Source: an uncultured Candidatus Saccharibacteria bacterium (GTDB taxonomy: Bacteria > Patescibacteriota > Minisyncoccia > 2-02-FULL-40-12 > GWA2-44-9). Taken from it: DNA of 64,000 bases. The notes below the pieces were generated by a model that worked only from the letters and a program-made list of their open reading frames with translations, had not been told where the DNA came from and did not search any database. Below, piece after piece: positions 1 to 64,000 of the stretch. Both the position numbers and the translations under genes were made by a program. Where the stretch lies: NCBI GenBank assembly GCA_964436165.1, contig CAYTBY010000001.1:73452-137451 (forward strand), written 5' to 3'. The number at the start of each line of letters is the position of its first letter. Positions within the stretch are counted from its first letter, which is position 1.

Positions 1-2373
1 TTGGGCCTTAGCGTGGGGTGTATAAACCATGATGGAAGCTACTTGTATGACGAAGGTCATACAACAAATCCCAAATCCCAAATCCCAAATTCCAAACAAA
101 TTCCAAATTCCAATGATCCCTCCTTCGCTGAAGCTTCCACCGTCGCTAAAGCTATGGCGGACAAGTCGGCGGGCAGGCAAAATTCAAAAGAAGAAAAATT
201 GGATAAAGAAAGAGATTTAACCGGAAGTTTCCATGTTGTTCATGAATTTTTGCGGCCGGTGACGAAGAAAGAGGCTTATGGCGCCGATATTACCTATGGT
301 ACTAATAATGAATATGGATTTGATTATTTGCGCGACAATATGGCCTACGATTCAAATCAGATGGCCCAAAGAACCGAGCACTCATTTGCAATCGTTGACG
401 AAGTCGATTCTATTTTAATTGACGAAGCCAGAACCCCGCTTATTATTTCCGCTCCCGACATTGATTCCGGAAAACTATACGAGACATTTTCCAGGGTTGT
501 CCCGAGTTTAAAAGAGAATGATGACTACAACGTTGATGAAAAACTCAAAGCTGTTTCTATAACTGAAAGCGGAATTGAAAAAGTTGAGAAAATGCTCGGT
601 CTTTCAAATATTTATGATGAAGGCGGAGTCCGTTATGTCCATCATTTGGAGCAAGCTCTAAAAGCCCAAATACTTTTTAGGCGGGATAAGGATTACGTGG
701 TCAAAGAGGGTGAAATTATTATTGTTGATGATTTCACGGGACGTTTAATGCCTGGCCGGCGCTGGTCGGAAGGTCTTCATCAGGCGATTGAGGCCAAAGA
801 GGGTGTCAATGTTCAGAAAGAGTCCCGGACTTTAGCCACTATTACTTTCCAGAATTATTTTCGTTTGTATAAAAAACTTGCCGGTATGACCGGAACGGCT
901 CGAACTTCAGCCGAGGAATTACACAAAGTATACAATATTGAGGTTATTTCCGTGCCGACAAATAAGCCGGCGATAAGAGGTGACTTAGCCGACAGGATTT
1001 ATAAAACAGAAATGGGCAAGTTCAAAGCAGTTGCCCGTGAAATTAAAGAACGAAACGAAAAGGGTCAGCCGGTTCTTATCGGGACGGTTTCTATTGAAAA
1101 AAATGAACTTCTCTCGATGCTTCTTCAGCGCGAAGGCGTTCAGCATAATATTTTAAATGCTAAAAATCATGAGAAAGAAGCAGAAATTATTGCTCAGGCG
1201 GGGCGCTTAGGTGCGGTGACGGTGGCGACCAACATGGCTGGCCGCGGCGTTGACATAATTCTTGGCGGCAACCCTGTTGAAGTCAAACTTCAACAGGGGG
1301 TGCGGGAGGCGGGGGGACTGCATGTAATTGGCACGGAGCGGCATGAAGCCCGCAGAATAGACGATCAGCTTCGCGGCCGTTCCGGCCGACAGGGCGATCC
1401 AGGTTCTTCTCAGTTTTTTGTTTCGACCGAAGATGATGTTATCCGCGTTTTTGGCGGTGACCGTCTGACGAATCTAATGAATACCCTTGGGATAGGGGAA
1501 GACGATGTTATAGAAAATCGTTTTGTTTCTCGGGCGATTGAGCAGGCCCAGTCAAGGATTGAAGGCCATAATTTTGATATTCGCAAATACGTTCTTGAGT
1601 ATGATGATGTGATGAATAAACACCGTGATGCCATCTATCGTTTGCGCAAAGAAATTTTGTTTTCTGATAATATTAAAGAAACTGTTTTGGGTTATGTTCT
1701 TGATGTCGTTAATCAAATAGTTATTCTCCATGCCCCTGAAGGAGAAACGGCCGAGTGGAATTTAGAAGAAATAGCCGAATCAATCAAAGCCCTTGTTGGT
1801 AGTCCGTCATCCGCCCCTTCTGGCGGAGGCGGAGGTTCTTTGCATTCTGAACTTCTGGAAGTTTCAAGCGATAAGAATTTTCATAAATTGTCAGAATATA
1901 TTCTTGATTATGTGACCAAGACCTATGAGGCTAAAGAGGGGGAAGTTGGAATTGAGATGATGAGACAACTTGAAAAGTTTGTTCTCTTGAGAACAATAGA
2001 CGAACTTTGGATGGATCATATTGAAGCGATGGAGTCGTTGCGTGAGTCGGTTCGTTTACGGGCTTACGGCCAGCGTGATCCGTTGATAGAATATAAAATC
2101 GAGGGTCAAAAAATGTTTGAGAATCTGCAAAATACGATCAAAGGCCAAGTGGCTAACCTCATTTTCAAAGTTTCGTTTATCCAACAACCGTGGGAAGTTA
2201 AGATGGAAGAGCGGAGACCTGATATTGTGGATAACGAATTAAGAAGTAAGAATAATGGTTTGGATGCTCAAAACCAAAATTCAAAATCCCAAATTCGTAA
2301 TTCAGCAGTTGGCCGCAACGACCCTTGTCCCTGTGGTAGCGGGAAGAAGTATAAGAAGTGTCATGGGGTCTAG
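1..2373 (+). CDS. secA: Preprotein translocase ATPase SecA, 5'-partial (ORF enters from window edge)
   Basis: Motifs KEAYGADITYGTNNEYGFDYLRDNMA, MAGRGVDIILGGN and RGRSGRQGDPGSS. C-terminal zinc finger NDPCPCGSGKKYKKCHG. Stop at 2371-2373. Confidence 0.9.
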   Translation: MGLSVGCINHDGSYLYDEGHTTNPKSQIPNSKQIPNSNDPSFAEASTVAKAMADKSAGRQNSKEEKLDKERDLTGSFHVVHEFLRPVTKKEAYGADITYGTNNEYGFDYLRDNMAYDSNQMAQRTEHSFAIVDEVDSILIDEARTPLIISAPDIDSGKLYETFSRVVPSLKENDDYNVDEKLKAVSITESGIEKVEKMLGLSNIYDEGGVRYVHHLEQALKAQILFRRDKDYVVKEGEIIIVDDFTGRLMPGRRWSEGLHQAIEAKEGVNVQKESRTLATITFQNYFRLYKKLAGMTGTARTSAEELHKVYNIEVISVPTNKPAIRGDLADRIYKTEMGKFKAVAREIKERNEKGQPVLIGTVSIEKNELLSMLLQREGVQHNILNAKNHEKEAEIIAQAGRLGAVTVATNMAGRGVDIILGGNPVEVKLQQGVREAGGLHVIGTERHEARRIDDQLRGRSGRQGDPGSSQFFVSTEDDVIRVFGGDRLTNLMNTLGIGEDDVIENRFVSRAIEQAQSRIEGHNFDIRKYVLEYDDVMNKHRDAIYRLRKEILFSDNIKETVLGYVLDVVNQIVILHAPEGETAEWNLEEIAESIKALVGSPSSAPSGGGGGSLHSELLEVSSDKNFHKLSEYILDYVTKTYEAKEGEVGIEMMRQLEKFVLLRTIDELWMDHIEAMESLRESVRLRAYGQRDPLIEYKIEGQKMFENLQNTIKGQVANLIFKVSFIQQPWEVKMEERRPDIVDNELRSKNNGLDAQNQNSKSQIRNSAVGRNDPCPCGSGKKYKKCHGV
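61..115 (+). repeat. Tandem heptamer repeat (CAAATCC/CAAATTC x about 7) inside secA coding sequence, encoding NPKSQIPNSKQIPNS
   Basis: Direct reading: caaatcccaaatcccaaatcccaaattccaaacaaattccaaattcc. A related caaaatcccaaattc recurs near the secA 3' end at about 2263-2300. Confidence 0.6.
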
Positions 2374-2439
2374 CGGATTTGACCCATGGCTACTAATATT
2401 TTACAATCCCTCTTAGTTTTATTGAAAATTATAAGGGGT

Positions 2440-4572
2440 ATGACGATGGAATTTAGTGCGTGGATAGCCGTTGGTTTAGTAGCTATTTTCGCTGTTTTTG
2501 TAAATAAAGATTCTCATCCTATGCCTAAAACTAAAAAAGTAGAAGTTATTGATGACATTCATGGAATAAAAGTCTCCGATCCTTATCGATGGCTCGAAGA
2601 AAATACTTCTCCTGAAGTGCAAGCTTGGGTTGACGAACAAAATGTCCATACCCGCTCACTCATTGACAAGATTAAATCGCGTGATGCGATCAAAGTGCGC
2701 ATGCGTGAACTTTTCAATCTAGATACGGTTGCAGTCCCTTATCCAAAGAATGGTCATTATTTTTTCGTCGAGCGTAAAGGCGGTCAGGATCTTGGTGTAC
2801 TTTATGTCCAAGACGGATTACTGGCTTCGCCACGTGTTCTCATAGATCAAAACACTCTTTCACCGGATAAAAAGACAGTCCTTTCAGGATGGACACCTTC
2901 GGAAGATGGCAAACTTTTAGCATACGGACTTTCCAAGACTGCTAATGATCGCAATAGTATTCGGATTCTGGACGTATCTTCAGGTAAAGATTTGTCTGAT
3001 GAAATTCCGGAAACTGGATATCCGAGTTTTGGAGCTTGGTCGTATGACGGTACCGGATTCTGGTATGTCCGTAGAGATCCAAATGCTCCCGAAAATGGCG
3101 AAGAGAAGTTCTATAAACGGATTTTCTATCATAGGCTAGGTGATGATCCCAAAAATGATGTTATTGTTTTTGGTGACGGCCGTGAAAAAACCGACTATCT
3201 TGGAGCTCAGGCTTCAAAAGACGGTCGGTGGTTGCTCGTTAGTGCCTATGTTACTACCGGAGAAAAACCAAGAAACGAACTTTACTTAAAAGATTTGCAA
3301 GATATTCAAGGTGGATTCATAATCGTTGTTGAAGGGAAAGATGCTATTTTTGGAGCAACATTTCATCGCGGTCTTCTGTATATCCTTACTAATTATAAAG
3401 CCCCGAATTGGACTATCAGGTCTGTTTCGCTTGAAAATGTTGGTGGAGGCATGGTCCAATGGAATACGGTTATTCCGGAAAATGACAATGCGGTTATTGA
3501 AACTTTCCTTACAGTTAAAAATCGTCTTTTTGTGCAGACACTCGAAAATGTTCATTCGGTTCTGGGGGAATATAGGCTCGACGGTTCTGTATTACAGGAA
3601 ATTCCACTTCCGTCTCTGGGTACGCTTGGTGGTATAACCGGCGAAGACGAAGGAGAGGAAATCTTTTTTGGTTTTACTTCATTCGTGGTTCCGCACAATG
3701 TCTATCGTCGGGATCTTAGTAATGGGGCAGTGAGTCTTTTCAAGAAAGCTGAAGGCGGGATTCAAGAGTCAGATTTTCAAGTAGAACAGAGATGGTATCA
3801 GTCAAAAGACGGGACCAAAGTCCCGATGTTCATAGTTTCAAAGAAGGGATTACAGCGAGATGGTAAAAATCCAACCATGCTGTACGGTTATGGAGGATTT
3901 AACATTTCTATTACGCCAAGCTTTACTAAAACAACCGTTTCTTTCCTTGAAGCGGGTGGGGTATACGTAGAGGCTAATCTTCGTGGCGGATCAGAGTTCG
4001 GCGAAAAGTGGCACGAAGGCGGTATGCGTAAGAATAAACAGAATGTATTTGACGATTTTATTGTAGCGGCAGAATTTCTTATCAGTGAAAAATATACTTC
4101 GAAAAATAAACTTGCTATTTTTGGCTGGTCAAACGGCGGACTTCTTGCTGGAGCTTGCCTCACCCAACGGCCGGATCTATACAAAGCCGTAGTGATCGGT
4201 AATCCTGTCCTTGATATGCTTCGCTATCATTTATTTGATGGCGGGCGTCTTTGGATTCCAGATTATGGATCCGCAGAAGAAGCGGATATGGCGCCTTACC
4301 TATTAAGCTATAGTCCATACCACAATGTTCGAAAGGGGACTAAATATCCATCAACCCTAATTCTTACTTCGGATAGTGATGACCGGGTTCATCCTGGACA
4401 GGCGTATAAAACAGTGGCCAGGCTTCAAGAGGCAAATATTTCCAAAAACCCGATTCTATTGCGGGTTGAAACAAAAGCTGGACATGGCGGTGCGGCGGCT
4501 ATTTCTGCTACCATTGAACAGTACGCCGATATCTGGAGTTTTGTATTCTGGCAGTTAGGGGTTAAAAACTAA
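2440..4572 (+). CDS. Prolyl oligopeptidase (S9A serine peptidase) with N-terminal membrane anchor
   Basis: Catalytic-region motifs GWSNGGLL (Ser), SDSDDRVHP (Asp) and AGHGG (His). N-terminal hydrophobic helix. RBS taagggg before ATG 2440. An in-frame ATG at 2386 is an alternative start. Confidence 0.8.
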   Translation: MTMEFSAWIAVGLVAIFAVFVNKDSHPMPKTKKVEVIDDIHGIKVSDPYRWLEENTSPEVQAWVDEQNVHTRSLIDKIKSRDAIKVRMRELFNLDTVAVPYPKNGHYFFVERKGGQDLGVLYVQDGLLASPRVLIDQNTLSPDKKTVLSGWTPSEDGKLLAYGLSKTANDRNSIRILDVSSGKDLSDEIPETGYPSFGAWSYDGTGFWYVRRDPNAPENGEEKFYKRIFYHRLGDDPKNDVIVFGDGREKTDYLGAQASKDGRWLLVSAYVTTGEKPRNELYLKDLQDIQGGFIIVVEGKDAIFGATFHRGLLYILTNYKAPNWTIRSVSLENVGGGMVQWNTVIPENDNAVIETFLTVKNRLFVQTLENVHSVLGEYRLDGSVLQEIPLPSLGTLGGITGEDEGEEIFFGFTSFVVPHNVYRRDLSNGAVSLFKKAEGGIQESDFQVEQRWYQSKDGTKVPMFIVSKKGLQRDGKNPTMLYGYGGFNISITPSFTKTTVSFLEAGGVYVEANLRGGSEFGEKWHEGGMRKNKQNVFDDFIVAAEFLISEKYTSKNKLAIFGWSNGGLLAGACLTQRPDLYKAVVIGNPVLDMLRYHLFDGGRLWIPDYGSAEEADMAPYLLSYSPYHNVRKGTKYPSTLILTSDSDDRVHPGQAYKTVARLQEANISKNPILLRVETKAGHGGAAAISATIEQYADIWSFVFWQLGVKN

Positions 4573-4600
4573 GCAGTCATATTTGACTGCTTTTATTTTT
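4573..4600 (+). terminator. Rho-independent terminator after the peptidase gene
   Basis: gcagtcatatttgactgc hairpin followed by ttttattttt. Confidence 0.55.
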
Positions 4601-4639
4601 AACTGAAATAGTAATATAATAAACCCCATATCCTATTCG

Positions 4640-4869
4640 GCTAGGAGTTATGATATATCATAACAACTTGCGCCGCATGGGTTTAATAACTTTTCATGAA
4701 AACTACTAAAGTTAAAAATAAAAAAGAGAACAAAACCGATTGGAAATATTTTGATGATTGTCTGATCTGCAAAGCTATGGAAAAAGCTGATAAGCGGGGT
4801 AGAAATTTGTCTATGGAAGAATTAAAATCAGCATTTAAAGAACAGAATAAGAAAAATAATAAAACTTAA
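4640..4869 (+). repeat. Copy 1 of a duplicated module of about 230 bp (half-palindrome operator plus 57-aa CxxC gene); paralogous to 9380-9618
   Basis: About 85% nucleotide identity to 9380-9600, including gctaggagttatgatatatcataac, atgggtttaataa and the first approximately 90 nt of the small ORF. Confidence 0.7.
4696..4869 (+). CDS. Small lysine-rich CxxC protein (57 aa), hypothetical
   Basis: ORF MKTTKVKNKKENKTDWKYFDDCLICKAM... Its stop TAA directly abuts the ATG of the next gene (translational coupling). Paralog at 9436-9618. Confidence 0.5.
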   Translation: MKTTKVKNKKENKTDWKYFDDCLICKAMEKADKRGRNLSMEELKSAFKEQNKKNNKT

Positions 4870-6342
4870 ATGAAGAAGGGTACAATTGGAAAAGTTGTAG
4901 ATTACTATTTTTCAAATCCACAATATTTGAGGGAGGTTGAGGGGGCGATGATAGAATTTTTTGAGGTCGAATCAGCTCAAGCGCTAAGAAGAAGGAGTAT
5001 GGATGAAAAAGAACTTGGATTTTTTACCGAATGGTTTATCTTTGATTATCAATGGAGAGATGGGGGAACTACGTTGGAAAGTTTTTGTGATAACAATCCG
5101 CTTGGTTTTGAGAAGGCAGATTTACAAATATATAAAGATTTACAGGCAAATCTCTATGGCATGTGGGAAGTGGTCTCTGTCGAGCCTGGCAAAAGTCTCG
5201 AATTGGAAAATCTACAGACCGGTAAAAAGTTCAACGTCAAAGAATATAAAGCCACTTTCCAATTACGTCCCAAAGACATTTTTTATAATCGCCTTGCCTT
5301 CATAGATAGCCGTTGGGAAATCGTAGGAGCTGATTCGTTCAATCTTGGCATTAAATTCAATAAATCCGTTAAGGAAATATGGCGAAAAGATAGATCTTTG
5401 ATTACCCCAAAAGATGCTGTTAAGATGTGGGATAGTCATTCTGATAATGGTGTTGAGTCGCATGGTGATTTGCGATCAATAGAAGAAGTGGAAGAAAAAT
5501 TTTCCAGGATGCTGAAGAAATTTAAGATTGATACTTTTGTTACAACGGGGCTAGTTAAAAAATGGATATACAATCTTAAACGTAATGCTACGGCACATAC
5601 AGAGATTATCGATCGTCTAACCGGATTGGTAAATTTTAACGATCTCGGTGAATCGCTAGACATAGAAGATCTCATCGGTTCATATAATGATTTTTATAAT
5701 TTATGTCTGCAAAAAGGTTTAAAAAATAAATCGCCCGGCCAGCTTGTAGCCGAAAGGGATAATTCTTATGAACCTGATTTTGAAATGAACATTACGCCTA
5801 TTGGCCACGGCGAAGATTTGGATAAATTATATGAGAAGGCTTTTAACGAAATGAATTCGGGAGATTATTATAACGCGCTCAAGAGTTTCGATAGGTGTTT
5901 TAAAGAATTTTTAAAAAGGCGTACCACAGTATTTTATATTTATCGTTTATATGCAAATAAGGCAGTATCTCATTTTGCATGTGGACAAAGAGCTGAAGGC
6001 AAAAAGATGGTCGATATGGCCTTAGAATTAAATCCGAATTATGATTTTGGTCAAAAACTCTTGCGTCAATATAAGGATGGTGAGTTCGATTTTGATATTA
6101 AGAAAATATTAGGGATAAAATTGTCTACAAATTATCTTAAAAAAGACTCTTCAGAACTTTATTATGACTTCCTTAAAACATTGGGTATTAATTTTGCCAC
6201 GCCAACTCTAACTACTTCGGAGATTAGGATATACAATCCAAAAGGCGAGCTTGTGAAAGCTGGCCGGAATGATCCTTGTCCGTGCAAAGCCAAGCATCCC
6301 GATGGCCGTTTCAAAAAGTTTAAACATTGTCACGGCCGGTAA
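4870..6342 (+). CDS. SEC-C motif domain protein (490 aa) with TPR-like C-terminal region; function unknown
   Basis: C-terminal NDPCPCKAKHPDGRFKKFKHCHGR matches the SecA C-terminal zinc-binding (SEC-C) motif seen in this window's secA. The rest is unassignable. Confidence 0.55.
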   Translation: MKKGTIGKVVDYYFSNPQYLREVEGAMIEFFEVESAQALRRRSMDEKELGFFTEWFIFDYQWRDGGTTLESFCDNNPLGFEKADLQIYKDLQANLYGMWEVVSVEPGKSLELENLQTGKKFNVKEYKATFQLRPKDIFYNRLAFIDSRWEIVGADSFNLGIKFNKSVKEIWRKDRSLITPKDAVKMWDSHSDNGVESHGDLRSIEEVEEKFSRMLKKFKIDTFVTTGLVKKWIYNLKRNATAHTEIIDRLTGLVNFNDLGESLDIEDLIGSYNDFYNLCLQKGLKNKSPGQLVAERDNSYEPDFEMNITPIGHGEDLDKLYEKAFNEMNSGDYYNALKSFDRCFKEFLKRRTTVFYIYRLYANKAVSHFACGQRAEGKKMVDMALELNPNYDFGQKLLRQYKDGEFDFDIKKILGIKLSTNYLKKDSSELYYDFLKTLGINFATPTLTTSEIRIYNPKGELVKAGRNDPCPCKAKHPDGRFKKFKHCHGR

Positions 6343-6457
6343 AGTTGCTGCACGATTCACTAAGCGGTTATTGGGCCACAAGATAGTTGGCATCCTTTGA
6401 CACAATATAAACTAAGTGATAAGATAGTATATATCTACAAAAGACGCATAGACTTTT

Positions 6458-7588
6458 ATGAATATCGAAATCGGTAAGAATATAATACAAAAAGGAGGAT
6501 TTAAGGCCTTTATCCCTAATACCTTCCCCCCTAGGGGCATTTTTAACCTACCCCAAGATATTTTGATAAAAGCTGCCGAAGCCGATCGTTTAGTCGGTAA
6601 ATTAGATGGGGTAACTCATACACTCCCTGATGTCGATTTTTTTCTCTCGATGTTTGTGGCTAAAGATGCTGAATCTTCTTCCCAAATCGAAGGCACTAAG
6701 GCAACTATCATAGATGCCATGGAGATAAAAGCAGGCGTTGCTATAAAAGATACTGATGCCGATGATATTTTGTATTATATTAAGGCACTAAACTATGGAC
6801 TCAAAAGATTAGAAAAATTTCCTTTATCACTTCGTCTAATTCGGGAAATTCACGCACAACTTATGACTGGAGCTCGGGCAACACATTTTTCAGATCCGGG
6901 AGAGTTTCGTAAATCTCAAAATTGGATTGGCGGCACAAGACCTGATAATGCTTCTTTTGTTCCGCCGACCGTAGAAGAAATGCAATGTGCTCTCAATGAT
7001 CTTGAGAAGTTTTTGCATAATGAAAAATCTACTTTGCCTATTATTCATGTTGCTTTGACCCATGCTCAGTTTGAAACTATACACCCTTTTCTTGATGGAA
7101 ATGGAAGGACGGGCCGATTAATAATTACCATGCTCTTGTGCCACAGAAATATGCTCGAAAGACCAGTACTTTTTCTATCTTCGTATTTCAGGAAATATCA
7201 AAAAGTTTATTATCAAAAACTCCTAGGCTATCATTATGGTGAAGTTGGAGCTTGGCTGAACTTTTTTCTTGATGGCGTGATTGAGACAGCTAACAATGGC
7301 ATTTTAGTTTCAAAACAGATAACTAAACTTCGAGAAGATGATATGGCAAAAATTCTGGCGCTTGCCAAAAGAGAATCGGAAAGCGGTGTTTTGGTGTTGC
7401 AAAAATTATATGCTCAGCCAATTGTTTCAACTCGAAATATTATGAAATGGACTGGCTTCAGTCGGGCTGGCGCCCAAAAACTCGTTGATAGATTTATTAA
7501 TCTTGGTATTCTTGAGCTGAAGGATGAGAAAGAAACATATGACCGCACTTATATTTATGGGAAGTATGTTCAGATCTTTACTCAATAG
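6458..7588 (+). CDS. Fic/DOC family protein (class II, N-terminal inhibitory motif present)
   Basis: Fic core motif HPFLDGNGRTGRL. Putative inhibitory motif SSQIEG, matching (S/T)xxxE(G/N), upstream of the core. C-terminal wHTH-like region. Confidence 0.85.
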   Translation: MNIEIGKNIIQKGGFKAFIPNTFPPRGIFNLPQDILIKAAEADRLVGKLDGVTHTLPDVDFFLSMFVAKDAESSSQIEGTKATIIDAMEIKAGVAIKDTDADDILYYIKALNYGLKRLEKFPLSLRLIREIHAQLMTGARATHFSDPGEFRKSQNWIGGTRPDNASFVPPTVEEMQCALNDLEKFLHNEKSTLPIIHVALTHAQFETIHPFLDGNGRTGRLIITMLLCHRNMLERPVLFLSSYFRKYQKVYYQKLLGYHYGEVGAWLNFFLDGVIETANNGILVSKQITKLREDDMAKILALAKRESESGVLVLQKLYAQPIVSTRNIMKWTGFSRAGAQKLVDRFINLGILELKDEKETYDRTYIYGKYVQIFTQ

Positions 7589-7772
7589 AATCGTGAAAAC
7601 AAAAACTAAAAAAGAAATATATTATAAGTGCAGGAAATGTGGCGATGAGATTTATTGGAATACCCGCAAGAAAATGATCCACTGTAAATGTGGCGCTATT
7701 GCTGTAGACGGATGCGAAGATTATATAAGGCTGATTGGCGAAGAAAATGATTATAAGTCAATCAAAAAATAG
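7524..7772 (+). CDS. Small zinc-ribbon protein (CxxC...CxC), hypothetical; start uncertain and overlaps the fic 3' end
   Basis: ORF with YYKCRKCGDEIYW...HCKCGAIAVDGCEDY. No clear RBS; the start may be an internal ATG at about 7557 or 7566. Confidence 0.3.
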   Translation: MRKKHMTALIFMGSMFRSLLNRIVKTKTKKEIYYKCRKCGDEIYWNTRKKMIHCKCGAIAVDGCEDYIRLIGEENDYKSIKK

Positions 7773-7816
7773 TTTCCTAATCGTCTAATCATATCAAAAA
7801 GTGCTATGAGAAATAA
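7773..7816 (+). repeat. Left copy of an imperfect direct repeat of about 45 bp bounding the TA/GNAT cassette
   Basis: tttcctaatcgtctaa is identical at 7773-7788 and 8944-8959. The following approximately 28 nt are similar (…aagtgctatgagaaataa vs …aagtgtcatgggaaataa). Confidence 0.6.
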
Positions 7817-7834
7817 AAAAAATCGCAGAGCGAC

Positions 7835-7873
7835 TTGCATTTTTAAATTGATGTACGTTATAATGTACGTATG
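7835..7873 (+). promoter_or_regulatory. Sigma70-like promoter with direct-repeat operator driving a leaderless phd-relE transcript
   Basis: TTGCAT, then 18 nt, then TATAAT (7859-7864). ATGTACGT repeats flank the -10 element. The ATG at 7871 lies about 7 nt downstream of the -10 with no SD. Confidence 0.5.
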
Positions 7874-8251
7874 AATATAAAGACAACCATACCTATCTCA
7901 GAAGCTAGGAAAAATATATTTAAAATCTCAGAAAAGATTCAAAAACCTGGTGTTTATTTTACTTTCACTGAAAAAGGCAAACCCAAGGGTGTTATTATGT
8001 CAGCCGAAGAGTTTGAATCTTGGACAGAAACAATGGAGGTTATGCAGCAATTTCCCAACCTTGACAAGGATATTGCCGAAGCTGATAGAGCAATCCGGAC
8101 CGGACAATATAAGAGATATCCCACCCTGGATGATCTTAAGAAGGACTGGGGTTTTAAAGTTGCAGAAAAAGTAAATAAAAAAGATGCCATTTCAATTGTA
8201 TCTAAAACCAAAAGTAAGAAAAAAACTTCAAGATATTCGGGAAAAAGATAG
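7871..8251 (+). CDS. Type II antitoxin, Phd/YefM family
   Basis: N-terminus ISEARKNIFKISEKIQKPGVYFTFTEKGKPKGVIMSAEEFESWTETMEV resembles Phd/YefM. The 3' end overlaps the toxin start. Confidence 0.65.
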   Translation: MNIKTTIPISEARKNIFKISEKIQKPGVYFTFTEKGKPKGVIMSAEEFESWTETMEVMQQFPNLDKDIAEADRAIRTGQYKRYPTLDDLKKDWGFKVAEKVNKKDAISIVSKTKSKKKTSRYSGKR

Positions 8252-8435
8252 GAAACGCATTGTCGGTGCTTTTGATTCTATAGTAAATGATCCTTTCTTT
8301 GGGAAGCAACTTCATGGCGAACGAGTCGGTCAATATTCGGTTCGGGTTTGGCCCCATCGAATTATTTATCGTGTTGATAAAAATCGATTACTTGTCATTA
8401 TTATCGAATTTGGTCATCGTCAGGGAATTTATTAA
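8184..8435 (+). CDS. Type II toxin, RelE/ParE family
   Basis: MPFQLYLKPKVRKKLQDIREKDRKRI...YSVRVWPHRIIYRVDKNRLLVIIIEFGHRQ; characteristic RelE/ParE pattern. Confidence 0.8.
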   Translation: MPFQLYLKPKVRKKLQDIREKDRKRIVGAFDSIVNDPFFGKQLHGERVGQYSVRVWPHRIIYRVDKNRLLVIIIEFGHRQGIY

Positions 8436-8438
8436 AAA

Positions 8439-8939
8439 ATGACAGAAAAATTATCTTCAAAATCCGTTGAGAAGAAAGAAAATTTACCTAAAGCCGAAAC
8501 TATAACCGGACAAGAACTTTTTGATTTAATCTATAAAGGAGAATCAGAGCCTCAAGATGATCGCTTTTTAAACTCTAAGGAAGGCGGAGTTTTTAAATAT
8601 TTTAATATCTAAAATCTTATAAATATACATAAAAGTCGTGATAACTTTTTCTATCCTATAATTAAAATTGATAATAAGATCGTTGCCATCTGCGAACTCG
8701 AAAAGAGCCCCTATGAAGAAAATTTATATTGGATAACTGGTGTTTCCGTAGATTCTACTTATCGAGGCAAGCGTTATGCGTCTATGGTTTTAGAAGAGAC
8801 ATTTAGATTTGCCGAAGAAAAAGGCGTTGCATTATTGGGTTCGCGGTATTCTGAGGAAGGATCTGCGAAGTTAAAATCAGTTTGTGATAGATTGGCAGAT
8901 AAATACGGAGTAGAATTTAGGGAGAGTGAGCATCAATAA
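8439..8939 (+). pseudogene. GNAT-family N-acetyltransferase interrupted by an in-frame TAA (8611-8613)
   Basis: A 58-codon ORF (MTEKLSSKSVEKKENL...) and a 108-codon startless ORF (…ITGVSVDSTYRGKRYASMVLEETFRFAEEKG…) lie in the same frame, separated by a single TAA. The GNAT CoA-binding motif is in the second part. Confidence 0.5.
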
Positions 8940-8943
8940 AATC

Positions 8944-8986
8944 TTTCCTAATCGTCTAAAATTTTAAGAAGTGTCATGGGAAATAA
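8944..8986 (+). repeat. Right copy of the direct repeat bounding the TA/GNAT cassette; includes the start of the 8976 gene
   Basis: See 7773-7816. The left copy carries a 22-codon remnant ORF (atgagaaataaa...) resembling the 5' end of this gene (atgggaaataat...). Confidence 0.6.
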
Positions 8987-9263
8987 TATGGAAAATTTAG
9001 AGCAAAAAATCCAAAAAATTGAGGAAAGAAATCAGCGAGTCGAAGTTGATAAAGCATGGGAAACAAGCTGGACAAGGCGAGTTTTGTTGGCCATATTTAC
9101 ATATATTTCAATCGGAGTGTATATGTGGGCAATTGAGATAACGCGCTCGTGGTTGAATGCAGTAGTACCCGCTGTGGCATTTATGCTATCAACGCTCACA
9201 ATGCCGCTTTTCAAAAAATTATGGCTGAAAAACAAGGAAAAATCCCTGCGTGACAGTATTTAA
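8976..9263 (+). CDS. Small membrane protein (2 TM), hypothetical
   Basis: ORF with hydrophobic segments LLAIFTYISIGVYMWAI and VVPAVAFMLSTL. Its 5' end appears to have been duplicated at 7806. Confidence 0.45.
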   Translation: MGNNMENLEQKIQKIEERNQRVEVDKAWETSWTRRVLLAIFTYISIGVYMWAIEITRSWLNAVVPAVAFMLSTLTMPLFKKLWLKNKEKSLRDSI

Positions 9264-9379
9264 AGTGTAAAAATGTGGTCTTGCTTGTCCTGAGGTATTC
9301 GAAGGATAAATAGCTCGGAACATCAGCAGTTTTCCGGGTCGAGAATATAGAGTAAAATCATTTTTTTGAAAATAATAAC

Positions 9380-9411
9380 GCTAGGAGTTATGATATATCA
9401 TAACTCCTAGC
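9380..9411. promoter_or_regulatory. Perfect 32-bp palindrome (putative operator) upstream of the small CxxC gene, copy 2
   Basis: gctaggagttatgatatatcataactcctagc equals its own reverse complement. Contains a tatgatat -10-like core. Only the left half is conserved in copy 1 (4640-4664). Confidence 0.55.
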
Positions 9412-9435
9412 ACTGTATGGGTTTAATAATTTTTT

Positions 9436-9618
9436 ATGAAAACCACTAAAGTTAAAAATAAAAAAGAGAACAAAACCGATTGGGAATATTTTGATGATTG
9501 CGGAATCTGCCAGGCCATGAAAGTAGCCGATAAACAAGGAAGAAGTCTATCGGGAAAAGAATTAGCAGAGGCATTTAAGAAGCAGAACAAAAAGAATAAT
9601 GATGAAAAATATAATTAG
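9436..9618 (+). CDS. Small lysine-rich CxxC protein (60 aa), paralog of 4696-4869
   Basis: MKTTKVKNKKENKTDWEYFDDCGICQAM...; N-terminus near-identical to copy 1. Confidence 0.5.
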   Translation: MKTTKVKNKKENKTDWEYFDDCGICQAMKVADKQGRSLSGKELAEAFKKQNKKNNDEKYN

Positions 9619-9655
9619 TGAGGGGAAATATAAACGGTTTGAGCGAAAAAATTAA

Positions 9656-9874
9656 ATGTCTAAACCGATAATCTCTAGCGGGATGAGACCAATAATTTGG
9701 GGATTGATATTTTTCGGGATAGGGGCGGTGGGCTGGGTATTCTCGGTTGTTCTGGCGGTTATTACTCTCGGGGCACTTAAATTTTTAACTTATATTTTTG
9801 GGTATTTATTTGCCTTGAGTTTGCCGGTGGCCGGTATTTGGGAACTCATCCGGTGGATTAAGAATAAAAAGTAA
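9656..9874 (+). CDS. Small 2-TM membrane protein, hypothetical
   Basis: 72-aa ORF, almost entirely hydrophobic (IIWGLIFFGIGAVGWVFSVVLAVITLGALKFL...). Confidence 0.4.
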   Translation: MSKPIISSGMRPIIWGLIFFGIGAVGWVFSVVLAVITLGALKFLTYIFGYLFALSLPVAGIWELIRWIKNKK

Positions 9875-9933
9875 GTTTATTAAATGAATCATCCGCGTCG
9901 AGCCTTATTTAAAAAAGTGATAAACTATATAAT

Positions 9934-11067
9934 ATGAAATTCGAATTAAGCCCTTTTCTCCAAGCCCTAGTCGCTATCCTAATTGTTGTCGGTGGACCCT
10001 TCCTTTTGTTCGGTCCCGGTCCGGTCCAAAGTCCTGTCCAAAATCCGGATACTAGCCCAAATACGGTTGAGCTTAATCTGAATAGTAAAATATACGTCGC
10101 TATTGAAGGAGAGGGCAAAATCTCGGTCATAGATCCCGTGGGACAGAAAGTCGTTAAGAACATCGATCTTTCCGGTTTTATGCCCCACAATGTTCAGGTT
10201 AGTCCGGACAATAAAACCGTCTGGGTTACCGGAAATGCCGCGGCTCATAGTCATTCCATCCGTCTTATTCAATCGGTAAATGCCGAGGGAGATAACCCGG
10301 ATGAAGTAATTGTGATTGATCCCTCTTCAGATAAGGTCATAAAAAGAATACCGATAAGACCGGGAATTCATTTGGCCCATGTTGTACTAACTCCCGATTC
10401 CAGATATGCCTATGTAACAGCTCAGACAGAGGGAGTCATCAATAAGATAGATGCGGTAAGTTTCAGATTGATAAAAAGTATTAAAACCGGAGAAGAAAGC
10501 CAGCCTCACGGATTAAGAATATCGCTTGATGAAAAATATGCCTATGTTGCAATGTTGGGCAGTAGGGCTTTGGGCATACTAGACCTTTCCAATGACAGCT
10601 TTTCTGAGATTTTCCTGGGCGGAGCAGCGGTACAGGCCGGCGTGACTCCGGATAATAAATATGCCGTAGTGTCTCTCTATGACACGAAGCGACTCGCCAT
10701 TTACGATGTTATCGGTAAAAAGATTAATTACGTTGAGCTTCCCGTAAGTGCCAAGGGGCCTATCCAGATGTACTCAACTCCTGATTCGCGTTTCATTTAT
10801 CTTGCCGATCAGGGATATTATTTTGAACAGCCGTCCAGCGAGTGGGTTTATAAAATTGATATGATGGCTAAAAAAGTCGTGAAAGAAATTAAAGCCGGAA
10901 AAGCGCCTCATGGCGTGGTCGTCTCCGGTGACGGAAAATTTGTTTATGTTACTAATCTTTTAAGTGAGGATGTTTCGGTGATAGATACTTCCAGCGATCA
11001 AGAAGTGGGACGGATCAAAGTTGGAAAAGAACCTAATGGTATAAGCGTGTGGAATAAAAATAACTAA
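9934..11067 (+). CDS. Secreted YVTN-type beta-propeller repeat protein
   Basis: N-terminal signal/anchor. Repeated units of about 40 aa, such as KIYVAIEGEGKISVIDPVGQKVV and KFVYVTNLLSEDVSVIDTSSDQEV, typical of the YVTN beta-propeller family. Confidence 0.6.
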   Translation: MKFELSPFLQALVAILIVVGGPFLLFGPGPVQSPVQNPDTSPNTVELNLNSKIYVAIEGEGKISVIDPVGQKVVKNIDLSGFMPHNVQVSPDNKTVWVTGNAAAHSHSIRLIQSVNAEGDNPDEVIVIDPSSDKVIKRIPIRPGIHLAHVVLTPDSRYAYVTAQTEGVINKIDAVSFRLIKSIKTGEESQPHGLRISLDEKYAYVAMLGSRALGILDLSNDSFSEIFLGGAAVQAGVTPDNKYAVVSLYDTKRLAIYDVIGKKINYVELPVSAKGPIQMYSTPDSRFIYLADQGYYFEQPSSEWVYKIDMMAKKVVKEIKAGKAPHGVVVSGDGKFVYVTNLLSEDVSVIDTSSDQEVGRIKVGKEPNGISVWNKNN

Positions 11068-11084
11068 TATAATACAATTAATAC

Positions 11085-11492
11085 ATGACTAATCAAAAAT
11101 TGTTTGAGTGGGCGTTGAGGATAGGCGTGGCCGGAGAATTTATCGGCCATGGGGTTTTTGCCTTGCAGGGCAAAAAGGATTGGATAGGATGGTTTGGAAA
11201 ATTTGGAGTTAATGATCCGGAGATGGCAAAGAATTTGCTATTTCTTATCGGTTTGACGGATTTGGCAGTGGCGGTGTTTGTTTTGATAAAACCGATCAGA
11301 ATTGCCCTTCTTTGGGCGGTGGCATGGGGATTCTGGACGGCGCTGTTGAGGCCGTTAGTCGGCATGCCCGTATGGGATTTTATCGAAAGGTGGGCGAACT
11401 GGGCGGCGCCGTTGGCATTGCTGGCTTTTTACGGATGGCCAAAGGGTTTGAAAAACTGGTTCAGGGTAAAGAATCAAGACATTGTTCAATAA
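11085..11492 (+). CDS. DoxX-like integral membrane protein
   Basis: 4 predicted TM segments. N-terminal LRIGVAGEFIGHGVFAL resembles the DoxX family signature. Low certainty. Confidence 0.35.
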   Translation: MTNQKLFEWALRIGVAGEFIGHGVFALQGKKDWIGWFGKFGVNDPEMAKNLLFLIGLTDLAVAVFVLIKPIRIALLWAVAWGFWTALLRPLVGMPVWDFIERWANWAAPLALLAFYGWPKGLKNWFRVKNQDIVQ

Positions 11493-11512
11493 ACTGTGAA
11501 GTAATATAAATT

Positions 11513-12001
11513 ATGTCCACCGAAAAAGAAAAAAATAAAAAACTGGCCCTCAAATTTTTAAAAGACCATAAAACGGCTGTGATTGCGACGGCCTCAAGAA
11601 GCGGGGAACCGGAAGCGGCGACACTTTTTTACGCTATCGATAATAATTTTACTTTTAGTTTCATGACCGATAAAGAAAGCAGGAAATACAAAAACTTAAA
11701 AGAAAATCCTCATGTTGCGATAGTAGTTGGTACCGGTCCGGACGTTATGTCGGTTCAATGCGGGGGTCATGCCGAAATAATTGATTATCTCAAAGATACG
11801 GATCGGGCCGAAAAGATAATAAGGAAGGTAATAGATAATACTAAACTGCATGGCGGTCCGCCTGCCTTGCCGGTGCTCATGAATCCAGATGTGGAGCTGG
11901 GTGTTTTTACGATAAAGCCGGAATGGATGACGATGCTTAATCTGGAGTATAAAAAAGACCCCGAAGGTTATAAGTCTGAATATTACAAGGTTCTTCCATA
12001 A
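11513..12001 (+). CDS. Pyridoxamine 5'-phosphate oxidase-like FMN-binding split-barrel protein (general stress protein 26-like)
   Basis: HKTAVIATASRSGEPEAATLFYAIDNNFTFSFMTDKESRKYKNLKENPHVAIVV resembles the PNPOx-like family. Confidence 0.55.
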   Translation: MSTEKEKNKKLALKFLKDHKTAVIATASRSGEPEAATLFYAIDNNFTFSFMTDKESRKYKNLKENPHVAIVVGTGPDVMSVQCGGHAEIIDYLKDTDRAEKIIRKVIDNTKLHGGPPALPVLMNPDVELGVFTIKPEWMTMLNLEYKKDPEGYKSEYYKVLP

Positions 12002-12127
12002 TTTAACTTAGGAACTGGCTCGGATAAAGAAGTGAGTTAAAGACCGTCTTTCGATTGATTTCGGGGCGGTTTTTGTCTGGACAAATAAAAAAATATAGGA
12101 TAGAACTCAGATAGTTTTCGGCGTTCT

Positions 12128-13279
12128 TTGAAAAGGCGGTTCAAATTGGACAACGTTAAAATTGCAGTCGAACTCCACGGGCATCAGCCTTTTTGGCAGC
12201 CTCGAAACATTATCGAGCAAATTTCCGGTGAATGTTACGATCCTATATTTAGTCTTGTGGAGGAAATCGACGGTTTTTGTTTCACGGTAAATACAAATCT
12301 CTGTCTCCTGGAACATTTGGAGAAATATCGTCTCGATGTCTTGGAAAAATTCAAAAGAATGGTTCAAGCTAAAAAGCTTGAGCTTGTGGCCTCAACGGCC
12401 CATCATCCCATTATGCCTTTGATACCAGAATCTGTTCAGATAATGCAGATAGAAGAGGATCTGAGAAAAAAGGAAGAACGTTTTGGCATTAAGCATACTT
12501 GTCAGGGCTTTTTCCTGCCCGAAATGGCTTTCTCGGCAAATATTGTCGAACTTTTAAAAAGCTATAAATATCGATGGACAGTTATCGACGATGTGCCGTT
12601 TGGGGCCCACTATGGTAAAAACTCGGTGCCGTTTAATAAAATAGTAAGTTTGAAAGGCTTTAAAGTATTCATGCGTTCTAACTATTGGAGCAATATGATA
12701 TCGTCGGGTAAATTTTCTTTTTGGGATATAAAAAACATGATGGAATCCCAACTTCCCAACTGGACGGGTAATGTTCCGGCGTATATCATCATTGCCATGG
12801 ATATCGAGACTTTCGGCCATCACCATCATCATTTGATAGATATGTTTTTAAGGCCGATGCTGAAAGAATGGGCGGGGAATAAAATTGTTTCCATCGAATC
12901 CCTTATTCCGGATTTCCAGGAAAGGAAGGTTCATTATCTGCCTGATGGTTCTTGGTCAACATCAATCGAGGATATCGAAAGAAACAATCCTTATCCTTTG
13001 TGGAGCGGTTTCAGCAGGAATCGTTACTTTCTTTGGAAGCTGGTCAATACCGCTCTTGAACATTTAGAGCAGGCTCCGGAGGATTGTCTTAAAATAACCA
13101 CTTCCTGTCATTGGTGGTGGATATCAAGGTCAGGCAACGAGCCGGACTTTATGAAAAAAGGCGCCGAGTTAGCCATGGATATCCTAAGAAAATATGGAAC
13201 CCAAGAAGAAAAGGCATCAGTTCAGGAGTGTTACGATAAACTGATGAAAGTTACGAAAGTTTTTGTAAATAATGATTAG
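12128..13279 (+). CDS. Glycoside hydrolase family 57-like protein
   Basis: GH57-like motifs: HGHQP near the N-terminus, LELVASTAHHP, FLPEMAFS (candidate nucleophile Glu) and AMDIETFGHH (candidate acid/base Asp). Confidence 0.45.
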   Translation: MKRRFKLDNVKIAVELHGHQPFWQPRNIIEQISGECYDPIFSLVEEIDGFCFTVNTNLCLLEHLEKYRLDVLEKFKRMVQAKKLELVASTAHHPIMPLIPESVQIMQIEEDLRKKEERFGIKHTCQGFFLPEMAFSANIVELLKSYKYRWTVIDDVPFGAHYGKNSVPFNKIVSLKGFKVFMRSNYWSNMISSGKFSFWDIKNMMESQLPNWTGNVPAYIIIAMDIETFGHHHHHLIDMFLRPMLKEWAGNKIVSIESLIPDFQERKVHYLPDGSWSTSIEDIERNNPYPLWSGFSRNRYFLWKLVNTALEHLEQAPEDCLKITTSCHWWWISRSGNEPDFMKKGAELAMDILRKYGTQEEKASVQECYDKLMKVTKVFVNND

Positions 13280-13321
13280 GACCTCTAATTTGCCATATTG
13301 GTTTTAAAAAATTTAAAAAGT

Positions 13322-13355
13322 AATCCACGGGACAGAAACCGTGGATTTTTATTTT
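13322..13355 (+). terminator. Rho-independent terminator
   Basis: aatccacgggacagaaaccgtggatt hairpin followed by tttatttt. Confidence 0.55.
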
Positions 13356-13377
13356 GTAAAATGTTTTAATTAAATTT

Positions 13378-14394
13378 ATGAAGAAAAAGAGAGAGATACT
13401 AGTGGCGATTAGCGGCGGTTTTGACCCAATTCATATTGGGCATGTTCGGTTAATACAGGAAGCTGGGAAATTAGGAAATAGACTGGTAGTAATTTTGAAT
13501 AATGATAATTGGCTCAAGAAAAAGAAGACCCATATTTTTATGCATCAAAAAGAGAGGAAGGAGATAATCGAATCAATTGAGGGAGTCGATGAGGTTATAA
13601 TCTCAAGCCATCCTAAAAACCCTAAAGATATGAGCGTCTCGAAGGAAATTTTAAAAATTAAACCCGATATTTTTGCTAATGGTGGAGATAGAAAGGAAGA
13701 AAAAGATATTTTGGAAGGAGAGGCCTGTCGTAAGGTCGGATGCAAGTTGGTTTTTAATGTTGGCCAGGGTGGAAAAATTCAGTCCAGTTCTTGGCTCTTA
13801 ACCAAATATGTCAACAAACTAAAGCCGGTTAGAAAATTAAATATTAATAAGATACTGAACGAACTGAGGATTGTATTTAGGAAATCCAAAATAAAATTTC
13901 CTGAAAAATTACGAATAAAAACATCGAAAATAATCCTTAGATTAATGAATCGTCGTCGGGGATTCGGTCTCTTTATAATTATCGGCTGGCAGGATAAGTG
14001 GCGTAAGTATACCGACTTGCCCGATTCAAGGCAGGATATTTATGTCAGGCACCATCAGAATATTTTAAAACACTACCACAGTCACAAACACGACATTGAA
14101 ACAACCGTTAATTTTGACGGAGCAATTCTTGTCGATAAGAGGGGCAACATTGTTCATTCCGGGATTATTATCGAGGGCTTAAGGCCGGGAGTAATTGCCG
14201 ATAAAATACGTCCTGGCCACTTTAAAGATCTTTCGGAGCAGTTTGGTTTTGGCGAAAAAGTCCACTCTCGGCACTTATCGGCCATAACTTGTTCCTATAT
14301 TTTTAAAGGAACAACGGTCATGACCGTTTCCGAAGAAAATGATTCTTTTCATGTCTTTGAAGGCGGGAGGATAATTTATAAAACTCACAATTAA
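13378..14394 (+). CDS. Fusion protein: N-terminal HIGH-motif cytidylyl/adenylyltransferase domain plus C-terminal diadenylate cyclase (DAC)-like domain
   Basis: N-terminus ILVAISGGFDPIHIGHVRLIQEAGKLGNRLVVILNND (HxGH nucleotidyltransferase). C-terminus GFGLFIIIG…FDGAILVDKRGNIVHSG…HSRHLSAITCS…TVMTVSEENDSFHVFEGGRI aligns with the DAC DGA and RHR(AA)…VSEETG motifs, with the second Arg replaced. Confidence 0.5.
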   Translation: MKKKREILVAISGGFDPIHIGHVRLIQEAGKLGNRLVVILNNDNWLKKKKTHIFMHQKERKEIIESIEGVDEVIISSHPKNPKDMSVSKEILKIKPDIFANGGDRKEEKDILEGEACRKVGCKLVFNVGQGGKIQSSSWLLTKYVNKLKPVRKLNINKILNELRIVFRKSKIKFPEKLRIKTSKIILRLMNRRRGFGLFIIIGWQDKWRKYTDLPDSRQDIYVRHHQNILKHYHSHKHDIETTVNFDGAILVDKRGNIVHSGIIIEGLRPGVIADKIRPGHFKDLSEQFGFGEKVHSRHLSAITCSYIFKGTTVMTVSEENDSFHVFEGGRIIYKTHN

Positions 14395-14457
14395 AATGTT
14401 TTGACTCCTGTTGTTTTTTATTGTATTCTCTAGCTCAAGAACCTTTACACTTAAAGG

Positions 14458-15975
14458 GTGTTAACTATGCAGGCTTTGGAACTATCGCGATGGCCGACCT
14501 TGCAGATTGGCAAGAGTCCGCCGGGGAAGTCGGTCGATATTTTTATTGTTGATTCAGCCAATATCCCACCCGATATTGAAAAGATGATCAAGAGTTCTAA
14601 GCTGTCTTGGAGTAATAAAGGTAATAATCTGATTGTTGCTAAGGATGTTGACTTCGTAAAGATCTTTGCGCCCATCAACTCTAAAAGTCCGAGGAGTCAG
14701 AGAGGAATTCTAAATAGGCTTCTTGAGAAATTTAAATTACTATGTCGGGAAGATTATGCTTTTGATGGATGTAATTTTGACATTCGAACCGATCTATTTA
14801 AGACGGAAGTGCTTGAATCATTCATGCTTGCTTTATATGAATTCTCGTGTTTTAAATCTGAGAAGAACTTGATCAAAGATATCTTTGTGTCTGGTGATCT
14901 GTCGGATGAGGAAATGAGAAGGATAAATAAAATTATTGCGATTCTGCCTTGGGTTTATTTCGTGCAAGATATGGTAAATTATCCTCCAAATTTCAAGCCG
15001 CCGGAAATTTTAGCTGAAACGATAAAAAAGCAACTTCGAGATTTGCCCGATATAAAAATAAATGAATGGGAAGGGGATTCTCTTCGGGATAAGTTTGATC
15101 CTGTTTGGAATGTGGGCAAGGGCTCAGATAATAAGCCGGTGGTTTTAAAAATAGAATATCTTTCCGAAAAACCCGTTAATGCTCAGCCGGTAGTTCTTGT
15201 AGGCAAGGGGGTTTGTTTTGATTCTGGCGGTATGAATGCAAAGATTAATGAAACTTTGGCAGAAATGAAGTTAGATATGGCCGGTGCTGCGGCTGTTGCT
15301 GGTATCTGCGGTTATATTGCTTCACAAAAATGGCCTGTCCATATAGTTGCTTACCTTCCTTTGGTTGAGAATCTACTCGATTCAAGATCCATCAAAGCCT
15401 CAGATGTCGTTTCCTTGCCTACCGTCGTCGACCCCAAAGATAAAAAGGATTTTGAATATATTGAAGTAGTAGATACTGACGCAGAAGGACGTCTTCTCCT
15501 GTGCGCTATGGTAAATCATGCCAGATTATACAACAACCCAGATTTAATAGTTACTGTTGCTACTCTTTGTGGAACGACCGAGGGCATGCTTGGCTCATAT
15601 GCCGCCGCCGCTGTTTCTAAGGTGAAAAAACTTCTAGAAGATATTGAAGCTGCCGGTGTAGCTACGGATGAGAATTATGCTTCTGTTCGGGTGAGTCCTG
15701 ATATGCTCGATGAATGCCAGACCGACATGGAAGGTGAAATTACAGACTGGAAAAATTATAGTAATTCTATTGATAGCGGCGATACCTTGATGGCGTTTGG
15801 ATTAATACAGCATTTTGCGGAAAATGTACCCTTTCTTCACCTAGATATATGTGGAGTAGCATTGTTGAAAGACAGTGTTATATATAAGTCAAAAAAAAGA
15901 AGGCCGAATGGCGCTTCTGGGTGGGGAGTGAGATCGGTTTCTGAGTTTTTAAAGAGACATTTTAACCTAACGTAA
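14458..15975 (+). CDS. pepA: Leucyl aminopeptidase (M17 family)
   Basis: VLVGKGVCFDSGGMNAK and VVDTDAEGRLLLCAM (NTDAEGRL signature). The start may be the ATG at 14467. Confidence 0.85.
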   Translation: MLTMQALELSRWPTLQIGKSPPGKSVDIFIVDSANIPPDIEKMIKSSKLSWSNKGNNLIVAKDVDFVKIFAPINSKSPRSQRGILNRLLEKFKLLCREDYAFDGCNFDIRTDLFKTEVLESFMLALYEFSCFKSEKNLIKDIFVSGDLSDEEMRRINKIIAILPWVYFVQDMVNYPPNFKPPEILAETIKKQLRDLPDIKINEWEGDSLRDKFDPVWNVGKGSDNKPVVLKIEYLSEKPVNAQPVVLVGKGVCFDSGGMNAKINETLAEMKLDMAGAAAVAGICGYIASQKWPVHIVAYLPLVENLLDSRSIKASDVVSLPTVVDPKDKKDFEYIEVVDTDAEGRLLLCAMVNHARLYNNPDLIVTVATLCGTTEGMLGSYAAAAVSKVKKLLEDIEAAGVATDENYASVRVSPDMLDECQTDMEGEITDWKNYSNSIDSGDTLMAFGLIQHFAENVPFLHLDICGVALLKDSVIYKSKKRRPNGASGWGVRSVSEFLKRHFNLT

Positions 15976-16007
15976 GGCCGGCCCAATAGGCCGGTTTTGT
16001 TTTTTAT
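15976..16007 (+). terminator. Rho-independent terminator
   Basis: ggccggcccaataggccgg hairpin followed by ttttgtttttt. Confidence 0.6.
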
Positions 16008-16016
16008 AATTTATTA

Positions 16017-16769
16017 ATGTACAATAATTTTATGTCCAAAGTTGGAACTCTTAAAATTTCACGGAGTGGGTTAAAGCTATTTCTCGAATGTCCGAGGTGT
16101 TTTTGGCTGGATTTGCACCACAAGATTAAAAGGCCGCCCGGATATCCGTATACTTTATCGGCGGCGGTGGATTACTTAGTAAAGAGGGAGTTTGATAAAT
16201 TTAGAGTGGAAGGGACCTTGCCCCCGGTTCTCACCCTGAGCGGAGTCGAAGGGTTAAAAGGTGCTAAGCTTTATGCTGGCGATAATCTTGCCGAGTGGAG
16301 AAATAATTTTAAAGGTATCTCATATTTTGATGAGTCGCTTAATGCAAATTTGTATGGCGCGGTTGACGATGTTTTAGAATTTAAAGACGGGTCATTGGCG
16401 GTTATCGATTATAAATCTTCCGGTTCAAAAGAGATAACTATTTACGATGACTATCAGAAACAGATGGATGTCTATAATTATATTCTTCAGCAGTTGGGCT
16501 ACGAAACATATCCCGAAGCATTTTTTGTTTTCTATCAGGTCATCAAAGAAGGGGAGGATGGTTTTCAAAACGCTTTAAAATTTAAAGAACAGGTAAAAGC
16601 GGTCAAGGTTAATAAGGATTGGGTGGGTCCGGCCTTTGAAGCGGCGGTAGAACTTGCCAGACAGGATTCGCCTCCGGCTCAAAGCGGAAATTCCCAAAAA
16701 CACTGCGACCATTGCCATTACGTCGAGCTGGCCTCTCAATTTAAAATGATCCCAGATTTGAATATTTAA
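16017..16769 (+). CDS. Cas4/RecB-like PD-(D/E)xK nuclease, standalone
   Basis: D…IDYK core (AVDDVLEF…LAVIDYKSS). QxxxY motif (YQKQMDVYNYI). Cys pairs at both ends (LECPRCFWL; HCDHCH) compatible with a Cas4-type Fe-S cluster. No cas genes adjacent. Confidence 0.55.
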   Translation: MYNNFMSKVGTLKISRSGLKLFLECPRCFWLDLHHKIKRPPGYPYTLSAAVDYLVKREFDKFRVEGTLPPVLTLSGVEGLKGAKLYAGDNLAEWRNNFKGISYFDESLNANLYGAVDDVLEFKDGSLAVIDYKSSGSKEITIYDDYQKQMDVYNYILQQLGYETYPEAFFVFYQVIKEGEDGFQNALKFKEQVKAVKVNKDWVGPAFEAAVELARQDSPPAQSGNSQKHCDHCHYVELASQFKMIPDLNI

Positions 16770-16793
16770 AAAAGCGTCCTCGCGGGACGCTTT
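16768..16793. terminator. Bidirectional terminator between convergent genes
   Basis: aaagcgtcctcgcgggacgcttt; a perfect hairpin with A/T flanks on both strands. Confidence 0.55.
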
Positions 16794-16799
16794 AGCAGC

Positions 16800-17474
16800 C
16801 TATCGATTAAAGTTTGCTATTTGTCGGTTAAGCCGAATTTCTTTCTTTTCTTCAGCTAAGTTTCGGCTTATCAGCTGATTAATTTCTTGGTGGGCTTTCA
16901 GGAGATCAACACCAGCTTGATGTTCGCTTGCCTTTAATTCTTCAACTTCGGATTGAAGTTCCTTGTTCTTGGCTTCGAGGGTTTCTTTTTGCTTTAAGGC
17001 CTCAAGAAGCTGCTCTCTAAGATTATTGTTATCAATCTTGGTTTGATTTAGTTTCGCCAGGCATTCAGTAAGGGTCTTTGCCAACTCCACATCGTCTCGA
17101 ACTTTCACACGGTGATTTCTCGGTTTTTCTGTCTCGTCAGAAGCCGTACCGACATTATCATTCATCCCTTTTCTTTTTAGGGCCGTTTTCCATGAATTGC
17201 CATCTTCGTATCCCTCCGCAAGGGCCAAGGATTTAGGCTGGCTGGAGCCTGGCACAAAATTTCCTCTCTTAAGAACAAGGATGTGGTGCTCCAAGAACTT
17301 CCTTAGGTTGATCGTAATTGACACCTGGGAAGCCCCTATAGCTTTTGCCAATTGTTTAGTGGTTGTTTCAAATCCGTTGCTAGACGAAACAGCACATTCT
17401 TTTCTCAAATAATTAATGATACTCTCGGCAACATTCTTGTGGTGTGTTTTCCTGGATGGCCGTGATTCTTGCAT
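16800..17474 (-). CDS. Putative DNA-binding protein: N-terminal wHTH-like domain plus C-terminal coiled coil
   Basis: N-terminus …LAKAIGASQVSITINLRKFLEHHILVLKRGNF (HTH-like). C-terminal heptad-rich region (LREQLLEALKQKETLEAKNKELQSEVEELK). Confidence 0.4.
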   Translation of the reverse strand: MQESRPSRKTHHKNVAESIINYLRKECAVSSSNGFETTTKQLAKAIGASQVSITINLRKFLEHHILVLKRGNFVPGSSQPKSLALAEGYEDGNSWKTALKRKGMNDNVGTASDETEKPRNHRVKVRDDVELAKTLTECLAKLNQTKIDNNNLREQLLEALKQKETLEAKNKELQSEVEELKASEHQAGVDLLKAHQEINQLISRNLAEEKKEIRLNRQIANFNR

Positions 17475-17583
17475 CAGATCCTCCTTGGGGAAGAGTGTTA
17501 AGGAACCCGAATCCTTATATTATACACGAGCTATAATATAAGTCAAGATCTATTGTCGGTGTAAATTGTGTTAAAATTCTACT

Positions 17584-19023
17584 ATGGCTAAAACACCTAA
17601 ATTATTTGCCGATCATTTTTATAAATTTTTCCAATGTCCGCATTGGATTTGGTACGACATCTATGCCGATGCGACCCAGAAAAAGAAAACCCCGGCGATA
17701 ATTGATATGATATATAAAGGCAAAGTTGCTAACGGAGCTAACATTCTGCGTGAGCATAAAAAATTCGAAGAAATAAAACCCGAGCTTTTACACGATCTGG
17801 AAGAAGCGTTTCTAGCTACTCTTGAAATGATGAAGCAAGGGAAAAATATTTATCATGGCGTCTTAATGCACGAGGATTGGGCGGGGATGCCGGATCTGCT
17901 TGAGGCAAGGCCAGGCAAGTCTAAACTCGGCGATTGGTACTATGTTGTCTATGATGTCCAGGCGTCTCTTGATCTTCGCGATGAGTATAAATTCCAATTA
18001 ATTTTTTACAGTTTAATTCTTGAACGTCTTCAGGGGGTCCGGCCAAAAGAGGCTTATGTTATTGATCCCCAGGGTAATGAGCGGTCTTTTAAAGTAGATG
18101 AATTTGTGGACCAGTTTCATCTGACCCGCGAGCAAATCGAAAAAATCTTGGATGGCGAGAAGCCGGCGCCATTTATTAAATCGACCTGCAAGAAAACCCC
18201 CTGGTATTCTCTTTGTTTCTCCGATGCCAAGGAGTGTAATGACGTTTCTCTGATATTTCGTTTGAGCCAGGCCGATCAAAGGCGATTATATGGTATTGGC
18301 ATTAAAACGGTTAGTGACTTGTCGGGAGCTGATGTGAATGAACTTCAGAATAAGCTAGAGGATTGGTCTTTTGATAAAATTGTCCGCTTTGTAAATCAAG
18401 CCAAAGCCCTTACAAATTATCAGCCGATGGTTTTGCGGAAGCCAATTTTTCCAGAGGTTGAACATGAAATATATTTTGATATCGAAGCCGATCCGACCAG
18501 GGACATCGATTACTTGTTGGGCTATTTGGTGAAAAGCAAGGACGGGGTTAAGTATAATTATTTCTTAGCTAATGATAAAAGCGAAGAAGAGGTGATTTGG
18601 AAAAAGTTCTTGGATTTCTTGGCCAAGCTCGATAATTTCGTTATTTATCATTATGCTTTTTATGAAAGGCAGGTTTTTGACCGCCTCGTTCTTAGATATG
18701 GCGCCCCCACGGTTTTAATCGAAAAATTTAAAGAAAACACTATAGATCTTTATAATAAAACAGTTGATACGGCTGTTCTGCCATTGTATTTTTATAGCCT
18801 AAAAGATGTGGCCGGATACCTCGGCTACAAATGGGATGATCCTACAGCCGGCGGAGCCGAATCTGTTGTCTGGTACAATGATTGGTTAGATAAGCGTGAT
18901 CCCGTGATTATGAAAAAAATCTTAAAATACAACGAAGACGATGTCCGGGCGACCCTCTTGATCAAAGAGTGGCTCGTGAACCAGAAACCCTCAAAACGAA
19001 GGGAAAAGCTGGACGAAGAATAA
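17584..19023 (+). CDS. TM0106-family RecB-like nuclease (N-terminal Cas4-like PD-(D/E)xK domain plus C-terminal RNase-H-like exonuclease domain)
   Basis: N-terminal FQCPHWIWYDIY and Cys cluster CKKTPWYSLCFSDAKEC. C-terminal YFDIEADPTRDIDYLLGY is a DnaQ/YprB-like exonuclease motif. Confidence 0.5.
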   Translation: MAKTPKLFADHFYKFFQCPHWIWYDIYADATQKKKTPAIIDMIYKGKVANGANILREHKKFEEIKPELLHDLEEAFLATLEMMKQGKNIYHGVLMHEDWAGMPDLLEARPGKSKLGDWYYVVYDVQASLDLRDEYKFQLIFYSLILERLQGVRPKEAYVIDPQGNERSFKVDEFVDQFHLTREQIEKILDGEKPAPFIKSTCKKTPWYSLCFSDAKECNDVSLIFRLSQADQRRLYGIGIKTVSDLSGADVNELQNKLEDWSFDKIVRFVNQAKALTNYQPMVLRKPIFPEVEHEIYFDIEADPTRDIDYLLGYLVKSKDGVKYNYFLANDKSEEEVIWKKFLDFLAKLDNFVIYHYAFYERQVFDRLVLRYGAPTVLIEKFKENTIDLYNKTVDTAVLPLYFYSLKDVAGYLGYKWDDPTAGGAESVVWYNDWLDKRDPVIMKKILKYNEDDVRATLLIKEWLVNQKPSKRREKLDEE

Positions 19024-19074
19024 ATTTAATCATTACATTAAGTATAGAGTCCTGCAACGGGACTTAAATTTTAT

Positions 19075-19103
19075 TTGACAAAAATATAAAAATAGAGTAT
19101 AAA
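19075..19103 (+). promoter_or_regulatory. Sigma70-like promoter for the 19143 gene
   Basis: TTGACA, then 17 nt, then TATAAA. RBS ggaaagagg 11 nt before ATG 19143. A hairpin-plus-T terminator of the upstream gene lies immediately before. Confidence 0.5.
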
Positions 19104-19142
19104 AATATAGATTGTATTGATATGGAAAGAGGTCTTTAACAC

Positions 19143-19739
19143 ATGGGTTCAAATAAAAACCTGCAAGCCGTAGGCAATCTATCCGGGCATGAAATTATCG
19201 GGACGAGGCAGTTGGGTGAATGGCCGAAAGATGAGATGGTGCGCCTTTGGGTCAGCGTATCTTCCGGAATCGTAAAGTATGGATTTACGATAGAGTATCG
19301 TGATCTAGAGTCGCCTCGCACGGGCATATTCGATGGAATAAGAATAGTCATCGACCCAGACGTGGGGTTTGAGATGCAGTGTTTTCTTCTTCTGCACCTT
19401 TTTGGTCATTCAGTTCAATGGGTTGCTCCATCGCTTGAACATAAGCTTGGAGAACTGCAGAATACGCAGGACCAGAAGCGCTTTATGCAAGTCTTGCACG
19501 ACTACGAGTTCGAAGCGGCTAGCTTTGGTATGCAGCTTATTCGAGAGGTTGGTGTCAAGGGTCTTGATCAATGGTACAGTGATTTTGTAGCAACTGACTG
19601 GAGATATGTCGAGGGATATTATCAAACAGGTTCGTTGCCAGATTGGAAAACTTGCATAGTCCGCGACTGTCCTACTATCTTGCCGGCGCCGATTCCGAAA
19701 CTACGGCATCGTCAAGTTGAAGTACGATTTGCTTTTTAA
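19143..19739 (+). CDS. Hypothetical protein (198 aa), first gene of a GC-rich island
   Basis: ORF with clear RBS. Contains LLLHLFGHSVQW but no recognisable HExxH. GC content visibly higher than flanking genes. Confidence 0.4.
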   Translation: MGSNKNLQAVGNLSGHEIIGTRQLGEWPKDEMVRLWVSVSSGIVKYGFTIEYRDLESPRTGIFDGIRIVIDPDVGFEMQCFLLLHLFGHSVQWVAPSLEHKLGELQNTQDQKRFMQVLHDYEFEAASFGMQLIREVGVKGLDQWYSDFVATDWRYVEGYYQTGSLPDWKTCIVRDCPTILPAPIPKLRHRQVEVRFAF

Positions 19740-19842
19740 ATAGCCGCTGCTTGGTCAAGCAGCTTTTTGTTTCGGTTGACAAAAATCTTTATTTAATTTA
19801 TTATATTATTGGTTCATTTCCAAACAAAACGAAGGAGAAGCT

Positions 19843-20463
19843 GTGAAGAAGATCATAGTGTGTCTCGTTGCGGCGGTCGGAATTCTTTTGGCGGATCAGG
19901 CGCCGGCTCAAGTTCTGGCTACCGCCGAAACCGGCGGTAAAGGCAATCACGCAGTATTAGTTTCTGCTAACGGTCTTTACCCTGAAGGCCTCACTCTTTT
20001 CAACGCCTATGGGCAATATGTTTACGGACTGACTGACTATATTGATGTGACAGTAGCCTACGGCAATATTTCTGCTTTAGGTGAAAGTCAAAATTATGTT
20101 GGCCTTGGATGGAATGCTGTTCTTCTTCGGAGAAGCCAGGCTTTCGTTGATGTTTCTTTTTTCAATGTTATTACTCTGCCCTTGAGCAACAGGAGCCAAG
20201 CCTCAACAGTTGTAATGACGCCTGCGGTTGTTGTAAGCAGGCCGATGACTGTGGCCGGAAAGTCCATAACCATCTATAGCGGATTGAACTCTCTGGTTCC
20301 AATCGGAGCTACACAAAATAAATTATTTACGCCGCCCGAAACCCTTTTTAATGTTCCCATCGGCATTTCGATGCCTTTAAGTAAGAAATGGATAGTTTGT
20401 GCTGAAGTTGATCCGGGTACTAACTTGAAAACATTAGGCCTTGGTGTTGTAAGGACCTTCTAA
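19843..20463 (+). CDS. Secreted beta-rich protein (signal peptide), GTG start, hypothetical
   Basis: RBS aaggagaag before GTG. N-terminus MKKIIVCLVAAVGILLADQAPAQVLA is signal-peptide-like. Own promoter (TTGACA-17-TATTAT) and terminator. Confidence 0.5.
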   Translation: MKKIIVCLVAAVGILLADQAPAQVLATAETGGKGNHAVLVSANGLYPEGLTLFNAYGQYVYGLTDYIDVTVAYGNISALGESQNYVGLGWNAVLLRRSQAFVDVSFFNVITLPLSNRSQASTVVMTPAVVVSRPMTVAGKSITIYSGLNSLVPIGATQNKLFTPPETLFNVPIGISMPLSKKWIVCAEVDPGTNLKTLGLGVVRTF

Positions 20464-20561
20464 CCAAAATCCCGACAAGTTGTCGGGTTTTTTATTCCTA
20501 GAATTGTTGGTGTTGACACCGTCCTAACCATATGCTATCATTCTAACCGCGTTAAGGTCCT

Positions 20562-21284
20562 TTGAAAATTCAACAGGAACCTGGGAGGGCACAAGAGATG
20601 GGATTGGTGGCATCTTTGCGTAGAAATTTTATGAAAGATGAAGATAAGAATCCGTCTGCGGTGACGGTAAATTCCGGTTTAGCCGGACTTCAGGCACCGT
20701 TAGCGGGTGTTACCCCTAGATCAATATTCTCGCCATTGTCTTCACCGGCAACTCAATATCAGTCCACCGTAAATACGGCCGAGGTTGATCCTCAACTTCA
20801 TGATGCATTGCTTTCAGCGATGAATAAAGTACCGGCCCCCGGACTTCAGGAGTTGTTACTTGTCATGGATGGGCTTGCAAATAGTCTTCCTCAAAATCAA
20901 CTTTGTCAAGTTGCTCTGAATGTTGTTGCGAAAAAGAACATTACATTAGCTCAAATTCAGGATGAATTATCTAAACGTCTGGCAGCACTCGATAAAGAAA
21001 ATGATGATTTTGTTGGAGCAGCTGAACGTCAATATAGTGTTGACATCGGTTCCAAAGAATCAGCCATTGCTTCAGATGATCAGCAGATAGCAGGCCTAAA
21101 TCAACAGATCATAAGTTTACAGGAAAAGATAAGAAATTTGGAAGGGCACAAAGCCAAGCTGCAAGAAGAAAATTCTGCTAGGAAGCAGGTAATTGACAAG
21201 AAAAAGGGCGGACTTGCCGCAGCCCATGCAAAGTTAAGGCAAGACGCGGCTTCGTTGCAAAACAGAATCTCTGGCGGAAGCTAG
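20562..21284 (+). CDS. Coiled-coil protein, hypothetical
   Basis: The C-terminal half is heptad-rich (QQIISLQEKIRNLEGHKAKLQEENSARKQ). The start may be an internal ATG (MGLVASL… or MKDEDK…). Confidence 0.4.
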   Translation: MKIQQEPGRAQEMGLVASLRRNFMKDEDKNPSAVTVNSGLAGLQAPLAGVTPRSIFSPLSSPATQYQSTVNTAEVDPQLHDALLSAMNKVPAPGLQELLLVMDGLANSLPQNQLCQVALNVVAKKNITLAQIQDELSKRLAALDKENDDFVGAAERQYSVDIGSKESAIASDDQQIAGLNQQIISLQEKIRNLEGHKAKLQEENSARKQVIDKKKGGLAAAHAKLRQDAASLQNRISGGS

Positions 21285-21300
21285 AGGAAAGGAGAGACAG

Positions 21301-22356
21301 ATGGAAACAGGAACGTCGAACCCGTCCTCTCTGTCCGACTTCGTCGGCGGAAAGGTAAAAGGATTTTGGGAGCGAAAAGAAGGAACTACCGGAATGGCAG
21401 TTGTCGCTCTCGCTGCCGTTGCAATTTTTGTGGGTTGGGGAGTGATCGTGCCATTCATTGTAGCGACTCTGCTCAATACTATTTATGCCGGGATTCTCAT
21501 CGTGGCGCTTGCTTTCATGTTAGCTACCCGTGGAGTATGGGTATCCATGTTCCAGAGTGCTTGTCGGGGTTTGACCCGCCTTTGGGCGAATATCGACCCG
21601 ATTGGTATCATGGAAGAAGATTTACGGCAGGATAAAAAAGAGCTTCTTGCTTTGGATAAGAATATGGACGAGCTTTCCGGTCAGGTTGAAGGTCTTCAAA
21701 AAGATGAAGAAAGTACAAAAGATAGTATTAATCAGGCTATGCGAGCTACTAAACAGGCAAGAGACAAGATTCAATCAGGAAAATTATCTTCTGCTGATCA
21801 GGAGGCGATGAATCGTCAGTTAATGCTTAATGGCAATGATGCCACTCGTAAGCAGGATTATCTCAAGTCTTTACTAAATCTCATGTCCACCCTGAAAGAT
21901 ATTTATAAGATGGCAGAGAAATGGCGTGGTCATCTTGATTATTTAATTCAGGATCGCGAAAATTTCATCACCATTTCAAAGAAAAAGCGTAGGATGTCAA
22001 TTACTGGCAATAACATCGTGAACAGGATGAAGGGTATTCTCCATGTCGATCCCGATCGGGTATATATGCTGAATGCAGCCATTGAAGCGCAAGCAGCACA
22101 ATACAATCAGCGTGTAGGTACGATCAAGAATTTTGTACGCACTTATCGAGACACTTTAGTTAAAGGTGACTTACAGAATGAAATGCATGCTCAGCAGGCG
22201 TTGCGCCAACTTGAAGAGTGGGAACGTCAACAGGGTGAGGCTGCTATTCAGCAGATCGAATCGAGAGATTTGAGTATGGCTGAGGTACATCCTCTTGCTG
22301 TATCGGCATCGGAAGTGAAAGCTTCCACTACGGAGCGGGCGAAGTATTTTCAATGA
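21301..22356 (+). CDS. Membrane-anchored (2 TM) coiled-coil protein, possibly PspA/IM30-like
   Basis: N-terminal TM helices (MAVVALAAVAIFVGWGVIVPFIVATLL; ILIVALAFMLA), then about 250 aa of predicted helix. WANIDPIGIMEEDLRQDKKEL loosely resembles the PspA N-terminus. Coupled RBS aggagag. Confidence 0.35.
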   Translation: METGTSNPSSLSDFVGGKVKGFWERKEGTTGMAVVALAAVAIFVGWGVIVPFIVATLLNTIYAGILIVALAFMLATRGVWVSMFQSACRGLTRLWANIDPIGIMEEDLRQDKKELLALDKNMDELSGQVEGLQKDEESTKDSINQAMRATKQARDKIQSGKLSSADQEAMNRQLMLNGNDATRKQDYLKSLLNLMSTLKDIYKMAEKWRGHLDYLIQDRENFITISKKKRRMSITGNNIVNRMKGILHVDPDRVYMLNAAIEAQAAQYNQRVGTIKNFVRTYRDTLVKGDLQNEMHAQQALRQLEEWERQQGEAAIQQIESRDLSMAEVHPLAVSASEVKASTTERAKYFQ

Positions 22357-22377
22357 GTCTTGGCGGCGGGCAGTAGT

Positions 22378-22407
22378 GTTTAGGGACAGAATCCTCTGTC
22401 CCTAAAC
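22378..22407 (+). promoter_or_regulatory. Perfect 13-bp-stem hairpin in the leader of the ABC transporter operon
   Basis: gtttagggacaga-atcc-tctgtccctaaac; not followed by a T-run. Lies 48 nt upstream of ATG 22455. Confidence 0.4.
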
Positions 22408-22454
22408 ATCGGAAACACGGCGGCGGAGAAAGAGAAAGAAAAAGGAGAAGGGCC

Positions 22455-24029
22455 ATGATCGACTGGACCAAACCAATTCCGAAATTCGGGCGCATCCTCG
22501 TAGCGGTGCTCGTTCTCGTTATGGGCGGGCGCTATCTGTTGAGCAAGACTGGTGTCACAACCAGTTCTGGCTCAACGTCAGCTATTCCGGCGGCACCGTC
22601 ATCAGGTGGTGCGTTGTCGGGCCTGACAAATCTGTTCAGCGGCAACAAGCCGTTGACGGTCTGCACCAATACCTGGGGCGGATATGCTGCGATGTACTAC
22701 TACAACGGCGGTAACACACCGTCCAAGGACTCCCGTTTCTATAAGGAGCAGGGCGTCCAGGTCGGTTTCGTGAATATCGATCCGCTTGGAGAATCGCGCG
22801 ATGCATGGAAATCTGACAGTTGTCAGGTTCTGTGGGTCACGGTTGACAGTTTTCCAACGGAATCGGCGGACTTGGCAGGGCTGAAGCCGAAGGTTTTCGT
22901 TCAGTATGACTGGTCGCGAGGCGGCGACGTTGTTATCGGCAGCGCCTCAGTTCGTTCGGTTCGGGACTTGCGCGGGAAGAAAGTCGCAGCAGCGACTGGC
23001 TCGCCTTCAATGACCCTTCTGGCCAAGCTCTTGGAAGCCGGTAGTCTTCGATATAGCGATATCGAGTTCATCGGTACTGATTCAGCTCCGCAAGCTGCGG
23101 AATTATTTAGGGCCGGGAAGGTTGATGTGGCCGTTGTCTGGTCGCCTGACGATCAGGATGCCCTAAAGGCAGTGTCCGGTTCTCGGGTATTGATGAGCAC
23201 GAAAGACGTGCCATATGCCATTGCGGACGTTTTGTACGCGAAGGAGTCGGTCATCAACGAACGCAGGGAAGATCTGGTCGGATTTACGGCCGGAGTTCTT
23301 ACGGCGTCGGCTGAACTGAATGCCAGTTCATCGGTTCGCAAACAGGCGGCGGCAGTTCTTGCCAAGGCAATGAAGCAGGACGTCGGATTCATGGAAGGCG
23401 CCGTTGAGAACGTGAGGTTCACGACTTACGGCGACAACCTTTCATTCTTCGAGATGACGGGTACCTCCAGAGGCTCTGTTACGGGCCAGGAGCTCTACAG
23501 TCAGATGGGCGCTACGTTTGCCGAACTTGGGTTAGCTCCCAATTCCTTGCCGAGCTGGCGGTCATTGACCGACACCTCGATCTTGGAAGCGGTGGGTACG
23601 AAGCTCAAGGCGACAGGTGATCAGGCGGCCGAAGGTGCCTTCAAGTTCTCGGCGCCGACTGCCGCAGAAGCGAGTGCGGAAGCATTTGCCACCAAGCACC
23701 TAACCGTTAACTTTGCAACAGATTCAGCCGAGCTTGATCTGGCTGCCAAGAAAACGATCGACAACGCTTTGGCGGGTACGGCTAAGTCATTTGCCAGTGT
23801 TCGGGCCCGTATCGTCGGCAACACCGACAATACCGGGTCGGCTGCCCATAACAGAGAACTGTCTCAACGCCGGGCTAATGCCGTGGCCGAATATCTTGTC
23901 AGAACTTATGGGTTTGACAAGAATCGATTTACGTCGCGGGGCGACGGTCCGGATAATCCGGTTGTGCCGAATACTACGCCTGAGGGAAGAGCCCAGAACC
24001 GCAGAACCGATTTCGAGCTAACCAAGTAA
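22455..24029 (+). CDS. ABC transporter substrate-binding protein (NitT/TauT-like) fused to a C-terminal OmpA/MotB peptidoglycan-binding domain
   Basis: N-terminal TM anchor. Periplasmic-binding-protein-like middle region. C-terminal NTDNTGSAAHNRELSQRRANAVAEYLV…RAQNRRTDFEL is an OmpA_C-like signature. Confidence 0.6.
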   Translation: MIDWTKPIPKFGRILVAVLVLVMGGRYLLSKTGVTTSSGSTSAIPAAPSSGGALSGLTNLFSGNKPLTVCTNTWGGYAAMYYYNGGNTPSKDSRFYKEQGVQVGFVNIDPLGESRDAWKSDSCQVLWVTVDSFPTESADLAGLKPKVFVQYDWSRGGDVVIGSASVRSVRDLRGKKVAAATGSPSMTLLAKLLEAGSLRYSDIEFIGTDSAPQAAELFRAGKVDVAVVWSPDDQDALKAVSGSRVLMSTKDVPYAIADVLYAKESVINERREDLVGFTAGVLTASAELNASSSVRKQAAAVLAKAMKQDVGFMEGAVENVRFTTYGDNLSFFEMTGTSRGSVTGQELYSQMGATFAELGLAPNSLPSWRSLTDTSILEAVGTKLKATGDQAAEGAFKFSAPTAAEASAEAFATKHLTVNFATDSAELDLAAKKTIDNALAGTAKSFASVRARIVGNTDNTGSAAHNRELSQRRANAVAEYLVRTYGFDKNRFTSRGDGPDNPVVPNTTPEGRAQNRRTDFELTK

Positions 24030-24043
24030 TGCCAGTAACAGTC

Positions 24044-24080
24044 GTAAAGATCAAAGGGGTAGGCGCCAACGGCCCTACCC
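24044..24080 (+). terminator. Intra-operon terminator/attenuator between the binding-protein and permease genes
   Basis: aggggtaggcgccaacggccctacccct hairpin followed by ctttttg. Confidence 0.5.
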
Positions 24081-24111
24081 CTCTTTTTGTAAGCACAGAA
24101 AGGAGACAGGT

Positions 24112-24918
24112 GTGGTGAAACAACTGCTGGCGGAATTGTTCGAACTCAGAGGGAATTTATCCGGTCAAAAAAAGATCATCATTGAAGTGGTGGGAGCTAT
24201 ATTCTTATTCTTGCTTTGGAAGGTAGTGGCAGATATGGAATTGATCTCGCCTTACATCTTGCCAAAGCCGCTAAATGTTTTCTCATCTTTTGGGGAATTG
24301 TACCGCAAAGATGATCTGATAAATAATATATTGTTCTCAGTTAAGTTGAACTTAGCCGGATGTTTGGAAGCGATCATCATCTCGTTGCCTATTGGATTCG
24401 TACTGGGGCTTTTCCCGGTATTCAAGGCCTTTAGCCAGAGATATCTGAGCGCAAGCCGATTTTTGCCTCTGCCGGCGGTACTTGGGATCTTTATCGCCGG
24501 ATTTGGCATTTACGTGAACATGAAAGTCCAATTCCTGGCAGTGAGCATTATTGTTTACCTTGTACCGGTTGTAGCTCAACGCGTCTCTGAAACGCCCCAA
24601 GTTTACATCGACACGGTCAAAACGCTCGGGGCTTCAAAATGGCAGACCATCCGCTGGGTTTTTATCCCGGATGTGTTTTCCAGGGTCTGGGCTGATATCG
24701 GAGTTTTGAGCGCCATCTCCTGGACCTACATTACTATTGCTGAAAAAATAAACGATAACGAAGGCGGGATAGGAGCTCTTGCAGAAATTTCCCGCCGACA
24801 GAGCAGAATAGATAAGGTGTATGCTGTTGTCATCCTTATTGCCCTTATCGGATGGTCATTTGATAAGGTCCATGCCTGGACGGACAAACGCATGTTTAAA
24901 TTCAAAAGGAGTGCTTAA
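24112..24918 (+). CDS. ABC transporter permease (NitT/TauT family)
   Basis: GTG start with RBS aaaggaga. 6 TM. Conserved TLGASKWQTIRWVFIPDV loop typical of this permease family. Confidence 0.75.
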   Translation: MVKQLLAELFELRGNLSGQKKIIIEVVGAIFLFLLWKVVADMELISPYILPKPLNVFSSFGELYRKDDLINNILFSVKLNLAGCLEAIIISLPIGFVLGLFPVFKAFSQRYLSASRFLPLPAVLGIFIAGFGIYVNMKVQFLAVSIIVYLVPVVAQRVSETPQVYIDTVKTLGASKWQTIRWVFIPDVFSRVWADIGVLSAISWTYITIAEKINDNEGGIGALAEISRRQSRIDKVYAVVILIALIGWSFDKVHAWTDKRMFKFKRSA

Positions 24919-24919
24919 G

Positions 24920-25726
24920 ATGGGTGTTATCCAATTTGCCAACACTGAACTGCCAGATATCCTTGAACTGCGTAATGTTACCCAGAGATATGATAACGGG
25001 AATGTGGTCATTGAGAACCTGGATCTTCTTATCGAAGACCAACCCAATGTAGGCCAATTTGAGGTCATTCTGGGAATGTCAGGATGCGGTAAATCAACCC
25101 TTCTTCGGTATTTCGCCGGCCTCCAAAAGCCAACTGCGGGCGAGGTGTTCATTAAAGGACAGCCCCGCAAAGATAACGATGCTATCAGCATGGTCTTTCA
25201 GCAATATTCATCGATGCACTTTCATACGGTAATGACCAACGTTATGCTGCCCCTGATATTCAGGGGGGTAAATAAAAAGGAAGCTCAACAAAGAGCGATG
25301 GAACTTATTAATGTTGTCGGTTTGGGAGGGCATGAGAAAAAATATGCCCAGTATCCGGCTCTTTCCGGAGGTCAACTCCAGAGGGTGGCGATAGCCAGAA
25401 GCTTGATTGCCAACCCCGAGATCGTGCTAATGGATGAACCATTCGGGGCTCTGGATATCCTTACCAGGACCGGAATGCAGTTGATGATAGCAGATTTGTG
25501 GCAACGGCTGCAATCAACCATTATCTTTGTTACCCACGATATTTCCGAAGCCGTTTTTCTTGCTCAGAACATCTACATCATGGGCGGAAAGCCGGCTAAG
25601 CTCATTGAGCGTATCTCGGTTGATATTCCGTTCCCCCGCACGGTAGCAACGAAACGTTCGTCCCAATTCACAAATCTGGTGGGACAAGTAGAAGATTTAG
25701 TTCTTAGAATGAATCAAGCGGTATAA
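24920..25726 (+). CDS. ABC transporter ATP-binding protein (NitT/TauT family)
   Basis: Walker A GMSGCGKSTL. Signature LSGGQLQRVAIARSL. Walker B VLMDEPFGALD. RBS aaaggag before ATG 24920. The longer ORF from 24821 is a frame run-in. Confidence 0.85.
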   Translation: MGVIQFANTELPDILELRNVTQRYDNGNVVIENLDLLIEDQPNVGQFEVILGMSGCGKSTLLRYFAGLQKPTAGEVFIKGQPRKDNDAISMVFQQYSSMHFHTVMTNVMLPLIFRGVNKKEAQQRAMELINVVGLGGHEKKYAQYPALSGGQLQRVAIARSLIANPEIVLMDEPFGALDILTRTGMQLMIADLWQRLQSTIIFVTHDISEAVFLAQNIYIMGGKPAKLIERISVDIPFPRTVATKRSSQFTNLVGQVEDLVLRMNQAV

Positions 25727-25735
25727 GCTACAAAA

Positions 25736-25764
25736 CAAAAAACCCGATCATCTGATCGGGTTTT
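25736..25764. terminator. Bidirectional terminator between convergent ABC ATPase and AAA ATPase genes
   Basis: aaaaaacccgatcatctgatcgggtttt. Confidence 0.6.
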
Positions 25765-25777
25765 ATATTGTCTTTAT

Positions 25778-27343
25778 TCAGGTTTTCTGGATCTGTCTTT
25801 GGGTGATATTCGTAAAATCTTCGGCAAAATCTTTCAGGAAGGGCGCCATGTTGGAAGTCTGGTCAAGGAGCAGCTGAGTTTTTAACTTATTTAGGACAGC
25901 GGCCCTGACATCATTTTTTGTAACTCCGGTTTTTGTTTTGTTTTTGCGGTCTCGTTTCATGGCATTGGATACGGCATCATCGGTCGTTCCGGCGATCATC
26001 GCTCCGTTGATAACATGGGACAGGTTGAATGTCAGTTTTTGTTCGTTGGCCCTGGTTACGTCGTATAGAACCCTATCAGCAGAATACATTTCTGAAGCGA
26101 TATGGTCGGCCATCTCATCAATGTTGCCTTCACCCGAAGCTATGGGCGTGTTTTTGAGATGAATTCTGGCAATTGACTTGCCGGCTTCTTGGTCTGGCCG
26201 GCCCACTTCGATGACGTGATTTATTCTTTTATCCCGGGTAACTGCTTCATCCAGTATTTCCGGTTTATTGGTGGCTAAGATTATAATTGAACGGGAACGG
26301 TTCATCTGGGTCAGAAATACTGTGACCAGGGGATCTGTGGCGTCTGAACTCTTGCCCGAGCCTCTTTTTCGGAAAATAGCGTCGGATTCATCAAAGGCAA
26401 TGATGGCCGGAAAGTTATACTTTTCGAAGTGTGATTCCCCGGCAAGGAATACCTGCTCGATAGTGTTTTCGGCAACGCCTACCAGGGGCTCAAGGATCTC
26501 GGCCCCATTGATGAGTAAAAATCCTCCGGCTGCTTTTTCTTGTCCATGTGTCCTGGCCATGGATGTGGCTGCGGCTTCTATAAGCATGGTCTTGCCGCAA
26601 CCCGGCGGGCCTATTAAAAGAAAGCCCTTTGGAACCTTCGCATTGTAATAAGCATGAAGATCTTTTTCGGTGTATGGAAGCTCAAAGGCTTCTCTTAGTT
26701 TCTCTTTAGCTTCTTCCTGGCCGCCGATGTCATCCCAGGTTATTTTAGCTTCCTGGCTGAAAAGGAATCGTTCTTCTGTTTTTCCGAGATTCAAAATAAT
26801 TATGCTGGCAGAGATATCAACGACTACCCTGTCGCCGGCCTCTATTTTACCGGCCATCATTCCGTTAAAGACAACCCGCCTCCCGTTGTTATAATTTATC
26901 TCGCTGGTCATTTCATCAATGACCCGGCGGACGGTTCCGACTTCACCATAAGGATAATTTTGCGCCGTATCGGTTATCTGCATTGTCTGGGATGAAATTT
27001 TAACTGTTGCTCCGGGCAGTATTTCTTTTTCTTTGGGCAAAAATACTTCAAGCAGGCGGCCGCCCTGGAGGATAATGGCAGTCGGGTCTTTCGGGTCGAG
27101 TTTGTTGACGGCGACGACGATCCCGAAAAGGAATGGCGGAGAAGAAAGTTTCCTTGCCTCTTCGACTTGTTTCTTGATGAGAAGTTTAATATTTCGCAGG
27201 TGATCTTTTAGCTCTTTGGGGTCATCGGTCTGGAGCATAGGATCCTCTTCCGGGGTTTTATACTCACCTCTTTTAACGAAATCAACGGCGTCTTTCCACT
27301 GACTCGGCAGAAGATCAGAGTCAAGAGAATCGAATAGGTCCAT
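25778..27343 (-). CDS. AAA+ ATPase (CDC48/PAN/ARC-like unfoldase architecture: N-domain plus single AAA module plus C-terminal extension)
   Basis: Walker A LLIGPPGCGKTM. Walker B IIAFDESD. Second region of homology present. No TM segment and no HExxH, so not FtsH. Confidence 0.7.
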   Translation of the reverse strand: MDLFDSLDSDLLPSQWKDAVDFVKRGEYKTPEEDPMLQTDDPKELKDHLRNIKLLIKKQVEEARKLSSPPFLFGIVVAVNKLDPKDPTAIILQGGRLLEVFLPKEKEILPGATVKISSQTMQITDTAQNYPYGEVGTVRRVIDEMTSEINYNNGRRVVFNGMMAGKIEAGDRVVVDISASIIILNLGKTEERFLFSQEAKITWDDIGGQEEAKEKLREAFELPYTEKDLHAYYNAKVPKGFLLIGPPGCGKTMLIEAAATSMARTHGQEKAAGGFLLINGAEILEPLVGVAENTIEQVFLAGESHFEKYNFPAIIAFDESDAIFRKRGSGKSSDATDPLVTVFLTQMNRSRSIIILATNKPEILDEAVTRDKRINHVIEVGRPDQEAGKSIARIHLKNTPIASGEGNIDEMADHIASEMYSADRVLYDVTRANEQKLTFNLSHVINGAMIAGTTDDAVSNAMKRDRKNKTKTGVTKNDVRAAVLNKLKTQLLLDQTSNMAPFLKDFAEDFTNITQRQIQKT

Positions 27344-27506
27344 GTTCCATCTCTCTCTGCAATGTTAAGGTTCTGATAAGTTATGCTAATATAATACATT
27401 TCTTGAATATTGTCAAAGAAATTCTTACCTTGTTTATTTTCTCATGGTGTTTGCTTTTTATTATTCAATATGTTTTAATTCTCAAAGTGATTTTGTTTAA
27501 TCAGCT

Positions 27507-28880
27507 GTGTCTAAGAATACTTACTTCCTAATAGCCATTCTCGTCGGATCTGTTTTTTTGTTTGCCTTTGTTTGGCCGGAGGCGGTCAATAAGGGCATTG
27601 ATTGGACTAACAAGCAATCGGAAAGCGTAGGCGGATTTAAGTTGCCTAAAGTTCCGGAAAAGGATTTCCAGCTGGGCCTCGACCTTCTGGGCGGAGTTCA
27701 TTTATTGTACGAGGCTGATCTGTCGAAAATTGAGGCATCGGGCAGGAATGATGCGATGCAGGGCATCCGGGATGTTATTGAACGGAGGGTTAATTTCTTT
27801 GGCGTTTCTGAACCATTAGTTCAGGTTTCGGGTGATAACCGCCTTATTGTTGAGTTAGCCGGCATAAGCGATGTTAATCAGGCGATTAAGATGATAGGCG
27901 AGACCCCGTTTCTTGAATTTAAAGAAGAGGCGCCGAATGCTCAGGAGCTGGTTGATGAATTTAAGGAAAAGCAATCGGCCGGCCAAACAAGCGAACTTGA
28001 CGGTTTTCTTCTGAATGAGCAACTATATGTTTCAACGGGGTTAAATGGCAAGCATTTAGAGCGGGCTCAGGTAGTCTTCGATCCTCAAACTAGCCAGCCC
28101 CAGGTCAGCTTAAAATTGAACGAAGAAGGGGCTCAACTTTTCGGAGAAATCACCACTCGAAATCTTGGTAAGACGGTGGCTATTTATTTGGACGGTTTAG
28201 CCATAAGTACGCCGGTTGTTCAAAGCGCGATTACTGATGGCAACGCGGTTATTACCGGCAAATTTACGCCTCAAGAATCAAAACTTCTGGCCAATCGGTT
28301 AAATTCCGGAGCTTTGCCGGTGCCTATTAAAATAATATCTCAGCAGACAGTCGGGGCTTCTTTAGGTAGCGAGTCATTGGCTAAAAGTCTAAGGGCCGGG
28401 ATTTACGGACTTATTTTTGTCGGGCTTTTCATGATAGCTTTCTATCGTTTGCCGGGATTATTCTCTGTTCTAGCCCTGTTTGTTTATGTTTTAATTGTTT
28501 TATCTATCTACAAACTACTTCCAGTTACTCTTACTCTGGCCGGTATTGCTGGTTTTATCTTGTCCCTAGGTATCGCCGTGGATGCTAATATTTTAATATT
28601 CGCCAGAATGAAGGAAGAGCTATCGGCTGGAAAAACTCTGGCTTCATCAATGAGGGAAGGATTCTCGCGGGCTTGGCTTTCTATTCGGGACAGCCATGTT
28701 ACCACTCTTCTTGGAGCAGGAGTGCTTTACATCTTTACGACCTCGATTGTAAAAGGTTTTGCTTTGACTCTCAGCATCGGCGTTCTGATCAGTCTGTTCA
28801 CGGCTATTATGGTCACCAGATCCTTCTTATTATTATGTACTAGCACTTGGTTCGAGTCTAAAAAGTGGCTGTTCAGATAA
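27507..28880 (+). CDS. secD: Protein translocase subunit SecD
   Basis: GTG start. N-terminal TM, large periplasmic domain, then C-terminal 5-TM bundle (…GIAVDANILIFARMKEE…). Confidence 0.85.
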   Translation: MSKNTYFLIAILVGSVFLFAFVWPEAVNKGIDWTNKQSESVGGFKLPKVPEKDFQLGLDLLGGVHLLYEADLSKIEASGRNDAMQGIRDVIERRVNFFGVSEPLVQVSGDNRLIVELAGISDVNQAIKMIGETPFLEFKEEAPNAQELVDEFKEKQSAGQTSELDGFLLNEQLYVSTGLNGKHLERAQVVFDPQTSQPQVSLKLNEEGAQLFGEITTRNLGKTVAIYLDGLAISTPVVQSAITDGNAVITGKFTPQESKLLANRLNSGALPVPIKIISQQTVGASLGSESLAKSLRAGIYGLIFVGLFMIAFYRLPGLFSVLALFVYVLIVLSIYKLLPVTLTLAGIAGFILSLGIAVDANILIFARMKEELSAGKTLASSMREGFSRAWLSIRDSHVTTLLGAGVLYIFTTSIVKGFALTLSIGVLISLFTAIMVTRSFLLLCTSTWFESKKWLFR

Positions 28881-28882
28881 TT

Positions 28883-29782
28883 ATGTCAAAAATTTACACA
28901 ATTATGTTTTTTGTTTCGATGGGTCTAACTCTAGGAGCAATTGTTTTGTTTTTAATTTTCGGTTTAAACTTTGGAGTTGATTTTCGGGGCGGCAGTATTG
29001 TGGAATTAGAGTTTTCGAATGAGAAACCGCCGGTTGCTGATGTCCAGGCATATTTAGAAAAAGGTTTATCACTCCACGACTTTAGCTTTAACGAAGTCGG
29101 AGAAATGGGATTGGTGATCAGGTCCGGTAATTTATCCGAAGAAGACCATCAGCAGTTACTAAATATTTTGAAAGAAAAATATTCTGACCAGACGATTGAG
29201 GAAAAGCGGTTTGATTCGGTCGGGCCGATTGTTGGCCAAGAACTTAAAGACATGAGCGTCCGGGGTATAATCATAGCCCTCTTGGTTATAATAATGTATA
29301 TCGCTTATGTTTTCAGGAAGATGTCAGTTGTTTTGTCTTCTTGGGCCATGAGCGTTTCGGCCATGGTTGCTCTTGCCCATGATATTATTATTCCGATTGG
29401 AGTTTTTTCTTGGCTGGGCTATTTTTATAATGTTGAAATAAGCGCCGTCTTCGTGGCTGCCTTATTGACAATCTTGGGTTATTCTGTTTCAGATACAGTA
29501 GTCATATTTGACAGGGTTAGGGAAAATGTTATAAGAAATAGATTGAGGGAGGATTTTGGCAAGGTTGTCCACAAGAGTATTTTTCAAACTCTCACCCGAT
29601 CCCTGAATACGACCTTTACTACCCTCCTGTCATTGATTGCTATTTATCTGTTCGGGGGAGAGAGTCTGAGATATTTTGCCCTGGCTTTGATAATCGGTAT
29701 TTTCTTGGGAGCCTATTCTTCGATATTTGTCGCTTCGCCATTGCTGGTTTGGTGGTCGGGATGGACAAAAAAGAATAGGTAG
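28883..29782 (+). CDS. secF: Protein translocase subunit SecF
   Basis: DFRGGSIVELEF, …VIFDRVREN…; immediately follows secD. An in-frame upstream ATG at 28865 overlaps the secD stop. Confidence 0.85.
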   Translation: MSKIYTIMFFVSMGLTLGAIVLFLIFGLNFGVDFRGGSIVELEFSNEKPPVADVQAYLEKGLSLHDFSFNEVGEMGLVIRSGNLSEEDHQQLLNILKEKYSDQTIEEKRFDSVGPIVGQELKDMSVRGIIIALLVIIMYIAYVFRKMSVVLSSWAMSVSAMVALAHDIIIPIGVFSWLGYFYNVEISAVFVAALLTILGYSVSDTVVIFDRVRENVIRNRLREDFGKVVHKSIFQTLTRSLNTTFTTLLSLIAIYLFGGESLRYFALALIIGIFLGAYSSIFVASPLLVWWSGWTKKNR

Positions 29783-29812
29783 ATTATAATAATTAGGTAT
29801 TATCTAACGGGA

Positions 29813-30961
29813 TTGACTTCTATAACTAATAATGCTATTGTATGTGGAGGTACAATAGACTATCATAGGGTCATGTCAAATCAAGCAGTAATAACCAAAA
29901 CGGTCGCTTCTTTGGTAAAAAATATATCAACTCGCAACAAGGATATTATATCCAGGCGTTTTGGTTTGAAAACAGGCAAAAAGGAGACTCTGGAGTCGAT
30001 AGGCAAGAGCTATGGAATTACCAGGGAAAGAGTAAGGCAGATAGAGGAATTTTCCATTAACCAGTTGTCTAAGGTTGTTGCTTCGACTCCCGATGTTTCA
30101 AAATACGTTTCTTTGGCCAAGGAAATACTAGGCGGTAACGGGGGGGTGATGAGGGAGGCTGAGTTATTTAAAGCATTTAGCGGAAACGATAAGGAGAGTG
30201 TTGTAAATGCCTCGCTTGTTTTTATTCTTTCTCTGGCCGGCGAGCCTGCCTCGCCGACTCGCCTCGCCGAAGCCTCCGGCGTAGCGCGGGCAGGCGGGCC
30301 GGTAAGATTCGGTGAAAACGAGTCATACTATTCCTTCTGGGGTTTAAATAGGGAAAGTGCCGATATGTTTAAAAATGGGATTTCTGCCCTGGTCAGTTCA
30401 TTTGCAAAAAACGGAAGCCCGGTGGCTTATACCGACTTGGTTTCTTTTGCCCAGGCTAACAGCATCTCAAATTCTAAAGACGTTGTGGTTTATTTGAATT
30501 TGAGCAAGGAGCTTGGAAGAAATGTTTTTGGCCAAATTGGTTTAGCCAGTTGGGCCGAAGTAAAACCAAAAGGAGTCAGAGATAAAGCCTATTTGGTTTT
30601 GAAGAAAGAGAAAAATCCAAAACACTTTACCGAGATTGCCAAACTTATAAACTCAACCGGTTTTTCTGATAAGAGAGCTAATGTTCAGACTGTTCATAAC
30701 GAACTGATTAAGGATAAAAGATTCGTTTTAGTCGGCCGTGGAATGTATGGGTTATCGGAATGGGGTTATCAGCCGGGTACGGTCAAAGAAGTGTTGGTCA
30801 GCGTTCTCAAGAACCATGGCAAGCCCTTAGCCAAGGCCGAACTTGTGGCCAAGGTTTTGGATACCCGAATGGTCAAAGAAAACACAATATTATTAAATCT
30901 TCAGGATTCTAAAGTTTTTTCAAAACGGGAAGACGGAACTTACGTCTTAAAAAAGGCGTAA
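29813..30961 (+). CDS. Putative transcription factor: sigma-70 region-4-like HTH near the N-terminus plus C-terminal HARE-HTH-like domain
   Basis: TLESIGKSYGITRERVRQIEE is a sigma-70 region 4.2-type motif. C-terminal WGYQPGTVKEVLVSVLKNHGKPLAKAELVAKVL…FSKREDGTYVLKK is a HARE-HTH-like pattern. The probable start is ATG 29873. Confidence 0.45.
   Translation: MTSITNNAIVCGGTIDYHRVMSNQAVITKTVASLVKNISTRNKDIISRRFGLKTGKKETLESIGKSYGITRERVRQIEEFSINQLSKVVASTPDVSKYVSLAKEILGGNGGVMREAELFKAFSGNDKESVVNASLVFILSLAGEPASPTRLAEASGVARAGGPVRFGENESYYSFWGLNRESADMFKNGISALVSSFAKNGSPVAYTDLVSFAQANSISNSKDVVVYLNLSKELGRNVFGQIGLASWAEVKPKGVRDKAYLVLKKEKNPKHFTEIAKLINSTGFSDKRANVQTVHNELIKDKRFVLVGRGMYGLSEWGYQPGTVKEVLVSVLKNHGKPLAKAELVAKVLDTRMVKENTILLNLQDSKVFSKREDGTYVLKKA
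30233..30305 (+). repeat. GC-rich palindromic element inserted in frame in the 29813 gene (encodes LAGEPASPTRLAEASGVARAGGPV)
   Basis: ggccggcgagcctgcc…cgccgaagcctccggcg…ggcaggcgggccgg has nested inverted repeats. About 75% GC inside an approximately 38% GC gene. Confidence 0.5.
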
Positions 30962-31061
30962 AGATAATGCAAATCAACGAATGACATGCGAATGCTACAA
31001 ATAAACATTCGCGGTATTCGCATATATTTGTAGATTAGCATTATGTAATGAGCTTCAGCGA

Positions 31062-32315
31062 ATGACTTCTTTTCTTTTAATACTAAATACTTTTAAGACG
31101 GTCTTTGTCCTCCTTATCTCCATTTGGTGGCTTTACTTACCTGTCTTTTTATTTTTACTATCCTATCTCGCCGTTAAAAACTATACTAATCTCAAATACC
31201 GCCTCTCTCTTGAGTGGACACTTCTTGAAATAAAAGTTCCAAAAGAAAATCGAAAAAGCCCCAAGGCGATGGAGCAGATTTTTGCCGGTTTACATGGCGT
31301 TTATACTATTAAAAAAAAGTGGCATAAGATATTTTTTAAGGGCGAGATGCTGGCTTGGTTCTCTTTTGAAATAGTTGGCAAGGGTGGTGAGACCCACTTT
31401 TATGTAAGAACTCAAACTGAATACAAGAATGTGGTAGAAGCCCAGATATATGCCCAGTATCCGGAGGCAGAAGTCGTTGAGTCGGTTGACTACATTAATG
31501 ATCTGCCCCTCTATTTGCCTGATGATAAATATGACCTGTGGGGAACTGAGCTAATTTTAAACAAGGAGGATGCCTATCCAATAAGAACTTATCCTGAATT
31601 TGAAGAAAAAGGAACCGGTCCGGAAGATGCAAAAAGAGTAGATCCAATGGCATCTATATCTGAGCTTTGCAGTACTCTTCACGCCGGTGAGCAGATCTGG
31701 CTTCAAATAATAGGTACTCCGATAGGAGATGATTGGATAAAGAAAGGCCAGGCCGTACTTGATAAGCTTATGGGTAAGGAAGCGGTCAAAAGCGGAAACT
31801 TTCTTTCTGATATGGTTTTTGCCATAGATAAGGCAATTAGCGGAATCGGCAGTGTTCCGGTTGATAAAAAAGAAGAAAGGAAAGAGAGAGTTAACTTAAG
31901 TCCAGGCAAAGAGGATATAATGAAGGCCATGGAAAAAAGCTGGGATAAGCTTGGGTATCAAACCGGCATCAGGTATTTATATATCGGACCTAAAGATAAT
32001 TTCCATCAATCCCACGTCGCCGGTATTAACGGTGCTTTTCGGCAGTTCTCTTCCCAAAATTTAAATGGTTTCAAATCGAATAAATACACCATAACTCACG
32101 CTAGAGGCTTATTTAAAAATTCAAAACTTTTAACGAGAAAGAAGGCCATTTATCAGGCATTTAGGGAGAGGCAGGTCATGCTTTTTAAATATGTGCTTAA
32201 TACTGAAGAATTAGCTACTATTTACCACTTACCGGATATTGGAGTCAGGGCGCCGTTATTGCCTAGAGTTGAGGCCAAGAGAGGTGAACCCCCGGTAGGA
32301 TTGCCAATTACATGA
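31062..32315 (+). CDS. Membrane protein (N-terminal 2 TM plus large soluble domain), partner of the downstream ATPase
   Basis: ORF overlaps the next gene by ATGA (32312). Hydrophobic N-terminus FVLLISIWWLYLPVFLFLLSYLAV. Confidence 0.45.
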   Translation: MTSFLLILNTFKTVFVLLISIWWLYLPVFLFLLSYLAVKNYTNLKYRLSLEWTLLEIKVPKENRKSPKAMEQIFAGLHGVYTIKKKWHKIFFKGEMLAWFSFEIVGKGGETHFYVRTQTEYKNVVEAQIYAQYPEAEVVESVDYINDLPLYLPDDKYDLWGTELILNKEDAYPIRTYPEFEEKGTGPEDAKRVDPMASISELCSTLHAGEQIWLQIIGTPIGDDWIKKGQAVLDKLMGKEAVKSGNFLSDMVFAIDKAISGIGSVPVDKKEERKERVNLSPGKEDIMKAMEKSWDKLGYQTGIRYLYIGPKDNFHQSHVAGINGAFRQFSSQNLNGFKSNKYTITHARGLFKNSKLLTRKKAIYQAFRERQVMLFKYVLNTEELATIYHLPDIGVRAPLLPRVEAKRGEPPVGLPIT

Positions 32316-34093
32316 TTAAAAAAGATAAAGATATTGTTGTTATCGGTGAGACGAATTTTCGCAATCAGCGTTGGCGATTTGGCATAAAAGAAGATGACCG
32401 TCGGCGCCATATGTATGTGGTTGGTTCAACGGGAATGGGCAAGACAGAATTCTTGAAGAATATGGCCATTCAGGACATTGAAGCCGGCCGGGGCCTTGCC
32501 TTTATTGACCCTCACGGCGATTCAGCCGATGCCCTTCTTGACTATATTCCAAAAGAAAGAATAAAAGATGTCATTTATTTGGATCCTGGCGATCTGTCTT
32601 TTCCGATTGCTTTCAATGTGATGGAAAAAGTTGATTTTGAGTTCAGGCATTTGGTTGCTTCCGGCTTGCTTGGTGTATTTAAGAAAATATTCGGCATTGA
32701 GGTTTGGTCGGGAAGGATGGAATATATTTTAAATAATACTATCTTGGCCTTGCTAGAATATCCAGATGCGACTCTACTCGGCATAAATAAGTTATTGTCC
32801 AATAAGGAGTATAGGAGAAAGGTGGTTGATAATGTAAAAGACCCGATAGTAAAGTCATTTTGGGTTGATGAGTTTGCAAAATATACAGAAAGATTTGCCG
32901 CCGAAGCGACGCCGGCTATTCAGAATAAGATCGGTCAGTTTATTTCTAACAATCTTATTCGCAATATCATCGGCCAAGTCCATTCGACTATTGATATCAG
33001 AAAGATAATGGATGAGGGCAAAATTTTAATAGTCAATATTTCCCGCGGTAAAATAGGGGAGGACGCTTCGCGTTTGCTTGGTGCTCTTTTAGTAACCAAG
33101 ATTCAGCTTGCCGCCATGTCGCGGGTTGATATTCCGGAGAACCAGAGAACGGACTTCTATCTGTATGTAGATGAGTTTCAGCACTTTGCCACAGAGTCAT
33201 TTGCTAACATTTTATCAGAAGCCAGGAAATACCATTTAAGTTTAATTATGGCTCATCAATATATAAAGCAGATGGAAGAACATGTGATGGATGCGGTTTT
33301 TGGCAATGTTGGTACGATTGTATCTTTTAGGGTTGGTGCGGAGGATGGCGAATTTTTGGAAAAATGGTTTCAGCCTGATTTCATGATGAATGATATTGTC
33401 AATCTTGGTAAATATAATATTTACATAAAGTTAATGATAGACGGCGTTTCTTCAAGAGGTTTTTCGGCGGCGACTATCCCGCCCCTTCCCGAGCTTGAAA
33501 AGTCGAATCGGGAAGAAGTGGTTGACTATTCAAGAAAAACATATGCTACCTCAAGAGAAATTGTTGAGAAAAGTATTGCCGAATGGGCGGGAATGGATGG
33601 TGAGGAGCATAAAAAAGAAGGCTACAGCGGACCAAGGCCGGACTCAAGACCTAGACAGCCATATGCGACATTTGAAAGACGGGGGGAACCGTCACAATTT
33701 CAAAATCAGCGTCCACAGCAGTCATTTAATCGGCCACCAGCTCCTCTCCCTAGTCAACTCATTAGGCCACAACCAGGGTCAGTTCAACCGCAAACCATAC
33801 CTCAGATACAACCTCAACCAGTGCAACCCAAGTTTGAACAGAAACCGCAGGTCCAGTTACAGTCTAAATCGGAACCAGCCCAATCACAACGACTGAGCGA
33901 AGAGCGAGGGAGTACTGAGCATAGAAATGCGAATGTACCCTCATCCGGGCTACCTTTAAATGAAGCCCTTAAAACCGGTCCGGTTAATTTTCGTGGCAGG
34001 AGGATAGAAGATAAAAGAGAAAAACCAAAAATTGAAGTTGATACAGATGCTCTCAAGAAGATCTTGGATGAGGCGATGGGAAAAAAGGAATAG
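32312..34093 (+). CDS. TraD/VirD4-like (type IV coupling protein / FtsK-HerA superfamily) ATPase with C-terminal P/Q-rich low-complexity tail
   Basis: Walker A VVGSTGMGKT. FIDPHGD, a DPxGD-type motif of TrwB/TraD-like proteins. Walker B LYVDEFQHF. …MAHQYIKQM. Confidence 0.55.
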   Translation: MIKKDKDIVVIGETNFRNQRWRFGIKEDDRRRHMYVVGSTGMGKTEFLKNMAIQDIEAGRGLAFIDPHGDSADALLDYIPKERIKDVIYLDPGDLSFPIAFNVMEKVDFEFRHLVASGLLGVFKKIFGIEVWSGRMEYILNNTILALLEYPDATLLGINKLLSNKEYRRKVVDNVKDPIVKSFWVDEFAKYTERFAAEATPAIQNKIGQFISNNLIRNIIGQVHSTIDIRKIMDEGKILIVNISRGKIGEDASRLLGALLVTKIQLAAMSRVDIPENQRTDFYLYVDEFQHFATESFANILSEARKYHLSLIMAHQYIKQMEEHVMDAVFGNVGTIVSFRVGAEDGEFLEKWFQPDFMMNDIVNLGKYNIYIKLMIDGVSSRGFSAATIPPLPELEKSNREEVVDYSRKTYATSREIVEKSIAEWAGMDGEEHKKEGYSGPRPDSRPRQPYATFERRGEPSQFQNQRPQQSFNRPPAPLPSQLIRPQPGSVQPQTIPQIQPQPVQPKFEQKPQVQLQSKSEPAQSQRLSEERGSTEHRNANVPSSGLPLNEALKTGPVNFRGRRIEDKREKPKIEVDTDALKKILDEAMGKKE

Positions 34094-34180
34094 GTTTTTT
34101 ACTTTAGCCTCAACTGTGGATTTGTTTTTGTATCTGCCTGTGCTATTTTTATCTTAGCACATTTCGTAGAGGAGGAATAA

Positions 34181-34525
34181 ATGGAAGACCAGAAGGCACT
34201 TAAGGCGGTGGGTATTTATGAGCAGTATTTTATAACTCATGATATTCCGAATATAAAACATCCTCATAATGAATTTTTTCGTAATGTGAATGAGGCATTG
34301 GCTCATTGTCACAGCATGATAAAGGGGATAAAAGACTTTCTTTCCATTGATGGTATGGAAAAAAGAGCCGCACAACGCATTGGTTTTATTGAGGGATGTC
34401 TTGCTACTGCTGGCAAGGTTACAGTAGAGACGTTGAAGGCGTATAATCGTCCCGAAGAAGGCACAATTAGCGAGATAACCCACGAGCCATTAACCTACGA
34501 AGATTTACATGATTGGGAATATTAG
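34181..34525 (+). CDS. Hypothetical protein (114 aa)
   Basis: Strong RBS gaggagg 7 nt upstream of the ATG. No recognisable motifs. Confidence 0.4.
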   Translation: MEDQKALKAVGIYEQYFITHDIPNIKHPHNEFFRNVNEALAHCHSMIKGIKDFLSIDGMEKRAAQRIGFIEGCLATAGKVTVETLKAYNRPEEGTISEITHEPLTYEDLHDWEY

Positions 34526-34661
34526 TCTCTCGTACTACAGCTCTTGCAAAATGCAGGGGCTTTTCTTTTATGTTTTAAAAATGTATTATTTTAGTATCAA
34601 CTTTTTAATTTTGAATTATAATTTTGCATTTTGATTTTTTAATTTTAAATTTATTAAAACC

Positions 34662-35927
34662 ATGCCCTCCAAATTCTATAAAAAATATATCCGTATTCCC
34701 CCCAGTGAATCAATAGATATTCGGGATATAATGCCTATCATCCACCATCCGCTTTTTCAGCGTTTGCTTCATATCTCTCAATTAGGCACAACATTGAATG
34801 TTTTTCCGGGAGCGACTCATAACCGTTTTGAACATGCTCTAGGCGTTTACGGTAAAACAAAAAGATTTTCGAAGAGAATGGTTGAGGACGGTTTTTTGAC
34901 ATCATATGAGGCCAAGAATGTGTCTCTTTTTGGCCTGCTTCATGACGTTGGCCATGGACCCTTTTCCCATGTTATGGAAGAATTAACGCCTCTTAGCGGC
35001 AACGAAGACGAGAACGGCCTGGTCGTTTTAAAGTTATTAAAAAAGGAGATAAAAAAAGCCGGCGGTGATTACGAATTTATTAAAAAGATCTCTTCCCACA
35101 AAAATCATCTTTATCGGATAGTAATGGATAAGAATGTCGGGATGGACAAGCTTGATTACCTGGAACGCGATGTTTATCATACCGGATTTGGCCAGAGACC
35201 GGATATCGAAAGTTTATTCAATTATCTCGTTTACTTAAAGGGCCATTTGGTTATTGACAAAAAATCTCTTGAAGCGGCCAAGCAGATGCAGAAACTGTAT
35301 CTCTATATGTATAAAGAGGTGTATCTTCATAAATCAGCGCTCATCAGCCAGAGGTTTCTCCAGAAAATGGTATCTATGCTTGCCCGCTTAATTAAGCTTG
35401 ATCTGGCTCAGCTTTGGCGTCTTAACGATAAAGAACTGATCGCCCTTATCTATACCAACCCCGATAAAAATCTGAAACTTCTCTACGATTGTTATAAAAA
35501 CAGGGCATTTCCCAGTACGGGAGTGGTGATACGACTCAAGAGCAGAGAGTTTAAAGAGAGAATTGCCGGCAAGAAAATAAAGGTTATCGGAGAGAACAAA
35601 GCGTTTTTTCAAAAGTTTATGAAGCATACTTCCCCGGAAGATCTTGAGAATCTTGAATCGAAAGTCGCAAAACTTATAAATGTTTCCTCTCACAAAGTGG
35701 TTATTGTTCCGACCCTAACTCCGTGGCGTTTTGTTCCGGAGGATATTTTATACCACGATGACGGCCGGATACTTTCGCTTAAAGACACTCAAAGAGAGTA
35801 TTTTGATGCTCTTCGATCTGAGATGAGTGACTATTTGGCTATTCGGGTTTGCATCGTCGGTGATAGGGGAGTATTATATAAAAATTCTTTGAAAATATAT
35901 AATCTTATCAAGAAGGAGACGCAATGA
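34662..35927 (+). CDS. HD-domain dNTP triphosphohydrolase (dGTPase/SAMHD1-like)
   Basis: RFEHALGVYGKT…LLHDVGHGPFSHVME; the H…HD…D metal-binding pattern of the dGTPase family. Confidence 0.65.
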   Translation: MPSKFYKKYIRIPPSESIDIRDIMPIIHHPLFQRLLHISQLGTTLNVFPGATHNRFEHALGVYGKTKRFSKRMVEDGFLTSYEAKNVSLFGLLHDVGHGPFSHVMEELTPLSGNEDENGLVVLKLLKKEIKKAGGDYEFIKKISSHKNHLYRIVMDKNVGMDKLDYLERDVYHTGFGQRPDIESLFNYLVYLKGHLVIDKKSLEAAKQMQKLYLYMYKEVYLHKSALISQRFLQKMVSMLARLIKLDLAQLWRLNDKELIALIYTNPDKNLKLLYDCYKNRAFPSTGVVIRLKSREFKERIAGKKIKVIGENKAFFQKFMKHTSPEDLENLESKVAKLINVSSHKVVIVPTLTPWRFVPEDILYHDDGRILSLKDTQREYFDALRSEMSDYLAIRVCIVGDRGVLYKNSLKIYNLIKKETQ

Positions 35928-36145
35928 CATGTGTTCGGAATGATGATTGGAACCCAGATCCGCAGATTATGGCGAAGATTAAAGAGGAAATATCTAAATT
36001 ACCGGCAGAACAGCTTAGGTACGGAAGGATAAGTTCGGGTGATAAGTTACTTACTTGGAGTGAATTTATAACAGAGATTGAGCTTGGGACAGAATTCGGC
36101 CGGATGATATATTACATATACGTTGATGACGACCCAGAGCAATAG
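35924..36145 (+). CDS. Small hypothetical protein, translationally coupled (ATGA overlap) to the dGTPase-like gene
   Basis: 73-aa ORF MTCVRNDDWNPDPQIMAKIKEE…; the start overlaps the upstream stop. Confidence 0.35.
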   Translation: MTCVRNDDWNPDPQIMAKIKEEISKLPAEQLRYGRISSGDKLLTWSEFITEIELGTEFGRMIYYIYVDDDPEQ

Positions 36146-36149
36146 GAAA

Positions 36150-36479
36150 CTATTGCTTTTTTTGTTTGTCCTCAATTTCATCCATTTCATCCATTATCTG
36201 ATTAAATAATTCTCCTCTTTGCTCATTCCAAGCCTGCTTACGAGCACTTTCAAGAGCTTCCAGCCCCTCCTGGATATAACCAGCCTCAATATAGAGCCTT
36301 GCCATTCTTTGGTTAAACTTAATAGCGTCTTCCGGATTAATTACTTGCCTTTCTTCTCGTTCAGTCCATTGTTGAAGAAGTTGATGAACTTCTGGGTCTT
36401 CGACTCCTTTTGATTTTAGAGCATCAATAAGTTTCTGGTCTGATACTTCTCTATTTTCTAGTATTGGAAACTCCTTCAT
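36150..36479 (-). CDS. Acidic helical hypothetical protein
   Basis: 109-aa ORF. Predicted all-helical and highly charged. Confidence 0.35.
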   Translation of the reverse strand: MKEFPILENREVSDQKLIDALKSKGVEDPEVHQLLQQWTEREERQVINPEDAIKFNQRMARLYIEAGYIQEGLEALESARKQAWNEQRGELFNQIMDEMDEIEDKQKKQ

Positions 36480-36528
36480 GTATAAGATTATATCCTAGAA
36501 AAACAAAAAGTGCGAAGGAGTCAAAGGA

Positions 36529-36804
36529 TTATTTAACTTTTCTCTCAACGGATGTAAGTCGGACATCTATAGATTCAACTTTGGTTTCCAGTCGTGAAAA
36601 TTCCTTTTTTGAAGGTATTTCTAAAACAACATCGAGAATAGTTTTCAGGGTGCCGTCCATTTTATCAAAGCGGGTATCCATAGCATCAAAACGCTCATCA
36701 ACTTTAGCGAACCGGTTTGCGGTTATTTGAGCCAGAGTATTGAAGCCGACGCTTCGGTCGGCTCCCCGACCTTTCAGCGTCGGGGTTGTCATTTTCTTTG
36801 GCAT
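36529..36804 (-). CDS. Hypothetical protein (91 aa)
   Basis: ORF MPKKMTTPTLKGRGADRS… The start codon directly abuts the conserved inverted-repeat motif (see 36806-36939). Confidence 0.35.
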   Translation of the reverse strand: MPKKMTTPTLKGRGADRSVGFNTLAQITANRFAKVDERFDAMDTRFDKMDGTLKTILDVVLEIPSKKEFSRLETKVESIDVRLTSVERKVK

Positions 36805-36805
36805 A

Positions 36806-36939
36806 CCCAGTAGTGAAACTTCCAGTTGCCTTTAATTTTTTCAATAAAAAGCTAAATAAGAAGTTATTCAATGTTATCTAGTCTTACCCATGATAGTAGA
36901 AATACTGGCTAGAAAAAATCTGGAAGTTCTACTACTGGG
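36806..36939 (-). promoter_or_regulatory. 20-bp inverted-repeat pair (arms 36806-36825 and 36920-36939) in the 5' leader, abutting the start codon
   Basis: cccagtagtgaaacttccag and ctggaagttctactactggg (18/20 complementary), 94 nt apart. The arm next to the ATG matches the motif upstream of ftsW (47846-47864). Confidence 0.5.
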
Positions 36940-37143
36940 CATATTTTAAGTATAAAAAATTGATTGTTAATGTCAAATACTTTTCCCAAAGTGCTTGCCA
37001 CGTGATTGCGTAGCAATTTTACGTGGTCCGTCCACTCACCCTTGGATGGAACACCATAGAACAGCTAGTTTTAAGGTGGCAGCAGGTTTTTAATAGTTTT
37101 GTACCTAGTTTAGCAAGTTAAGATTAATTACTCAAATAAAACG

Positions 37144-37185
37144 AAAGCCGCTCTTGGGGAGCGGCTCGTCGGTTTTTTGTGAGAA
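37144..37185. terminator. Bidirectional rho-independent terminator
   Basis: gccgctc-ttgggga-gagcggc, with T-rich tracts on both strands. Confidence 0.55.
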
Positions 37186-37208
37186 CCGACAAACTTGGGT
37201 TCGGTGGG

Positions 37209-37607
37209 TCACATATACTGATGGACGACCCACCCGAACAGCAGGGCGATGAGCGGATACAGGACTGCGAGAGCGACTCCTCTTGCGATAGCTTCTCCTG
37301 CCCCCTCCTCTTTCTTGGGTATGTCAGAGGTGTCGTGATACGTCAGAAAGCTGACGACCATCGCGATGCCGATTGCCTGCACCACGGAGAGGTGTGGTAG
37401 TCCGAGCGTCGGAACCATAAACCATCCCCATAACACGCTCAATGCGTAACCCCGCAACAGCGAGGAAAGAACCAACATGGCAACGATGCGACGGACGAAC
37501 CCACCCACGATTGCAAGGAACACCATAGCTTTTGCCTCCTTTAACCGATTTTTTTCTGAACTTGTCCTAATTATAGCAAATTTAGGGCACTTTGTCAAAT
37601 CAGCCAA
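37209..37607 (-). CDS. GC-rich small membrane protein, hypothetical (the likely start is the internal Met MVFLAIV…)
   Basis: Hydrophobic ORF directly 3' of tRNA-Lys. About 58% GC, against about 40% around it. Confidence 0.4.
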   Translation of the reverse strand: MADLTKCPKFAIIRTSSEKNRLKEAKAMVFLAIVGGFVRRIVAMLVLSSLLRGYALSVLWGWFMVPTLGLPHLSVVQAIGIAMVVSFLTYHDTSDIPKKEEGAGEAIARGVALAVLYPLIALLFGWVVHQYM

Positions 37608-37639
37608 AAACCTTGAAAAATCGGGTTATTTTAACATTG

Positions 37640-37712
37640 TCCGCCCGGCTGGGATCGAACCAGCGACCACTTGCTTAAAAGGCAATTGCTCTACCAACTG
37701 AGCTACGGGCGG
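37640..37712 (-). tRNA. tRNA-Lys (anticodon UUU)
   Basis: Reverse complement ccgcccgTAgctcagttggtagagcAattgcCTTTTAAgcaagTggtcgctggttcgatcccagccgggcggA. 7-bp acceptor stem, D and T arms, anticodon loop cUUUUaa. CCA not encoded. Confidence 0.85.
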
Positions 37713-37803
37713 GATAGATTGCTAGATAACTAGCAAATAATATCATAAAAAATTAGTATTTCCAAGCTCGTGATACGATAATAAAACAGGCATCCAGCCT
37801 GTT

Positions 37804-38265
37804 TTAATTCGGTTTGATACTGCTAATTGTAATATAAGTTCCGATTGCCGTCACGAATGCTCCGGTTAGGAATTTAAGCAAGAAAATATTTTTAGATTCG
37901 CCTAAAATTACAATGCCTATCAGTATGGATATTAACGGTGCGGCCATGGTAATACTGGAGGTTAATGCGACTGAACCACCTCTTAATGATAACGAAAGAT
38001 TTGATAACAAATATGAAGAGTTCATGACTAAACCGGCAATTACGGCAAGAACGATCGGTATGGCTGTTAACTTTCCGTAGTTTGCATTATCGGAATGTCC
38101 TTGAATAGCCAAGACTGTTAATCCGACTATAGCGCTACAAACACCATTAATAATAACGAATATTCTTGGATCAAGTCCGTAATTATTAACAGAAATTTTA
38201 GCGATTGGACTACCAAGGCCAAAGAGCAGAGTTGATATTAATGCAAATTTAATCCTAGGATCCAT
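37804..38265 (-). CDS. Small 4-TM membrane protein (EamA/SMR-like), hypothetical
   Basis: 153-aa hydrophobic ORF. Loose resemblance to a half EamA domain. Confidence 0.4.
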   Translation of the reverse strand: MDPRIKFALISTLLFGLGSPIAKISVNNYGLDPRIFVIINGVCSAIVGLTVLAIQGHSDNANYGKLTAIPIVLAVIAGLVMNSSYLLSNLSLSLRGGSVALTSSITMAAPLISILIGIVILGESKNIFLLKFLTGAFVTAIGTYITISSIKPN

Positions 38266-38420
38266 GTTGTCCCCCTTTTTTTGTAAATGTTCGATAGTCG
38301 GTATATTGTAGATTATTTTACATGATCCGTCAAATTATAAGCTTGATTTTTGAATTTTTTTGTTATATAATCTGGGGCAGTCAGTTGGTTCTTTTACCAA
38401 AGGTTAAAGGAGCGGTAAAC

Positions 38421-38816
38421 ATGGTTGTAACTAGGGTCTTGGCGCTACTATTTATTTTTGTTGCTGGTTTTGGCGTCTGGAGCAGTTGTCAGCACGGTCA
38501 AGATATTAGCAGGGCAGTGGAAATAAATCCGGAGGTTCATATTACAGGCGATATTAATAGCCGTTTGATGTATGTTGATGAAACCACCAAAGAGGTCCAA
38601 GTATTAACATTCGAGGATATAAAAAGAGATATTGTTTTTGAAGCGGATGATGGATTCCTCTATTTTTTAAAAGAAGAAAAGGTTAAAATTTTGCCCGTAG
38701 CTTTTATCTGCGGGAAAAAAAGAAATCTGGAATGTGATTTGACTAAACCTTATGTTTTATACGTTGCAACAAGGAAGGTTAAGCCATTGCTTGTACGCAA
38801 AAACGCGGCATCCTAA
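38421..38816 (+). CDS. Hypothetical protein with N-terminal TM anchor
   Basis: RBS aaaggag before ATG 38421 (MVVTRVLALLFIFVAG…). An in-frame ATG further upstream (38322) lacks an RBS. Confidence 0.4.
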   Translation: MVVTRVLALLFIFVAGFGVWSSCQHGQDISRAVEINPEVHITGDINSRLMYVDETTKEVQVLTFEDIKRDIVFEADDGFLYFLKEEKVKILPVAFICGKKRNLECDLTKPYVLYVATRKVKPLLVRKNAAS

Positions 38817-38893
38817 TAGCGGCTAATTCAGCCGTTTTTAATTTGCTATTTTTATGTTAAAATGAGGTCATAAATGGTCAAAAACATTTTCTG

Positions 38894-39667
38894 ATGAAGA
38901 TTATTGTTCAAAATTTAGCGACGGAATACCGTGATGAGGGCGAAGGACCGGTAATGCTTTTATTACACGGCTGGAAGGATAGTTTATATACTTTCGATGA
39001 TTTAATGCCGTCTTTGCTGGCCAGGTGGAGAGTTGTTCGTCTTGATTTGCCTGGATTTGGTGAAAGCGAAGCGCCGGGTGGGGCTTGGAATCTAGATGAT
39101 TATATCCATTTTGTTAATGAGTTTATTCAGAAACTTAATCTTCAAGTCGATGTTTTAGCCGGTCATTCATTCGGTGGCCGAATTGCCATAAAAGGCCAAG
39201 CCGTCAAACTTTTTAAAGCGAACAAACTTGTCCTGATAGCTCCGGCGGGTATTGCCAGAAAACAGAAATTACGTAAATCAATTTTAAAAGTTATGGCTAA
39301 AATCGGCGGGTTTTTAGCCGACATTCCGCCTTTAATTTTGTGGAGGCAGGAAATAAGAAAAAAGATGTATAATCTGATCGGCAGTGATTATCTTAATGCC
39401 GGGCCATTAAGGGGGACATTCCTAAAAATAATTGCCGAAGATTTAAGTGTAAAGGCAAGAGATATTACTGTCCCGACTCTGATAATCTGGGGAGCCAATG
39501 ATACTCAGACTCCTCTGGCTGACGGCCAGAAACTGTCTCGATTAGTATCTGGTTCAGAGTTTAAGGTAATCAACGGCGCCGGACATTTTGTCCATCGGGA
39601 GAAACATCAAGAAGTCGCAAAATTAATAGAAGATTTTTATGATAAGAAAATGGCTGTCTCGTTATAG
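38894..39667 (+). CDS. Alpha/beta-fold hydrolase
   Basis: LLHGWKDS, nucleophile elbow GHSFGG, C-terminal …GHFVHRE. Confidence 0.7.
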   Translation: MKIIVQNLATEYRDEGEGPVMLLLHGWKDSLYTFDDLMPSLLARWRVVRLDLPGFGESEAPGGAWNLDDYIHFVNEFIQKLNLQVDVLAGHSFGGRIAIKGQAVKLFKANKLVLIAPAGIARKQKLRKSILKVMAKIGGFLADIPPLILWRQEIRKKMYNLIGSDYLNAGPLRGTFLKIIAEDLSVKARDITVPTLIIWGANDTQTPLADGQKLSRLVSGSEFKVINGAGHFVHREKHQEVAKLIEDFYDKKMAVSL

Positions 39668-41072
39668 TTGGCGCTATCCGCGCTCTCTTGTTTACATGTT
39701 TCAATTAAGCGAATATAATATCCATGATTTTTGGGCTTGGTATAAAAGAACGGATGACTTTAGCCGGGTTGAACGGCGCAAACAGCTCGAGATGACCTTA
39801 AAGGCTGTTTTATTGATGGTAGTTGCTTTAGCCATGCTGACTCTTTCCTATCTCGCCGTAGCCGTTACATTATGGTTTTTCGCGAGTTCATATAAGTATA
39901 TATTGTTTTTTATTTTTGTTTTGGTTTCTCCTTATCTTTTAGCATATGAGCTGGTTGTCTCGTTACTGATGGTAAAATTTTTTATCCAACGGCCAATCGA
40001 GTATTTTATTATAAAAAAAGCACGGCAGAGGCTTCAAACGCACAAAGCCATCAGGATAGGCATTGCCGGCAGTTTTGGCAAAACAACGATGCGGGAAATT
40101 CTTAAAACCGTTCTGTCTGAAGGAAAAAAAGTAGCCGCCCCGCCCCACAGCTACAATACCATGCTGGGATTAAGCCGGTTCATTATGGATTTAAGGGGCG
40201 ACGAAGAAGTTCTTATTTTTGAACTTGGCGAATATTATCCGGGAGATGTCCGCAGATTGTGCGAATTAGTAAGACCGCAAATAGGTATTATAACCGGGGT
40301 CAATGAAGCTCATTTGGAAAAGTTCGGCAGTTTGGATAAAACGGCGGGTACTATTTTTGAACTGGCCGATTGGCTCAAAGAGAGCCTTATCTATGTTAAT
40401 GGAGAAAATAAACTAGCCAGAGAAAACGCTTCTGCTCGACACCTAATATATGGCAGAAATGGTTTTGGCCCTTGGAAAGTTGAAAATGCCGCCACTGACT
40501 TAACGGGTACAAAATTTACTTTGACAAGAGATGGCCAGAGATTAGAGGTTGGATCAAAACTCCTTGGCTTGCATCAGATTGGTCCTTTGGTAGTTGCGGC
40601 CGATATCGCAAATCATTTAGGAATTTCTCTTGATAAAATTAAAAAGGGAATTGAAAAAACCAAGTCATTTGACCATCGTCTTGAGCCAAGATTTGATTCA
40701 AGCGGGGTAATTACCCTCGATGATAGTTATAACGGAAACCCGGACGGAGTCAGGGCGGTAATCGAATTTCTCGCATCCTTAAAGGGTCATCGAAGATTTT
40801 ATGTGACGCCAGGATTGGTTGAAATGGGACCTCGGCTGAAGGAAGTTCACAAAGAAATAGGCCGGAACTTAGCAAAAGCGGGGATAGAAAAGGTGGTTTT
40901 AATTAAAAATTCTGTGACCGGTTATATAGAAGAAGGGCTTAGGGAATCCCACTATCTGGGCGAGGTGATTTGGTTTAATGATGGTTTGTCTGCTTTTAGG
41001 GCCTTGCCCCATTTAACTGTAAAAAATGACGTGGTTTTGCTTCAGAATGACTGGCCCGATCAGTACAAATAA
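39639..41072 (+). CDS. murF: Mur ligase, MurF-like (UDP-MurNAc-tripeptide--D-Ala-D-Ala ligase), with an unusual N-terminal transmembrane region of about 110 aa
   Basis: IGIAGSFGKTTMREIL (P-loop), …DDSYNGNPD…; immediately upstream of ddl. N-terminus with 3 hydrophobic helices. Exact start uncertain. Confidence 0.65.
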   Translation: MIRKWLSRYSWRYPRSLVYMFQLSEYNIHDFWAWYKRTDDFSRVERRKQLEMTLKAVLLMVVALAMLTLSYLAVAVTLWFFASSYKYILFFIFVLVSPYLLAYELVVSLLMVKFFIQRPIEYFIIKKARQRLQTHKAIRIGIAGSFGKTTMREILKTVLSEGKKVAAPPHSYNTMLGLSRFIMDLRGDEEVLIFELGEYYPGDVRRLCELVRPQIGIITGVNEAHLEKFGSLDKTAGTIFELADWLKESLIYVNGENKLARENASARHLIYGRNGFGPWKVENAATDLTGTKFTLTRDGQRLEVGSKLLGLHQIGPLVVAADIANHLGISLDKIKKGIEKTKSFDHRLEPRFDSSGVITLDDSYNGNPDGVRAVIEFLASLKGHRRFYVTPGLVEMGPRLKEVHKEIGRNLAKAGIEKVVLIKNSVTGYIEEGLRESHYLGEVIWFNDGLSAFRALPHLTVKNDVVLLQNDWPDQYK

Positions 41073-41078
41073 TATAAA

Positions 41079-42248
41079 ATGATAGATATGACTAAAACCA
41101 TAGCTGTTATTTTTGGCGGTCGGAGCGCTGAACATGATGTCTCGATTATCACCGCTCACACACCCATTATCCAATCCCTCCTAGCGGTGGGGGAGTTTGA
41201 TGTTTGGCCCGTTTATATTTCCAAAGACGGACTTTGGTATTCAGATAAGGCCATGAATGATATTTTGTATTTTAAAAATGATAACTTTGAAGCCAATCCG
41301 GCTAAACATAAAAAAATTCAGCTCTTATTTGATCAAGGATTAAAAATAATCTGGCCAGGTATTAGATCTAAAACGGTTAAGATTGATGTTGTTTTTCCGG
41401 CAATGCACGGCACTTTTGGAGAAGACGGCAGTTTAATGGGTCTTCTCCGGATGGCCGGTGTTCCTTTCGTTGGCTGTGATCTGTTTGCTTCGGCGGTGGC
41501 AATGGATAAGGTTTTAACGAAACAGGTTTTAGCCGTCGAAGGCATTCCGGTCGTGCCATATGTTTGGTTTACTAAATTTGATTGGAAAGAAAATAAAAAT
41601 GCCTGGAAAGAAAAAATTTCTAAGCTAAAATGGCCGGTTTTTGTAAAGCCAGTTCATCTTGGTTCCAGCATTGCCATTACCAAAGTCAAAGAAGAGAAGG
41701 ATTTAGAAAATGCAATCGAGGTAGCTTTTCATTATGACGATAAAGTTTTGGTTGAAGAAGGGGTGGCAAATCTTATAGAAGTAACTCTGCCAATAATAGG
41801 CAATGAAAAATTACAGCTGGCGGCGATAGAGCGGCCCCTGAATAAAACCGAATTTTTTGATTTTGAGGACAAATATCTTTCCGGCGGCAAAAAGGGAAGC
41901 GGGGTCAATAGCCAATACAGCGAGATCCCGGCCAATATCAGCTCCGAGCTCAAAGAACGGGTAGAGGATCTGGGCAGACAAACCTATAAGATACTGGGAT
42001 GCTCCGGCATTGCTCGGGTTGACTTTTTGATTGAGGGTTCGCTTAATCAGGTTTATGTAAACGAAGTAAACACTCTTCCGGGGAGTCTTTACTGCCATAA
42101 TTGGAGAAAGGTTGGAGTTTCAGACGCAGAACTTGTTACGAAGCTAGTCTCTTTGGCCGAAGAGCGTTTTAATTCCCGCAAAAATACAACCTATACTTTT
42201 AAATCGGATATTTTGAAGAAAACCGGCGGCCGGAAGATGGCGGAATAA
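41079..42248 (+). CDS. ddl: D-alanine--D-alanine ligase
   Basis: IAVIFGGRSAEHDVSI…; ATP-grasp motifs. Confidence 0.85.
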   Translation: MIDMTKTIAVIFGGRSAEHDVSIITAHTPIIQSLLAVGEFDVWPVYISKDGLWYSDKAMNDILYFKNDNFEANPAKHKKIQLLFDQGLKIIWPGIRSKTVKIDVVFPAMHGTFGEDGSLMGLLRMAGVPFVGCDLFASAVAMDKVLTKQVLAVEGIPVVPYVWFTKFDWKENKNAWKEKISKLKWPVFVKPVHLGSSIAITKVKEEKDLENAIEVAFHYDDKVLVEEGVANLIEVTLPIIGNEKLQLAAIERPLNKTEFFDFEDKYLSGGKKGSGVNSQYSEIPANISSELKERVEDLGRQTYKILGCSGIARVDFLIEGSLNQVYVNEVNTLPGSLYCHNWRKVGVSDAELVTKLVSLAEERFNSRKNTTYTFKSDILKKTGGRKMAE

Positions 42249-42271
42249 AATTTTTGTGATAATATCTAATT

Positions 42272-43714
42272 ATGCAGCGTAATAATATACTTGAGACTAA
42301 AGATCTTGTTGGAAAAGAAGTTCAGCTTTTTGGCTGGGTTAATGTCCGGCGTGACCACGGCAAAATAATTTTTATAGATTTGCGTGACCGTTCAGGCGTG
42401 GTTCAGGCTGTTTTTGGCCCCTGGACTCAAGGACTTTACGAAACTGCCAATCAACTTAGGAGTGAATGGGTGATTCGGATCAAAGGCAAAGTCAAAGAAC
42501 GTCCGGAAAAAATGGTTAATCCAGAGACCGAAACAGGAAAGATTGAAATTGAACCCTTGGAATTAGAAGTCTTGAACGAGGCTCTTACCCCGCCCTTTCC
42601 CTTGGATACTCCAGGTGATGATATTGACGAGGATGTGCGTCTCAAATTCCGCTATTTAGATTTGCGGAGGCCGCGACTTCAGAAAAATATAAAATTTCGT
42701 TCAGATTTTGTCGATAGAATAAGACAATTTTTATTTAAAAAAGGTTTTGTAGAGATAGAAACCCCGATCTTATCGGCTCCTACACCCGAAGGTTCAAGGG
42801 ATTTTGTTGTTCCTTCCAGGTTGAATCCAGGTAAATTTTTTGCCCTACCTCAAAGTCCTCAACAATATAAACAGCTTTTAATGGTTGCCGGTTTTGAAAA
42901 GTATTTTCAAATAGCCAGATGTTTCCGTGACGAAGACTTGAGAGCTGACAGAGGATTTGAGCATACCCAAGTTGATATTGAAGTAAGTTTTATAAATCAG
43001 GAGGAATTTATGGCTTTGGATGAGGAAATGATGATTACGGTAGTAGGGGGTATGGGTTATAAAATAAAACAAAAACCTTTCCCGGTCTTTACCTATAAAG
43101 AAGCAGTGGAAAAATTTGGAGCTGATAAATTTGATTTGCGAACTGAAGAAGATAAGGCGAATGGTGTTCTGGCCTATGCCTGGGTTAAAGATTTTCCATT
43201 TTTTGAAAAAGTGGATGCTGCGCACGAAGACAAAAGGAGCGAATCCTCCTTCGCCAAGGCTTCGGAGGACGATGGGAAGTGGACGTTTACTCACAATCCA
43301 TTTTCACACGCCAAACCGGAGCATGTCGATTGGTTATTAAAAGGAGAACATATTGGCGAAATACTCACAACTCAATATGATCTAGTTTGTAATGGATTTG
43401 AAGTTGGCGGAGGAAGTATTCGAGCTCACAAGCCGGAGATGCTTCATGCGGTGTTTAGGATAATGGGTTATGGCGAGAAAGAGATCGAAGAACAATTTGG
43501 TCATATGTTAGAGGCTTTCAAGTACGGTGCTCCGCCTCATGGCGGAATTGCTCATGGGATTGAAAGAAATTTGATGACCCTGACGGGTGAGTCATATTTG
43601 CGAGAAACTCAGGCCTTTCCCCAGACAAGTTCCGGCCGGACTTCAGTTATGGCTGCACCGAGTGAGCTAAGCAAAAAACAACTCAAGGAGCTCCATCTAA
43701 AGATAGAAAAGTAG
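42272..43714 (+). CDS. aspS: Aspartate--tRNA ligase (short archaeal/eukaryal-type, no GAD insertion)
   Basis: N-terminal OB fold. Class II motif FQIARCFRDEDLRADRGFEHTQVDIE matches the AspRS signature FRDED.RADRQ.EFTQ.D.E. Confidence 0.85.
   Translation: MQRNNILETKDLVGKEVQLFGWVNVRRDHGKIIFIDLRDRSGVVQAVFGPWTQGLYETANQLRSEWVIRIKGKVKERPEKMVNPETETGKIEIEPLELEVLNEALTPPFPLDTPGDDIDEDVRLKFRYLDLRRPRLQKNIKFRSDFVDRIRQFLFKKGFVEIETPILSAPTPEGSRDFVVPSRLNPGKFFALPQSPQQYKQLLMVAGFEKYFQIARCFRDEDLRADRGFEHTQVDIEVSFINQEEFMALDEEMMITVVGGMGYKIKQKPFPVFTYKEAVEKFGADKFDLRTEEDKANGVLAYAWVKDFPFFEKVDAAHEDKRSESSFAKASEDDGKWTFTHNPFSHAKPEHVDWLLKGEHIGEILTTQYDLVCNGFEVGGGSIRAHKPEMLHAVFRIMGYGEKEIEEQFGHMLEAFKYGAPPHGGIAHGIERNLMTLTGESYLRETQAFPQTSSGRTSVMAAPSELSKKQLKELHLKIEK
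43236..43268 (+). repeat. 30-nt palindromic repeat inserted in frame in aspS (encodes SSFAKASED); a second copy lies in the Mur ligase at 61529-61558
   Basis: tcctccttcgccaaggcttcggaggacg vs tcctctttcgcgcaaggcttcggaggacg: 27/29 identical, with TCCTCC/GGAGGA inverted arms. Confidence 0.55.
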
Positions 43715-43717
43715 CGT

Positions 43718-44656
43718 ATGAGATTAAAGCTTTACACTGTAACAATTACAATCATTGTTCTCTTTACCGTAAATATTTTTTTGGCTGTAAAAAATTCTCG
43801 TGATATAATTCTTAGCGAACCGGCATCCTTTAGCAATTATAATTATGATGACGAGGCTTACCTTCTTCCCATTTCTGAACCAAATTACATTCCTATTCTC
43901 AACGCTAATCTTCCCAGGCCGGTTCTAAGCGGTAAGTCAGCCCTGGTCTACGATACTCGTTCGAGCCGTTTTCTATACGAAAAAGATATAGATTTAAAAC
44001 TGCCAATCGCTTCGTTAACTAAAGTTTTGAGCGCGGTTATTGTTTTGGAAAAACTTAATTTGGAAGACATTGTAACCGTATCAGAGCAGTCTATAAAAGT
44101 CGACGGCGAGAAACAAGATTTATATTTAGGCGAAAAATTAAGCGTTAAAAATCTTCTCAAGCTGATGCTGATTGAATCATCCAATGATGCGGCTTATGCT
44201 TTGGCGGAATATGCAAAAACCAGAGATATTAACTTTATTGAAGCAATGAATGCTAAAGCCGCGGCTATTAGCATGAAGAATTCTTTATTTTTGGATCCAG
44301 CCGGTTTGGAGGATAGGGCCTATTCGACCGGAGAAGATTTAGTTAAACTGGTAGAATACTCCCTGAACTATCAGGAAATCTGGGATATATCTTCCGAGAA
44401 AACAGCGATAATAGAATCAAGCGACGAAAGGATAAAACATTCTGTGATTAGCACTAATCGTTTGCTGGGTTTGATAAAGGATATCGTCGGCGGTAAGACG
44501 GGTTTTACTGAAGGTGCTGGTCAGTGTATGATTCTTGTTGCCAGCGTACCAGAATACGACGGTAAGATTATTAGTATTGTTTTAGGTTCAGGCGATAGAT
44601 TTGGCGATACCCAGAAGTTAATAGAATGGACCAGAACGGCGTATAGGTGGAGATAG
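43718..44656 (+). CDS. D-alanyl-D-alanine carboxypeptidase (PBP5-like serine peptidase)
   Basis: SxxK (ASLTKVL), SxN (ESSND) and KTG (GKTGFT) motifs. N-terminal anchor. Confidence 0.75.
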   Translation: MRLKLYTVTITIIVLFTVNIFLAVKNSRDIILSEPASFSNYNYDDEAYLLPISEPNYIPILNANLPRPVLSGKSALVYDTRSSRFLYEKDIDLKLPIASLTKVLSAVIVLEKLNLEDIVTVSEQSIKVDGEKQDLYLGEKLSVKNLLKLMLIESSNDAAYALAEYAKTRDINFIEAMNAKAAAISMKNSLFLDPAGLEDRAYSTGEDLVKLVEYSLNYQEIWDISSEKTAIIESSDERIKHSVISTNRLLGLIKDIVGGKTGFTEGAGQCMILVASVPEYDGKIISIVLGSGDRFGDTQKLIEWTRTAYRWR

Positions 44657-44667
44657 ATCATTCAAAC

Positions 44668-44740
44668 GTAACTAGTAATTAGTAACTAGTAATTAGAAAA
44701 TTTAAGTATATTCAATTACCAATTACCAATTACCAATTAC
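44668..44740. repeat. Intergenic tandem repeats: 2 x TAACTAGTAATTAG, then 4 x CAATTAC (opposite orientation of the GTAATT core)
   Basis: gtaactagtaattagtaactagtaattag … caattaccaattaccaattaccaattac. Confidence 0.7.
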
Positions 44741-44743
44741 TCT

Positions 44744-45817
44744 TTGGCTGGAGACGTTTTCACAATCTTCAATGTTGTCCGTATTTTTGCCGTTGCAACG
44801 GTGGCTTTTTTTGTTACGCTTTTTATTACACCCTTTTGGACAAAAATTTTATATAAGTATCAGCTAGGCAAAGGAGTGGTCCGTCATGAGAATGCGCCTA
44901 TTTTTTCGGAACTTCACAAGAAAAAAGTCGGCATTCCCACAATGGGCGGAGTGGTTATTTGGGCGACGGTATCATTACTAACGATTGGCTATTGGCTGTT
45001 GGCAAAGCTATATCCCGATACGGCTATAGGCAGCATAAATTTTCTTTCCCGCGGCCAAACCTGGGTTCCTTTCGCCGCTTTAATAGTGGCGGCCTTATTT
45101 GGCTTATTGGATGATATGCTGGGTGTTTTGCGCAGAGGTCCTTGGGGCGGGGGATTAAGGATGCGCGACCGTTTGGTTATGTATGCAATTGTCGGGGCTG
45201 GTGGTGCCTGGTGGTTCTATGCCAAGCTCGGTTGGGATTTTATAAACATTCCTTTCCTTGGCGATTGGACCATCGGCTGGCTCTATATCCCGTTTTTTAT
45301 TTTTATAATTATTGCCTCGGCTTTTTCGGCTAATGAAACAGACGGCCTTGATGGCTTGGCGGCTGGAGTTTTTCTGACAATGTTCGGAGCCTATGCGGCT
45401 ATTGCTTTTGATCAGGGGAGAATGGATCTGGTTGTTTTTCTGGCGGCGATTATGGGTTCTTTGGTTGCTTTTTTGTGGTTTAACATCTATCCGGCCAGAT
45501 TTTTTATGGGTGATACCGGTTCAATGTCGCTTGGAATAACCCTTGGGGTCGTGGCGATGCTTACTAATGCGCCCCTGCTCCTTATCCCGATTGCCCTCGT
45601 TTTTATAATGGAATCCGGTTCGGTGATAATCCAGTTAACATCAAAAAAATTACGCCAGAAAAAAGTATTTCTCTCTACTCCAATCCACCACCACTTCGAA
45701 GCCCTCGGCTGGCCCGAAACCCAAGTTACAATGCGATTTTGGATGGTAAGTGCTATCGGGGCAATAATCGGTCTTATTATATTTCTCGTTGACTCCAAAA
45801 TCCCCCCGTTATTTTAA
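44744..45817 (+). CDS. mraY: Phospho-N-acetylmuramoyl-pentapeptide transferase
   Basis: DDMLGV, NETDGLDGLAAG, FMGDTGSMSLG; about 10 TM. Confidence 0.85.
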   Translation: MAGDVFTIFNVVRIFAVATVAFFVTLFITPFWTKILYKYQLGKGVVRHENAPIFSELHKKKVGIPTMGGVVIWATVSLLTIGYWLLAKLYPDTAIGSINFLSRGQTWVPFAALIVAALFGLLDDMLGVLRRGPWGGGLRMRDRLVMYAIVGAGGAWWFYAKLGWDFINIPFLGDWTIGWLYIPFFIFIIIASAFSANETDGLDGLAAGVFLTMFGAYAAIAFDQGRMDLVVFLAAIMGSLVAFLWFNIYPARFFMGDTGSMSLGITLGVVAMLTNAPLLLIPIALVFIMESGSVIIQLTSKKLRQKKVFLSTPIHHHFEALGWPETQVTMRFWMVSAIGAIIGLIIFLVDSKIPPLF

Positions 45818-45826
45818 TTGTCTTAT

Positions 45827-45866
45827 AATAGTTTCGTTCGAAACCATTATAAGACAATTTCAAAAT
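45827..45866. terminator. Strong hairpin after mraY (12-bp perfect stem with a nested palindromic loop)
   Basis: ttgtcttataat-agtttcgttcgaaacc-attataagacaa. Confidence 0.5.
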
Positions 45867-45981
45867 ATTCTTAATATAAGAAGAACCGAGTCGGTTCTTT
45901 GGCGAAAAACTTGACTATTTCTTGACTTTGTGTTATTAGTGGAAGATTACTCTTTGACAACTCAATAAGGAGACCCGCTAA

Positions 45982-47754
45982 ATGGTGAATTGGGCTAAGA
46001 GATTTCTGGATAGACGAATAACTAATCCCGGCGTCAGGTTGATGGTCAATGCCATAGGTCAAGAGAAGGGCGTAAAAAAGGTATTTTTAGTCAGTATCTC
46101 CGGCTCCATACTGGGCGCATTTGTGCCGCTGATATACGGAAAAGTTATCAGAATGGCCGGAGACCGAACCTTCACCGTAGAATATATCCTTCTTTTTGTG
46201 CTGATGTGGATGACTATTGATCAAATACGCAACTGGACCACCAGATATTCGGATAAACAGGGCGTTTATACTTCCTGGGACGCTGACTATAATCTTTTTA
46301 TGAAGTCCTTGGCTCATTTGGTCCGGCTTCCGATGTCTTATTTATCAGAGCAACGGCTTCATAAGACCGTAGAAAGAGCGGCGCGGGGAGCGGACTATCT
46401 GGGAAGAATGATAAGAGACGTTCTATTTTCGCTTATTCCCCACTTCTTGAGTTTAGTATTTTCTTTTGTTCTCATGTTCTGGCTTCAGTGGCAGCTGGGC
46501 GTCCTTGTTCTTCTAACCGTGATCCTTTATACCTTCGCGATGACATCCAATAACAAGAAAATAGTTACTCTGAACCGGGAGAATAGAAAAATTTGGGAAG
46601 AGGCCTGGGGTCATATGGGTGATGTGACGAGTAATATCAAAGCCGTTAAGGCCAATACCAATGAAGAGTTTGAGATAGAAAGGATCGAAATTAATTTCAG
46701 CAAGTGCTACGGCAATGAGAGAAAAGTTCAAGATCTAAGGAATAGAATTCAGGCCTATGAACATTTTATATTCGGCTGCGGTTCTGTAATAACCCTTGCT
46801 CTTGGTTCTCTGATGTTAAGGTGGGGGATGATCGATGCCGGCGGTTTGTTCTCTTTCCTTGGATATATTCAGCTGGCCTATACTCCGTTTAGCCGCTTGG
46901 CCCACAACTGGCGGTTTGTTCTGGAGACATTGGTTGTTGAAGAAAGAGTCGCCAAGTTTCTGGAAGTGGAAAGAGAGAATTATGAGAGCGGAGATGAAAT
47001 ACTGATCACCGGAGATATTGAGTTTAGGAATGTAACCTTTAAGTATGGAGAATCGGGGAGCGATGTTCTGAAAAATATTAATTTATCAATTAAAGAAGGC
47101 GAAACCGTAGCTCTTGTCGGAGGGAGCGGTGTCGGTAAAACAACCCTGATAGATCTGTTGTGCAGGTATTATGATCCTTCAGACGGACTGATAACAATTA
47201 ACGGCCTGGATATAAAAAAGTGGACGCTTAAGTCGCTCAGGTCTCAAATGGGCGTGGTTCCTCAAGACGTATCTCTTCTCAACGATACCATTAAACTCAA
47301 TATTGCCTACGGAGATATTGAAAAAATATCTGATAAGGCGGCCATAGAAGATGCGGCCAGAGCTTCTTATGCCCATAACTTTATTACCGGCGATAGATTC
47401 ACCAATGGCTATGATCAAATAGTGGGTGAAAGAGGCATAAAGCTTTCAGCCGGTCAGAAACAAAGAGTGGCTATTGCCAGAGCCCTGCTCCGAGACCCTA
47501 AAATTCTTATCCTTGATGAAGCGACTTCGGCTCTTGATTCTGAATCAGAGATGTACGTCCAGCAGGCCCTGGAAGTGCTTATCAAGAGCAGAACGACCTT
47601 GATTATAGCTCATCGTTTGAGTACGGTTAAAAAGGCGGACAAGATTGTTGTCCTTCACGATGGAGGAGTTGCCGAAATTGGCAAGCACTACGAGCTGATA
47701 GCCAGAGATGGAATATATAAGAAACTCATTAATCTGCAGAGTTTCAAGGAATAG
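45982..47754 (+). CDS. ABC transporter, fused permease/ATPase exporter (MsbA-like)
   Basis: 6 TM N-terminal domain. Walker A GGSGVGKTTL. Signature LSAGQKQRVAIARAL. Walker B ILILDEATSALD. Confidence 0.8.
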   Translation: MVNWAKRFLDRRITNPGVRLMVNAIGQEKGVKKVFLVSISGSILGAFVPLIYGKVIRMAGDRTFTVEYILLFVLMWMTIDQIRNWTTRYSDKQGVYTSWDADYNLFMKSLAHLVRLPMSYLSEQRLHKTVERAARGADYLGRMIRDVLFSLIPHFLSLVFSFVLMFWLQWQLGVLVLLTVILYTFAMTSNNKKIVTLNRENRKIWEEAWGHMGDVTSNIKAVKANTNEEFEIERIEINFSKCYGNERKVQDLRNRIQAYEHFIFGCGSVITLALGSLMLRWGMIDAGGLFSFLGYIQLAYTPFSRLAHNWRFVLETLVVEERVAKFLEVERENYESGDEILITGDIEFRNVTFKYGESGSDVLKNINLSIKEGETVALVGGSGVGKTTLIDLLCRYYDPSDGLITINGLDIKKWTLKSLRSQMGVVPQDVSLLNDTIKLNIAYGDIEKISDKAAIEDAARASYAHNFITGDRFTNGYDQIVGERGIKLSAGQKQRVAIARALLRDPKILILDEATSALDSESEMYVQQALEVLIKSRTTLIIAHRLSTVKKADKIVVLHDGGVAEIGKHYELIARDGIYKKLINLQSFKE

Positions 47755-47756
47755 AT

Positions 47757-47784
47757 CCGAGAGAAATCTCGGGTTTTTTGTTGT
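47757..47784 (+). terminator. Rho-independent terminator
   Basis: ccgagagaaatctcgg followed by gttttttgtt. Confidence 0.6.
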
Positions 47785-47800
47785 ATAATTAAGTTATGCC

Positions 47801-47864
47801 AGGTAGTAGAAGTTCCGAATACCTGGCTGGCGGCTTAAATTTATCGGAACTTTCACTACCTGGA
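47801..47864 (+). promoter_or_regulatory. Inverted-repeat pair in the ftsW leader (arms about 47801-47819 and 47846-47864), abutting the start codon
   Basis: ccaggtagtagaagttccg … cggaactttcactacctgg (17/19 complementary). Motif shared with 36806-36939. Confidence 0.5.
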
Positions 47865-48937
47865 TGGTTAAAGCGTTACTTTTCATAACCCTAGTCCTTC
47901 TTGTTTTTGGTTTGGTTGTTTTGTCGTCGGCGGGGATTGTCGAGGGTCAGAAGAAATTTGGCTCGTCATATTATTATTTAAATCATCAGCTGTTTGGAGT
48001 GGCCATCGGTCTGGCGGCGATGTTTATACTGTCAAAGATTGACTATAAATTTTGGAAGAAGGTTTCACTTCCAATACTGCTCGGAGCATTGTTTGTTCTG
48101 GCCCTAGTTTTTATTCCTCCTTTCGGTCATGGCCTTAAGGGAGCTAATCGGTGGATAAATGTGGCTGGTTTTTCTTTCCAGCCGTCAGAGCTTTTAAAAC
48201 TAGGACTTATTATTTACCTTGCCGCCTGGTTCGGTAACCGAGACGAAAGAATAAGAAACTGGACTTATGGCATGGCTCCGTTTTTTCTGGTTTTGTCTTT
48301 TGTGGCGGCTTTGCTGGCTCTTCAGCCGGATATCGGAACGCTCATAGTGGTAACATTAATCTCTCTGGCTATTTATTTCTTTGCCGGTTCAAGGTTAAAA
48401 CATCTAGCCATTATCGGAGTTGTTATCGCTGTTGTTTTGGTGGGGATGATATGGCTTGAACCGTATCGTTTTAATAGGATAAAGACATTTCTTGATCCGT
48501 CATTTGAACCACAGGGGATTTCTTATCAGCTTAATCAATCACTGATCGGTATTGGTTCAGGCGGGATGTTCGGTGTCGGATTCGGTAAAAGTACCCAAAA
48601 GTTCGGTTTTCTTCCCGAGGTTATTCACGATTCCATATTTGCTATTGTTGTAGAAGAGTTAGGATTTGTGGGGGCATCATTTTTGGTAGGACTGTTTTTG
48701 CTTTTTACTTTTTTGATGGTTTGGACGGCTAATAATATAAGCGATAAATTCGGCAAACTTTTGATTATGGGAATGGCAACTTGGGTTATCGGCCAGGCAT
48801 TTTTGAATATTATGGCTATATCCGGTCTGGCGCCTTTAACCGGCATCCCTCTGCCATTTGTTAGCTATGGCGGAACGGCAATGATGACGATTCTCGCCGG
48901 AATGGGGATTGTATTAAATATCGCCAGAAGAGCTTAA
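47864..48937 (+). CDS. ftsW: SEDS-family peptidoglycan glycosyltransferase FtsW/RodA
   Basis: 10 TM. Conserved …NIMAISGLAPLTGIPLPFVSYGGT… near the C-terminus. Sits in the cell-wall gene cluster. Confidence 0.8.
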   Translation: MVKALLFITLVLLVFGLVVLSSAGIVEGQKKFGSSYYYLNHQLFGVAIGLAAMFILSKIDYKFWKKVSLPILLGALFVLALVFIPPFGHGLKGANRWINVAGFSFQPSELLKLGLIIYLAAWFGNRDERIRNWTYGMAPFFLVLSFVAALLALQPDIGTLIVVTLISLAIYFFAGSRLKHLAIIGVVIAVVLVGMIWLEPYRFNRIKTFLDPSFEPQGISYQLNQSLIGIGSGGMFGVGFGKSTQKFGFLPEVIHDSIFAIVVEELGFVGASFLVGLFLLFTFLMVWTANNISDKFGKLLIMGMATWVIGQAFLNIMAISGLAPLTGIPLPFVSYGGTAMMTILAGMGIVLNIARRA

Positions 48938-49037
48938 TTATACTTGCTGGCCGTCTTTGGGATGAGTCTCCGCTCGAAAGCACAAACGGATTATTGTGAG
49001 TTCATTGTAGTTTGCAAGTTGTGAATTTTAAATCAAT

Positions 49038-49075
49038 ATGTTTATAATATGTCCGGTCGGACATATTATAAACAT
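49038..49075. promoter_or_regulatory. Perfect 18-2-18 palindrome (putative autoregulatory operator overlapping a TATAAT) upstream of the PaaX-like gene
   Basis: atgtttataatatgtccg-gt-cggacatattataaacat. Confidence 0.6.
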
Positions 49076-49104
49076 ATATATTCTGATATTAATATTAACC
49101 AAAA

Positions 49105-49623
49105 ATGAAAGGGGATTTTATTTTAAAATTTATAGAGGTAATGAGGGAAATCGGTTGCGGATTAAGCGAGAGCTGGGATCAGAGGCCGGTTTATAAAGGT
49201 TGTAGATTTGGCCGCTCGAAAAGGCGAGTTGATCAGGGTTTCAGAAATCTTAGAGAACGAGGGCTTATTGTTGAACGGCGAAGCGGTAAATTTAAGTTTA
49301 CGCCCGAAGGTCAGGAATGGTATCGTAGCGCATTGCTGAAATATTTCAGATCTACCGGCCAAAAGTGGGATAAGAAGTGGAGGGTGGTGATTTTTGACAT
49401 ACCGGAAGAATTAAGCAGAGAACGAGTTAAATTCAGAAGAAAATTAAAATCTCTAGGTTTCTATATGTTGCAAAAGAGCGTCTTTATATTTCCTTACCCC
49501 TGCGAAGAGGAAATAGCCGGTTTTGCTAATCAGCTAAAGGTCGGGGATTACATTAATGTTTTAATTGCCGAATCAGCCGGTTATTTGGACGAAGAGGTGC
49601 GAGGGTTTTACGGCTTTAAATAG
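49105..49623 (+). CDS. PaaX-like transcriptional regulator (N-terminal wHTH plus C-terminal Cas2-like ferredoxin-fold domain)
   Basis: The C-terminal KKWRVVIFDIPEELSRERVKFRRKLKSLGFYMLQKSVFIF has the Cas2/PaaX_C pattern beta-hh-D-helix-QxSVF. The N-terminal 90 aa are wHTH-like. No CRISPR array or cas1 anywhere in the window. Confidence 0.5.
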   Translation: MKGDFILKFIEVMREIGCGLSESWDQRPVYKGCRFGRSKRRVDQGFRNLRERGLIVERRSGKFKFTPEGQEWYRSALLKYFRSTGQKWDKKWRVVIFDIPEELSRERVKFRRKLKSLGFYMLQKSVFIFPYPCEEEIAGFANQLKVGDYINVLIAESAGYLDEEVRGFYGFK

Positions 49624-49649
49624 TAAAAATAGCCGCTTAAATAATTACA

Positions 49650-49682
49650 TTTATAAAGTGTCCGACCGGACATAGTATAAAC
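49650..49682. promoter_or_regulatory. Second, imperfect copy of the TTTATAA-N-GTCCG-N2-CGGAC palindrome, downstream of the regulator and upstream of the 49765 operon
   Basis: tttataaagtgtccg-ac-cggacatagtataaac; the centre is inverted relative to the site at 49038-49075. Confidence 0.55.
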
Positions 49683-49764
49683 GCAGATAATTTAATTAAT
49701 TGCGCTTGATTTTTATTAATGGTTTGGTAGAATGGGGTTTATTGTTCTTTTTATGGAGGATAAA

Positions 49765-50004
49765 ATGAAAACGGGACCATTAAATCAAGTTTCTAACAAA
49801 GCACTTATAGCCATAGATAGAATATCAAAAGTTTTACTAAAAACTCCGAACGATGAATGGGAGTTTGTACTTTTACAAGCCAAAGAAAAAACCAAAAAAA
49901 TTTCTTTTGATCAAGCTCACACGAGAATAGAAAATATGAAGTATAAATGGGCTAAAAGACTTGCAAATAAAAATCGTGCTTCAAGAAAAAGGGGAGTAAG
50001 ATGA
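49765..50004 (+). CDS. Small basic hypothetical protein
   Basis: RBS ggagga before ATG 49765 (MKTGPLNQ…). Its stop overlaps the next start (ATGA). Confidence 0.35.
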   Translation: MKTGPLNQVSNKALIAIDRISKVLLKTPNDEWEFVLLQAKEKTKKISFDQAHTRIENMKYKWAKRLANKNRASRKRGVR

Positions 50005-50357
50005 AGGCATTGTTGTGTGAGTATGGAGACAAAAGAAAAAATACTCATTCGGTAATCGTATTGTTGCCTTCAGGAAAAATTGAAGCGGGCATTGGCGATC
50101 TGATAAATGTTGCTCTCGAACTGGAAGGAGAGAAAATTCGAGTTTGGATAATACGCGCTGCCGAGATAGCCTCTTTTAAAACGATTAAGGAAGTTGAGGT
50201 TGGAGGTCGCTTTTTGTTAGAAGTTTTAGAGTATCGGAATGCTCGGGTTGAATATGAGCTTCAGAGTGTCCAATTGAAAGATCGGCTTATGCATCTAATG
50301 CTGACAAAAAACTCTGATGCCTTTACATTTTTAGACGTTGGCTCCGTTGTCCTATAA
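50001..50357 (+). CDS. Hypothetical protein (118 aa)
   Basis: ORF coupled to the upstream gene. Followed by a terminator. Confidence 0.4.
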   Translation: MKALLCEYGDKRKNTHSVIVLLPSGKIEAGIGDLINVALELEGEKIRVWIIRAAEIASFKTIKEVEVGGRFLLEVLEYRNARVEYELQSVQLKDRLMHLMLTKNSDAFTFLDVGSVVL

Positions 50358-50365
50358 ATAAAAAA

Positions 50366-50395
50366 ATCCGCTTATTGGCGGATTTTTAAATGGGC
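50366..50395. terminator. Rho-independent terminator
   Basis: aaatccgcttattggcggattttt. Confidence 0.6.
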
Positions 50396-50404
50396 TTTGT
50401 TGTC

Positions 50405-50767
50405 CTAAATGCAACCCGATGGCGGAATGGCCACTGTTTCTATCTTAAATTCTGGAAGGGGGTTTTTGTATATTTTAATATATGCTCCTGAAGGAGGAAA
50501 CTCACTAACGTTCATGACTATAGCCGTCCGGCCGTCTTTAAAAAATATAGTTGAGAATACCAGGCTTGATATGACAGTTTTTTTTCTTCTTATCCCAGAT
50601 TCAACTGCAAGATTAGTATTTTTGTGAACTACCTTAATGTATTCTCCTTCGGATACTAATTCCCACTTTTTTCTTAAGCTTTGTTCTCTGGTAGAAATAT
50701 AAAAATATAGCCATCCGGTTAATAGTAAAAGGGAGAGCGTAATAAAATAGCCCATGAGTACCGCCAT
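50405..50767 (-). CDS. Membrane-anchored hypothetical protein
   Basis: N-terminal TM MAVLMGYFITLSLLLLTGWLYFYI. Confidence 0.4.
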   Translation of the reverse strand: MAVLMGYFITLSLLLLTGWLYFYISTREQSLRKKWELVSEGEYIKVVHKNTNLAVESGIRRKKTVISSLVFSTIFFKDGRTAIVMNVSEFPPSGAYIKIYKNPLPEFKIETVAIPPSGCI

Positions 50768-50856
50768 TTCATCTCCTCTTTAACGTAAAGGAACTTCAGG
50801 GCTAATATATATTGAATTCGATTAAAATTCAATAATCCAAATCATCAAACAGGAGG

Positions 50857-51117
50857 TTATTTAGTTGGGGCGGCGAGGAGTCGTGCCGCTGAAGATTTCA
50901 GTCTTGAGGCCTTATTTTTTTTGATAACGCCGGTTTTAGCGGCCTTATCAATGGCTTTGTATGTCTTAGCTAATTGGCTCTGAGCCTCCTTGGGGTTGGC
51001 TACGGCCTTTTTGAGGTCCTTTATCGCTGATTTATAAGTATCTGCCCGCTTTAAATTCCTGGCTCTTCGCCCCACTGATTGTCTCAATGCTTTTTTAGCT
51101 GATGCTGTTATCGGCAT
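50857..51117 (-). CDS. rpsT: 30S ribosomal protein S20
   Basis: MPITASAKKALRQSVGRRARN…KAIDKAAKTGVIKKNKASRLKS; the typical S20 sequence. Confidence 0.85.
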   Translation of the reverse strand: MPITASAKKALRQSVGRRARNLKRADTYKSAIKDLKKAVANPKEAQSQLAKTYKAIDKAAKTGVIKKNKASRLKSSAARLLAAPTK

Positions 51118-51237
51118 AGTTTATGATATGATACTAAATTTTTATTTTTTATGCAAGGCCCTTGCTTTATATTTCCGCGAGTGTTAGTCTTGAAATACCG
51201 TTATTTGACAAGGGAAGCCCGTCTTCCCAAGGAGATG

Positions 51238-51660
51238 ATCATGAGAAAGATCATGGCATTGTTTTCTATTTATGCATTTCTTCTTTTGTTTGCATCATCG
51301 GTATTGGCTCAGGTGGCTCTACCCGATTATTCCGGTTGGGACAGCAGACCTACCTCATCTCGAGCGGTTCATAATGGCAATAATGTTGTACTTAGTGGTA
51401 CTTACTATTATCATCGTGATCAGTCAAATATGCGTGAAGAATCTATCAGTGTGTTAAATGATGAGAGTGGAAGAGAATGGCTTATTTTGTATGCATATTT
51501 CCAACATACTCCCGATCATGTGAATGAAAACCTTCCGCGTTATCATGTTTTTGAATATCAAAACGGCAGATGGGTTCATGTCCAGGATTTTTCTGACAGT
51601 ACTAATTTTAATGGTGATTTAAGTGACTTTTTAAAAAACCAATATAACCTCGTATTCTAA
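51238..51660 (+). CDS. Secreted hypothetical protein (signal peptide)
   Basis: RBS aaggag before ATG. MIMRKIMALFSIYAFLLLFASSVLAQ. Confidence 0.45.
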   Translation: MMRKIMALFSIYAFLLLFASSVLAQVALPDYSGWDSRPTSSRAVHNGNNVVLSGTYYYHRDQSNMREESISVLNDESGREWLILYAYFQHTPDHVNENLPRYHVFEYQNGRWVHVQDFSDSTNFNGDLSDFLKNQYNLVF

Positions 51661-51695
51661 TGTAGATTTTTTATGGCTCGCTTCTAGCGGGCCTT

Positions 51696-53807
51696 TTATT
51701 TGTTTAGGGGGGCTAGATCACTCTTTATTTTTCTTATCTGCTCCCTTAGCGTCAAAGCTCTGTCGTACTCCATTTTTTTGGCGGCCCGTTCCATCATTTT
51801 GGTAAGTTGAGCGACAATCTTGCCTTTACTGCTATTACCAAAAACAAAAACCGTATCATCTTCTTCCTGGCCCCAACGACGAGTTTTACTAGTTCCATTA
51901 TTGGAAATCGGGAGGTCAAAATTACTAATTGATTTTTGAATGGTTGTTGGCGTAATGTCGTTGGCTTTATTGTGCTCTTCCTGTTTGGTTCTTCGGCGCA
52001 TGGTTTCGCCGATCGAAGCTTTAATTGATTTAGTCAACTTATCGGCATACATAATAACATGCCCGTTAACGTGTCTGGCCGCTCGGCCCATAGTTTGGAT
52101 TAGCGTCGTGGTATTGCGGAGGAATCCTTCTTTATCGGCGTCGAGGATGGCGATCAGTGAAACTTCAGGCAAATCCAAGCCTTCTCGCAAAAGATTTACT
52201 CCAACTAAGACATCATGGTGGCCCAGGCGGAAGTCCTTTAATATTTTTAATCGTTCAAGGGTTTTAATCTCAGAATGAATGTAGTTAACTTTTATTTTGG
52301 CATCGGCCAGATACTCCGATAAATCTTCGGCCATTCTCTTGGTTAAAGTGGTAACGATAACCCTTTCTTTATTCGCAGTCCGCTTTTTAATTTCTGAAAG
52401 CAGGTGTTCCATCTGATTTTTGCTAGGTTGTATTTCTATAGTCGGATCTAAGAGTCCTGTCGGCCGGATAAGCTGTTCGGCAATATTTGCTTTACCGGCC
52501 TTTTCAAGTTCATATATTCCGGGTGTGGCTGAAACATAAACTGTTTTCTGTATTCTTTTATTAAATTCTAAAAACTTTAACGGCCGGTTATCAAGGGCTG
52601 ACGGCAAGCGGAAACCGTAGTCAACTAGGGTGCTTTTTCTGGAATGATCCCCGTTAAACATTCCCCTGATCTGGGGAATAGAAATATGCGACTCGTCCAT
52701 AATGGTCAGGAATTCCCCCTTTGATCCGCCTTTGGCGGAAAAGAAATCAATCAGGGTATAGGGCGGTTCGCCAGGTTTGCGGAAATCAAGATGCCGCGAG
52801 TAGTTCTCAATGCCGTGGCAGTAGCCGGTTCGTTTCATCATGTCAATGTCGTACATTGTTTTTTCGTAAAGCCGGGCCGCTTCCTGGAGTTTTTTGGCTT
52901 TCTTTAAAACTTTCATTGTTTGCTGAAGTTCGCCTTTTATATTTTCTATAGCGATGGCAATTTTACTATCCGAAGTCAGCCAGTATTTTGCCGGTAGAAT
53001 TGTGGTTTCGACTATTTTTTCAAACTCAGGTTCTTTGGTTTCAAGTTCTTCCGGTTCAGAGATAGTGGCATGCATGACTTTGATCCCGTACGAAGTAGCC
53101 GCGCTGCGGTCCTTAGGACTCGCGACGAAGTCGCGAGCGCGACTTCGTACGGGATTATCCATGCTATTATTCGGAAACGTTATTTTAAAAATATTCTGGC
53201 CATCGGGGCCCATCAGTTCTATTTCATTTCTTGTTTTTCGGAAACATCCGCGCTTCAATTCTATATCTTGGGCATACTGGAGCCGTATCAATCCGCGGAT
53301 AAGTTCGTCCGGTTTTATTTTCTGGCCTTCAAATATGTTGAGGCCCATGTTTCTATATTCTTCCGGTGAGCCAAGGTTGTAGATGCAAGAAACAGAGGCG
53401 ACAATAATTACATCATCTCGTGACATTAAGGCTTGGGTTGTGGCATGGCGAAGCCGGTCAAGCTCCTCGTTTATTTTAGAATCTTTTTCGATGTAGGTGT
53501 CAGTGTGAGGTATGTAGGCTTCGGGCTGGTAGTAGTCGTAATATGAAACGAAATAATGGACGGCGTTGTGCGGGAAAAATTCTTTGAATTCTTTATATAA
53601 TTGGGCGGCGAGGGTCTTGTTGTGGGAAATAATCAGAGTTGGTTTCTGGTACTGCTCAATGACTTTAGCCATCGTAAACGTTTTTCCGCTTCCGGTTACA
53701 CCCAAAAGCACCTGGTGTTTTTTCCCGGACTTTAATCCCTTGGCGAGTTGTTGAATCGCCTGTGGCTGATCTCCTGTTGGCGAATATTTTGATATCAGTT
53801 TAAACAC
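51696..53807 (-). CDS. uvrB: Excinuclease ABC subunit B
   Basis: GVTGSGKTFTMAKVIE, YFVSYYDYYQPEAY, …GYCHGIENYSRHLD…; full length, about 45 aa longer than typical in domain 2. Confidence 0.9.
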   Translation of the reverse strand: MFKLISKYSPTGDQPQAIQQLAKGLKSGKKHQVLLGVTGSGKTFTMAKVIEQYQKPTLIISHNKTLAAQLYKEFKEFFPHNAVHYFVSYYDYYQPEAYIPHTDTYIEKDSKINEELDRLRHATTQALMSRDDVIIVASVSCIYNLGSPEEYRNMGLNIFEGQKIKPDELIRGLIRLQYAQDIELKRGCFRKTRNEIELMGPDGQNIFKITFPNNSMDNPVRSRARDFVASPKDRSAATSYGIKVMHATISEPEELETKEPEFEKIVETTILPAKYWLTSDSKIAIAIENIKGELQQTMKVLKKAKKLQEAARLYEKTMYDIDMMKRTGYCHGIENYSRHLDFRKPGEPPYTLIDFFSAKGGSKGEFLTIMDESHISIPQIRGMFNGDHSRKSTLVDYGFRLPSALDNRPLKFLEFNKRIQKTVYVSATPGIYELEKAGKANIAEQLIRPTGLLDPTIEIQPSKNQMEHLLSEIKKRTANKERVIVTTLTKRMAEDLSEYLADAKIKVNYIHSEIKTLERLKILKDFRLGHHDVLVGVNLLREGLDLPEVSLIAILDADKEGFLRNTTTLIQTMGRAARHVNGHVIMYADKLTKSIKASIGETMRRRTKQEEHNKANDITPTTIQKSISNFDLPISNNGTSKTRRWGQEEDDTVFVFGNSSKGKIVAQLTKMMERAAKKMEYDRALTLREQIRKIKSDLAPLNK
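53088..53153 (-). repeat. 66-bp GC-rich nested-palindrome element inserted in frame in uvrB (encodes VRSRARDFVASPKDRSAATSYG)
   Basis: cgtacgaagt…gtccttaggac…tcgcgacgaagtcgcga…acttcgtacg. Outer 10-bp inverted arms plus two internal perfect palindromes. About 68% GC inside an approximately 40% GC gene. Confidence 0.6.
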
Positions 53808-53823
53808 GTGTTACTCTTAAGGC

Positions 53824-54447
53824 ATGATTAGTTATCTAGAGGGAAGAATTGAACATTTGGGTGATAAATACGTTATTTTGAGTACGGGCGGCATAGGGTA
53901 TAAGGTAATAGTAGTCCCCAAAGTACTTAATATTTTATCAAATTCAACTCCGCATGTCAACCCCCTTGACGATACCAATAACACAAAGGCAGCCTTTGTA
54001 CGGCTGTTTATTCATTCCCAATTGAATATGCGGGAAGGGACTTTTGATATGTATGGGTTTCAGAATAAAGAAGATTTAGAATTGTTTCACTTATTGACCA
54101 GTGTATCGGGTATCGGGCCCAAAGGGGCGATGAATGTTCTTTCGGTTGTTGAGCCAAAGCATTTGAAGGCGGCGGTGGTCAATGAAGATGCCGCCTATTT
54201 AAAAAGGGTGTCGGGGCTTGGGCCGAAGACGGCCTCGCGGCTTATTCTCGAACTTAAAAACAAAGTTGACCATATTGATATGGGGGATATGAAGGGTGTG
54301 GATTTGGGTCAGGATGGCCAGGCGACGGAGGCTTTGCTTGTTTTGGGTTATAGCGCCGGACAGGCCAAGGAGGCGCTGAAAGAAGCCCGGGGCAAAACAT
54401 TAGAAGAGCGGGTTCGCGAGGCATTGAGGTTGTTGGGAAAAAGGTAA
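53824..54447 (+). CDS. ruvA: Holliday junction DNA helicase RuvA
   Basis: MISYLEGRIEHLGDKYVILSTGGIGYKV…; HhH motifs …SGIGPKGAMNVLS… and …VSGLGPKTASRLILEL. Confidence 0.8.
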   Translation: MISYLEGRIEHLGDKYVILSTGGIGYKVIVVPKVLNILSNSTPHVNPLDDTNNTKAAFVRLFIHSQLNMREGTFDMYGFQNKEDLELFHLLTSVSGIGPKGAMNVLSVVEPKHLKAAVVNEDAAYLKRVSGLGPKTASRLILELKNKVDHIDMGDMKGVDLGQDGQATEALLVLGYSAGQAKEALKEARGKTLEERVREALRLLGKR

Positions 54448-54478
54448 ACTTTTGCTCTCGCAAAAGTTTTAATATTTT

Positions 54479-54808
54479 ATGGATAAAATTAGGAAAATAT
54501 TTTTAAATTCAATCCCTATTTTAGTGATGGTTAGTTTGATTCCGTTAATTTCTAATGATTTTATGCTGATGGGAGTTTTTGGATTGGTGATCGTCGGATC
54601 ATTTTTTATAAAAAGGGGCCAGAATGATTGGATAATATTTATAGCCGGATTTTGCTTAATGATATTTTTTGAATACATTTTTATCCTGACAGGAGTGGAG
54701 GTTTTTTATAGGAATACTTTATTTGGAATAATGCCAATTTGGCTTCCGTTGTTATGGGCATATGGGTTTGTCGCCATAGGCAGAGTTGTTAAAATTTTAG
54801 ATAAGTAA
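54479..54808 (+). CDS. Small membrane protein, hypothetical
   Basis: 109-aa ORF with 3 hydrophobic helices. Confidence 0.4.
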   Translation: MDKIRKIFLNSIPILVMVSLIPLISNDFMLMGVFGLVIVGSFFIKRGQNDWIIFIAGFCLMIFFEYIFILTGVEVFYRNTLFGIMPIWLPLLWAYGFVAIGRVVKILDK

Positions 54809-54810
54809 TA

Positions 54811-55827
54811 ATGAAATCATTCCTACAAACTAAAGAGTGGTTGGAGTTTCAGAAGGAAGTAGGCCACAAGACGTGGCGATTTTCGAATGGCCCTACTTCG
54901 CTAGGAAGCTTCGAAGGGCAAGGAAAAATAACGGCCAATATTATTAAACTGGGTTTGCCTTTGGGCAAGAGTTTTTTATATATACCTCATGGGCCGGAGA
55001 TTGATTTTAATAAGATTCAAAGCGGATTGAAAAATGAACTGGCGAATTTCGTAAAATATTTAAAGGACTTAGCTAAGGCGGAAAAAGCCATTTTTATAAA
55101 AATAGAACCTTTTTCGGACGTAGTCATTGAGCTTTTGCATGTCAAAGGAATGCGCCGGTCATCCAAACAAATCCAGCCGTATAAAACGGTGGTTCTTGAT
55201 TTAAGTTTACCTGAAGAGCATTTACTGGGGAAAATGCATGCTAAGACAAGGTATAATATTAAAGTTGCTGAGAACAACGGCATTGTTGTTAAGGACAGCA
55301 ACGATCTAGATACTTTTTGGAAATTATTAGGCAAGACGACAAAGCGTGATAGATTTGCCAGTCATCCTAAAGTTTATTATAAAAAACTGCTGGAGCATTT
55401 TCCCGCCGAAGGCGGATCCGCCTCTGGCGGAAATGATATGAAAGTCGATTTGGTTATGGCGTACCTGCCCGCCGGACAGGAGGGTCATAACGATCGGGCT
55501 GTGGCCGGAGCAATATTGATGACTTATGGTGATACCTGCTATTATCTTTACGGTGCTTCTGACTATGAGTACAGGTCGGTAATGGCCCCATATGCGCTTC
55601 ACTGGGAGAATATAAAGTATTTGAAAGGTCGAGGTATAAAATACTACGATTTTTGGGGGATTGATGCCCAGAAATGGCCAGGGGTGACGAGATTTAAACT
55701 TGGTTGGCTTGGCTCGCCGAAGTCAGACGAAGGCGGCGGGGGACTAAAAGAATATCCCGGTTCCTTTGATTTAGTTACCTCTAAATTTTGGTATTTTGTT
55801 TATAACATTGCCAGAAAAGTATTTTAG
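54811..55827 (+). CDS. FemAB-family peptidoglycan aminoacyltransferase-like protein
   Basis: N-terminus FLQTKEWLEFQKEVGHKTWRF resembles FemX/FemAB starts. Length and tandem GNAT-fold pattern are consistent. Contains a Gly-rich insert (GGSASGGND) over the DNA palindromes ccgccgaaggcgg/gcggatccgc. Confidence 0.5.
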   Translation: MKSFLQTKEWLEFQKEVGHKTWRFSNGPTSLGSFEGQGKITANIIKLGLPLGKSFLYIPHGPEIDFNKIQSGLKNELANFVKYLKDLAKAEKAIFIKIEPFSDVVIELLHVKGMRRSSKQIQPYKTVVLDLSLPEEHLLGKMHAKTRYNIKVAENNGIVVKDSNDLDTFWKLLGKTTKRDRFASHPKVYYKKLLEHFPAEGGSASGGNDMKVDLVMAYLPAGQEGHNDRAVAGAILMTYGDTCYYLYGASDYEYRSVMAPYALHWENIKYLKGRGIKYYDFWGIDAQKWPGVTRFKLGWLGSPKSDEGGGGLKEYPGSFDLVTSKFWYFVYNIARKVF

Positions 55828-55857
55828 GTGTGTTAATTAAGAAAAGTTGGTAATAAA

Positions 55858-55884
55858 TAACCCCGCCGTGGCGGGGTTATTTAC
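55858..55884. terminator. Bidirectional terminator
   Basis: aaccccgccgtggcggggtt followed by atttac. Confidence 0.55.
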
Positions 55885-55895
55885 GGAAAAAGTAA

Positions 55896-56153
55896 TTAGG
55901 AAAGATGTTTGGAAACGAGTTTGGTCATTTCAAACATGCTGACCGTTGCTTTGCCGCCGAACACCTTTTTGAGGGCTTCGTCAGCGTTGATATTCCTCCT
56001 GTTGACCTTATCCTGAAGGCCTTTGGACTTGATGTAAGCCCACAATTTCTTGACTACTTCCGACCTGGGCATGGGGCCCTGACCGACGACCACAGCTAGA
56101 TCCGAGCTGATGTTCATTGGCTTCATGAACGCAGCATTTGGTTTTCTTGCCAT
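55896..56153 (-). CDS. SWIB/MDM2 domain protein
   Basis: …MPRSEVVKKLWAYIKSKGLQDKVNRRNINADEALKKVFGGKATVSMFEMTKLVSKHL matches the SWIB domain pattern. Confidence 0.65.
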   Translation of the reverse strand: MARKPNAAFMKPMNISSDLAVVVGQGPMPRSEVVKKLWAYIKSKGLQDKVNRRNINADEALKKVFGGKATVSMFEMTKLVSKHLS

Positions 56154-56365
56154 ATGATTTATCGAAGTCACTTCAAAATCCTGTATTTTAAAGAGGACCT
56201 CAATGCGACTTCTTAGTTAGTTATTTATTTAGGCACCTTGCCTTTAAATAAACATACTATAATTTTTTACAAATTACCATACCCCCCCCTTTGTTCGGTT
56301 TTACGTTGGCATTTTTTACGGTGTTAATATAAGATCTATGTAATAGCTTTTTAACATTAATATGG

Positions 56366-57064
56366 ATGGATATGAGTGCATTCTTGAGATTCTGTTTGAA
56401 GTTTATAACCTCTTCTTTTGAATATTGTTTAAATTTGTTCAATCTTGCGGCTAGTGCCGTGTTCAGAGGTGATGGTGTTCATCGGGGAAACGGTCAGCCG
56501 GTACTTCTTATTCCGGGTTTCTTAATCGGAGATATTTCAATGGCCGTAATTAAATTTTGGCTTAAGAGAATGGGTTATTCAGCCTATCCCTCCAACGCTT
56601 CGGTAATGGGAGCTTGTCCGTATAAAACCGCTCAATGTCTTGAGCAAAAACTCGATGATATTTATCATAGAACTGGCCAGCCGGTCATTGTTATTGGCTA
56701 TAGTTTGGGAGGAGCAATAGCTCGTTTTCTTGCCCGTAAGTATCCGGCAAAGGTAGGTCAGGTTATTACGATAGGTACGCCCCCGTTATCCGATATCAAG
56801 GTTGATCCGTTTCTTTATAAGCTTTTTCAGAAGTTCAATCCGGAATGTATTAGTCGTTGCGATTGCGAAATGGTCAGAGGGCTTAGAAATCCAAATCCAG
56901 TTTTTGAAACACTTGTCTACTCTAAAGACGATGAAACTGTTTTGTCTGCTGTTTCGGAGGTTGTCACTAATGGAAGTTATCACCAAGTTTCTGGTTCTCA
57001 CGGTGGATTAGTGGTTAATCCCGAAGTTTATAAAATCATTGCCCTATGTTTAAGCCGTTCATAA
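56366..57064 (+). CDS. Lipase/esterase-like alpha/beta hydrolase
   Basis: Nucleophile elbow GYSLGG; …LIPGFLIGD…; start uncertain. Confidence 0.5.
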   Translation: MDMSAFLRFCLKFITSSFEYCLNLFNLAASAVFRGDGVHRGNGQPVLLIPGFLIGDISMAVIKFWLKRMGYSAYPSNASVMGACPYKTAQCLEQKLDDIYHRTGQPVIVIGYSLGGAIARFLARKYPAKVGQVITIGTPPLSDIKVDPFLYKLFQKFNPECISRCDCEMVRGLRNPNPVFETLVYSKDDETVLSAVSEVVTNGSYHQVSGSHGGLVVNPEVYKIIALCLSRS

Positions 57065-57077
57065 AAACGGCTTTTTG

Positions 57078-57106
57078 TTGACTTTTATTCTATTCTTGAG
57101 TATAAT
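57078..57106 (+). promoter_or_regulatory. Consensus sigma70 promoter producing a probable leaderless helicase mRNA
   Basis: TTGACT, then 17 nt, then TATAAT. The ATG at 57112 lies 6 nt after the -10; no SD. Confidence 0.5.
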
Positions 57107-57111
57107 ACATT

Positions 57112-58323
57112 ATGACACAAACATCTGGCCGCCGGGGTTTTAATGACCTTGGCATTTCTCCGGAATTCTTAAAAATTCTCGAGCAAAATAATTTTACTGT
57201 TCCGACGCCCATCCAACACCAGGCTATTAAGCCGGCGATGGAGGGTAAAGATATTGTCGGCATTGCCCAGACTGGAACGGGGAAAACTCTGGCTTTTGGC
57301 TTGCCGTTGCTCCAGCGTCTTCGAGGCGGAAATGGAATCGGTCTTATTCTTTTGCCAACTCGCGAGCTTGCCATTCAGGCCGACGAAATGCTACAGAAAA
57401 TCGGCCGTTCTCTTGGATTAGCAACCGCTGTTCTTATAGGCGGTGAATCGATGGGAAGGCAGTTAATGGCCTTGCGCCGCCGGCCCAATATAATCATTGC
57501 TACCCCTGGCCGTTTGGTTGATCATCTTGAACAGGGGAATTTAAAATTAGACCTGGTCCGGATAATTGTTTTAGATGAAGCCGATCGGATGCTTGATATA
57601 GGTTTTGCTCCTCAAATAAGAAAAATATTTTGTTTTGTTCCTGCTCAGCGCCAGACAATGCTTTTTTCTGCAACCATGCCCGCCGAGATAGTAGGAATTG
57701 CCGCTGAATATATGGCCTCGCCGGTTCGAGTTGAAGTTGCTCCGTCCGGAACTCCGGCTGAACTTGTGGATCAGGAAATATTTTTAGTAAAGAAAGAAGA
57801 AAGGGTAATGCTTCTAGGAAAAATTTTGGATGAGAATAAGGGGACAGTATTAGTTTTTGCCCGGACAAGACATGGGGCTCGCAAGATTTGTTCTGCTATC
57901 CGGAGCATGGGCCACAAAGTTGCCGAGATACACTCTGACCGTTCACTCGGCCAGCGCAAAGAAGCTCTAGCCGGATTTAAATCCGGTGTTTACCGGATTC
58001 TTGTGGCAACCGATATTGCCGCCAGGGGCATTGATGTAAAGAATATCCAACTTGTACTAAATTTTGATTTGCCCGATAATACTCAGGATTATGTTCATCG
58101 TATTGGCCGGACCGGCCGGGCCGGCGAAGAGGGCCGGGCGATATCGTTTGCCATGCCCGATCAAAGACGGGATGTCCGTGATATCGAACGTCTTATTCGC
58201 AAGGAAATTCCCGTTACTCCCCATGGTGATCAGCCGGTATCATTTGATACTCCCGCTGTCCGAAGTTTCGGTCCTAACAGACATTTGCGCCAAAGTCCTC
58301 GTCGTTGGCGCCGTCTCCGCTAA
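57112..58323 (+). CDS. DEAD-box ATP-dependent RNA helicase
   Basis: Q motif, AQTGTGKT, DEAD (VLDEADRML), SAT, HRIGRTGRAG. Confidence 0.85.
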   Translation: MTQTSGRRGFNDLGISPEFLKILEQNNFTVPTPIQHQAIKPAMEGKDIVGIAQTGTGKTLAFGLPLLQRLRGGNGIGLILLPTRELAIQADEMLQKIGRSLGLATAVLIGGESMGRQLMALRRRPNIIIATPGRLVDHLEQGNLKLDLVRIIVLDEADRMLDIGFAPQIRKIFCFVPAQRQTMLFSATMPAEIVGIAAEYMASPVRVEVAPSGTPAELVDQEIFLVKKEERVMLLGKILDENKGTVLVFARTRHGARKICSAIRSMGHKVAEIHSDRSLGQRKEALAGFKSGVYRILVATDIAARGIDVKNIQLVLNFDLPDNTQDYVHRIGRTGRAGEEGRAISFAMPDQRRDVRDIERLIRKEIPVTPHGDQPVSFDTPAVRSFGPNRHLRQSPRRWRRLR

Positions 58324-58475
58324 GCTCTTATTTTAAACTGTAAGTTTTTGACTTTTCATTCGTCTTTTAAAATAGTAAGGTAATTTATAATAAACTTTTA
58401 CGTTTGGCTATGTTCAAGGCCTAAAAGCCTTTTTGGGCAGGAGTTGAATTAAGCCAAGGTAAGGAAGGCAATAAA

Positions 58476-59321
58476 TTGTATAAATCGAAATCATTAATAA
58501 CGCTAGTTATCGGCGGCGTTCTTATGGTCGGTGTCGCCTTAGGTTCTTATATGTCAAGCGGATCGGTTCCGTTTGCTTTTGCCCATGATGATGACGATGA
58601 TGAGCAAAAAGTAGATAAAGAAGTTCTAGAGCAGTTATATTTGGCCGCTTTCGGCAGGCCGGTTGATGAGAATGGCAAGAAGTTCCATCTTGGTAAAAAT
58701 TTGAAACAAGTTTTAAGAGACATCAATAGCTCCGAAGAGCGAAGATACTATTCGGCTTTATTTAAGGCCGTAAAGGCCTATGAAGAAGCGGTGCGAGCGC
58801 CAGGTGATTTGAGCGCGGCTGATAAACAGAAATATCTTGATGCTATCAATACGGCTCTTGCAACTTTACTAGCCTGGGTTGAGACATTGCCTCAACAGCA
58901 CATTTGTAATGGAGTGGTCGGAATTATGGAGGCCCGTCAAGCTATTCAGGATGCGTATGATCGTATGAGCCCCACTGCCCAAGCTGCATCTCGAAAAGGA
59001 ATTTTCAATGCCCTGAAGCATATCGGTGGTCCTAAGAATATTGATTTACCGTTTAAGCGTTGTATAGATCCAAGCCCAACCCCGTCCCCATCTGTAAGCC
59101 CGACACCTTCAGTAACACCAACCCCAAGTGTAACTCCAACCCCGAGTGTAACCCCAACACCGAGTGCAACTCCAACCCCGACTCCTTCTGCAACTCCCAC
59201 TCCCACTCCCACGCCCTCCGCAACTCCCACCCCGACACCCGAAGTAACCCCGACTCCCACTCCGTCAGCTACCCCAACCCCGACTCCATCAGTCACTCCG
59301 ACTCCGACCCCTACTCCGTAA
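58476..59321 (+). CDS. Secreted protein with C-terminal Pro/Thr/Ser-rich tandem-repeat tail
   Basis: TTG start with RBS aaggaagg. Signal-like N-terminus. C-terminal (PTPS[VA]T)n for about 80 aa. Confidence 0.5.
59071..59318 (+). repeat. Coding tandem repeat (about 18-nt units) encoding the PT-rich linker
   Basis: ccaaccccgagtgtaactccaaccccgagtgtaacccc… repeated, degenerate. Confidence 0.7.
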
Positions 59322-59381
59322 TCAGATTTAAACTAAAAAACCATGTCTAGTCAGGCGTGGTTTTTAGGTTTAAAATAAAAG

Positions 59382-59588
59382 ATGCGGTATATAGTCAAGG
59401 TTAAATTAAATAAGGATTTTGTCGAGGTAAATGGCGACGAGATAACTGTCGGTATAAAGGCAAAACTGGAGAAGGGGAGGGCCAATGAGGAATTAATAAA
59501 AAAACTGGCTAGGTACTTTAAGATACCAGCTTCGTCGGTCAAAATTGTCTCCGGCCGGACATCCAGGAGAAAGGTGATTAGCTTCTAA
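59382..59588 (+). CDS. DUF167/YggU-family protein
   Basis: IVKVKLNKDFVEVNGDEITVGIKAKLEKGRANEELIKKLARYFKIPASSVKIVSGRTSRRK matches the YggU pattern (…GkAN.alI.fLak.l.v..s.v.i.sG.tsR.K). Confidence 0.6.
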   Translation: MRYIVKVKLNKDFVEVNGDEITVGIKAKLEKGRANEELIKKLARYFKIPASSVKIVSGRTSRRKVISF

Positions 59589-59670
59589 TTAATTGCCCAC
59601 AGGTATGATGTTGCCTTATTGTATTGGTTTGTTATAACGAGGTACGAGGTAAAAATAACTTTATATAACC

Positions 59671-60084
59671 ATGCCAAAAGAAACAATCGAAACGACGAAG
59701 TCGGCTAAAAAAACCAAGGCCTATCTTATGGTTCTCTTGATCGGAGTGGCTTTGACGGTCTGGTCAGTATTTTTTAAAAATAAGAATAGCGATAATGAGT
59801 TAGTCGGGAACAAAGAGATGTCAGACGAAGAAGGAGAAGATAGCGATTTGGGCAGCGAGGTGAGCAGTTATCTGGAAGGCAGGCTTGAGAATTCGGATAA
59901 TCTGGTGCAGGGTAATTATAAACTCATGTCGGCGCTTTCCCGTATTTATATAAAAACAAGCAGGGATTTTAGTTCTTTGGTTGGTTCTGATGTCCTTGTT
60001 ACCATTGATGGCTCAACGGAAAGTTTTACCCTCCTGAATATAGAAAAAAGAGTCGAGAAGGACGGCTATATTCAGTCGCGGTAA
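59671..60084 (+). CDS. Membrane-anchored hypothetical protein
   Basis: N-terminal TM LMVLLIGVALTVWSVFF; acidic linker. Confidence 0.4.
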   Translation: MPKETIETTKSAKKTKAYLMVLLIGVALTVWSVFFKNKNSDNELVGNKEMSDEEGEDSDLGSEVSSYLEGRLENSDNLVQGNYKLMSALSRIYIKTSRDFSSLVGSDVLVTIDGSTESFTLLNIEKRVEKDGYIQSR

Positions 60085-60091
60085 TCCCTCA

Positions 60092-60465
60092 ATAAAAAAA
60101 GCCCTCATCTATAGCTTCAAAAGCTAAAACTATAGATGAAGGCGGGAGAGATGAAACTCTCCCGTTGCTGGGGCGTTTAGGTCCCAGCTACCCACCGCCG
60201 GAAGGGTTGTTAACGCATAACCATCGCCACCTTTCTGATCGGCCGGACAAGCTATGAATGAGCTATCCGGGAAGCGCCCATTTGGCCTCGGCTTTTGGTA
60301 CTTGCTTATTTTTTAGGCGGACCTCTTGATCTGGCCACGTGAAATCCATTCGCGTAGCCCGTCCCGCGACATTGCGAGGACCGGGAATGTTGAGCCAGTC
60401 GGGGCTCAGAAAAGGTCTCTTCTGCTTATAGCAGTTTCGTGAGACCTTTTCTGAGCCTCTATTTG
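60092..60465 (-). ncRNA. Candidate structured non-coding RNA of about 375 nt (identity unresolved)
   Basis: No ORF of at least 60 codons. 17-bp perfect stem ggctcagaaaaggtctc/gagaccttttctgagcc with a nested ctgc-ttata-gcag. Further perfect hairpins: cgggagag/ctctcccg, gctggg/cccagc, gtcc…ggac. At the low-coordinate end, a hairpin plus U-run that is a terminator only on the minus strand. Confidence 0.3.
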
Positions 60466-60558
60466 TATCACAGGAAATTGACGTTATTTAAAGTATACCA
60501 TACTACATATTATCTGTCAATAGCTAAAATGGCCCAGAATATGCTATAAATTAAGTAA

Positions 60559-62016
60559 ATGCTCAAAGAAAGTAGTTTAGACAAAATACTTTATAGAGTC
60601 AAGAAGCTGATTCCGGGATCAGTTTTTAATTTTTTTCAGCCGTATTATCACGCTGTCTTAGCTTATGCCGGTGCGGCTTTTTACGGTTTTCCGTCAAGAA
60701 AATTAAAAGTTATTGGTGTGACCGGAACAAAAGGCAAGTCAACCGTTGTTTATCTGGCTTCTAAATTATTAGAAGCCAGGCTTCAAGGTGGACAGAAGCC
60801 TGGCTTCGGGAAGAGTGGAGTCGCCGCTTGCGGTTCCCTTGGTTTTAAAATAAAGAGTAAGGAATGGCCAAATACTTTAAAAATGACTATGCCCGGCCGG
60901 TTTCGTCTGCAGAAACTCATGGCCGAAGCGGTTAGGGCCGGCTGTGAATACTTTATTCTTGAAGTTACCTCCGAGGGCATCAAACAGAAAAGGCATTTGG
61001 GTATTTGGTTTGATTGCGCCGTTTTTACCAATCTTCACAAAGAACATATTGAAAGCCACGGTTCATTCGAGAATTATTATCAGGCCAAGCAGGAATTATT
61101 CAGGCGGACAAAAAATATCCATGTTATCAATGCCGATGACCAGTATACCAAATTATTAGGTGATTTTCCGGCTGAACATAAAATATTTTACGGTTTTACC
61201 AAAGGTGACTTGGTTGCCGGTAATTTAAAACTTTCTGATCTCGGTTCTTCTTTTGAGGTTTATGGTACGACTTATAATATCCACCTGGCCGGGAAGTTTA
61301 ATATTTTAAATTGTCTGGCTGTTTTATCGATCGGCGCGATGTATGGCATAGATCTGCCCTCGGCAAAACATATACTAGAATCAGTCAAATTTATCCCTGG
61401 CAGAATGGAGTTTATCCCTGCCTTCGTTAAAACTTCGGCGGGCGAGCAAAAAGAACCGTTCAAGGTGGTGGTGGATTATGCACATACACCCGAGTCGTTA
61501 CGAAGTGTTTATGAAACGTTAAAAAATAGTCCTCTTTCGCGCAAGGCTTCGGAGGACGCCCAAAATACAAAACGTAAGCTTATATGTATTTTGGGCGCTG
61601 CCGGGGGCGGGAGGGACAAGTGGAAGAGGCCGGAGTTTGGGAGAATAGCGGCGCAGTACTGTGATGAAATAATTCTGACGAATGAAGACCCCTATGAAGA
61701 AAACCCAGAAGCAATTCTGGAAGAAATTGCTTCTGGGTTTTCGCAAGCGCCAAATCACAAATCATCCCGATTTTATCGAGGATCCTCGATTGCAAAGCAA
61801 TCGGGACAAATCACAAATAAATCCCAAGCTCCAAATGTCCAAAAAATTATGGATAGAAAAGAAGCCATAAAGAAGGCCTTGACTTTAGCTCAAGAGGGTG
61901 ATACTGTAATCATCACGGGCAAAGGTTCGGAGACTTCAATGGCCGTATCGGGGAATAGGAAAATTCCCTGGTCGGACAAGGGAGTTATTGAGGAGTTTTT
62001 GACGACGAAATACTGA
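60559..62016 (+). CDS. Mur ligase family protein (MurE-like)
   Basis: VIGVTGTKGKSTV (P-loop), …DYAHTPESL…; carries two in-frame repeat insertions (61529-61558 and 61751-61818). Confidence 0.7.
   Translation: MLKESSLDKILYRVKKLIPGSVFNFFQPYYHAVLAYAGAAFYGFPSRKLKVIGVTGTKGKSTVVYLASKLLEARLQGGQKPGFGKSGVAACGSLGFKIKSKEWPNTLKMTMPGRFRLQKLMAEAVRAGCEYFILEVTSEGIKQKRHLGIWFDCAVFTNLHKEHIESHGSFENYYQAKQELFRRTKNIHVINADDQYTKLLGDFPAEHKIFYGFTKGDLVAGNLKLSDLGSSFEVYGTTYNIHLAGKFNILNCLAVLSIGAMYGIDLPSAKHILESVKFIPGRMEFIPAFVKTSAGEQKEPFKVVVDYAHTPESLRSVYETLKNSPLSRKASEDAQNTKRKLICILGAAGGGRDKWKRPEFGRIAAQYCDEIILTNEDPYEENPEAILEEIASGFSQAPNHKSSRFYRGSSIAKQSGQITNKSQAPNVQKIMDRKEAIKKALTLAQEGDTVIITGKGSETSMAVSGNRKIPWSDKGVIEEFLTTKY
61751..61818 (+). 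mobile_element. MITE-like element inserted in frame in the Mur ligase gene: 12-bp direct repeats flanking a 40-bp palindromic core
   Basis: caaatcacaaat | cat-cccgatt-ttATCGAGGATCCTCGATtgcaaagc-aatcggg-a | caaatcacaaat. Encodes HKSSRFYRGSSIAKQSGQITNK between duplicated SQAPN. Confidence 0.6.
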
Positions 62017-62125
62017 GGTCAGCAGACCGAATGTATCCGTGAACTTTTATCTCATTTAAATTGACGATTAAACTCGGAAGGAGTATTATCTCTTCAGCAT
62101 CTGTTCTTTAAAAGGGGATTAATTA

Positions 62126-62770
62126 TTGCTGATAACGGAAGATCTGTCCCTAGATCAAATCCGAAAAAAGTACGGCAAGGCATTCCCCGGGACCAGTCCC
62201 CATCACTTAGTTCCGAGAAGTAGAAATGGAAGCGGAAGTCAGTTCAATCTTTTTCCATATAAACGAGATGCCCATTCTGCCTATCATCACATTTTCTATA
62301 ACTTAAAAATTGATGAGGTTTGGAATAATCTTTCTCAAATCCATAATTCAATATTTAGTTCCGGCAATATATATATTTACCAATGGTGGATAGCTCCTTG
62401 TTCACTTGATAGGGCAGAAGATAAAGAAAGACAAGAGTTCGAAAAACAGAAACAAAAAAGAATAAATAAATTACTGCCAGCTTCTGATTTTAAGAAAAAA
62501 TGGATTAAGTGTTTCGGCAATGATTCATTGGATCATGCCAGGGTATATCTTAAATACATGATGCTCTTTATGGTTTTTGGCGTAAATATGATTAGTCCGG
62601 ATCAGCTTTTTGATAATGGTAATTTAGCAGAATTTTTTGAAACTTCTTCGTCGAAAGGCTATCGCTTATGGGCATTTGAGATATGCTTTGGGAAAAATTA
62701 TCCCAAGGTCCAAACTATTAAAGCTAAGATAAGGAAAATAATAAAAAAAGCTACCCACTCCTCTCCATAA
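62126..62770 (+). CDS. HNH endonuclease domain protein with C-terminal extension of unknown function
   Basis: TTG start with RBS aaagggga. HHLVPRSRNGSGSQFNLFPYKRDAHSAYHHIF fits the HNH pattern HH…P…GG…N…H…H. Confidence 0.5.
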   Translation: MLITEDLSLDQIRKKYGKAFPGTSPHHLVPRSRNGSGSQFNLFPYKRDAHSAYHHIFYNLKIDEVWNNLSQIHNSIFSSGNIYIYQWWIAPCSLDRAEDKERQEFEKQKQKRINKLLPASDFKKKWIKCFGNDSLDHARVYLKYMMLFMVFGVNMISPDQLFDNGNLAEFFETSSSKGYRLWAFEICFGKNYPKVQTIKAKIRKIIKKATHSSP

Positions 62771-62821
62771 CGGAGAGTTTTTATTTTTTAACTTTCTGTG
62801 ATAAAATGACCCCATACGCTG

Positions 62822-63268
62822 ATGTCCTTCTTTAAACGCAACTCATTTTCTGAAAAACGACCTAATCCGGCGGTGTTTTGGGTCATGATAATTATTCTCC
62901 TGTTGTTATTGGCCGGTTCGGTTAAAATGTTGGGCCGGTCAGATGATTTGGCGGCCAAAGTGCCGGCTCCGACACCTACCGAGAGCCGGGAACCCAGATT
63001 CTATACAGTTTCATATAAAAGCGGAGTTTTTAGTCCGACTAATTTGAGGATACATGCCGGCGATACGGTTAGATTTAAGAATGACGGTTTCTTCAGCATT
63101 CGGGTCATTTCCGATCCGCAAGTAGGGAGCAATAAAATCCCTTTGTTCGATAGTGTCGGCGATATACCCCAGGGCAGTTATTTTTCTTATACATTCGCCG
63201 AAAAAGGGATATTCGGTTATCATAATAGCAAGGACCCCGAAGAACAGGGGAGTATTATTGTAAGATAA
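62822..63268 (+). CDS. Membrane-anchored hypothetical protein (possible cupredoxin-like beta-sandwich)
   Basis: N-terminal TM. C-terminal …RIHAGDTVRFKNDGFFSIRVIS… is a beta-rich pattern. No metal-ligand Cys. Confidence 0.35.
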   Translation: MSFFKRNSFSEKRPNPAVFWVMIIILLLLLAGSVKMLGRSDDLAAKVPAPTPTESREPRFYTVSYKSGVFSPTNLRIHAGDTVRFKNDGFFSIRVISDPQVGSNKIPLFDSVGDIPQGSYFSYTFAEKGIFGYHNSKDPEEQGSIIVR

Positions 63269-63274
63269 ATTTCC

Positions 63275-63559
63275 GTGAAGAACCCCATTACATTTCGTGT
63301 CGAGTCATCTCTGGGGGCGGTATTTATATCGCTTCTGGCTTTCTTTTTTATTGGTTTGATGTTTATCGCCGTAAAAAACTTTGAGACCGATATTGATATT
63401 ATGACCGCTACCTCTGGCGGCAGTAAAATAACCCATCTTTCAGAATCAGAAAGATCGCTTATCTTGGAATGGGTTGAAAATAAAAATGTTGAGATTCCGG
63501 AAAGCAGCGGATATAAATATCTGGTGAGGAAATATCCCGATAGGCCTTGGCTGGACTAG
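63275..63559 (+). CDS. Small membrane-anchored hypothetical protein
   Basis: 94-aa ORF; TM AVFISLLAFFFIGLMFIAV. Confidence 0.35.
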   Translation: MKNPITFRVESSLGAVFISLLAFFFIGLMFIAVKNFETDIDIMTATSGGSKITHLSESERSLILEWVENKNVEIPESSGYKYLVRKYPDRPWLD

Positions 63560-63565
63560 AGAAGC

Positions 63566-63600
63566 TAGTAGTATGTAGTATGTAGTGGGTAGTAAGGAAA
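63566..63600. repeat. Intergenic short tandem repeat (TAGTA units)
   Basis: ctagtagtatgtagtatgtagtgggtagtaagg. Confidence 0.5.
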
Positions 63601-63607
63601 ATAAAGA

Positions 63608-64000
63608 ATGACTTTAAGATTAAATTTATTTTGGAAAGAGGTCGTTTTATTCGGCTTAACCCTGTTATTGGGTATTTTTTCTGCTTACAACTATACGCCG
63701 CTTATAGAAAAAAGCATTATCGAACCGTCGTCATTCTCCTGGGACAGCATCGTTATTTTTCTTATTTTTGCCGCCATATTTTCGCTAGTTGTTTTGAAAT
63801 TCAAGCGGATCGGCGCGGTTTCTTTCAGGTTTCTTCTTCTGCTGGTTGTTTTTTCCGGTTCTCAGACTATTTTTGGTTCTATTTTAGCCTCTCCCTGGGA
63901 TTTATTTACGGCTCTTCTGATGGTGTTTATTTTTATGTCCGTTAAAAATGTTCTTATCCATGATTTGGGGATGGTTCTGGGTATTGCCGGAATTTCGAGT
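63608..64000 (+). CDS. Polytopic membrane protein, 3'-partial (runs off window end)
   Basis: ATG 63608 gives MTLRLNLFWKEVVLFGLTLLLGIF… with at least 4 TM segments. The listed ORF 63631-63945 is in another frame of the same region. Confidence 0.45.
   Translation, partial: MTLRLNLFWKEVVLFGLTLLLGIFSAYNYTPLIEKSIIEPSSFSWDSIVIFLIFAAIFSLVVLKFKRIGAVSFRFLLLLVVFSGSQTIFGSILASPWDLFTALLMVFIFMSVKNVLIHDLGMVLGIAGISS

Follow-up and report, generated by a model that had tools for sequence, protein, structure and literature searches.

A gene for a protein with Sigma70_r4 and HARE-HTH domains lies within the window, i.e., the whole stretch of 64,000 nt of DNA that was analysed. Its reading frame is open from a TTG at 29813, and Pfam assigns residues 18–64 of the protein to Sigma70_r4 and residues 236–296 to HARE-HTH. 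The gene is conserved among Paceibacteria-type CPR bacteria, and has secF on one side and a DUF8128/TrwB-like pair on the other (synteny in L099), and 7972 homologues of the protein were found, the relatives within Patescibacteria being named Yanofskybacteria and Taylorbacteria.

The gene contains the largest GC island of the window. Positions 30233–30306 are 78% GC, compared with an average of 41.7% for the whole window (60-nt windows, mean 0.417, s.d. 0.085), and islands of at least 75% GC over 45 nt number only seven in 474 kb of related CPR loci. A codon begins at 30233, from which 30233–30306 translates in frame to LAGEPASPTRLAEASGVARAGGPV; this is in agreement with an earlier, sequence-only reading of a GC-rich, Ala/Gly/Pro-rich in-frame stretch at 30233–30305. 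Third codon positions of the stretch are G or C in 14/19 cases, where 9.4 are expected from the codon usage of the window (p = 0.027), and because this excess is modest, most of the GC excess is attributed to the Ala/Gly/Pro/Arg codons themselves. The parts of the locus are as follows.

29876–30961, forward strand: Sigma70_r4 and HARE-HTH host gene (Pfam matches), 361 amino acids counted from the ATG
30236–30244, forward strand: native left arm GCCGGCGAG, codons A-G-E, from folds of no-insert orthologue DNA
30244–30295, forward strand: middle stem, GCCTGCC (30244–30250) with GGCAGGC (30289–30295), a perfect 7 bp
30245–30298, forward strand: insert of 54 nt (18 codons) relative to no-insert orthologues, 80% GC, encoding PASPTRLAEASGVARAGG
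30248–30273, forward strand: 13-nt tandem direct repeat GCCTCGCCGACTC / GCCTCGCCGAAGC with a 10-nt exact core, from the repeat search
30257–30289, forward strand: window-specific core of 33 nt, its boundary ambiguous by about 1 nt
30265–30281, forward strand: innermost hairpin CGCCG-AAGCCTC-CGGCG of the minimum free energy (MFE) structure
30299–30304, forward strand: native right arm CCGGTA, codons P-V, from orthologue DNA

The bounds of the 54-nt insert (hereafter the HTH insert) derive from codon-level comparison with L104, L094, L109, L087 and others. At the protein level, the AlphaFold2 model, for which 22 homologues were used, has a mean pLDDT of 78.7, and pLDDT falls below 50 at insert residues 125–138, between helix 109–121 and strand 143–145 of the middle helix/beta module. 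On the basis of this low pLDDT and this position, the insert peptide is predicted to form a disordered surface loop and is probably tolerated there. The model does not lend support to the suggestion that the insert separates two domains, since it places the loop between helix and β-strand inside the middle module and not in a classic inter-domain linker.

Length variation at one site

The segment between ...LAG(E) and PVRF... was compared among the best 120 of the 7972 homologues. Most of these 120, including all the more distant ones, lack the insert; a minority carry 5–7 extra residues (consensus PAS[PS]xGG), P0019 carries 13 and the window alone carries 18. All of the length states (0, 5, 6, 7, 13 and 18 amino acids) fall at exactly one position, and the empty sites are clean, no-insert orthologues reading GAG|CCG GTN. 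All outgroups are without the insert and, as judged from the sequence comparison, the uninterrupted LAGE|PVRF is the outgroup state. The proposal that the stretch is an in-frame insertion therefore stands, because the orthologue alignment, which had been suggested as a check, revealed a lineage-specific insert and no conserved linker.

In a neighbour-joining tree of 67 orthologues, calculated with the linker columns left out, the insert of about 21 nt (PASPVGG) is distributed patchily and is present in 21/67 relatives. The insert character requires 16 Fitch parsimony steps (14–16 in 20 bootstraps), compared with a mean of 18 and a minimum of 14 for shuffled tips, so its presence is almost uncorrelated with phylogeny. 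The relatives L108 (P0009, with insert) and L109 (P0018, without insert) share 85.6% nucleotide identity and differ at the site by one clean 21-nt gap, and the nearest relative of the window, P0004/L104 (89% amino-acid identity), has no insert. Patchiness of the 21-nt form could also come from repeated site-specific insertion, which would speak against a local origin.

The no-insert DNA, GCC GGN GAR CCG GTN, forms a CCGG/CCGG hairpin of its own, GCCGG-NGAR-CCGGT, in which 5 bp enclose a loop of 4 nt, and 6/9 no-insert orthologue DNAs fold with z between -2 and -3.3. The 21-nt form occupies the loop of this native hairpin, adjoining the 3′ arm, and is a hairpin too (CCTGCC-loop-GGCAGG or GGCGGG). 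In context, it reads GAG CCT GCC TCG CCA GTA GGA GGG CCC GTA in L101, GAG TTT GCC TCG CCG GCA GGC GGG CCT GTC in L082 and GAA CCT GCC TCG TCG GTA GGC GGG CCT GTC in L108. Deletion of the 33-nt core from the window sequence leaves CCT GCC TCG CCG GCA GGC GGG, which is the 21-nt form of L082 and is close to the forms of L101 and L108. The 54-nt form can thus be described as the L082-type 21-nt form with one 33-nt block in the loop of the second hairpin, where it gives rise to a third hairpin. At third codon positions of the shared 21-nt part, the window is identical to L108 and to L082 at 5/5 positions each (p ~0.03), but the other 26 pairs are not more conserved there than in the rest of the gene, and the result is non-significant after multiple testing.

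Hairpin structure of the segment

The outer arms of the segment (30232–30250 and 30289–30307) comprise 19 nt each and are 79% complementary. The outer 6 bp are made of native codons and the next 7 bp of the older 21-nt insert. An initial assignment of the arms to the insertion consequently needs to be divided: the middle 33 nt are genome-specific, but the outer arms consist of native GCC GGC GAG / CCG GTA together with the older, shared 21-nt insert. The segment had also been described as palindromic, with outer and inner inverted repeats; such repeats are present, but statistically they are weak. The MFE has z = -1.65 over 91 nt, where 13/200 shuffles fold equally well, and z = -2.3 over 73 nt (p = 0.026), and inverted 5- to 7-mers within the segment are not in excess over dinucleotide shuffles (p = 0.22–0.43). 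Direct repeats in the segment are enriched relative to the same kind of shuffles (p = 0.02–0.05). The palindromic character is thus only weakly above chance at such GC richness.

Each of the three states has a hairpin, with a predicted stability that increases from about -9 kcal/mol without the insert to -15/-23 kcal/mol with 21 nt and -47 kcal/mol with 54 nt. Lineages also retain some stem with different sequences, L099 having CCGCC/GGCGG and L081 having GCCGC/GCGGT as alternatives. Both observations are consistent with a functional nucleic-acid structure, either an mRNA hairpin that makes ribosomes pause from one folding unit to the next or a selected DNA cruciform or protein-binding site. 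We nevertheless consider such a function highly improbable: the fold z of the 21-nt forms is mostly unremarkable (-0.2 to -2.8), the insert is missing from most orthologues, conservation at synonymous sites is non-significant overall, Rfam returned no matches at E ≤ 1 for 29700–30500, and a terminator-like tail, sought 3′ of the hairpin, was not found.

Source of the added DNA

The inserted DNA is related to its own surroundings. Native CGGCGAG (30238–30244) recurs in inverted form, as CTCGCC(G), at 30250, 30258 and 30263, GCCTCGCCGA repeats with a 13-nt period, and CCGGCG, GCGGGC and GGCCGG have two occurrences each, the repeats of the insert having short periods of 5, 8 and 13 nt. Flank coverage was measured with 6-mers, direct or inverted, from 30 nt on each side: flank-derived 6-mers cover 26/54 inserted nucleotides, compared with 7.6 in dinucleotide shuffles (p = 0.002), whereas a 73-nt insert in uvrB, measured identically, has a coverage of 0. 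The 33-nt core holds a 9- to 10-nt direct copy of the preceding sequence, its longest direct flank match being 9 nt (p = 0.026); the longest single inverted match is 7 nt (p = 0.24), the signal residing in the number of short matches. For L082, where the sequences were read directly, 10/12 positions of CTCGCCGGCAGG, a stretch inside the 21-nt form, agree with the inverse of CTTGCCGGAGAG, which lies upstream.

It is mainly because of this difference in flank coverage that local generation is favoured over mobile import. We hold with moderate confidence that the insert arose by local in-frame expansion, through slippage or template switching, at an indel hot spot that is associated with a hairpin and lies in a permissive loop. 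The ancestral A-G-E-P-V codons (GCC GGN GAR CCG GTN) form the small CCGG/CCGG hairpin. One clade has, in the loop of this native hairpin, a 21-nt segment that is GC-rich and forms a hairpin, CCTGCC-TCGCC-GGCAGG-CGGG (PASPxGG), with many gains and losses on the tree, and the window genome has a further 33 nt in the loop of the second hairpin, which yields three nested stems. The added DNA is composed of direct and inverted repeats of the adjacent CGGCGAG/CTCGCC motif; replication slippage, intrastrand template switching (snap-back copying) or both would have made these repeats at the quasi-palindrome. Selection would allow only length changes in multiples of three to survive, and the Ala/Gly/Pro/Arg composition would follow from the GC-rich DNA of the hairpin and would not be a feature selected in the protein.

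Manual parsing for one slippage or template-switch (four-point) event that would produce the 33 nt found none that reproduces them; the history would therefore be multi-step or obscured by later substitutions, and for the same reason slippage and template switching are mechanisms that we infer. A single tandem duplication was rejected as the origin, since the 13-nt repeat, by itself, would have put the gene out of frame, and further steps are thus needed.

Searches for further copies of the insert returned none. The genome-wide search for the arms that had been proposed was run over the 64-kb window of the source genome, allowing up to 3 mismatches, and gave no second copy; neither did blastn-short in 582 kb (the window and 107 related loci), nor two exact scans of viral contigs (0 matches). 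A 15-nt match in L038, the best one away from the orthologous site, was rejected as a second copy, since it belongs to the conserved GPPASLP motif of a DUF8128 protein, in another frame, and was judged coincidental. When peptides from six frames were compared with 5.8 billion proteins, no matches were returned and even the source protein was missed, i.e., the query was insensitive. No target-site duplication was recognised at the insert.

The insert in uvrB, with which the HTH insert had been equated as the same phenomenon, behaves differently.

53083–53155, reverse strand: uvrB insert, 73 nt, with 17-nt terminal inverted repeats at 94%

This element is strongly palindromic (fold z -6.2 to -6.9), and its site is also a hot spot of insertion in the orthologue alignment. 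The same element is found at the same place in P0127/L106 (93% identity), and in P0128/L105 it is found in opposite orientation at another codon (89% identity over 73 nt), where it encodes IPYKVASPRSQGLATKSRARLRTG, which corresponds to the reverse-strand reading of the window's uvrB copy; the site is empty in L107. Further copies of the uvrB type occur upstream of the HTH gene in both L081, where the position is intergenic, and L089. L081 has another at the secF 3′ end, L106 has one near a gene end, and L095 has the terminal inverted repeats only, on either side of an AT-rich core. A three-way-junction fold is common to five copies, and 6/30 of its pairs show compensatory changes; the family was defined by the terminal inverted repeat ATCCCGTACGAAGT together with a three-way junction with the GAGTCCnAAGGAC hairpin. 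No Rfam family matches the element. Because copies are found in both orientations and at several loci, with a shared fold, the uvrB element is a genuine MITE/RPE-like mobile element, mechanistically distinct from the HTH insert. The equation of the two is thereby contradicted, the one being a structured, multi-copy mobile element without flank similarity and the other single-copy and built from its flanks. The assignment to different sequence families is upheld: a covariance model of the uvrB-type family (R1), which scores the uvrB copy at 98.7 bits, found no match at 30233–30305 with filters off, even at E ≤ 10, and the HTH insert was accordingly rejected as a diverged member of the family. 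The presence of a demonstrably mobile palindrome in the same genome is in itself an observation against a local origin.

One short sequence recurs in other inserts. CTCGCCGAAG has four occurrences in 582 kb, compared with 0.47 expected, and 3/4 lie in GC-rich in-frame inserts, i.e., the HTH insert, an insert in a FemAB-like gene at 55713 and one in the TatD gene of L064; the latter two also have TTGGCTCGCCGAAG in common. The recurrence of CTCGCCGAAG could reflect a shared hairpin-growth motif (CGCC...GGCG stem, GAAG loops) or a low-copy family.

We regard it as unlikely that the HTH insert is a small mobile palindrome, a MITE- or RPE-like selfish hairpin of a non-uvrB family, of which the 21-nt forms would be internally deleted remnants or excision footprints. 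Its occurrence in a single copy in all DNA searched (64 kb of the source genome, related loci and viral contigs) argues against this, although the same genome and its relatives do carry a mobile 73-nt palindrome that inserts in frame and in both orientations, and two other GC-rich inserts share CTCGCCGAAG. Deletion to short remnants does occur, as demonstrated by a deleted uvrB-type remnant (TCTAACGGGAT) at 29803–29815, just upstream of the HTH gene, and presence and absence are patchy on the tree; however, 7-residue forms with the same boundaries are found across clades, which fits a 21-nt ancestor better than decay from 54 nt. Taken together, the window-specific inserts and the uvrB element span a range of sizes, and the HTH insert lies near the lower limit of that range, but its arms are native codons and older insert, its inverted-repeat content is at chance level, it lacks a target-site duplication, and it is significantly similar to its flanks, which the real mobile element is not.

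Comparison of the window proteins with the syntenic relatives L099, L105, L106, L107 and L081 revealed more window-specific in-frame inserts, four in the FemAB-like gene and four or five in a Mur ligase. Several are palindromes or carry inverted copies of their flanks, for example those at 55400–55433 and at 60772–60807 (GAAGCCAGGCTTC / GAAGCCTGGCTTC). When each is compared with its own shuffles, ten window-specific inserts have a mean fold z of -2.39, compared with -0.16 for 150 random coding segments of the same genes (Mann-Whitney p = 1e-4).

This hairpin-proneness of the inserts as a class argues against the explanation that selection for a longer, flexible Ala/Gly/Pro/Ser loop expanded the linker at the protein level, the hairpin and the GC richness being by-products of the codons. 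The predicted disorder of the insert, the location of the GC excess mostly at codon positions 1 and 2, with a modest excess at the third, and third positions of the 21-nt part that show no steady excess of conservation over the rest of the gene all agree with it. Selection on the peptide appears improbable nonetheless, even more so than a mobile origin, since most of the family is without the insert, close relatives gain and lose it freely, and a flank-derived repeat structure of the DNA is not expected from it.

More tentatively, coding loops of this CPR lineage may be subject to a genome-wide process by which small GC-rich hairpins are seeded and enlarged, the HTH insert being one of its products, a possibility that we consider doubtful. 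The process could consist of tiny self-propagating hairpin elements, or of faulty repair or replication through which palindromes enlarge inside hairpin loops, and would act beside the bona fide in-frame mobile palindrome of the uvrB type.

Known systems and wider context

GC clusters and double-hairpin elements of AT-rich fungal mitochondrial genomes are GC-rich hairpin islands, sometimes in coding regions, that belong to repeated mobile families. The HTH insert is likewise a GC-rich, hairpin-forming island in an AT-richer genome; however, this genome is only moderately AT-rich (42% GC), and no repetition of the insert was found. Cryptically simple disordered linkers that arise by slippage consist of short-period motifs with biased amino acids, and their loops vary in length among orthologues. 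With these the insert shares short-period reiterated motifs, biased composition and a length-variable disordered loop, but it differs in its inverted (hairpin) component and in its precise anchoring in the native CCGG hairpin loop.

The insert would be a further case of an already known class of mutation. Template switching at quasi-palindromes (QPs) is an established source of hairpin-creating insertions and coding changes (PMC8794818, PMC8604942, PMC7202029). As at the QP hot spots of E. coli and in short-range template switching that gives rise to hairpins, an imperfect inverted repeat pre-exists at the site, the inserted DNA is made up of adjacent sequence copied in direct and inverted orientation, the hairpin becomes longer or more stable with each step, one site is hit recurrently, and the coding change can be in frame. 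The differences are a large net gain (21 nt, then 33 nt) nested three deep, an insert that no single four-point event reproduces, and an unusually high turnover, with at least 14 changes among the 67 relatives.

Rickettsia palindromic elements (RPEs; Ogata et al. 2000, 2002), in so far as they are covered in PMC10969869, form multi-copy families of about 100–150 bp with a conserved peptide and no relation to their flanks. Measured against that account (PMC10969869), the HTH insert is similar in that a palindromic segment lies in frame in a housekeeping gene of a reduced genome, in a surface loop compatible with the fold; it differs in being 54 nt long, single-copy in all data searched and flank-derived. 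Behaviour of the kind described there for RPEs (PMC10969869) is seen in the neighbouring uvrB element and not in the HTH insert.

At a hypervariable site of in-frame indels, the insert provides a natural example of nested hairpin growth that becomes protein sequence, and its interest lies mainly in mutation mechanisms. The wider context may matter more, i.e., a minimal and supposedly streamlined CPR genome that holds a mobile 73-nt palindrome and about ten hairpin-forming in-frame inserts, and the tendency towards hairpin inserts across the genome, together with the new family of mobile palindromes in a CPR lineage, may be the more interesting lead. If a genome-wide process does operate, Patescibacteria would be the second case, after Rickettsia, of palindromic DNA that routinely colonises protein-coding genes. 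If general, such inserts would offer a second system besides Rickettsia for the question of how proteins come to incorporate palindromes of selfish or erroneous origin, would affect alignment and annotation of CPR proteins, and could serve as markers for strain typing.

The 73-nt palindromic element of uvrB

Within uvrB (51696-53807) the window carries one copy of a 73-nt palindromic element, which occurs in multiple copies in related CPR genomes. Its terminal inverted repeats are ATCCCGTACGAAGT/ACTTCGTACGGGAT, and it folds into a three-way junction with compensatory changes in 6 of 30 pairs. In uvrB the element lies in frame and is found in both orientations, with an empty site in the related locus L107; other sites are the 3' end of secF and intergenic DNA. 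A search of Rfam gave no match to the element, which looks like an RPE/MITE-like mobile family (RPE, Rickettsia palindromic element) in Patescibacteria.

Copies of the 73-nt element in the window and in related CPR loci
Window, 53083-53155, minus strand, inside uvrB
L105, 6670-6742
L106, 2413-2485 and 422-498
L081, 1250-1321 and 1362-1440
L089, 1332-1411
L095, 3921-4037

Sequence matches at the HTH gene

Directly upstream of the window's HTH gene (29876-30961, plus strand; Sigma70_r4 and HARE-HTH domains), TCTAACGGGAT at 29803-29815 agrees in sequence with the right-hand terminal repeat of the intergenic copies in L081 (1362-1440) and L089 (1332-1411), and these two copies occupy the place orthologous to it. 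The 13 nucleotides are probably a remnant left by deletion of an intergenic element of the 73-nt family.

The HTH gene itself carries a 54-nt GC-rich in-frame insert (30245-30298), and its left arm has an exact 15-nt match, GCCGGCGAGCCTGCC, at L038 4243-4257, in another CPR genome. This match falls in a different reading frame, within the conserved C-terminal GPPASLP motif of the neighbouring DUF8128-family protein, and was judged coincidental.

In-frame inserts of the FemAB-like and Mur ligase genes

Two further genes carry in-frame inserts that their relatives lack: the FemAB-like gene (54811-55827) has four relative to L105, L106 and L107, and the Mur ligase gene (60559-62016) has four or five.

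Window-specific in-frame inserts
FemAB-like gene, 54883-54924
FemAB-like gene, 55402-55434
FemAB-like gene, 55465-55485
FemAB-like gene, 55708-55734
Mur ligase gene, 60781-60819
Mur ligase gene, 61417-61446
Mur ligase gene, 61531-61575
Mur ligase gene, 61765-61842

The FemAB-like insert at 55400-55433 forms an almost perfect palindrome rich in GC, CCGCC-GAA-GGCGG ATC CGCC-TCT-GGCGG (z -3.3, the fold score against its own shuffles), and CTCGCCGAAG is common to the insert at 55708-55734 and the HTH insert. A GC-rich in-frame insert was also observed in a TatD-family gene of an unrelated CPR genome (L064 1779-1824). It shares TTGGCTCGCCGAAG...CGAAGGC with FemAB-like insert 55708-55734 and CTCGCCGAAGCC with the HTH insert, and in both the TatD and the FemAB-like insert an inner hairpin lies between CGAAG direct repeats; the shared sequence could point to a common motif of growth or to a small family of elements.

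In the Mur ligase gene, insert 60781-60819 (z -4.1) includes GAAGCCTGGCTTC, an exact inverted copy of the adjoining native GAAGCCAGGCTTC. Insert 61531-61575 matches its own flank in inverted orientation over 13 nt, and insert 61765-61842 combines two hairpins with a 12-nt direct copy of its flank. Perfect inverted repeats of 18 nt and 17 nt were noted within the coding region (61699-61742) and directly upstream of the gene (60403-60457), respectively.

Other repeats and GC islands

A repeat of ~60 nt has two intergenic copies (4640-4700 and 9380-9440). In each, ATGGGTTTAATAA comes after a 32-nt palindrome, GCTAGGAGTTATGATA|TATCATAACTCCTAGC; the repeat could represent an operator/promoter module or a further small family of repeats. 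The inverted-repeat pairs at 36803-36942 and 47799-47863 have related arms (CCAGTAGTGAAACTTCCAG and CCAGGTAGTAGAAGTTCCGA), a likeness in sequence that suggests one more putative family of repeats; the window's single tRNA gene (37639-37712) lies away from both pairs. At 59175-59269, inside ORF 58476-59321, a C-rich Thr/Pro repeat of low complexity (ACTCCCACTCCCACTCCCACGCCC...) forms a GC island that, unlike the palindromic ones, is of a non-palindromic kind.

Follow-up and report, generated by a model that had tools for sequence, protein, structure and literature searches.

Coupling proteins (T4CPs) normally feed DNA into bacterial conjugation machines. TrwB (R388), TraD (F) and VirD4 share a TraG-D_C region, a C-terminal tail that varies but ends in a docking motif, and a P-loop motor of the FtsK–HerA superfamily whose Walker A and Walker B motifs flank an all-alpha domain. 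VirB3–VirB4 (TrwM–TrwK of R388) have a two-helix membrane hairpin and then a cytoplasmic N-domain ahead of the ATPase. The closest relatives of the proteins described here that have an informative annotated gene context are the 886–914-aa 'DUF87 domain-containing' T4CPs of Bacillus plasmids (NZ_CP032854, NZ_OX419581). In Patescibacteria, 5,713 VirD4-type homologues have been counted in 2,918 of 3,035 genomes, only 148 of them near virB4 (Quinonero-Coronel et al. 2025, PMC12102498). This survey of HMM counts left function open and did not describe a PF26449 partner, a split/fusion relationship, a σ4/HARE-HTH neighbour or synteny with secDF. Its orphan homologues, which like the ATPase studied here are abundant, chromosomal and far from virB4, are probably the same proteins as the family of that ATPase, or a subset of them.

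The unit described here consists of three genes within a 64-kb window, by which we mean the whole stretch of DNA analysed, from an uncultured Candidatus Saccharibacteria bacterium. We read genes 2 and 3 as the two separated parts of one T4CP, now a fixed resident of the chromosome, most likely with a Patescibacteria T4SS encoded elsewhere as its channel, and give this reading a probability of roughly 0.55. The features of the locus, with the basis of each in brackets, are as follows.

27507-28880, + strand: secD (Pfam SecDF_P1_head, SecD_1st and SecD_SecF_C, for the secD/secF pair)
28865-29782, + strand: secF, directly 5' of the three-gene unit (the same Pfam SecDF families)
29873..30961 (ORF opens at TTG 29813), + strand: gene 1, σ70 region-4 and HARE-HTH DNA-binding protein (Pfam)
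30964..31044, + strand: long imperfect hairpin between genes 1 and 2, not followed by a T-run (folding energy; inverted repeats I1, I2, I4)
31062..32315, + strand: gene 2, PF26449 protein, 417 aa (Pfam family of homologues, hydropathy, AF2 model)
32196-32312, + strand: conserved C-terminal peptide EELATIYHxPD...GEPPVGLP of gene 2 (homologue comparison)
32312..34093, + strand: gene 3, TrwB/VirD4-type ATPase subunit, 593 aa, no TM segment (Pfam, PDB sequence matches, hhalign, fold search)
32423-32446, + strand: Walker A of gene 3 (motif)
32636-33013, + strand: all-alpha insertion of gene 3 (predicted helices)
33158-33175, + strand: Walker B of gene 3 (motif)
33617-34090, + strand: variable tail of gene 3 (composition/alignment)
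34031-34090, + strand: conserved terminal helix motif of gene 3 (tail motif comparison)
34181-34525, + strand: orf114, no family, same species only
34539-34570, + strand: terminator-like hairpin and U-run after orf114 (GC-rich stem, then UUUUCUUUU)

The three ORFs (29813-30961, 31062-32315 and 32312-34093, all on the + strand) are placed as in an earlier sequence-only reading of the window. Genes 2 and 3, which that reading took to be translationally coupled, share a 4-nt ATGA overlap (32312-32315), but the arrangement is not conserved, relatives having gaps of 3–640 bp. Further downstream, orf114 has no match in Pfam or NCBIfam and among the loci compared is found only in that of the same species; the interval between gene 3 and orf114 contains no significant hairpin (z -1.1), and the terminator-like hairpin at 34539-34570 may mark the end of the transcription unit.

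The product of gene 3 belongs with the TrwB/TraD/VirD4-type coupling proteins, as had been proposed from its motifs, all of which are present (Walker A GSTGMGKT at aa 38-45, DPHGD at 66-70, Walker B YLYVDE at 283-288 and AHQ at 314-316). TrwB_AAD_bind (PF10412) scores 33.5 bits against a Pfam cut-off of 20.5 and TraG-D_C is likewise above its cut-off, the best PDB sequence matches are to DotL, which ranks first, and to TrwB, and an hhalign comparison with TrwB reaches 95.7% probability (E 9e-9) across 267 columns that include the stretch from Walker A to Walker B. Used as a plain phmmer query, TrwB recovers all 71 family ATPases in the loci compared, and Walker A/B, Q316 and other core residues are invariant across the family. 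A fold search with the gene 3 model, of low confidence as a whole (pLDDT 61.5), places TrwB, DotL and Cag-beta on top, with HerA structures below the T4CPs. Eight helices are predicted at aa 109-234, between the Walker motifs, where pLDDT is 74-88 (a prediction only). The P/Q-rich tail reported earlier is real in that aa 436-593 are 27% P+Q against 5% in the core, but this richness is lineage-specific and the conserved parts are short motifs at the tail end, where the helix motif VDxxxLKKxLEExLKK is seen in most lineages sampled. Unlike TrwB, TraD and VirD4, the chain lacks an N-terminal transmembrane domain, having no hydrophobic window; the anchor belongs to the separate 417-aa protein, which carries a large extra domain, and the unit is chromosomal, with core-gene-like conservation and no relaxase or T4SS genes nearby.

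Other assignments of the ATPase were tried and rejected. As a VirB4 it fails on hhalign of its profile against TrwK (0.5% probability) and on the VirB4 CTD in the fold search (E 0.09), and CagE_TrbE_VirB (PF03135) has no Pfam match on the gene 2 or gene 3 product. As an FtsK/SpoIIIE it has no motor- or gamma-domain Pfam match at E <= 0.01, and no FtsK chain occurs among the PDB sequence or fold matches. Against a HerA-NurA repair helicase stand a DUF87 score of only 27.5 bits, below the T4CP model, the rank of HerA, and the absence of NurA from the window. That DUF87 score, the place of HerA next after the T4CPs in the fold search, a PADLOC mad8 match of 55 bits with weak HerA matches, the similarity of the σ4 part of gene 1 to MzaA, and the Dnd-type restriction or defence-like neighbourhoods of full-length gene 1 relatives outside the CPR all speak for the alternative of a repair helicase of the HerA type, or an ATPase of anti-phage defence (HerA/MADS-like), coupled to a HARE-HTH sensor of DNA modification. 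This is disfavoured, and seems to us very improbable: T4CP profiles and structures outscore HerA, no NurA, Sir2, methyltransferase or other effector was found, and core-gene-like conservation in fixed synteny is unlike defence islands.

Homologues of gene 2 carry PF26449, a family mentioned by no paper found in the literature searched. The single hydrophobic stretch of the product (aa 1-39, encoded at 31062-31178; hydropathy) is the sole such segment in the gene 2/3 pair and agrees with its earlier description as a membrane protein, but the protein is more than a partner, being homologous to the N-terminal half of the fused Bacillus T4CPs. The AF2 model (pLDDT 80) has an N-terminal membrane hairpin and a cytoplasmic domain, an order also found in VirB3–VirB4, and its top 13 Foldseek matches are all full-length TrwK/VirB4 chains (E 2e-5, probability 1.0), with no CTD-only VirB4 entry and no other P-loop ATPase in the top 50. 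The likeness to the VirB4-NTD is at the level of fold only (TM 0.31-0.38); sequence profiles give no support, no sequence-level likeness of the N-domain to TrwK, TrsE or TrsD was found, and, unlike in VirB3–VirB4, the ATPase half is TrwB-type.

By homology, the PF26449 protein and the ATPase are parts of one machine, the former being its N-terminal half on a separate chain, a recognition that is new here. An 886-aa B. subtilis plasmid protein carries both halves, collinear with genes 2 and 3, the PF26449 profile aligning to its aa 34-302 (hhalign 97.6%, E 3e-12) and the ATPase profile to its aa 319-724 (99.8%, E 6e-28), and the fusion joint lies in the linker just past the conserved EELAxIxxxP motif. 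The fused gene heads a Tcp-type conjugation cluster, followed by Replic_Relax (relaxase-like), TcpC, TcpE and a VirB4-like ATPase, and so has the linkage to a relaxase-like gene and T4SS genes that is a feature of T4CPs. The Bacillus proteins differ in being single polypeptides with no obvious N-terminal membrane hairpin and an acidic tail, borne on plasmids beside the Replic_Relax gene and transfer cluster, whereas here there are two chains, a basic/PQ tail and a chromosomal location; a split pair is also present on a plasmid of the haloarchaeon Haladaptatus. From these alignments we read the gene 2 product as the membrane-anchor and N-domain subunit of a split T4CP.

Conservation was assessed in 79 Patescibacteria species loci with a PF26449 gene, and the three-gene unit holds together in relatives, with 68 collinear triads. 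In 76 loci the PF26449 gene is preceded by the σ4/HARE-HTH gene, and in 71 it is followed by the ATPase gene; in the remaining eight the ATPase is non-adjacent and YceG or NusA follows the PF26449 gene. secDF immediately precedes the unit, in the same orientation, in 42-45 of the 79. Compared with the window, the ATPase has a median identity of 60.7%, SecD of 50.9% and SecF of 40.9%, and the ATPase core is thus more conserved than SecD. Across many ultra-small Patescibacteria the unit keeps a fixed chromosomal place amid housekeeping genes, and it is most likely a vertically inherited, domesticated, split T4CP. The notion that it is instead left over from, or carried as cargo by, an integrated conjugative or mobilisable element, to which the plasmid conjugation clusters around its informative homologues and a tRNA-Lys gene 3.5 kb downstream might point, is largely refuted by retention of the post-secDF position in about 45 species, by ATPase conservation exceeding that of SecD, by a G+C content equal to that of the flanks, by 64 kb without an integrase, relaxase or other transfer gene, and by the failure to find relatives on IMG/VR viral contigs.

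The same conservation and synteny would also suit a split T4CP that works without a T4SS, as a housekeeping membrane DNA translocase recruited by the σ4/HARE-HTH protein, for instance in FtsK-like clearance of the chromosome at division or in import of host-derived DNA. Such a role is possible but doubtful. It gains from the presence of T4CP homologues in nearly all Patescibacteria genomes with only 148 of 5,713 near virB4, in a survey whose authors leave room for exaptation (PMC12102498), and from the label 'FtsK/SpoIIIE-like' given to a homologue in one JGI annotation. Against it, the unit encodes no channel-forming partner and no FtsK_SpoIIIE or gamma domain, and the gap in prevalence between T4CP and VirB4 (96% vs 80%) is explicable, by arithmetic only, if each genome has two T4CP copies and the MAGs are incomplete.

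Gene 1 carries the two domains ascribed to it by the sequence-only reading, both above Pfam cut-offs: Sigma70_r4 at aa 39-85 (E 4e-10; encoded at 29927-30067) and HARE-HTH at aa 257-317 (E 3e-11; encoded at 30581-30763). It probably starts at ATG 29873, giving 362 aa rather than the 382-aa ORF from TTG 29813, because homologues are 337-356 aa long and alignments begin at about residue 21 of that ORF; all of them contain PF04545 and PF05066. It is not a σ70-family sigma factor, since Pfam, NCBIfam (scores all far under their respective cut-offs) and PDB find region 4 only and no region 2, the PDB matches being confined to region 4 of SigA/RpoD. Nor is it the RNA polymerase δ subunit (RpoE), as its score of 39.1 bits falls short of the TIGR04567 cut-off (42) and the HARE-HTH is C-terminal, not N-terminal. 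Neither a nuclease nor a relaxase domain is present in the product, which could be a regulator of the ordinary kind or a protein associated with RNA polymerase.

The split T4CP might recruit proteins instead of DNA, as DotL does, in which case gene 1 would be just a transcriptional regulator or an RNA polymerase-associated protein that is syntenic by chance. DotL is the best PDB sequence match of the ATPase, the tail has short docking motifs like those of adaptor-binding T4CP tails, both gene 1 domains have RNA polymerase-binding relatives (σ region 4 and the δ subunit), Patescibacteria have few relaxases (109, in 103 genomes; PMC12102498) and protein export by the T4SS has been suggested by Wang et al. 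(PMC10633639). We nevertheless consider a protein substrate unlikely, as the adjacency of gene 1 to the PF26449 gene in 76/79 loci, even without the ATPase, is a tighter linkage than is usual for a bystander, and the fused Bacillus homologue has a relaxase-like DNA-processing gene as its partner.

The spacer between genes 1 and 2 had been described as rich in gcgaatg/cattcgc inverted repeats. These do form a real hairpin (MFE -32.9 vs -21.4 kcal/mol for shuffles; z -3.7; 0/200 shuffles equal), but GCGAATG, the heptamer, is no commoner in the window than expected (7 copies vs 8.4) and the repeats are neither conserved nor specific to the operon: a similar repeat-built hairpin lies at a second intergenic site (44657-44743), and the spacers of relatives have other repeat-built hairpins or are 0-40 bp long, with no sequence conservation of the repeats.

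The three-gene module, which the sequence-only reading suggested may be a minimal unit for DNA uptake or export, has no channel of its own. The earlier observation that relaxase, VirB4 and pilin genes are missing nearby extends to the whole window: none of the 47 ORFs scanned with Pfam, which include every window ORF of at least 150 aa, has a relaxase, VirB4, ComEC, NurA or integrase domain, a prepilin-type motif is absent from all frames, and the rest of the window consists of housekeeping genes. A search of limited sensitivity found no VirB4-like ORF within about 8 kb at the 79 loci. Because of this lack of T4SS, relaxase or pilin genes within 64 kb and of VirB4-like ORFs within about 8 kb, the link of the split T4CP to a T4SS is put forward as a proposal. 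An obvious candidate, and most likely the channel, is the VirB4-centred T4SS encoded elsewhere by Patescibacteria (PMC12102498). In favour of this reading, the VirD4-type homologues found in 2,918 of 3,035 Patescibacteria genomes lie near virB4 in only 148 cases (PMC12102498), and the Southlakia T4SS cluster has no recognisable coupling protein (PMC10633639); counting against it, the Southlakia T4CP homologue, a candidate relative of the gene 3 family, is not essential whereas the T4SS is (PMC12102498).

In the split T4CP that we favour, the PF26449 subunit would, on its predicted model, combine a membrane hairpin with a cytoplasmic domain of VirB4-N-terminal-like fold, and its membrane segment (gene 2 aa 1-39) may anchor the ATPase in trans. 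The 593-aa subunit would supply a TrwB-type motor, with intact Walker motifs, the all-alpha domain between them and a flexible tail with short, conserved docking motifs at its end. Reasoning from TrwB, TraD and DotL, we infer that the motor forms a ring at the membrane, takes up its substrate via the all-alpha domain and tail, and passes it to a membrane channel by NTP hydrolysis. This substrate is most likely DNA or a DNA–protein complex, because the σ4/HARE-HTH protein encoded immediately upstream is most likely a DNA-binding adaptor or regulator.

More tentatively, a conjugation T4CP may have been domesticated early in Patescibacteria into a core, conjugation-independent machine, a membrane-anchored split motor recruited to DNA by the σ4/HARE-HTH protein, in which the PF26449 half keeps a VirB3–VirB4-N-domain-like module. 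If this is true, the machine might, for example, be a port or motor for acquisition of host DNA, or for chromosome handling at the membrane, in cells unable to make nucleotides, and the PF26449/ATPase family, because its PF26449 half would keep that module, would be an evolutionary intermediate between VirB4 and VirD4.

The reading best supported by the analysis is that genes 2 and 3 constitute a vertically inherited, split type IV coupling protein (T4CP). The operon proposed in the sequence-only reading is correct, with three ORFs on one strand and an ATGA overlap joining genes 2 and 3:

29813-30961, + strand: gene 1 ORF, with Sigma70_r4 and HARE-HTH domains, both above the Pfam cut-offs
31062-32315, + strand: gene 2, encoding a 417-aa protein; PF26449, a precomputed family, is assigned in all of its database homologues
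32312-34093, + strand: gene 3, encoding a 593-aa ATPase with Walker A, DPHGD, Walker B and AHQ motifs and a P/Q-rich tail

The earlier description of gene 1 as a sigma-70 region 4 combined with a HARE-HTH agrees with these Pfam assignments, and the NCBIfam and PDB matches of its product are restricted to σ region 4. Homologues, 337-356 aa long, begin to align at about residue 21, which makes ATG 29873 the probable start in place of TTG 29813. Within the gene, a G+C-rich, partly palindromic in-frame segment (30236-30306) encodes PASPTRLAEASGVARAGG; it adds 11 aa relative to the nearest relatives, is missing in others and corresponds to a variable loop separating the two HTH domains. Non-CPR full-length relatives are embedded in larger proteins on a Pontibrevibacter plasmid (locus L089, 6603-9656) and an Abditibacteriota plasmid (L088, 26-1732), one of them adjoining a DNA-phosphorothioation (Dnd) restriction cluster and the other preceding several hypothetical proteins of very large size.

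Gene 3 had been assigned to the TrwB/TraD/VirD4 type on motifs that were all located, and this class is borne out by several comparisons. Its Pfam scores place TrwB_AAD_bind first (33.5 bits), ahead of DUF87 (27.5) and TraG-D_C (27.2), and the closest PDB sequences are DotL/IcmO (2e-6) and TrwB (1e-4). In hhalign, the ATPase family profile matches R388 TrwB at 95.7% (E 9e-9) over 267 columns, from Walker A to beyond Walker B, as against 0.5% for TrwK/VirB4 and 2.4% for pGO1 TrsK, and phmmer with TrwB as query recovers 71 family ATPases among the fetched loci. The overall quality of the AF2 model is low (pLDDT 61.5, falling below 50 at residues 295-387), and it was used as supporting evidence only; aa 40-290 are acceptable and include an all-helical insertion between the Walker motifs (aa 109-234). 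For this model Foldseek places TrwB, DotL and Cag-beta at the top, then HerA, with the VirB4 C-domain far lower. From these results gene 3 is classified, by sequence and predicted fold, as a T4CP-type motor rather than HerA, FtsK or VirB4, and no hydrophobic segment was found in its product. A HerA/NurA reading of the unit is disfavoured by the domain scores and by context, as there is no NurA domain among the 47 Pfam-scanned ORFs of the window (all of at least 150 aa). An FtsK reading of gene 3 was rejected on the same two grounds. The PADLOC mad8 model scores 55 bits on gene 3, but other components of a defence system are absent, and an anti-phage defence reading was rejected on domain scores and context; the hit has no ready interpretation, as the MADS preprint text leaves mad8 without annotation.

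For gene 2, the local Pfam and NCBIfam copies gave no family and the PDB no sequence match; its only hydrophobic stretch is aa 1-39. Its place in the unit emerged from a tblastn search of annotated plasmids, where it matched the N-terminal part of large ‘DUF87 domain-containing’ Bacillus plasmid proteins. One of these, an 886-aa protein of the B. subtilis plasmid NZ_CP032854, is collinear with both family profiles: aa 34-302 match PF26449 (97.6%, E 3e-12) and aa 319-724 match the ATPase (99.8%, E 6e-28), the joint falling just past a conserved EELAxIxxxP motif which also terminates the CPR gene 2 product. The fused gene stands at the head of a transfer cluster in which Replic_Relax, TcpC, TcpE and VirB4-like ATPase genes come next, and a second plasmid has the same layout. 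A split form is found on a Haladaptatus megaplasmid, where a gene for a 350-aa protein precedes one for a 930-aa protein annotated as a T4CP. On the strength of the collinear fusion and this split pair, genes 2 and 3 are taken, at the level of sequence, to be two parts of one machine that is either fused or split at the linker. The fused forms came from the plasmid search; a separate PF26449 profile search of 1.84 billion proteins gave 3,066 cluster representatives at 50% identity, and among the 150 matches listed no fusion was seen within CPR, all being stand-alone proteins of ~320-550 aa. Literature searches for PF26449 or for DUF8128, which we take to be the name of this family, returned no papers.

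In the AF2 model of the gene 2 product, which is good (pLDDT 80, pTM 0.75), an N-terminal pair of helices (aa 2-49) leads into alpha/beta domains, and the C-terminal peptide is disordered yet highly conserved. Lys/Arg residues after the hydrophobic segment suggest, by the positive-inside rule, that the large domain is cytoplasmic. The best Foldseek matches in the PDB are 13 full-length TrwK/VirB4 chains of R388 (E 2e-5 to 6e-4, probability 0.99-1.0, TM 0.31-0.38). Since neither C-domain-only VirB4 entries nor other P-loop ATPases appear in the top 50, we infer that the modelled match is to the VirB4 N-domain. A link to VirB4 or TrsD at the sequence level was rejected: profile comparisons of two PF26449 alignments (A1 and A4) with TrwK, TrsE and TrsD were empty, as was a profile search against PDB sequences.

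The long P/Q-rich tail noted earlier is present in the window's ATPase, but this composition is specific to lineages (P/Q fraction 0.05 to 0.30) and not a general feature. What is kept past the variable disordered linker, in most lineages sampled, is an amphipathic helix motif, (V/I)(D/N)xxxL(K/R)xx(L/I)(E/D)(E/K)(A/S)(L/M)KK, to which many lineages, the window's not among them, add a terminal xPG(E/Q/D)x(I/V)(K/E)(F/L) motif. Among the C-termini compared (loci L007-L080), IKPGEVIKF is an example of the latter, and a ‘GPVNF/EPISF’ motif occurs upstream of the conserved helix. The Bacillus fused T4CP ends in INFDDLLV, similar to the CPR terminal motif. TraD binds TraM, and DotL its adaptors, through short tethered motifs of this kind, and by this analogy the tail motifs of gene 3 may serve in docking, with the σ4/HARE-HTH neighbour as the first candidate partner.

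Conservation of the unit was assessed by scanning GTDB species genomes with a PF26449 alignment. Of at least 587 relatives, the 79 best loci were analysed, and all of these come from MAGs of Patescibacteria type (labelled Yanofsky-, Terry-, Sung-, Wolfe-, Nealson-, Portnoy-, Moran-, Magasanik- and Buchananbacteria, and Microsyncoccus). The three genes are collinear on one strand in 68 of the 79, as the sequence-only reading would expect of a genuine unit; the σ4/HARE-HTH gene is immediately upstream of the PF26449 gene in 76, the ATPase immediately downstream in 71, and secD-secF directly upstream in 42-45. Where the ATPase is non-adjacent (8/79), a YceG or NusA gene stands next instead and genes 1 and 2 are still together; the ATPase gene lies outside the locus in L060, L064, L074, L075 and L076, with YceG/MltG, and in L011 and L021, with NusA. 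In the 39 loci with all five genes, median identity to the window is 60.7% for the ATPase, 50.9% for SecD, 40.9% for SecF, 38.1% for the PF26449 protein and 37.2% for the σ4/HARE-HTH protein. As judged from the first two values, the motor is more tightly constrained than a core secretion protein.

The window is a chromosome segment from Patescibacteria (CPR), and its homologues point to the Yanofskybacteria/Paceibacteria type. The G+C content of the unit equals that of its flanks, and the window encodes housekeeping functions: SecA, SecD, SecF, Mur ligases, Ddl, MraY and FtsW, together with an aminoacyl-tRNA synthetase, UvrB, RuvA and peptidases. The absence of nearby relaxase, VirB4 and pilin genes was confirmed, as no VirB4, relaxase, ComEC or integrase domain was found in the 47 scanned ORFs and no prepilin motif in any frame of the window. 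That the unit belongs to a mobile element is thus disfavoured by domain scores and by this housekeeping context, and no relatives were found in IMG/VR viral contigs.

Several features elsewhere in the window may be recorded here. An ORF at 22455-24029 with 54% G+C (against ~41% for the window) encodes an NMT1-like substrate-binding domain and a C-terminal OmpA domain; with the ABC permease and ATPase that follow (24112-25726), it is possibly a transporter gained by horizontal transfer. A PD-(D/E)XK nuclease ORF and a 479-aa protein with RNase_H_2 and Cas4-like (DUF83) domains occupy 16017-19023, and a 172-aa protein with a PaaX_M/Cas2-like domain lies at 49105-49623; no CRISPR array was seen in a tandem-repeat scan of the window. 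Four consecutive same-strand ORFs (198, 206, 240 and 351 aa) at 19143-22356 have no Pfam family, and the 3′ end of an unannotated ORF (58476-59321) contains 18-48 bp tandem repeats (59112-59312) that encode a Thr/Pro-rich segment.

The gcgaatg/cattcgc inverted repeats reported upstream of gene 2 do form a long imperfect hairpin (30964-31044, z -3.7), with no T-run after it. GCGAATG as an operon-specific operator was rejected: the heptamer is neither enriched in the window nor conserved in relatives, whose gene 1-gene 2 spacers are 0-40 bp or carry hairpins built from entirely different short repeats, and a similar hairpin (44657-44743, z -4.3) lies between unrelated genes. The structure is of a generic intergenic type in these genomes. 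Tandem heptamer arrays occur between genes at 44657-44743 (GTAATTA/CAATTAC, with complementary arms that fold into the hairpin), 34602-34652 (TTTTGAA) and 63-113 (CAAATCC), and the spacer of locus L002 uses AAATCCG/CGGATTT likewise; such repeat-built hairpins look like a genome-wide class. A canonical terminator-like hairpin follows orf114 (34181-34525), at ~34539-34570.

In the split T4CP that we favour, the PF26449 subunit would anchor, and perhaps dock, the complex, and the ATPase would be the TrwB-type motor, binding substrate through its all-alpha domain and carrying short motifs on its tail. The preferred substrate would be DNA bound by the gene 1 product, acting as adaptor, and the preferred channel a distant type IV secretion system (T4SS). 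The main rival to this reading is a housekeeping DNA translocase working on its own. The minimal uptake or export module of the sequence-only reading stands as a hypothesis. Quinonero-Coronel et al. (2025, PMC12102498) counted 5,713 VirD4-type homologues in 2,918 of 3,035 Patescibacteria genomes, just 148 of them near virB4, and VirB4 in 2,417 genomes. The difference in prevalence (96% vs 80%) is no evidence of T4SS independence, because by our own arithmetic two copies against one in MAGs ~80% complete would give the same gap. The same study found a Southlakia T4CP homologue to be non-essential and held that exaptation ‘cannot be ruled out’, and the Southlakia T4SS cluster, essential in the one strain tested, is without a recognisable coupling protein or relaxase (Wang et al. 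2023, PMC10633639). Orphan T4CP homologues are counted in thousands without proposed partners or role (PMC12102498), and the PF26449 partner, the fusion and the linkage to σ4/HARE-HTH and secDF appear in neither paper.

The analysis shows that ATPases of this family are accompanied by a conserved membrane/N-domain subunit, that the two T4CP halves form one polypeptide in genuine conjugation systems, and that a DNA-binding protein of σ4/HARE-HTH type is in close linkage with them. The long-T4CP architecture, with its possibly VirB4-like N-domain, bears on the divergence of VirB4 and VirD4. A large part of bacterial diversity belongs to Patescibacteria, which depend on hosts for nucleotides, and in these organisms a list of HMM hits becomes a defined three-component module.

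What the first reader, a model, noticed from the sequence alone, without database searches (positions are those of the whole stretch)
43236..43268. Same ~30-nt palindromic repeat inserted in frame in two unrelated essential genes (aspS and the Mur ligase)
tcctccttcgcc-aaggcttcggaggacg (aspS, 43236-43268) and tcctctttcgcgcaaggcttcggaggacg (Mur ligase, 61529-61558) are about 93% identical and carry TCCTCC/GGAGGA inverted arms. Both are read in the same relative frame, giving the shared peptide KASED. Unrelated proteins have no reason to share 30 nt, so this is a dispersed repeat colonising coding sequence.
Basis: seen in the sequence. Interest (0 to 1): 0.65.

Follow-up and report, generated by a model that had tools for sequence, protein, structure and literature searches.

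The report
Mobile hairpin repeat inside essential genes
A 30-base, GC-rich hairpin repeat of a family found across many bacterial phyla sits in frame in surface loops of at least four conserved genes (three of them essential in model bacteria) of this small-genome Patescibacteria bacterium, adding short peptides such as SSFAKASED, much as palindromic elements do in Rickettsia genes.

Summary
Copy A is at 43244-43273 in aspS and copy B at 61530-60 in a MurE-type ligase. They differ by one substitution and one indel.

They belong to a family with a 30-nt unit: YCCKCC-TTCGCCAAGGCTTC-GGMGGR-CARG. This is a 6-bp stem, a TTC/TTC internal mismatch, a 3-bp inner stem, a 2-nt loop and a 4-nt tail.

A covariance model finds 6-7 copies in the 64 kb window. 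All lie inside conserved genes: SecA, AspRS, a FemAB-family gene (two) and the Mur ligase (two). Each lies in a segment that most orthologues lack. One filled/empty comparison gives an insertion of exactly 30 nt.

An AspRS orthologue carries the same core in the opposite orientation at the same site. The exact 26-nt hairpin of copy A occurs in at least 120 metagenome contigs. In low-GC contigs it is in frame in DprA, CTP synthase, TopA, RecG, RecR, QueG and L10.

The 16-nt core occurs in genomes of many phyla, with co-varying stems, and often abuts tRNA 3' ends.

Best reading: a REP-like, non-autonomous hairpin element that survives in genes because it is 10 codons long and stop-free in all six frames. 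How it moves is unknown. I found no Rfam family and no paper describing it.

The parts
43244..43273 (+). Copy A. The 30-nt unit TCCTCC TTCGCCAAGGCTTC GGAGGA CGAT in aspS, read as SSFAKASEDD (residues 325-334).
   Evidence: CM R1 scores 48.6 bits, but this copy was in the training set.
43211..43264 (+). The whole lineage-specific 18-codon (54-nt) AspRS insertion as the alignment places it (VDAAHEDKRSESSFAKAS). The placement is ambiguous by a few nt. It comprises copy A plus about 24 nt upstream. That upstream part shares GCTGCGCAC..GAAG with the reverse-orientation copy in orthologue L001 and may be a decayed older copy.
   Evidence: Alignment of 120 orthologues. DNA of filled and empty sites. 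AlphaFold pLDDT is below 50 for residues 316-334.
61530..61560 (+). Copy B. TCCTCT TTCGCGCAAGGCTTC GGAGGA CGCC in the MurE-type ligase, read as (S)PLSRKASEDA. Its loop is one nt longer than in the consensus.
   Evidence: CM R1 scores 27 bits, E = 5e-5, and this copy was not in the training set. Orthologous copies occur in L244 and L245.
61417..61446 (+). Copy C. CCTGCC TTCGTTAAAACTTC GGCGGG CGAG in the same ligase, read as PAFVKTSAGE. The inner stem is GTT/AAC instead of GCC/GGC, a compensatory change.
   Evidence: It is an insertion of exactly 30 nt relative to the empty sites in L244, L245 and L246. CM R1 scores 41 bits; this copy was in the training set.
54891..54922 (+). Copy D. CCCTAC TTCGCTAGGAAGCTTC GAAGGG CAAG in a FemAB-family gene, read in another frame as GPTSLGSFEGQ.
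   Evidence: Structural scan. CM R1 E = 1.3e-5, not in the training set. The segment is occupied in 3% of 119 orthologues. Pfam FemAB.
55708..55737 (-). Copy E, in reverse orientation. On the + strand it reads CTTG GCTCGCC GAA GTC A GAC GAA GGCGGC. It lies in the FemAB-family gene and is read as LGSPKSDEG.
   Evidence: CM R1 E = 0.006 on the minus strand, not in the training set. The segment is occupied in 16% of orthologues.
118..165 (+). Two overlapping, degenerate units in SecA: CCCTCC TTCGCTGAAGCTTC CACCGT.. and TCCACC GTCGCTAAAGCTAT GGCGGA CAAG. They lie within a roughly 46-residue lineage-specific insertion (nt 55-192) that begins with CAAATCC-type heptamer runs.
   Evidence: CM R1 scores 35.6 bits at 136-165; these copies were in the training set. 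SecA homologues lack the segment. Pfam SecA domains.
60781..60807 (+). A different in-frame palindromic insertion in the ligase (LQGGQKPGF). It has a perfect 13-bp stem, GAAGCCAGGCTTC/GAAGCCTGGCTTC.
   Evidence: absent from orthologues. (dG -25.9 kcal/mol).
61753..61818 (+). A fourth lineage-specific insertion in the ligase (NHKSSRFYRGSSIAKQSGQITN), made of nested palindromes such as ATCGAGGATCCTCGAT.
55405..55485 (+). Two further hairpin-forming in-frame insertions in the FemAB-family gene: AEGGSAS and LPAGQEG. The peptide EGGSASGG also occurs at the AspRS insertion site in orthologues P0002-P0004.

Best explanation
The two segments are copies of a short, non-autonomous, REP-like stem-loop element. 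Its consensus unit is 30 nt: YCCKCC-TTCGCCAAGGCTTC-GGMGGR-CARG. On the other strand this reads CYTG-stem-GAA-GCC-TT-GGC-GAA-stem.

The family is spread over many bacterial phyla. Copies arrive at the DNA level in either orientation. In this gene-dense Patescibacteria genome most surviving copies lie inside genes. There they persist only in permissive, disordered surface loops.

They can persist because the unit is 10 codons long and has no stop codon in any of the six frames. The ribosome therefore reads through it and adds a short, mostly small or polar-residue peptide (SSFAKASED, PAFVKTSAGE, SEALAKE and so on).

Shown here: family membership, multiple copies, insertion status, both orientations, several reading frames, and stem covariation.

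Inferred only: that the element is selfish or mobile, and that a hairpin-specific enzyme of the HUH/RAYT type, or some other trans-acting factor, mobilises it. No such enzyme was identified.
For: Family and structure. The genome scan retrieved loci by the 16-nt core only. Among 122 such copies, 58 have six perfect Watson-Crick pairs directly flanking the core and 36 have a single mismatch. The stem is exactly 6 bp. Position 3 switches G-C/T-A (52/34) and position 6 switches T-A/C-G (46/42). A CARG tail follows the stem. Inner-stem variants are compensatory: GCC/GGC, GTT/AAC, GCT/AGC.

Copies in the window. There are 6-7, all in coding sequence. Three that were not used to build the model score E = 1e-5 to 6e-3. 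A strict structural scan finds 3 where shuffles give 0.085.

Insertion status. AspRS. Ligase: with copy C exactly 30 nt relative to three empty sites. FemAB-family gene. SecA.

Orientation and arrangement. L001 has the same core in reverse orientation at the same AspRS site, a net gain of 30 nt. L003 has a forward plus a reverse unit there.

Dispersal. The exact 26-mer occurs in at least 120 metagenome contigs. In low-GC contigs it is in frame in DprA, CTP synthase, an HD-domain protein, TopA, RecG, RecR, QueG and L10. Several contigs carry 2-3 copies.

Reading-frame properties. 75% of units are open in all six frames, against 21% of shuffled units. This largely restates the consensus, because the fixed 14-nt core is itself stop-free.

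Location in the protein. The insertion is the least confident part of the AspRS model.

Precedent. The layout of tag, stem, non-complementary trinucleotides, GC inner stem and 2-4 nt loop matches the REP layout described in PMC3733652, which also reports REPs inside genes.
Against: No transposase or other protein recurs next to the element in 120 genome loci. No target-site duplication or conserved target sequence is visible. So mobility is not demonstrated.

The 14-nt loop is conserved across phyla, unlike the largely species-specific REP families I know of (my recollection, not tested here).

Copy B is better conserved than its host gene at third codon positions: 10/10 and 8/10 identical, against gene-wide rates of 0.60 and 0.48. 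That hints at constraint on the nucleotide sequence, or at repeated replacement.

Several copies abut or overlap tRNA/tmRNA 3' ends with the stem built on the CCA. A simple cut-and-paste model does not predict this.

Only 64 kb of the genome was available, so genome-wide copy number is unknown.
Confidence: 0.68

Rival explanations
1. The hairpin is a functional cis-acting nucleic-acid structure in mRNA or single-stranded DNA, kept by selection. It might be a binding site for a conserved protein, a ribosome-pausing or RNA-stability element, or a tRNA 3'-end processing or termination signal. On this view the coding-region copies are recruited, not merely tolerated.
For: Two helices co-vary around invariant unpaired nucleotides, which is the usual signature of a selected structure. 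The loop is conserved across phyla. Orthologous copies of B keep their arms and third codon positions better than the rest of the gene does. Copies are placed precisely at tRNA/tmRNA 3' ends on the same strand. The opposite strand would form a CUUG-type loop and tandem G.A pairs; this is read from the sequence using general knowledge of RNA motifs.
Against: Distribution among close orthologues is patchy, and empty sites occur in the nearest relatives. Both orientations occur at the same AspRS site. Orientation is roughly even in low-GC ORF copies, 7 forward and 7 reverse. There is no excess of G.T over A.C mismatches on either strand (8 against 7), so no sign of RNA-strand selection. Contexts are very diverse: coding in several frames, intergenic, and nested inside other copies. 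No Rfam family matches.
Confidence: 0.15
2. The segments come from a DNA-repair or replication process, not from a transposable unit. For example, a common hairpin sequence could be patched in by template switching or microhomology-mediated repair at fragile or permissive sites. Part of the stem would be copied from, or matched to, the flanking host sequence.
For: In tRNA-adjacent copies the left arm contains the tRNA's own CCA and the right arm is its complement. CCAGCC/GGCTGG is seen next to tRNA-Leu, tRNA-Tyr and a tmRNA. In L001 the right arm overlaps the conserved Trp codon. In copy E the host GGCGG forms part of an arm, and only 27 nt are extra. No transposase was found. Many unrelated palindromes are also inserted in frame in the same genes.
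Against: Copy C is a complete 30-nt unit with both arms absent from the empty sites. The arms fall into a few recurrent types (YCCKCC), so they do not simply mirror arbitrary flanks. Local template switching cannot explain an identical 14-nt loop in distant phyla; a shared source sequence would be needed.
Confidence: 0.12
3. The shared sequence reflects selection on the encoded peptide (KASED / FAKAS), or is a chance resemblance between low-complexity loops.
For: In low-GC ORF copies of the exact 26-mer only three of the six frames are seen: SSFAKASED 7, SSEALAKED 5, LRSLGEGG 2. This suggests that the peptide filters which insertions survive.
Against: Chance is excluded. Window copies are read in at least three different frames and both orientations, giving unrelated peptides: SSFAKASED, SPLSRKASED, GPTSLGSFEGQ, LGSPKSDEG. 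Copies also lie outside genes. The insertion is predicted to be disordered.
Confidence: 0.03

Closest known systems
REP elements (repetitive extragenic palindromes), especially GTAG-tagged REPs and the intragenic REPs described by Di Nocera et al. 2013 (PMC3733652)
   Same: Size of 20-40 nt. The same modular layout: a 4-nt tag at one end, a 6-9 bp GC-rich stem, non-complementary di- or trinucleotides, a GC inner stem and a 2-4 nt loop. Compensatory stem variation. Occurrence as single units, as head-to-head or tail-to-tail pairs, and in clusters. Some copies inside genes.
   Different: The tag is CARG/CYTG, not GTAG or CGTC. The loop sequence is shared across many phyla, so it is not specific to a species or genus. 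In this window every copy is intragenic. No RAYT gene was seen.
Rickettsia palindromic elements (RPEs; Ogata et al. 2000, from my own knowledge; literature context)
   Same: Palindromic repeats inserted in frame into many unrelated, often essential, protein genes of a reduced genome. They are tolerated in surface regions and also found in RNA genes and intergenic DNA.
   Different: RPEs are about 100-150 bp and restricted to Rickettsia. This unit is 30 nt, is found in many phyla, and has a defined two-helix hairpin with a conserved loop.
Mitochondrial GC clusters, repetitive hairpin-forming elements and coding palindromes (sponge RHEs PMC2800124; Nematomorpha PMC6649704; yeast GC clusters from my own knowledge)
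   Same: GC-rich hairpin elements scattered in an AT-rich, compact genome, including in-frame insertions in protein genes.
   Different: They occur in organelles and have unrelated sequences. The Nematomorpha palindromes are much longer.
Bacterial MITEs found inside genes (Correia and others; review PMC2229807)
   Same: Small non-autonomous repeats found both between and within genes, sometimes extending or modifying ORFs.
   Different: MITEs have terminal inverted repeats and target-site duplications and are usually over 100 bp. No duplication is seen at the copy C junctions.

Membership tests
REP (repetitive extragenic palindrome) | Short (20-40 nt) imperfect palindrome that forms a GC-rich stem-loop | tested here: met
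   The unit is 30 nt, with a 6-bp stem and a 3-bp inner stem.
REP (repetitive extragenic palindrome) | Modular layout: terminal 4-nt tag, stem, non-complementary nucleotides, GC inner stem, 2-4 nt loop | tested here: met
   CARG tail (C 85/122, A 74/122, G 67/122). TTC/TTC mismatch. GCC/GGC inner stem. AA loop. Compared with the description in PMC3733652.
REP (repetitive extragenic palindrome) | Conserved GTAG or CGTC tetranucleotide tag | tested here: not met
   The tag is CARG, which is CYTG on the other strand.
REP (repetitive extragenic palindrome) | Predominantly extragenic location | tested here: not met
   All 6-7 copies in the window lie inside conserved genes. In other taxa many copies are intergenic or next to tRNAs.
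REP (repetitive extragenic palindrome) | High copy number within a genome | tested here: inconclusive
   About one copy per 10 kb in the 64 kb available, and 2-3 copies on several short contigs. The whole genome was not available.
REP (repetitive extragenic palindrome) | Association with a RAYT (Y1/HUH transposase) in the genome | not testable with these tools
   No recurrent protein family appears in 120 loci of 8 kb. However, RAYTs are single-copy and need not be adjacent, so whole genomes would be needed.
RPE (Rickettsia palindromic element) | In-frame insertion in unrelated protein-coding genes, absent from orthologues | tested here: met
RPE (Rickettsia palindromic element) | Length of about 100-150 bp and sequence homology to RPE families of Rickettsia | tested here: not met
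   The unit is 30 nt. The hosts are Patescibacteria and many other phyla. The RPE length is taken from my own knowledge.
MITE | Terminal inverted repeats plus a target-site duplication | tested here: not met
   At copy C the junctions are GAGTTTATC|unit|CAAAAAGAA, against the empty site GAGTTTCTA|CAAAGAGAG. There is no duplication. The whole unit is one hairpin, not a body flanked by terminal inverted repeats.
Rfam structured RNA families | Match to a curated covariance model | tested here: not met
   Only tRNA and tmRNA hits appear in the window and in 36 loci at the gathering threshold.

The most novel reading that the evidence does not exclude
The element may be an undescribed hairpin class present across many bacterial phyla. 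It has two co-varying helices around invariant TTC..AA..TTC (GAA..TT..GAA) nucleotides and a CARG tag. On this reading it is propagated or maintained by a still unknown, widely distributed machinery. It would insert preferentially exactly at the 3' end of tRNA/tmRNA genes and into the loops of other copies. It might build part of its stem from the target sequence, which would make it a mode of mobility or templated insertion distinct from REP/RAYT. In Patescibacteria it would also be a general source of new loop peptides in essential proteins.
Probability: 0.2. Interest if true: 0.85.

Novelty: new variant of a known kind. Interest (0 to 1): 0.62.

Why it matters
First, it shows that core enzymes of ultra-small Patescibacteria (AspRS, MurE-type ligase, SecA, a FemAB-family enzyme, and in relatives TopA, RecG, RecR, CTP synthase and L10) are repeatedly invaded by a tiny hairpin repeat. 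Until now this picture was mainly associated with Rickettsia.

Second, it explains many odd low-complexity peptides in metagenomic proteins (FAKASED, SEALAKE, LRSLGEGG, FVKTSAG). These peptides mislead alignments, domain boundaries and structure predictions.

Third, the family's conserved loop, co-varying stems, spread across many phyla and precise placement at tRNA 3' ends point to an unidentified trans-acting partner. The family therefore offers a concrete way to find how REP-like elements spread.

Fourth, the 30-nt unit, open in all six frames, is a simple example of a repeat that can enter coding sequence without breaking the reading frame.

Tried and rejected
- Rfam at gathering threshold, on the window and on 36 loci: only tRNA and tmRNA were found.
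- Literature search by the sequence itself in four spellings: no paper.
- Keyword searches for in-frame palindromes in CPR, Patescibacteria or Parcubacteria: nothing specific.
- BLAST of the 30-nt consensus against 72,556 plasmids: only weak or partial matches, so the family is rare there.
- The first viral-contig scan, with a 14-nt degenerate core, gave mostly chance hits. Only about 7 of 120 had complementary arms of 5 bp or more. It served as a rough null. My first arm-pairing script was off by one base and was corrected.
- Guilt by association: all-against-all BLASTP of 2,965 ORFs from the 120 genome loci found no protein family shared by more than 8 loci. The few shared sets are synteny among Caulobacterales.
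- RNA-strand test by mismatch type: G.T 8 against A.C 7, so it is uninformative.
- I could not derive the upstream 24 nt of the AspRS insertion cleanly from the reverse copy in L001. It remains a possible decayed copy only.
- The covariation table is on sequences pre-filtered for paired arms, so it is not independent evidence. The unbiased figures are those.
- ORF-based coding calls for contigs with GC above 0.5 are unreliable and were not used.
Full report
OBSERVATION. Both segments exist. Copy A, TCCTCCTTCGCCAAGGCTTCGGAGGACG, lies at 43244-43271. Copy B, TCCTCTTTCGCGCAAGGCTTCGGAGGACG, lies at 61530-61558. They differ by one substitution and one 1-nt indel.

Copy A is in a 480-aa ORF with Pfam tRNA-synt_2 and the anticodon OB domain. 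Copy B is in a 485-aa ORF with Mur_ligase_M/C. Sources name the ligase's homologues UDP-MurNAc-L-Ala-D-Glu--2,6-diaminopimelate ligase. Only the 3' 15 nt are read in the same frame (KASED). Upstream of the indel the frames differ: SSFA against SPLSR.

The best protein matches are Candidatus Yanofskybacteria and other Patescibacteria. A protein identical to the ligase is on record on a 152,652-nt contig.

BOTH SEGMENTS ARE INSERTIONS. In an alignment of 120 AspRS orthologues, about 100 read FPFFEK-xxxGx-WTFTHNPFS. The window has 18 extra residues, VDAAHEDKRSESSFAKAS. The DNA of the closest orthologue (L002, 86% identity) shows an empty site.

About twenty other orthologues carry different insertions at exactly this point. 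L001 and four others have AAHSEALA(K/E)E. At the DNA level this is the same core in the opposite orientation (TCCGAAGCCTTGGCG), and it is a net gain of 30 nt. L003 has a forward unit, CCTGC-TTCGCGCAAGGCTTC-GCAGG, followed by a reverse unit.

An AlphaFold model has a mean pLDDT of 71, from a shallow 26-sequence alignment. Its lowest confidence falls on residues 316-334, which is the insertion.

The ligase has four lineage-specific in-frame insertions compared with 120 orthologues. All four form hairpins:
- LQGGQKPGF, with a perfect 13-bp stem and dG -25.9.
- PAFVKTSAGE, which is copy C.
- SPLSRKASEDAQN, which is copy B.
- NHKSSRFYRGSSIAKQSGQITN, made of nested palindromes.

Compared with three orthologues that have an empty site, copy C is an insertion of exactly 30 nt, CCTGCCTTCGTTAAAACTTCGGCGGGCGAG, with no target duplication.

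THE FAMILY. Retrieval used the core only, so the flanks are an unbiased sample. Of 122 copies, 58 have six perfect Watson-Crick pairs directly flanking the 14-nt loop and 36 have one mismatch.

Pairing stops sharply after 6 bp. Position 3 switches between G-C (52) and T-A (34). Position 6 switches between T-A (46) and C-G (42). The stem is followed by C-A-R-G.

The unit is therefore YCCKCC TTCGCCAAGGCTTC GGMGGR CARG, 30 nt in all. Within the loop, GCC/GGC forms a 3-bp inner stem between two TTC triplets. Variants of the inner stem are compensatory: GTT/AAC in copy C and GCT/AGC in SecA. One search is on pre-filtered sequences.

The hosts named in the records include Verrucomicrobiota, Planctomycetota, Bacteroidota (for example Niastella soli), Alphaproteobacteria (Bradyrhizobium, Brevundimonas, Caulobacter), Acidobacteriota, Cyanobacteria, Omnitrophota, Dependentiae, Saccharibacteria and other Patescibacteria.

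COPIES IN THE WINDOW. A covariance model of the unit (R1) was run with filters off and finds these copies:
- 136-165 in SecA, overlapping a second degenerate unit at 118-147.
- 43244-43273, copy A.
- 54891-54922, copy D, E = 1.3e-5.
- 55708-55737 on the minus strand, copy E, E = 0.006.
- 61417-61446, copy C.
- 61530-61560, copy B, E = 5e-5.

Copies B, D and E were not used to build the model. A strict structural scan finds 3 hits where shuffles give 0.085.

Copies D and E lie in a FemAB-family gene. Their segments are occupied in only 3% and 16% of 119 orthologues. The same gene has two more hairpin insertions.

The SecA copies lie in a roughly 46-residue segment that is absent from other SecA proteins, including other Patescibacteria-like ones. 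So every copy found in the window is inside a conserved gene, in a segment that most orthologues lack.

The copies are read in at least three frames and both orientations: SSFAKASED, PAFVKTSAGE, SPLSRKASED, GPTSLGSFEGQ, LGSPKSDEG.

DISPERSAL ELSEWHERE. Among 28 contigs with GC below 0.5, 14 copies lie in ORFs of 150 aa or more. Seven are forward (SSFAKASED) and seven reverse (SSEALAKED or LRSLGEGG).

Pfam identifies the host proteins as DprA, CTP synthase, an HD-domain protein, topoisomerase I, RecG, RecR, QueG and ribosomal protein L10. The model finds second and third copies on a dozen low-GC contigs, and none in the 10-kb locus with the empty AspRS site.

In high-GC contigs the unit is often part of larger composites. 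About 22 contigs share a roughly 170-nt arrangement in which a forward unit sits inside the loop of a reverse-type unit..ACCCGCC GAAGC [... ] GC GAAG GCGGGT...

WHY IT SURVIVES IN GENES. The unit is 10 codons long. The consensus has no stop codon in any of the six frames. 75% of real units are open in all six, against 21% of shuffled units, though the fixed core contributes to this figure.

Individual units are 29-32 nt long, yet every coding insertion observed is a multiple of three: 27, 30, 33 and 54 nt. That is what selection for read-through translation predicts. Removal of the segment from the mRNA would not predict it.

WHAT IT MOST RESEMBLES. The layout matches that described for GTAG-type REPs: a 4-nt tag, a 6-9 bp stem, non-complementary di- or trinucleotides, a GC inner stem and a 2-4 nt loop. 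The same paper reports REPs inside genes and pairs in opposite orientation (PMC3733652).

Functionally it is the Patescibacteria counterpart of the Rickettsia palindromic elements (for literature context; details from my own knowledge). It also resembles mitochondrial GC-rich hairpin elements.

It fails REP membership on the tag (CARG/CYTG, not GTAG/CGTC) and on extragenic location. It fails RPE membership on length and taxon. It fails MITE membership because there is no target duplication.

No Rfam family matches. No paper contains the sequence. Plasmids hardly carry it.

WHAT REMAINS UNEXPLAINED.
(i) No linked gene. No protein family recurs in the 120 genome loci, so the mobilising activity, if there is one, is unknown.
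(ii) Twelve of 125 genome copies lie within 60 nt of a tRNA or tmRNA gene. In six of these the unit starts exactly at the 3' end or overlaps it. Next to tRNA-Leu, tRNA-Tyr and a tmRNA the stem is CCAGCC/GGCTGG, so it uses the tRNA's own CCA. This suggests a target preference, templating of an arm from the flank, or retention as a processing or termination signal.
(iii) Orthologous copies of B in genes with 67-80% protein identity are 87-93% identical at the nucleotide level. Their third codon positions are identical at 10/10 and 8/10 sites, against gene-wide rates of 0.60 and 0.48 (binomial p about 0.007 and 0.04 by my own calculation). This could mean constraint, homogenisation or repeated re-insertion.
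(iv) Mismatch types show no RNA-strand bias: G.T 8 against A.C 7.

VERDICT. The segments are copies of a dispersed, REP-like 30-nt hairpin element that has colonised coding sequence.

The similarity between A and B is family-level similarity. It is not evidence of a recent jump between the two genes.

I rate it a new variant of a known kind. It is of moderate to high interest because of the family's breadth across phyla, its structural conservation, its density in essential genes of a reduced genome, and the unexplained link to tRNA 3' ends.

Noticed in passing
L125, L155, L157, L163, L195, L222 (genome loci): The 30-nt unit starts exactly at, or overlaps by 3-4 nt, the 3' end of a tRNA or tmRNA gene on the same strand. 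In L155, L195 and L222 the stem CCAGCC/GGCTGG incorporates the encoded CCA. Twelve of 125 copies lie within 60 nt of a tRNA or tmRNA.
   Followed up: partly
about 22 of L247-L366, including L249, L253, L273, L278: About 22 high-GC metagenome contigs share a roughly 170-nt composite in which a forward unit is nested in the loop of a reverse-type unit and flanked by CCACGG..CCGTGG hairpins. No Rfam family matches it. It may be a larger repeat or an unknown structured RNA.
   Followed up: partly
window 55-192; L129: The SecA insertion begins with CAAATCC/CAAATTC heptamer runs (peptide NPKSQIPNSKQIPNS) before the hairpin units. A Saccharibacteria locus shows the same arrangement, with GAAATCC runs on both sides of a unit. 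Similar heptamer-derived peptides (NPKSETNSKFQI) fill the ligase loop in many orthologues.
   Followed up: partly
window 30227-30314: An 88-nt, very GC-rich palindrome (dG -47 kcal/mol) lies inside the ORF of a Sigma70_r4/HARE-HTH protein (29783-30961). It was not compared with orthologues.
   Followed up: no
window 53085-53143 (gene on - strand): A 59-nt nested palindrome (dG -31 kcal/mol) lies inside uvrB (51696-53810). PMC3733652 notes that intragenic REPs are often found in replication and repair genes.
   Followed up: no
window 1802-1839: A second GC-rich hairpin in SecA (TCCGCC CCTTCT GGCGGA with an outer stem; z = -3.6). It has the family's typical arms but a different loop.
   Followed up: no
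window 61528-61566 and orthologues P0122-P0240: The ligase loop after VYxTLK is a hotspot. Orthologues carry at least six different repeat-derived peptide types there: SRKASED, LRQAQG, STSLRAS, NPKSETNSKFQI, LRITNYGLRIK, EFPISNFQF.
   Followed up: partly
window 61530-61560 vs L244, L245: Copy B is more conserved than its host gene. Third codon positions are identical at 10/10 and 8/10 sites, against gene-wide rates of 0.60 and 0.48.
   Followed up: partly
L307: A RecG helicase on a low-GC contig carries the hairpin in frame. It also has a PD-(D/E)XK nuclease domain (PF13366) inserted in the helicase core.
   Followed up: no
window 49040-49082 / 49640-49682: A 43-nt inverted repeat pair, 84% complementary, flanks 557 nt. 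Each arm is itself palindromic (..ATATGTCCGGTCGGACATAT..). It could be a small mobile or regulatory cassette.
   Followed up: no
window 4640-4860 / 9380-9600: A 221-nt direct repeat, 80% identical and 4.7 kb apart. Each copy begins with a 33-nt palindrome.
   Followed up: no
window 59073-59317: A tandem array of degenerate 18/24-nt periods rich in ACCCC/ACTCC lies inside ORF 58425-59321. It probably encodes a Thr/Pro-rich low-complexity linker.
   Followed up: no
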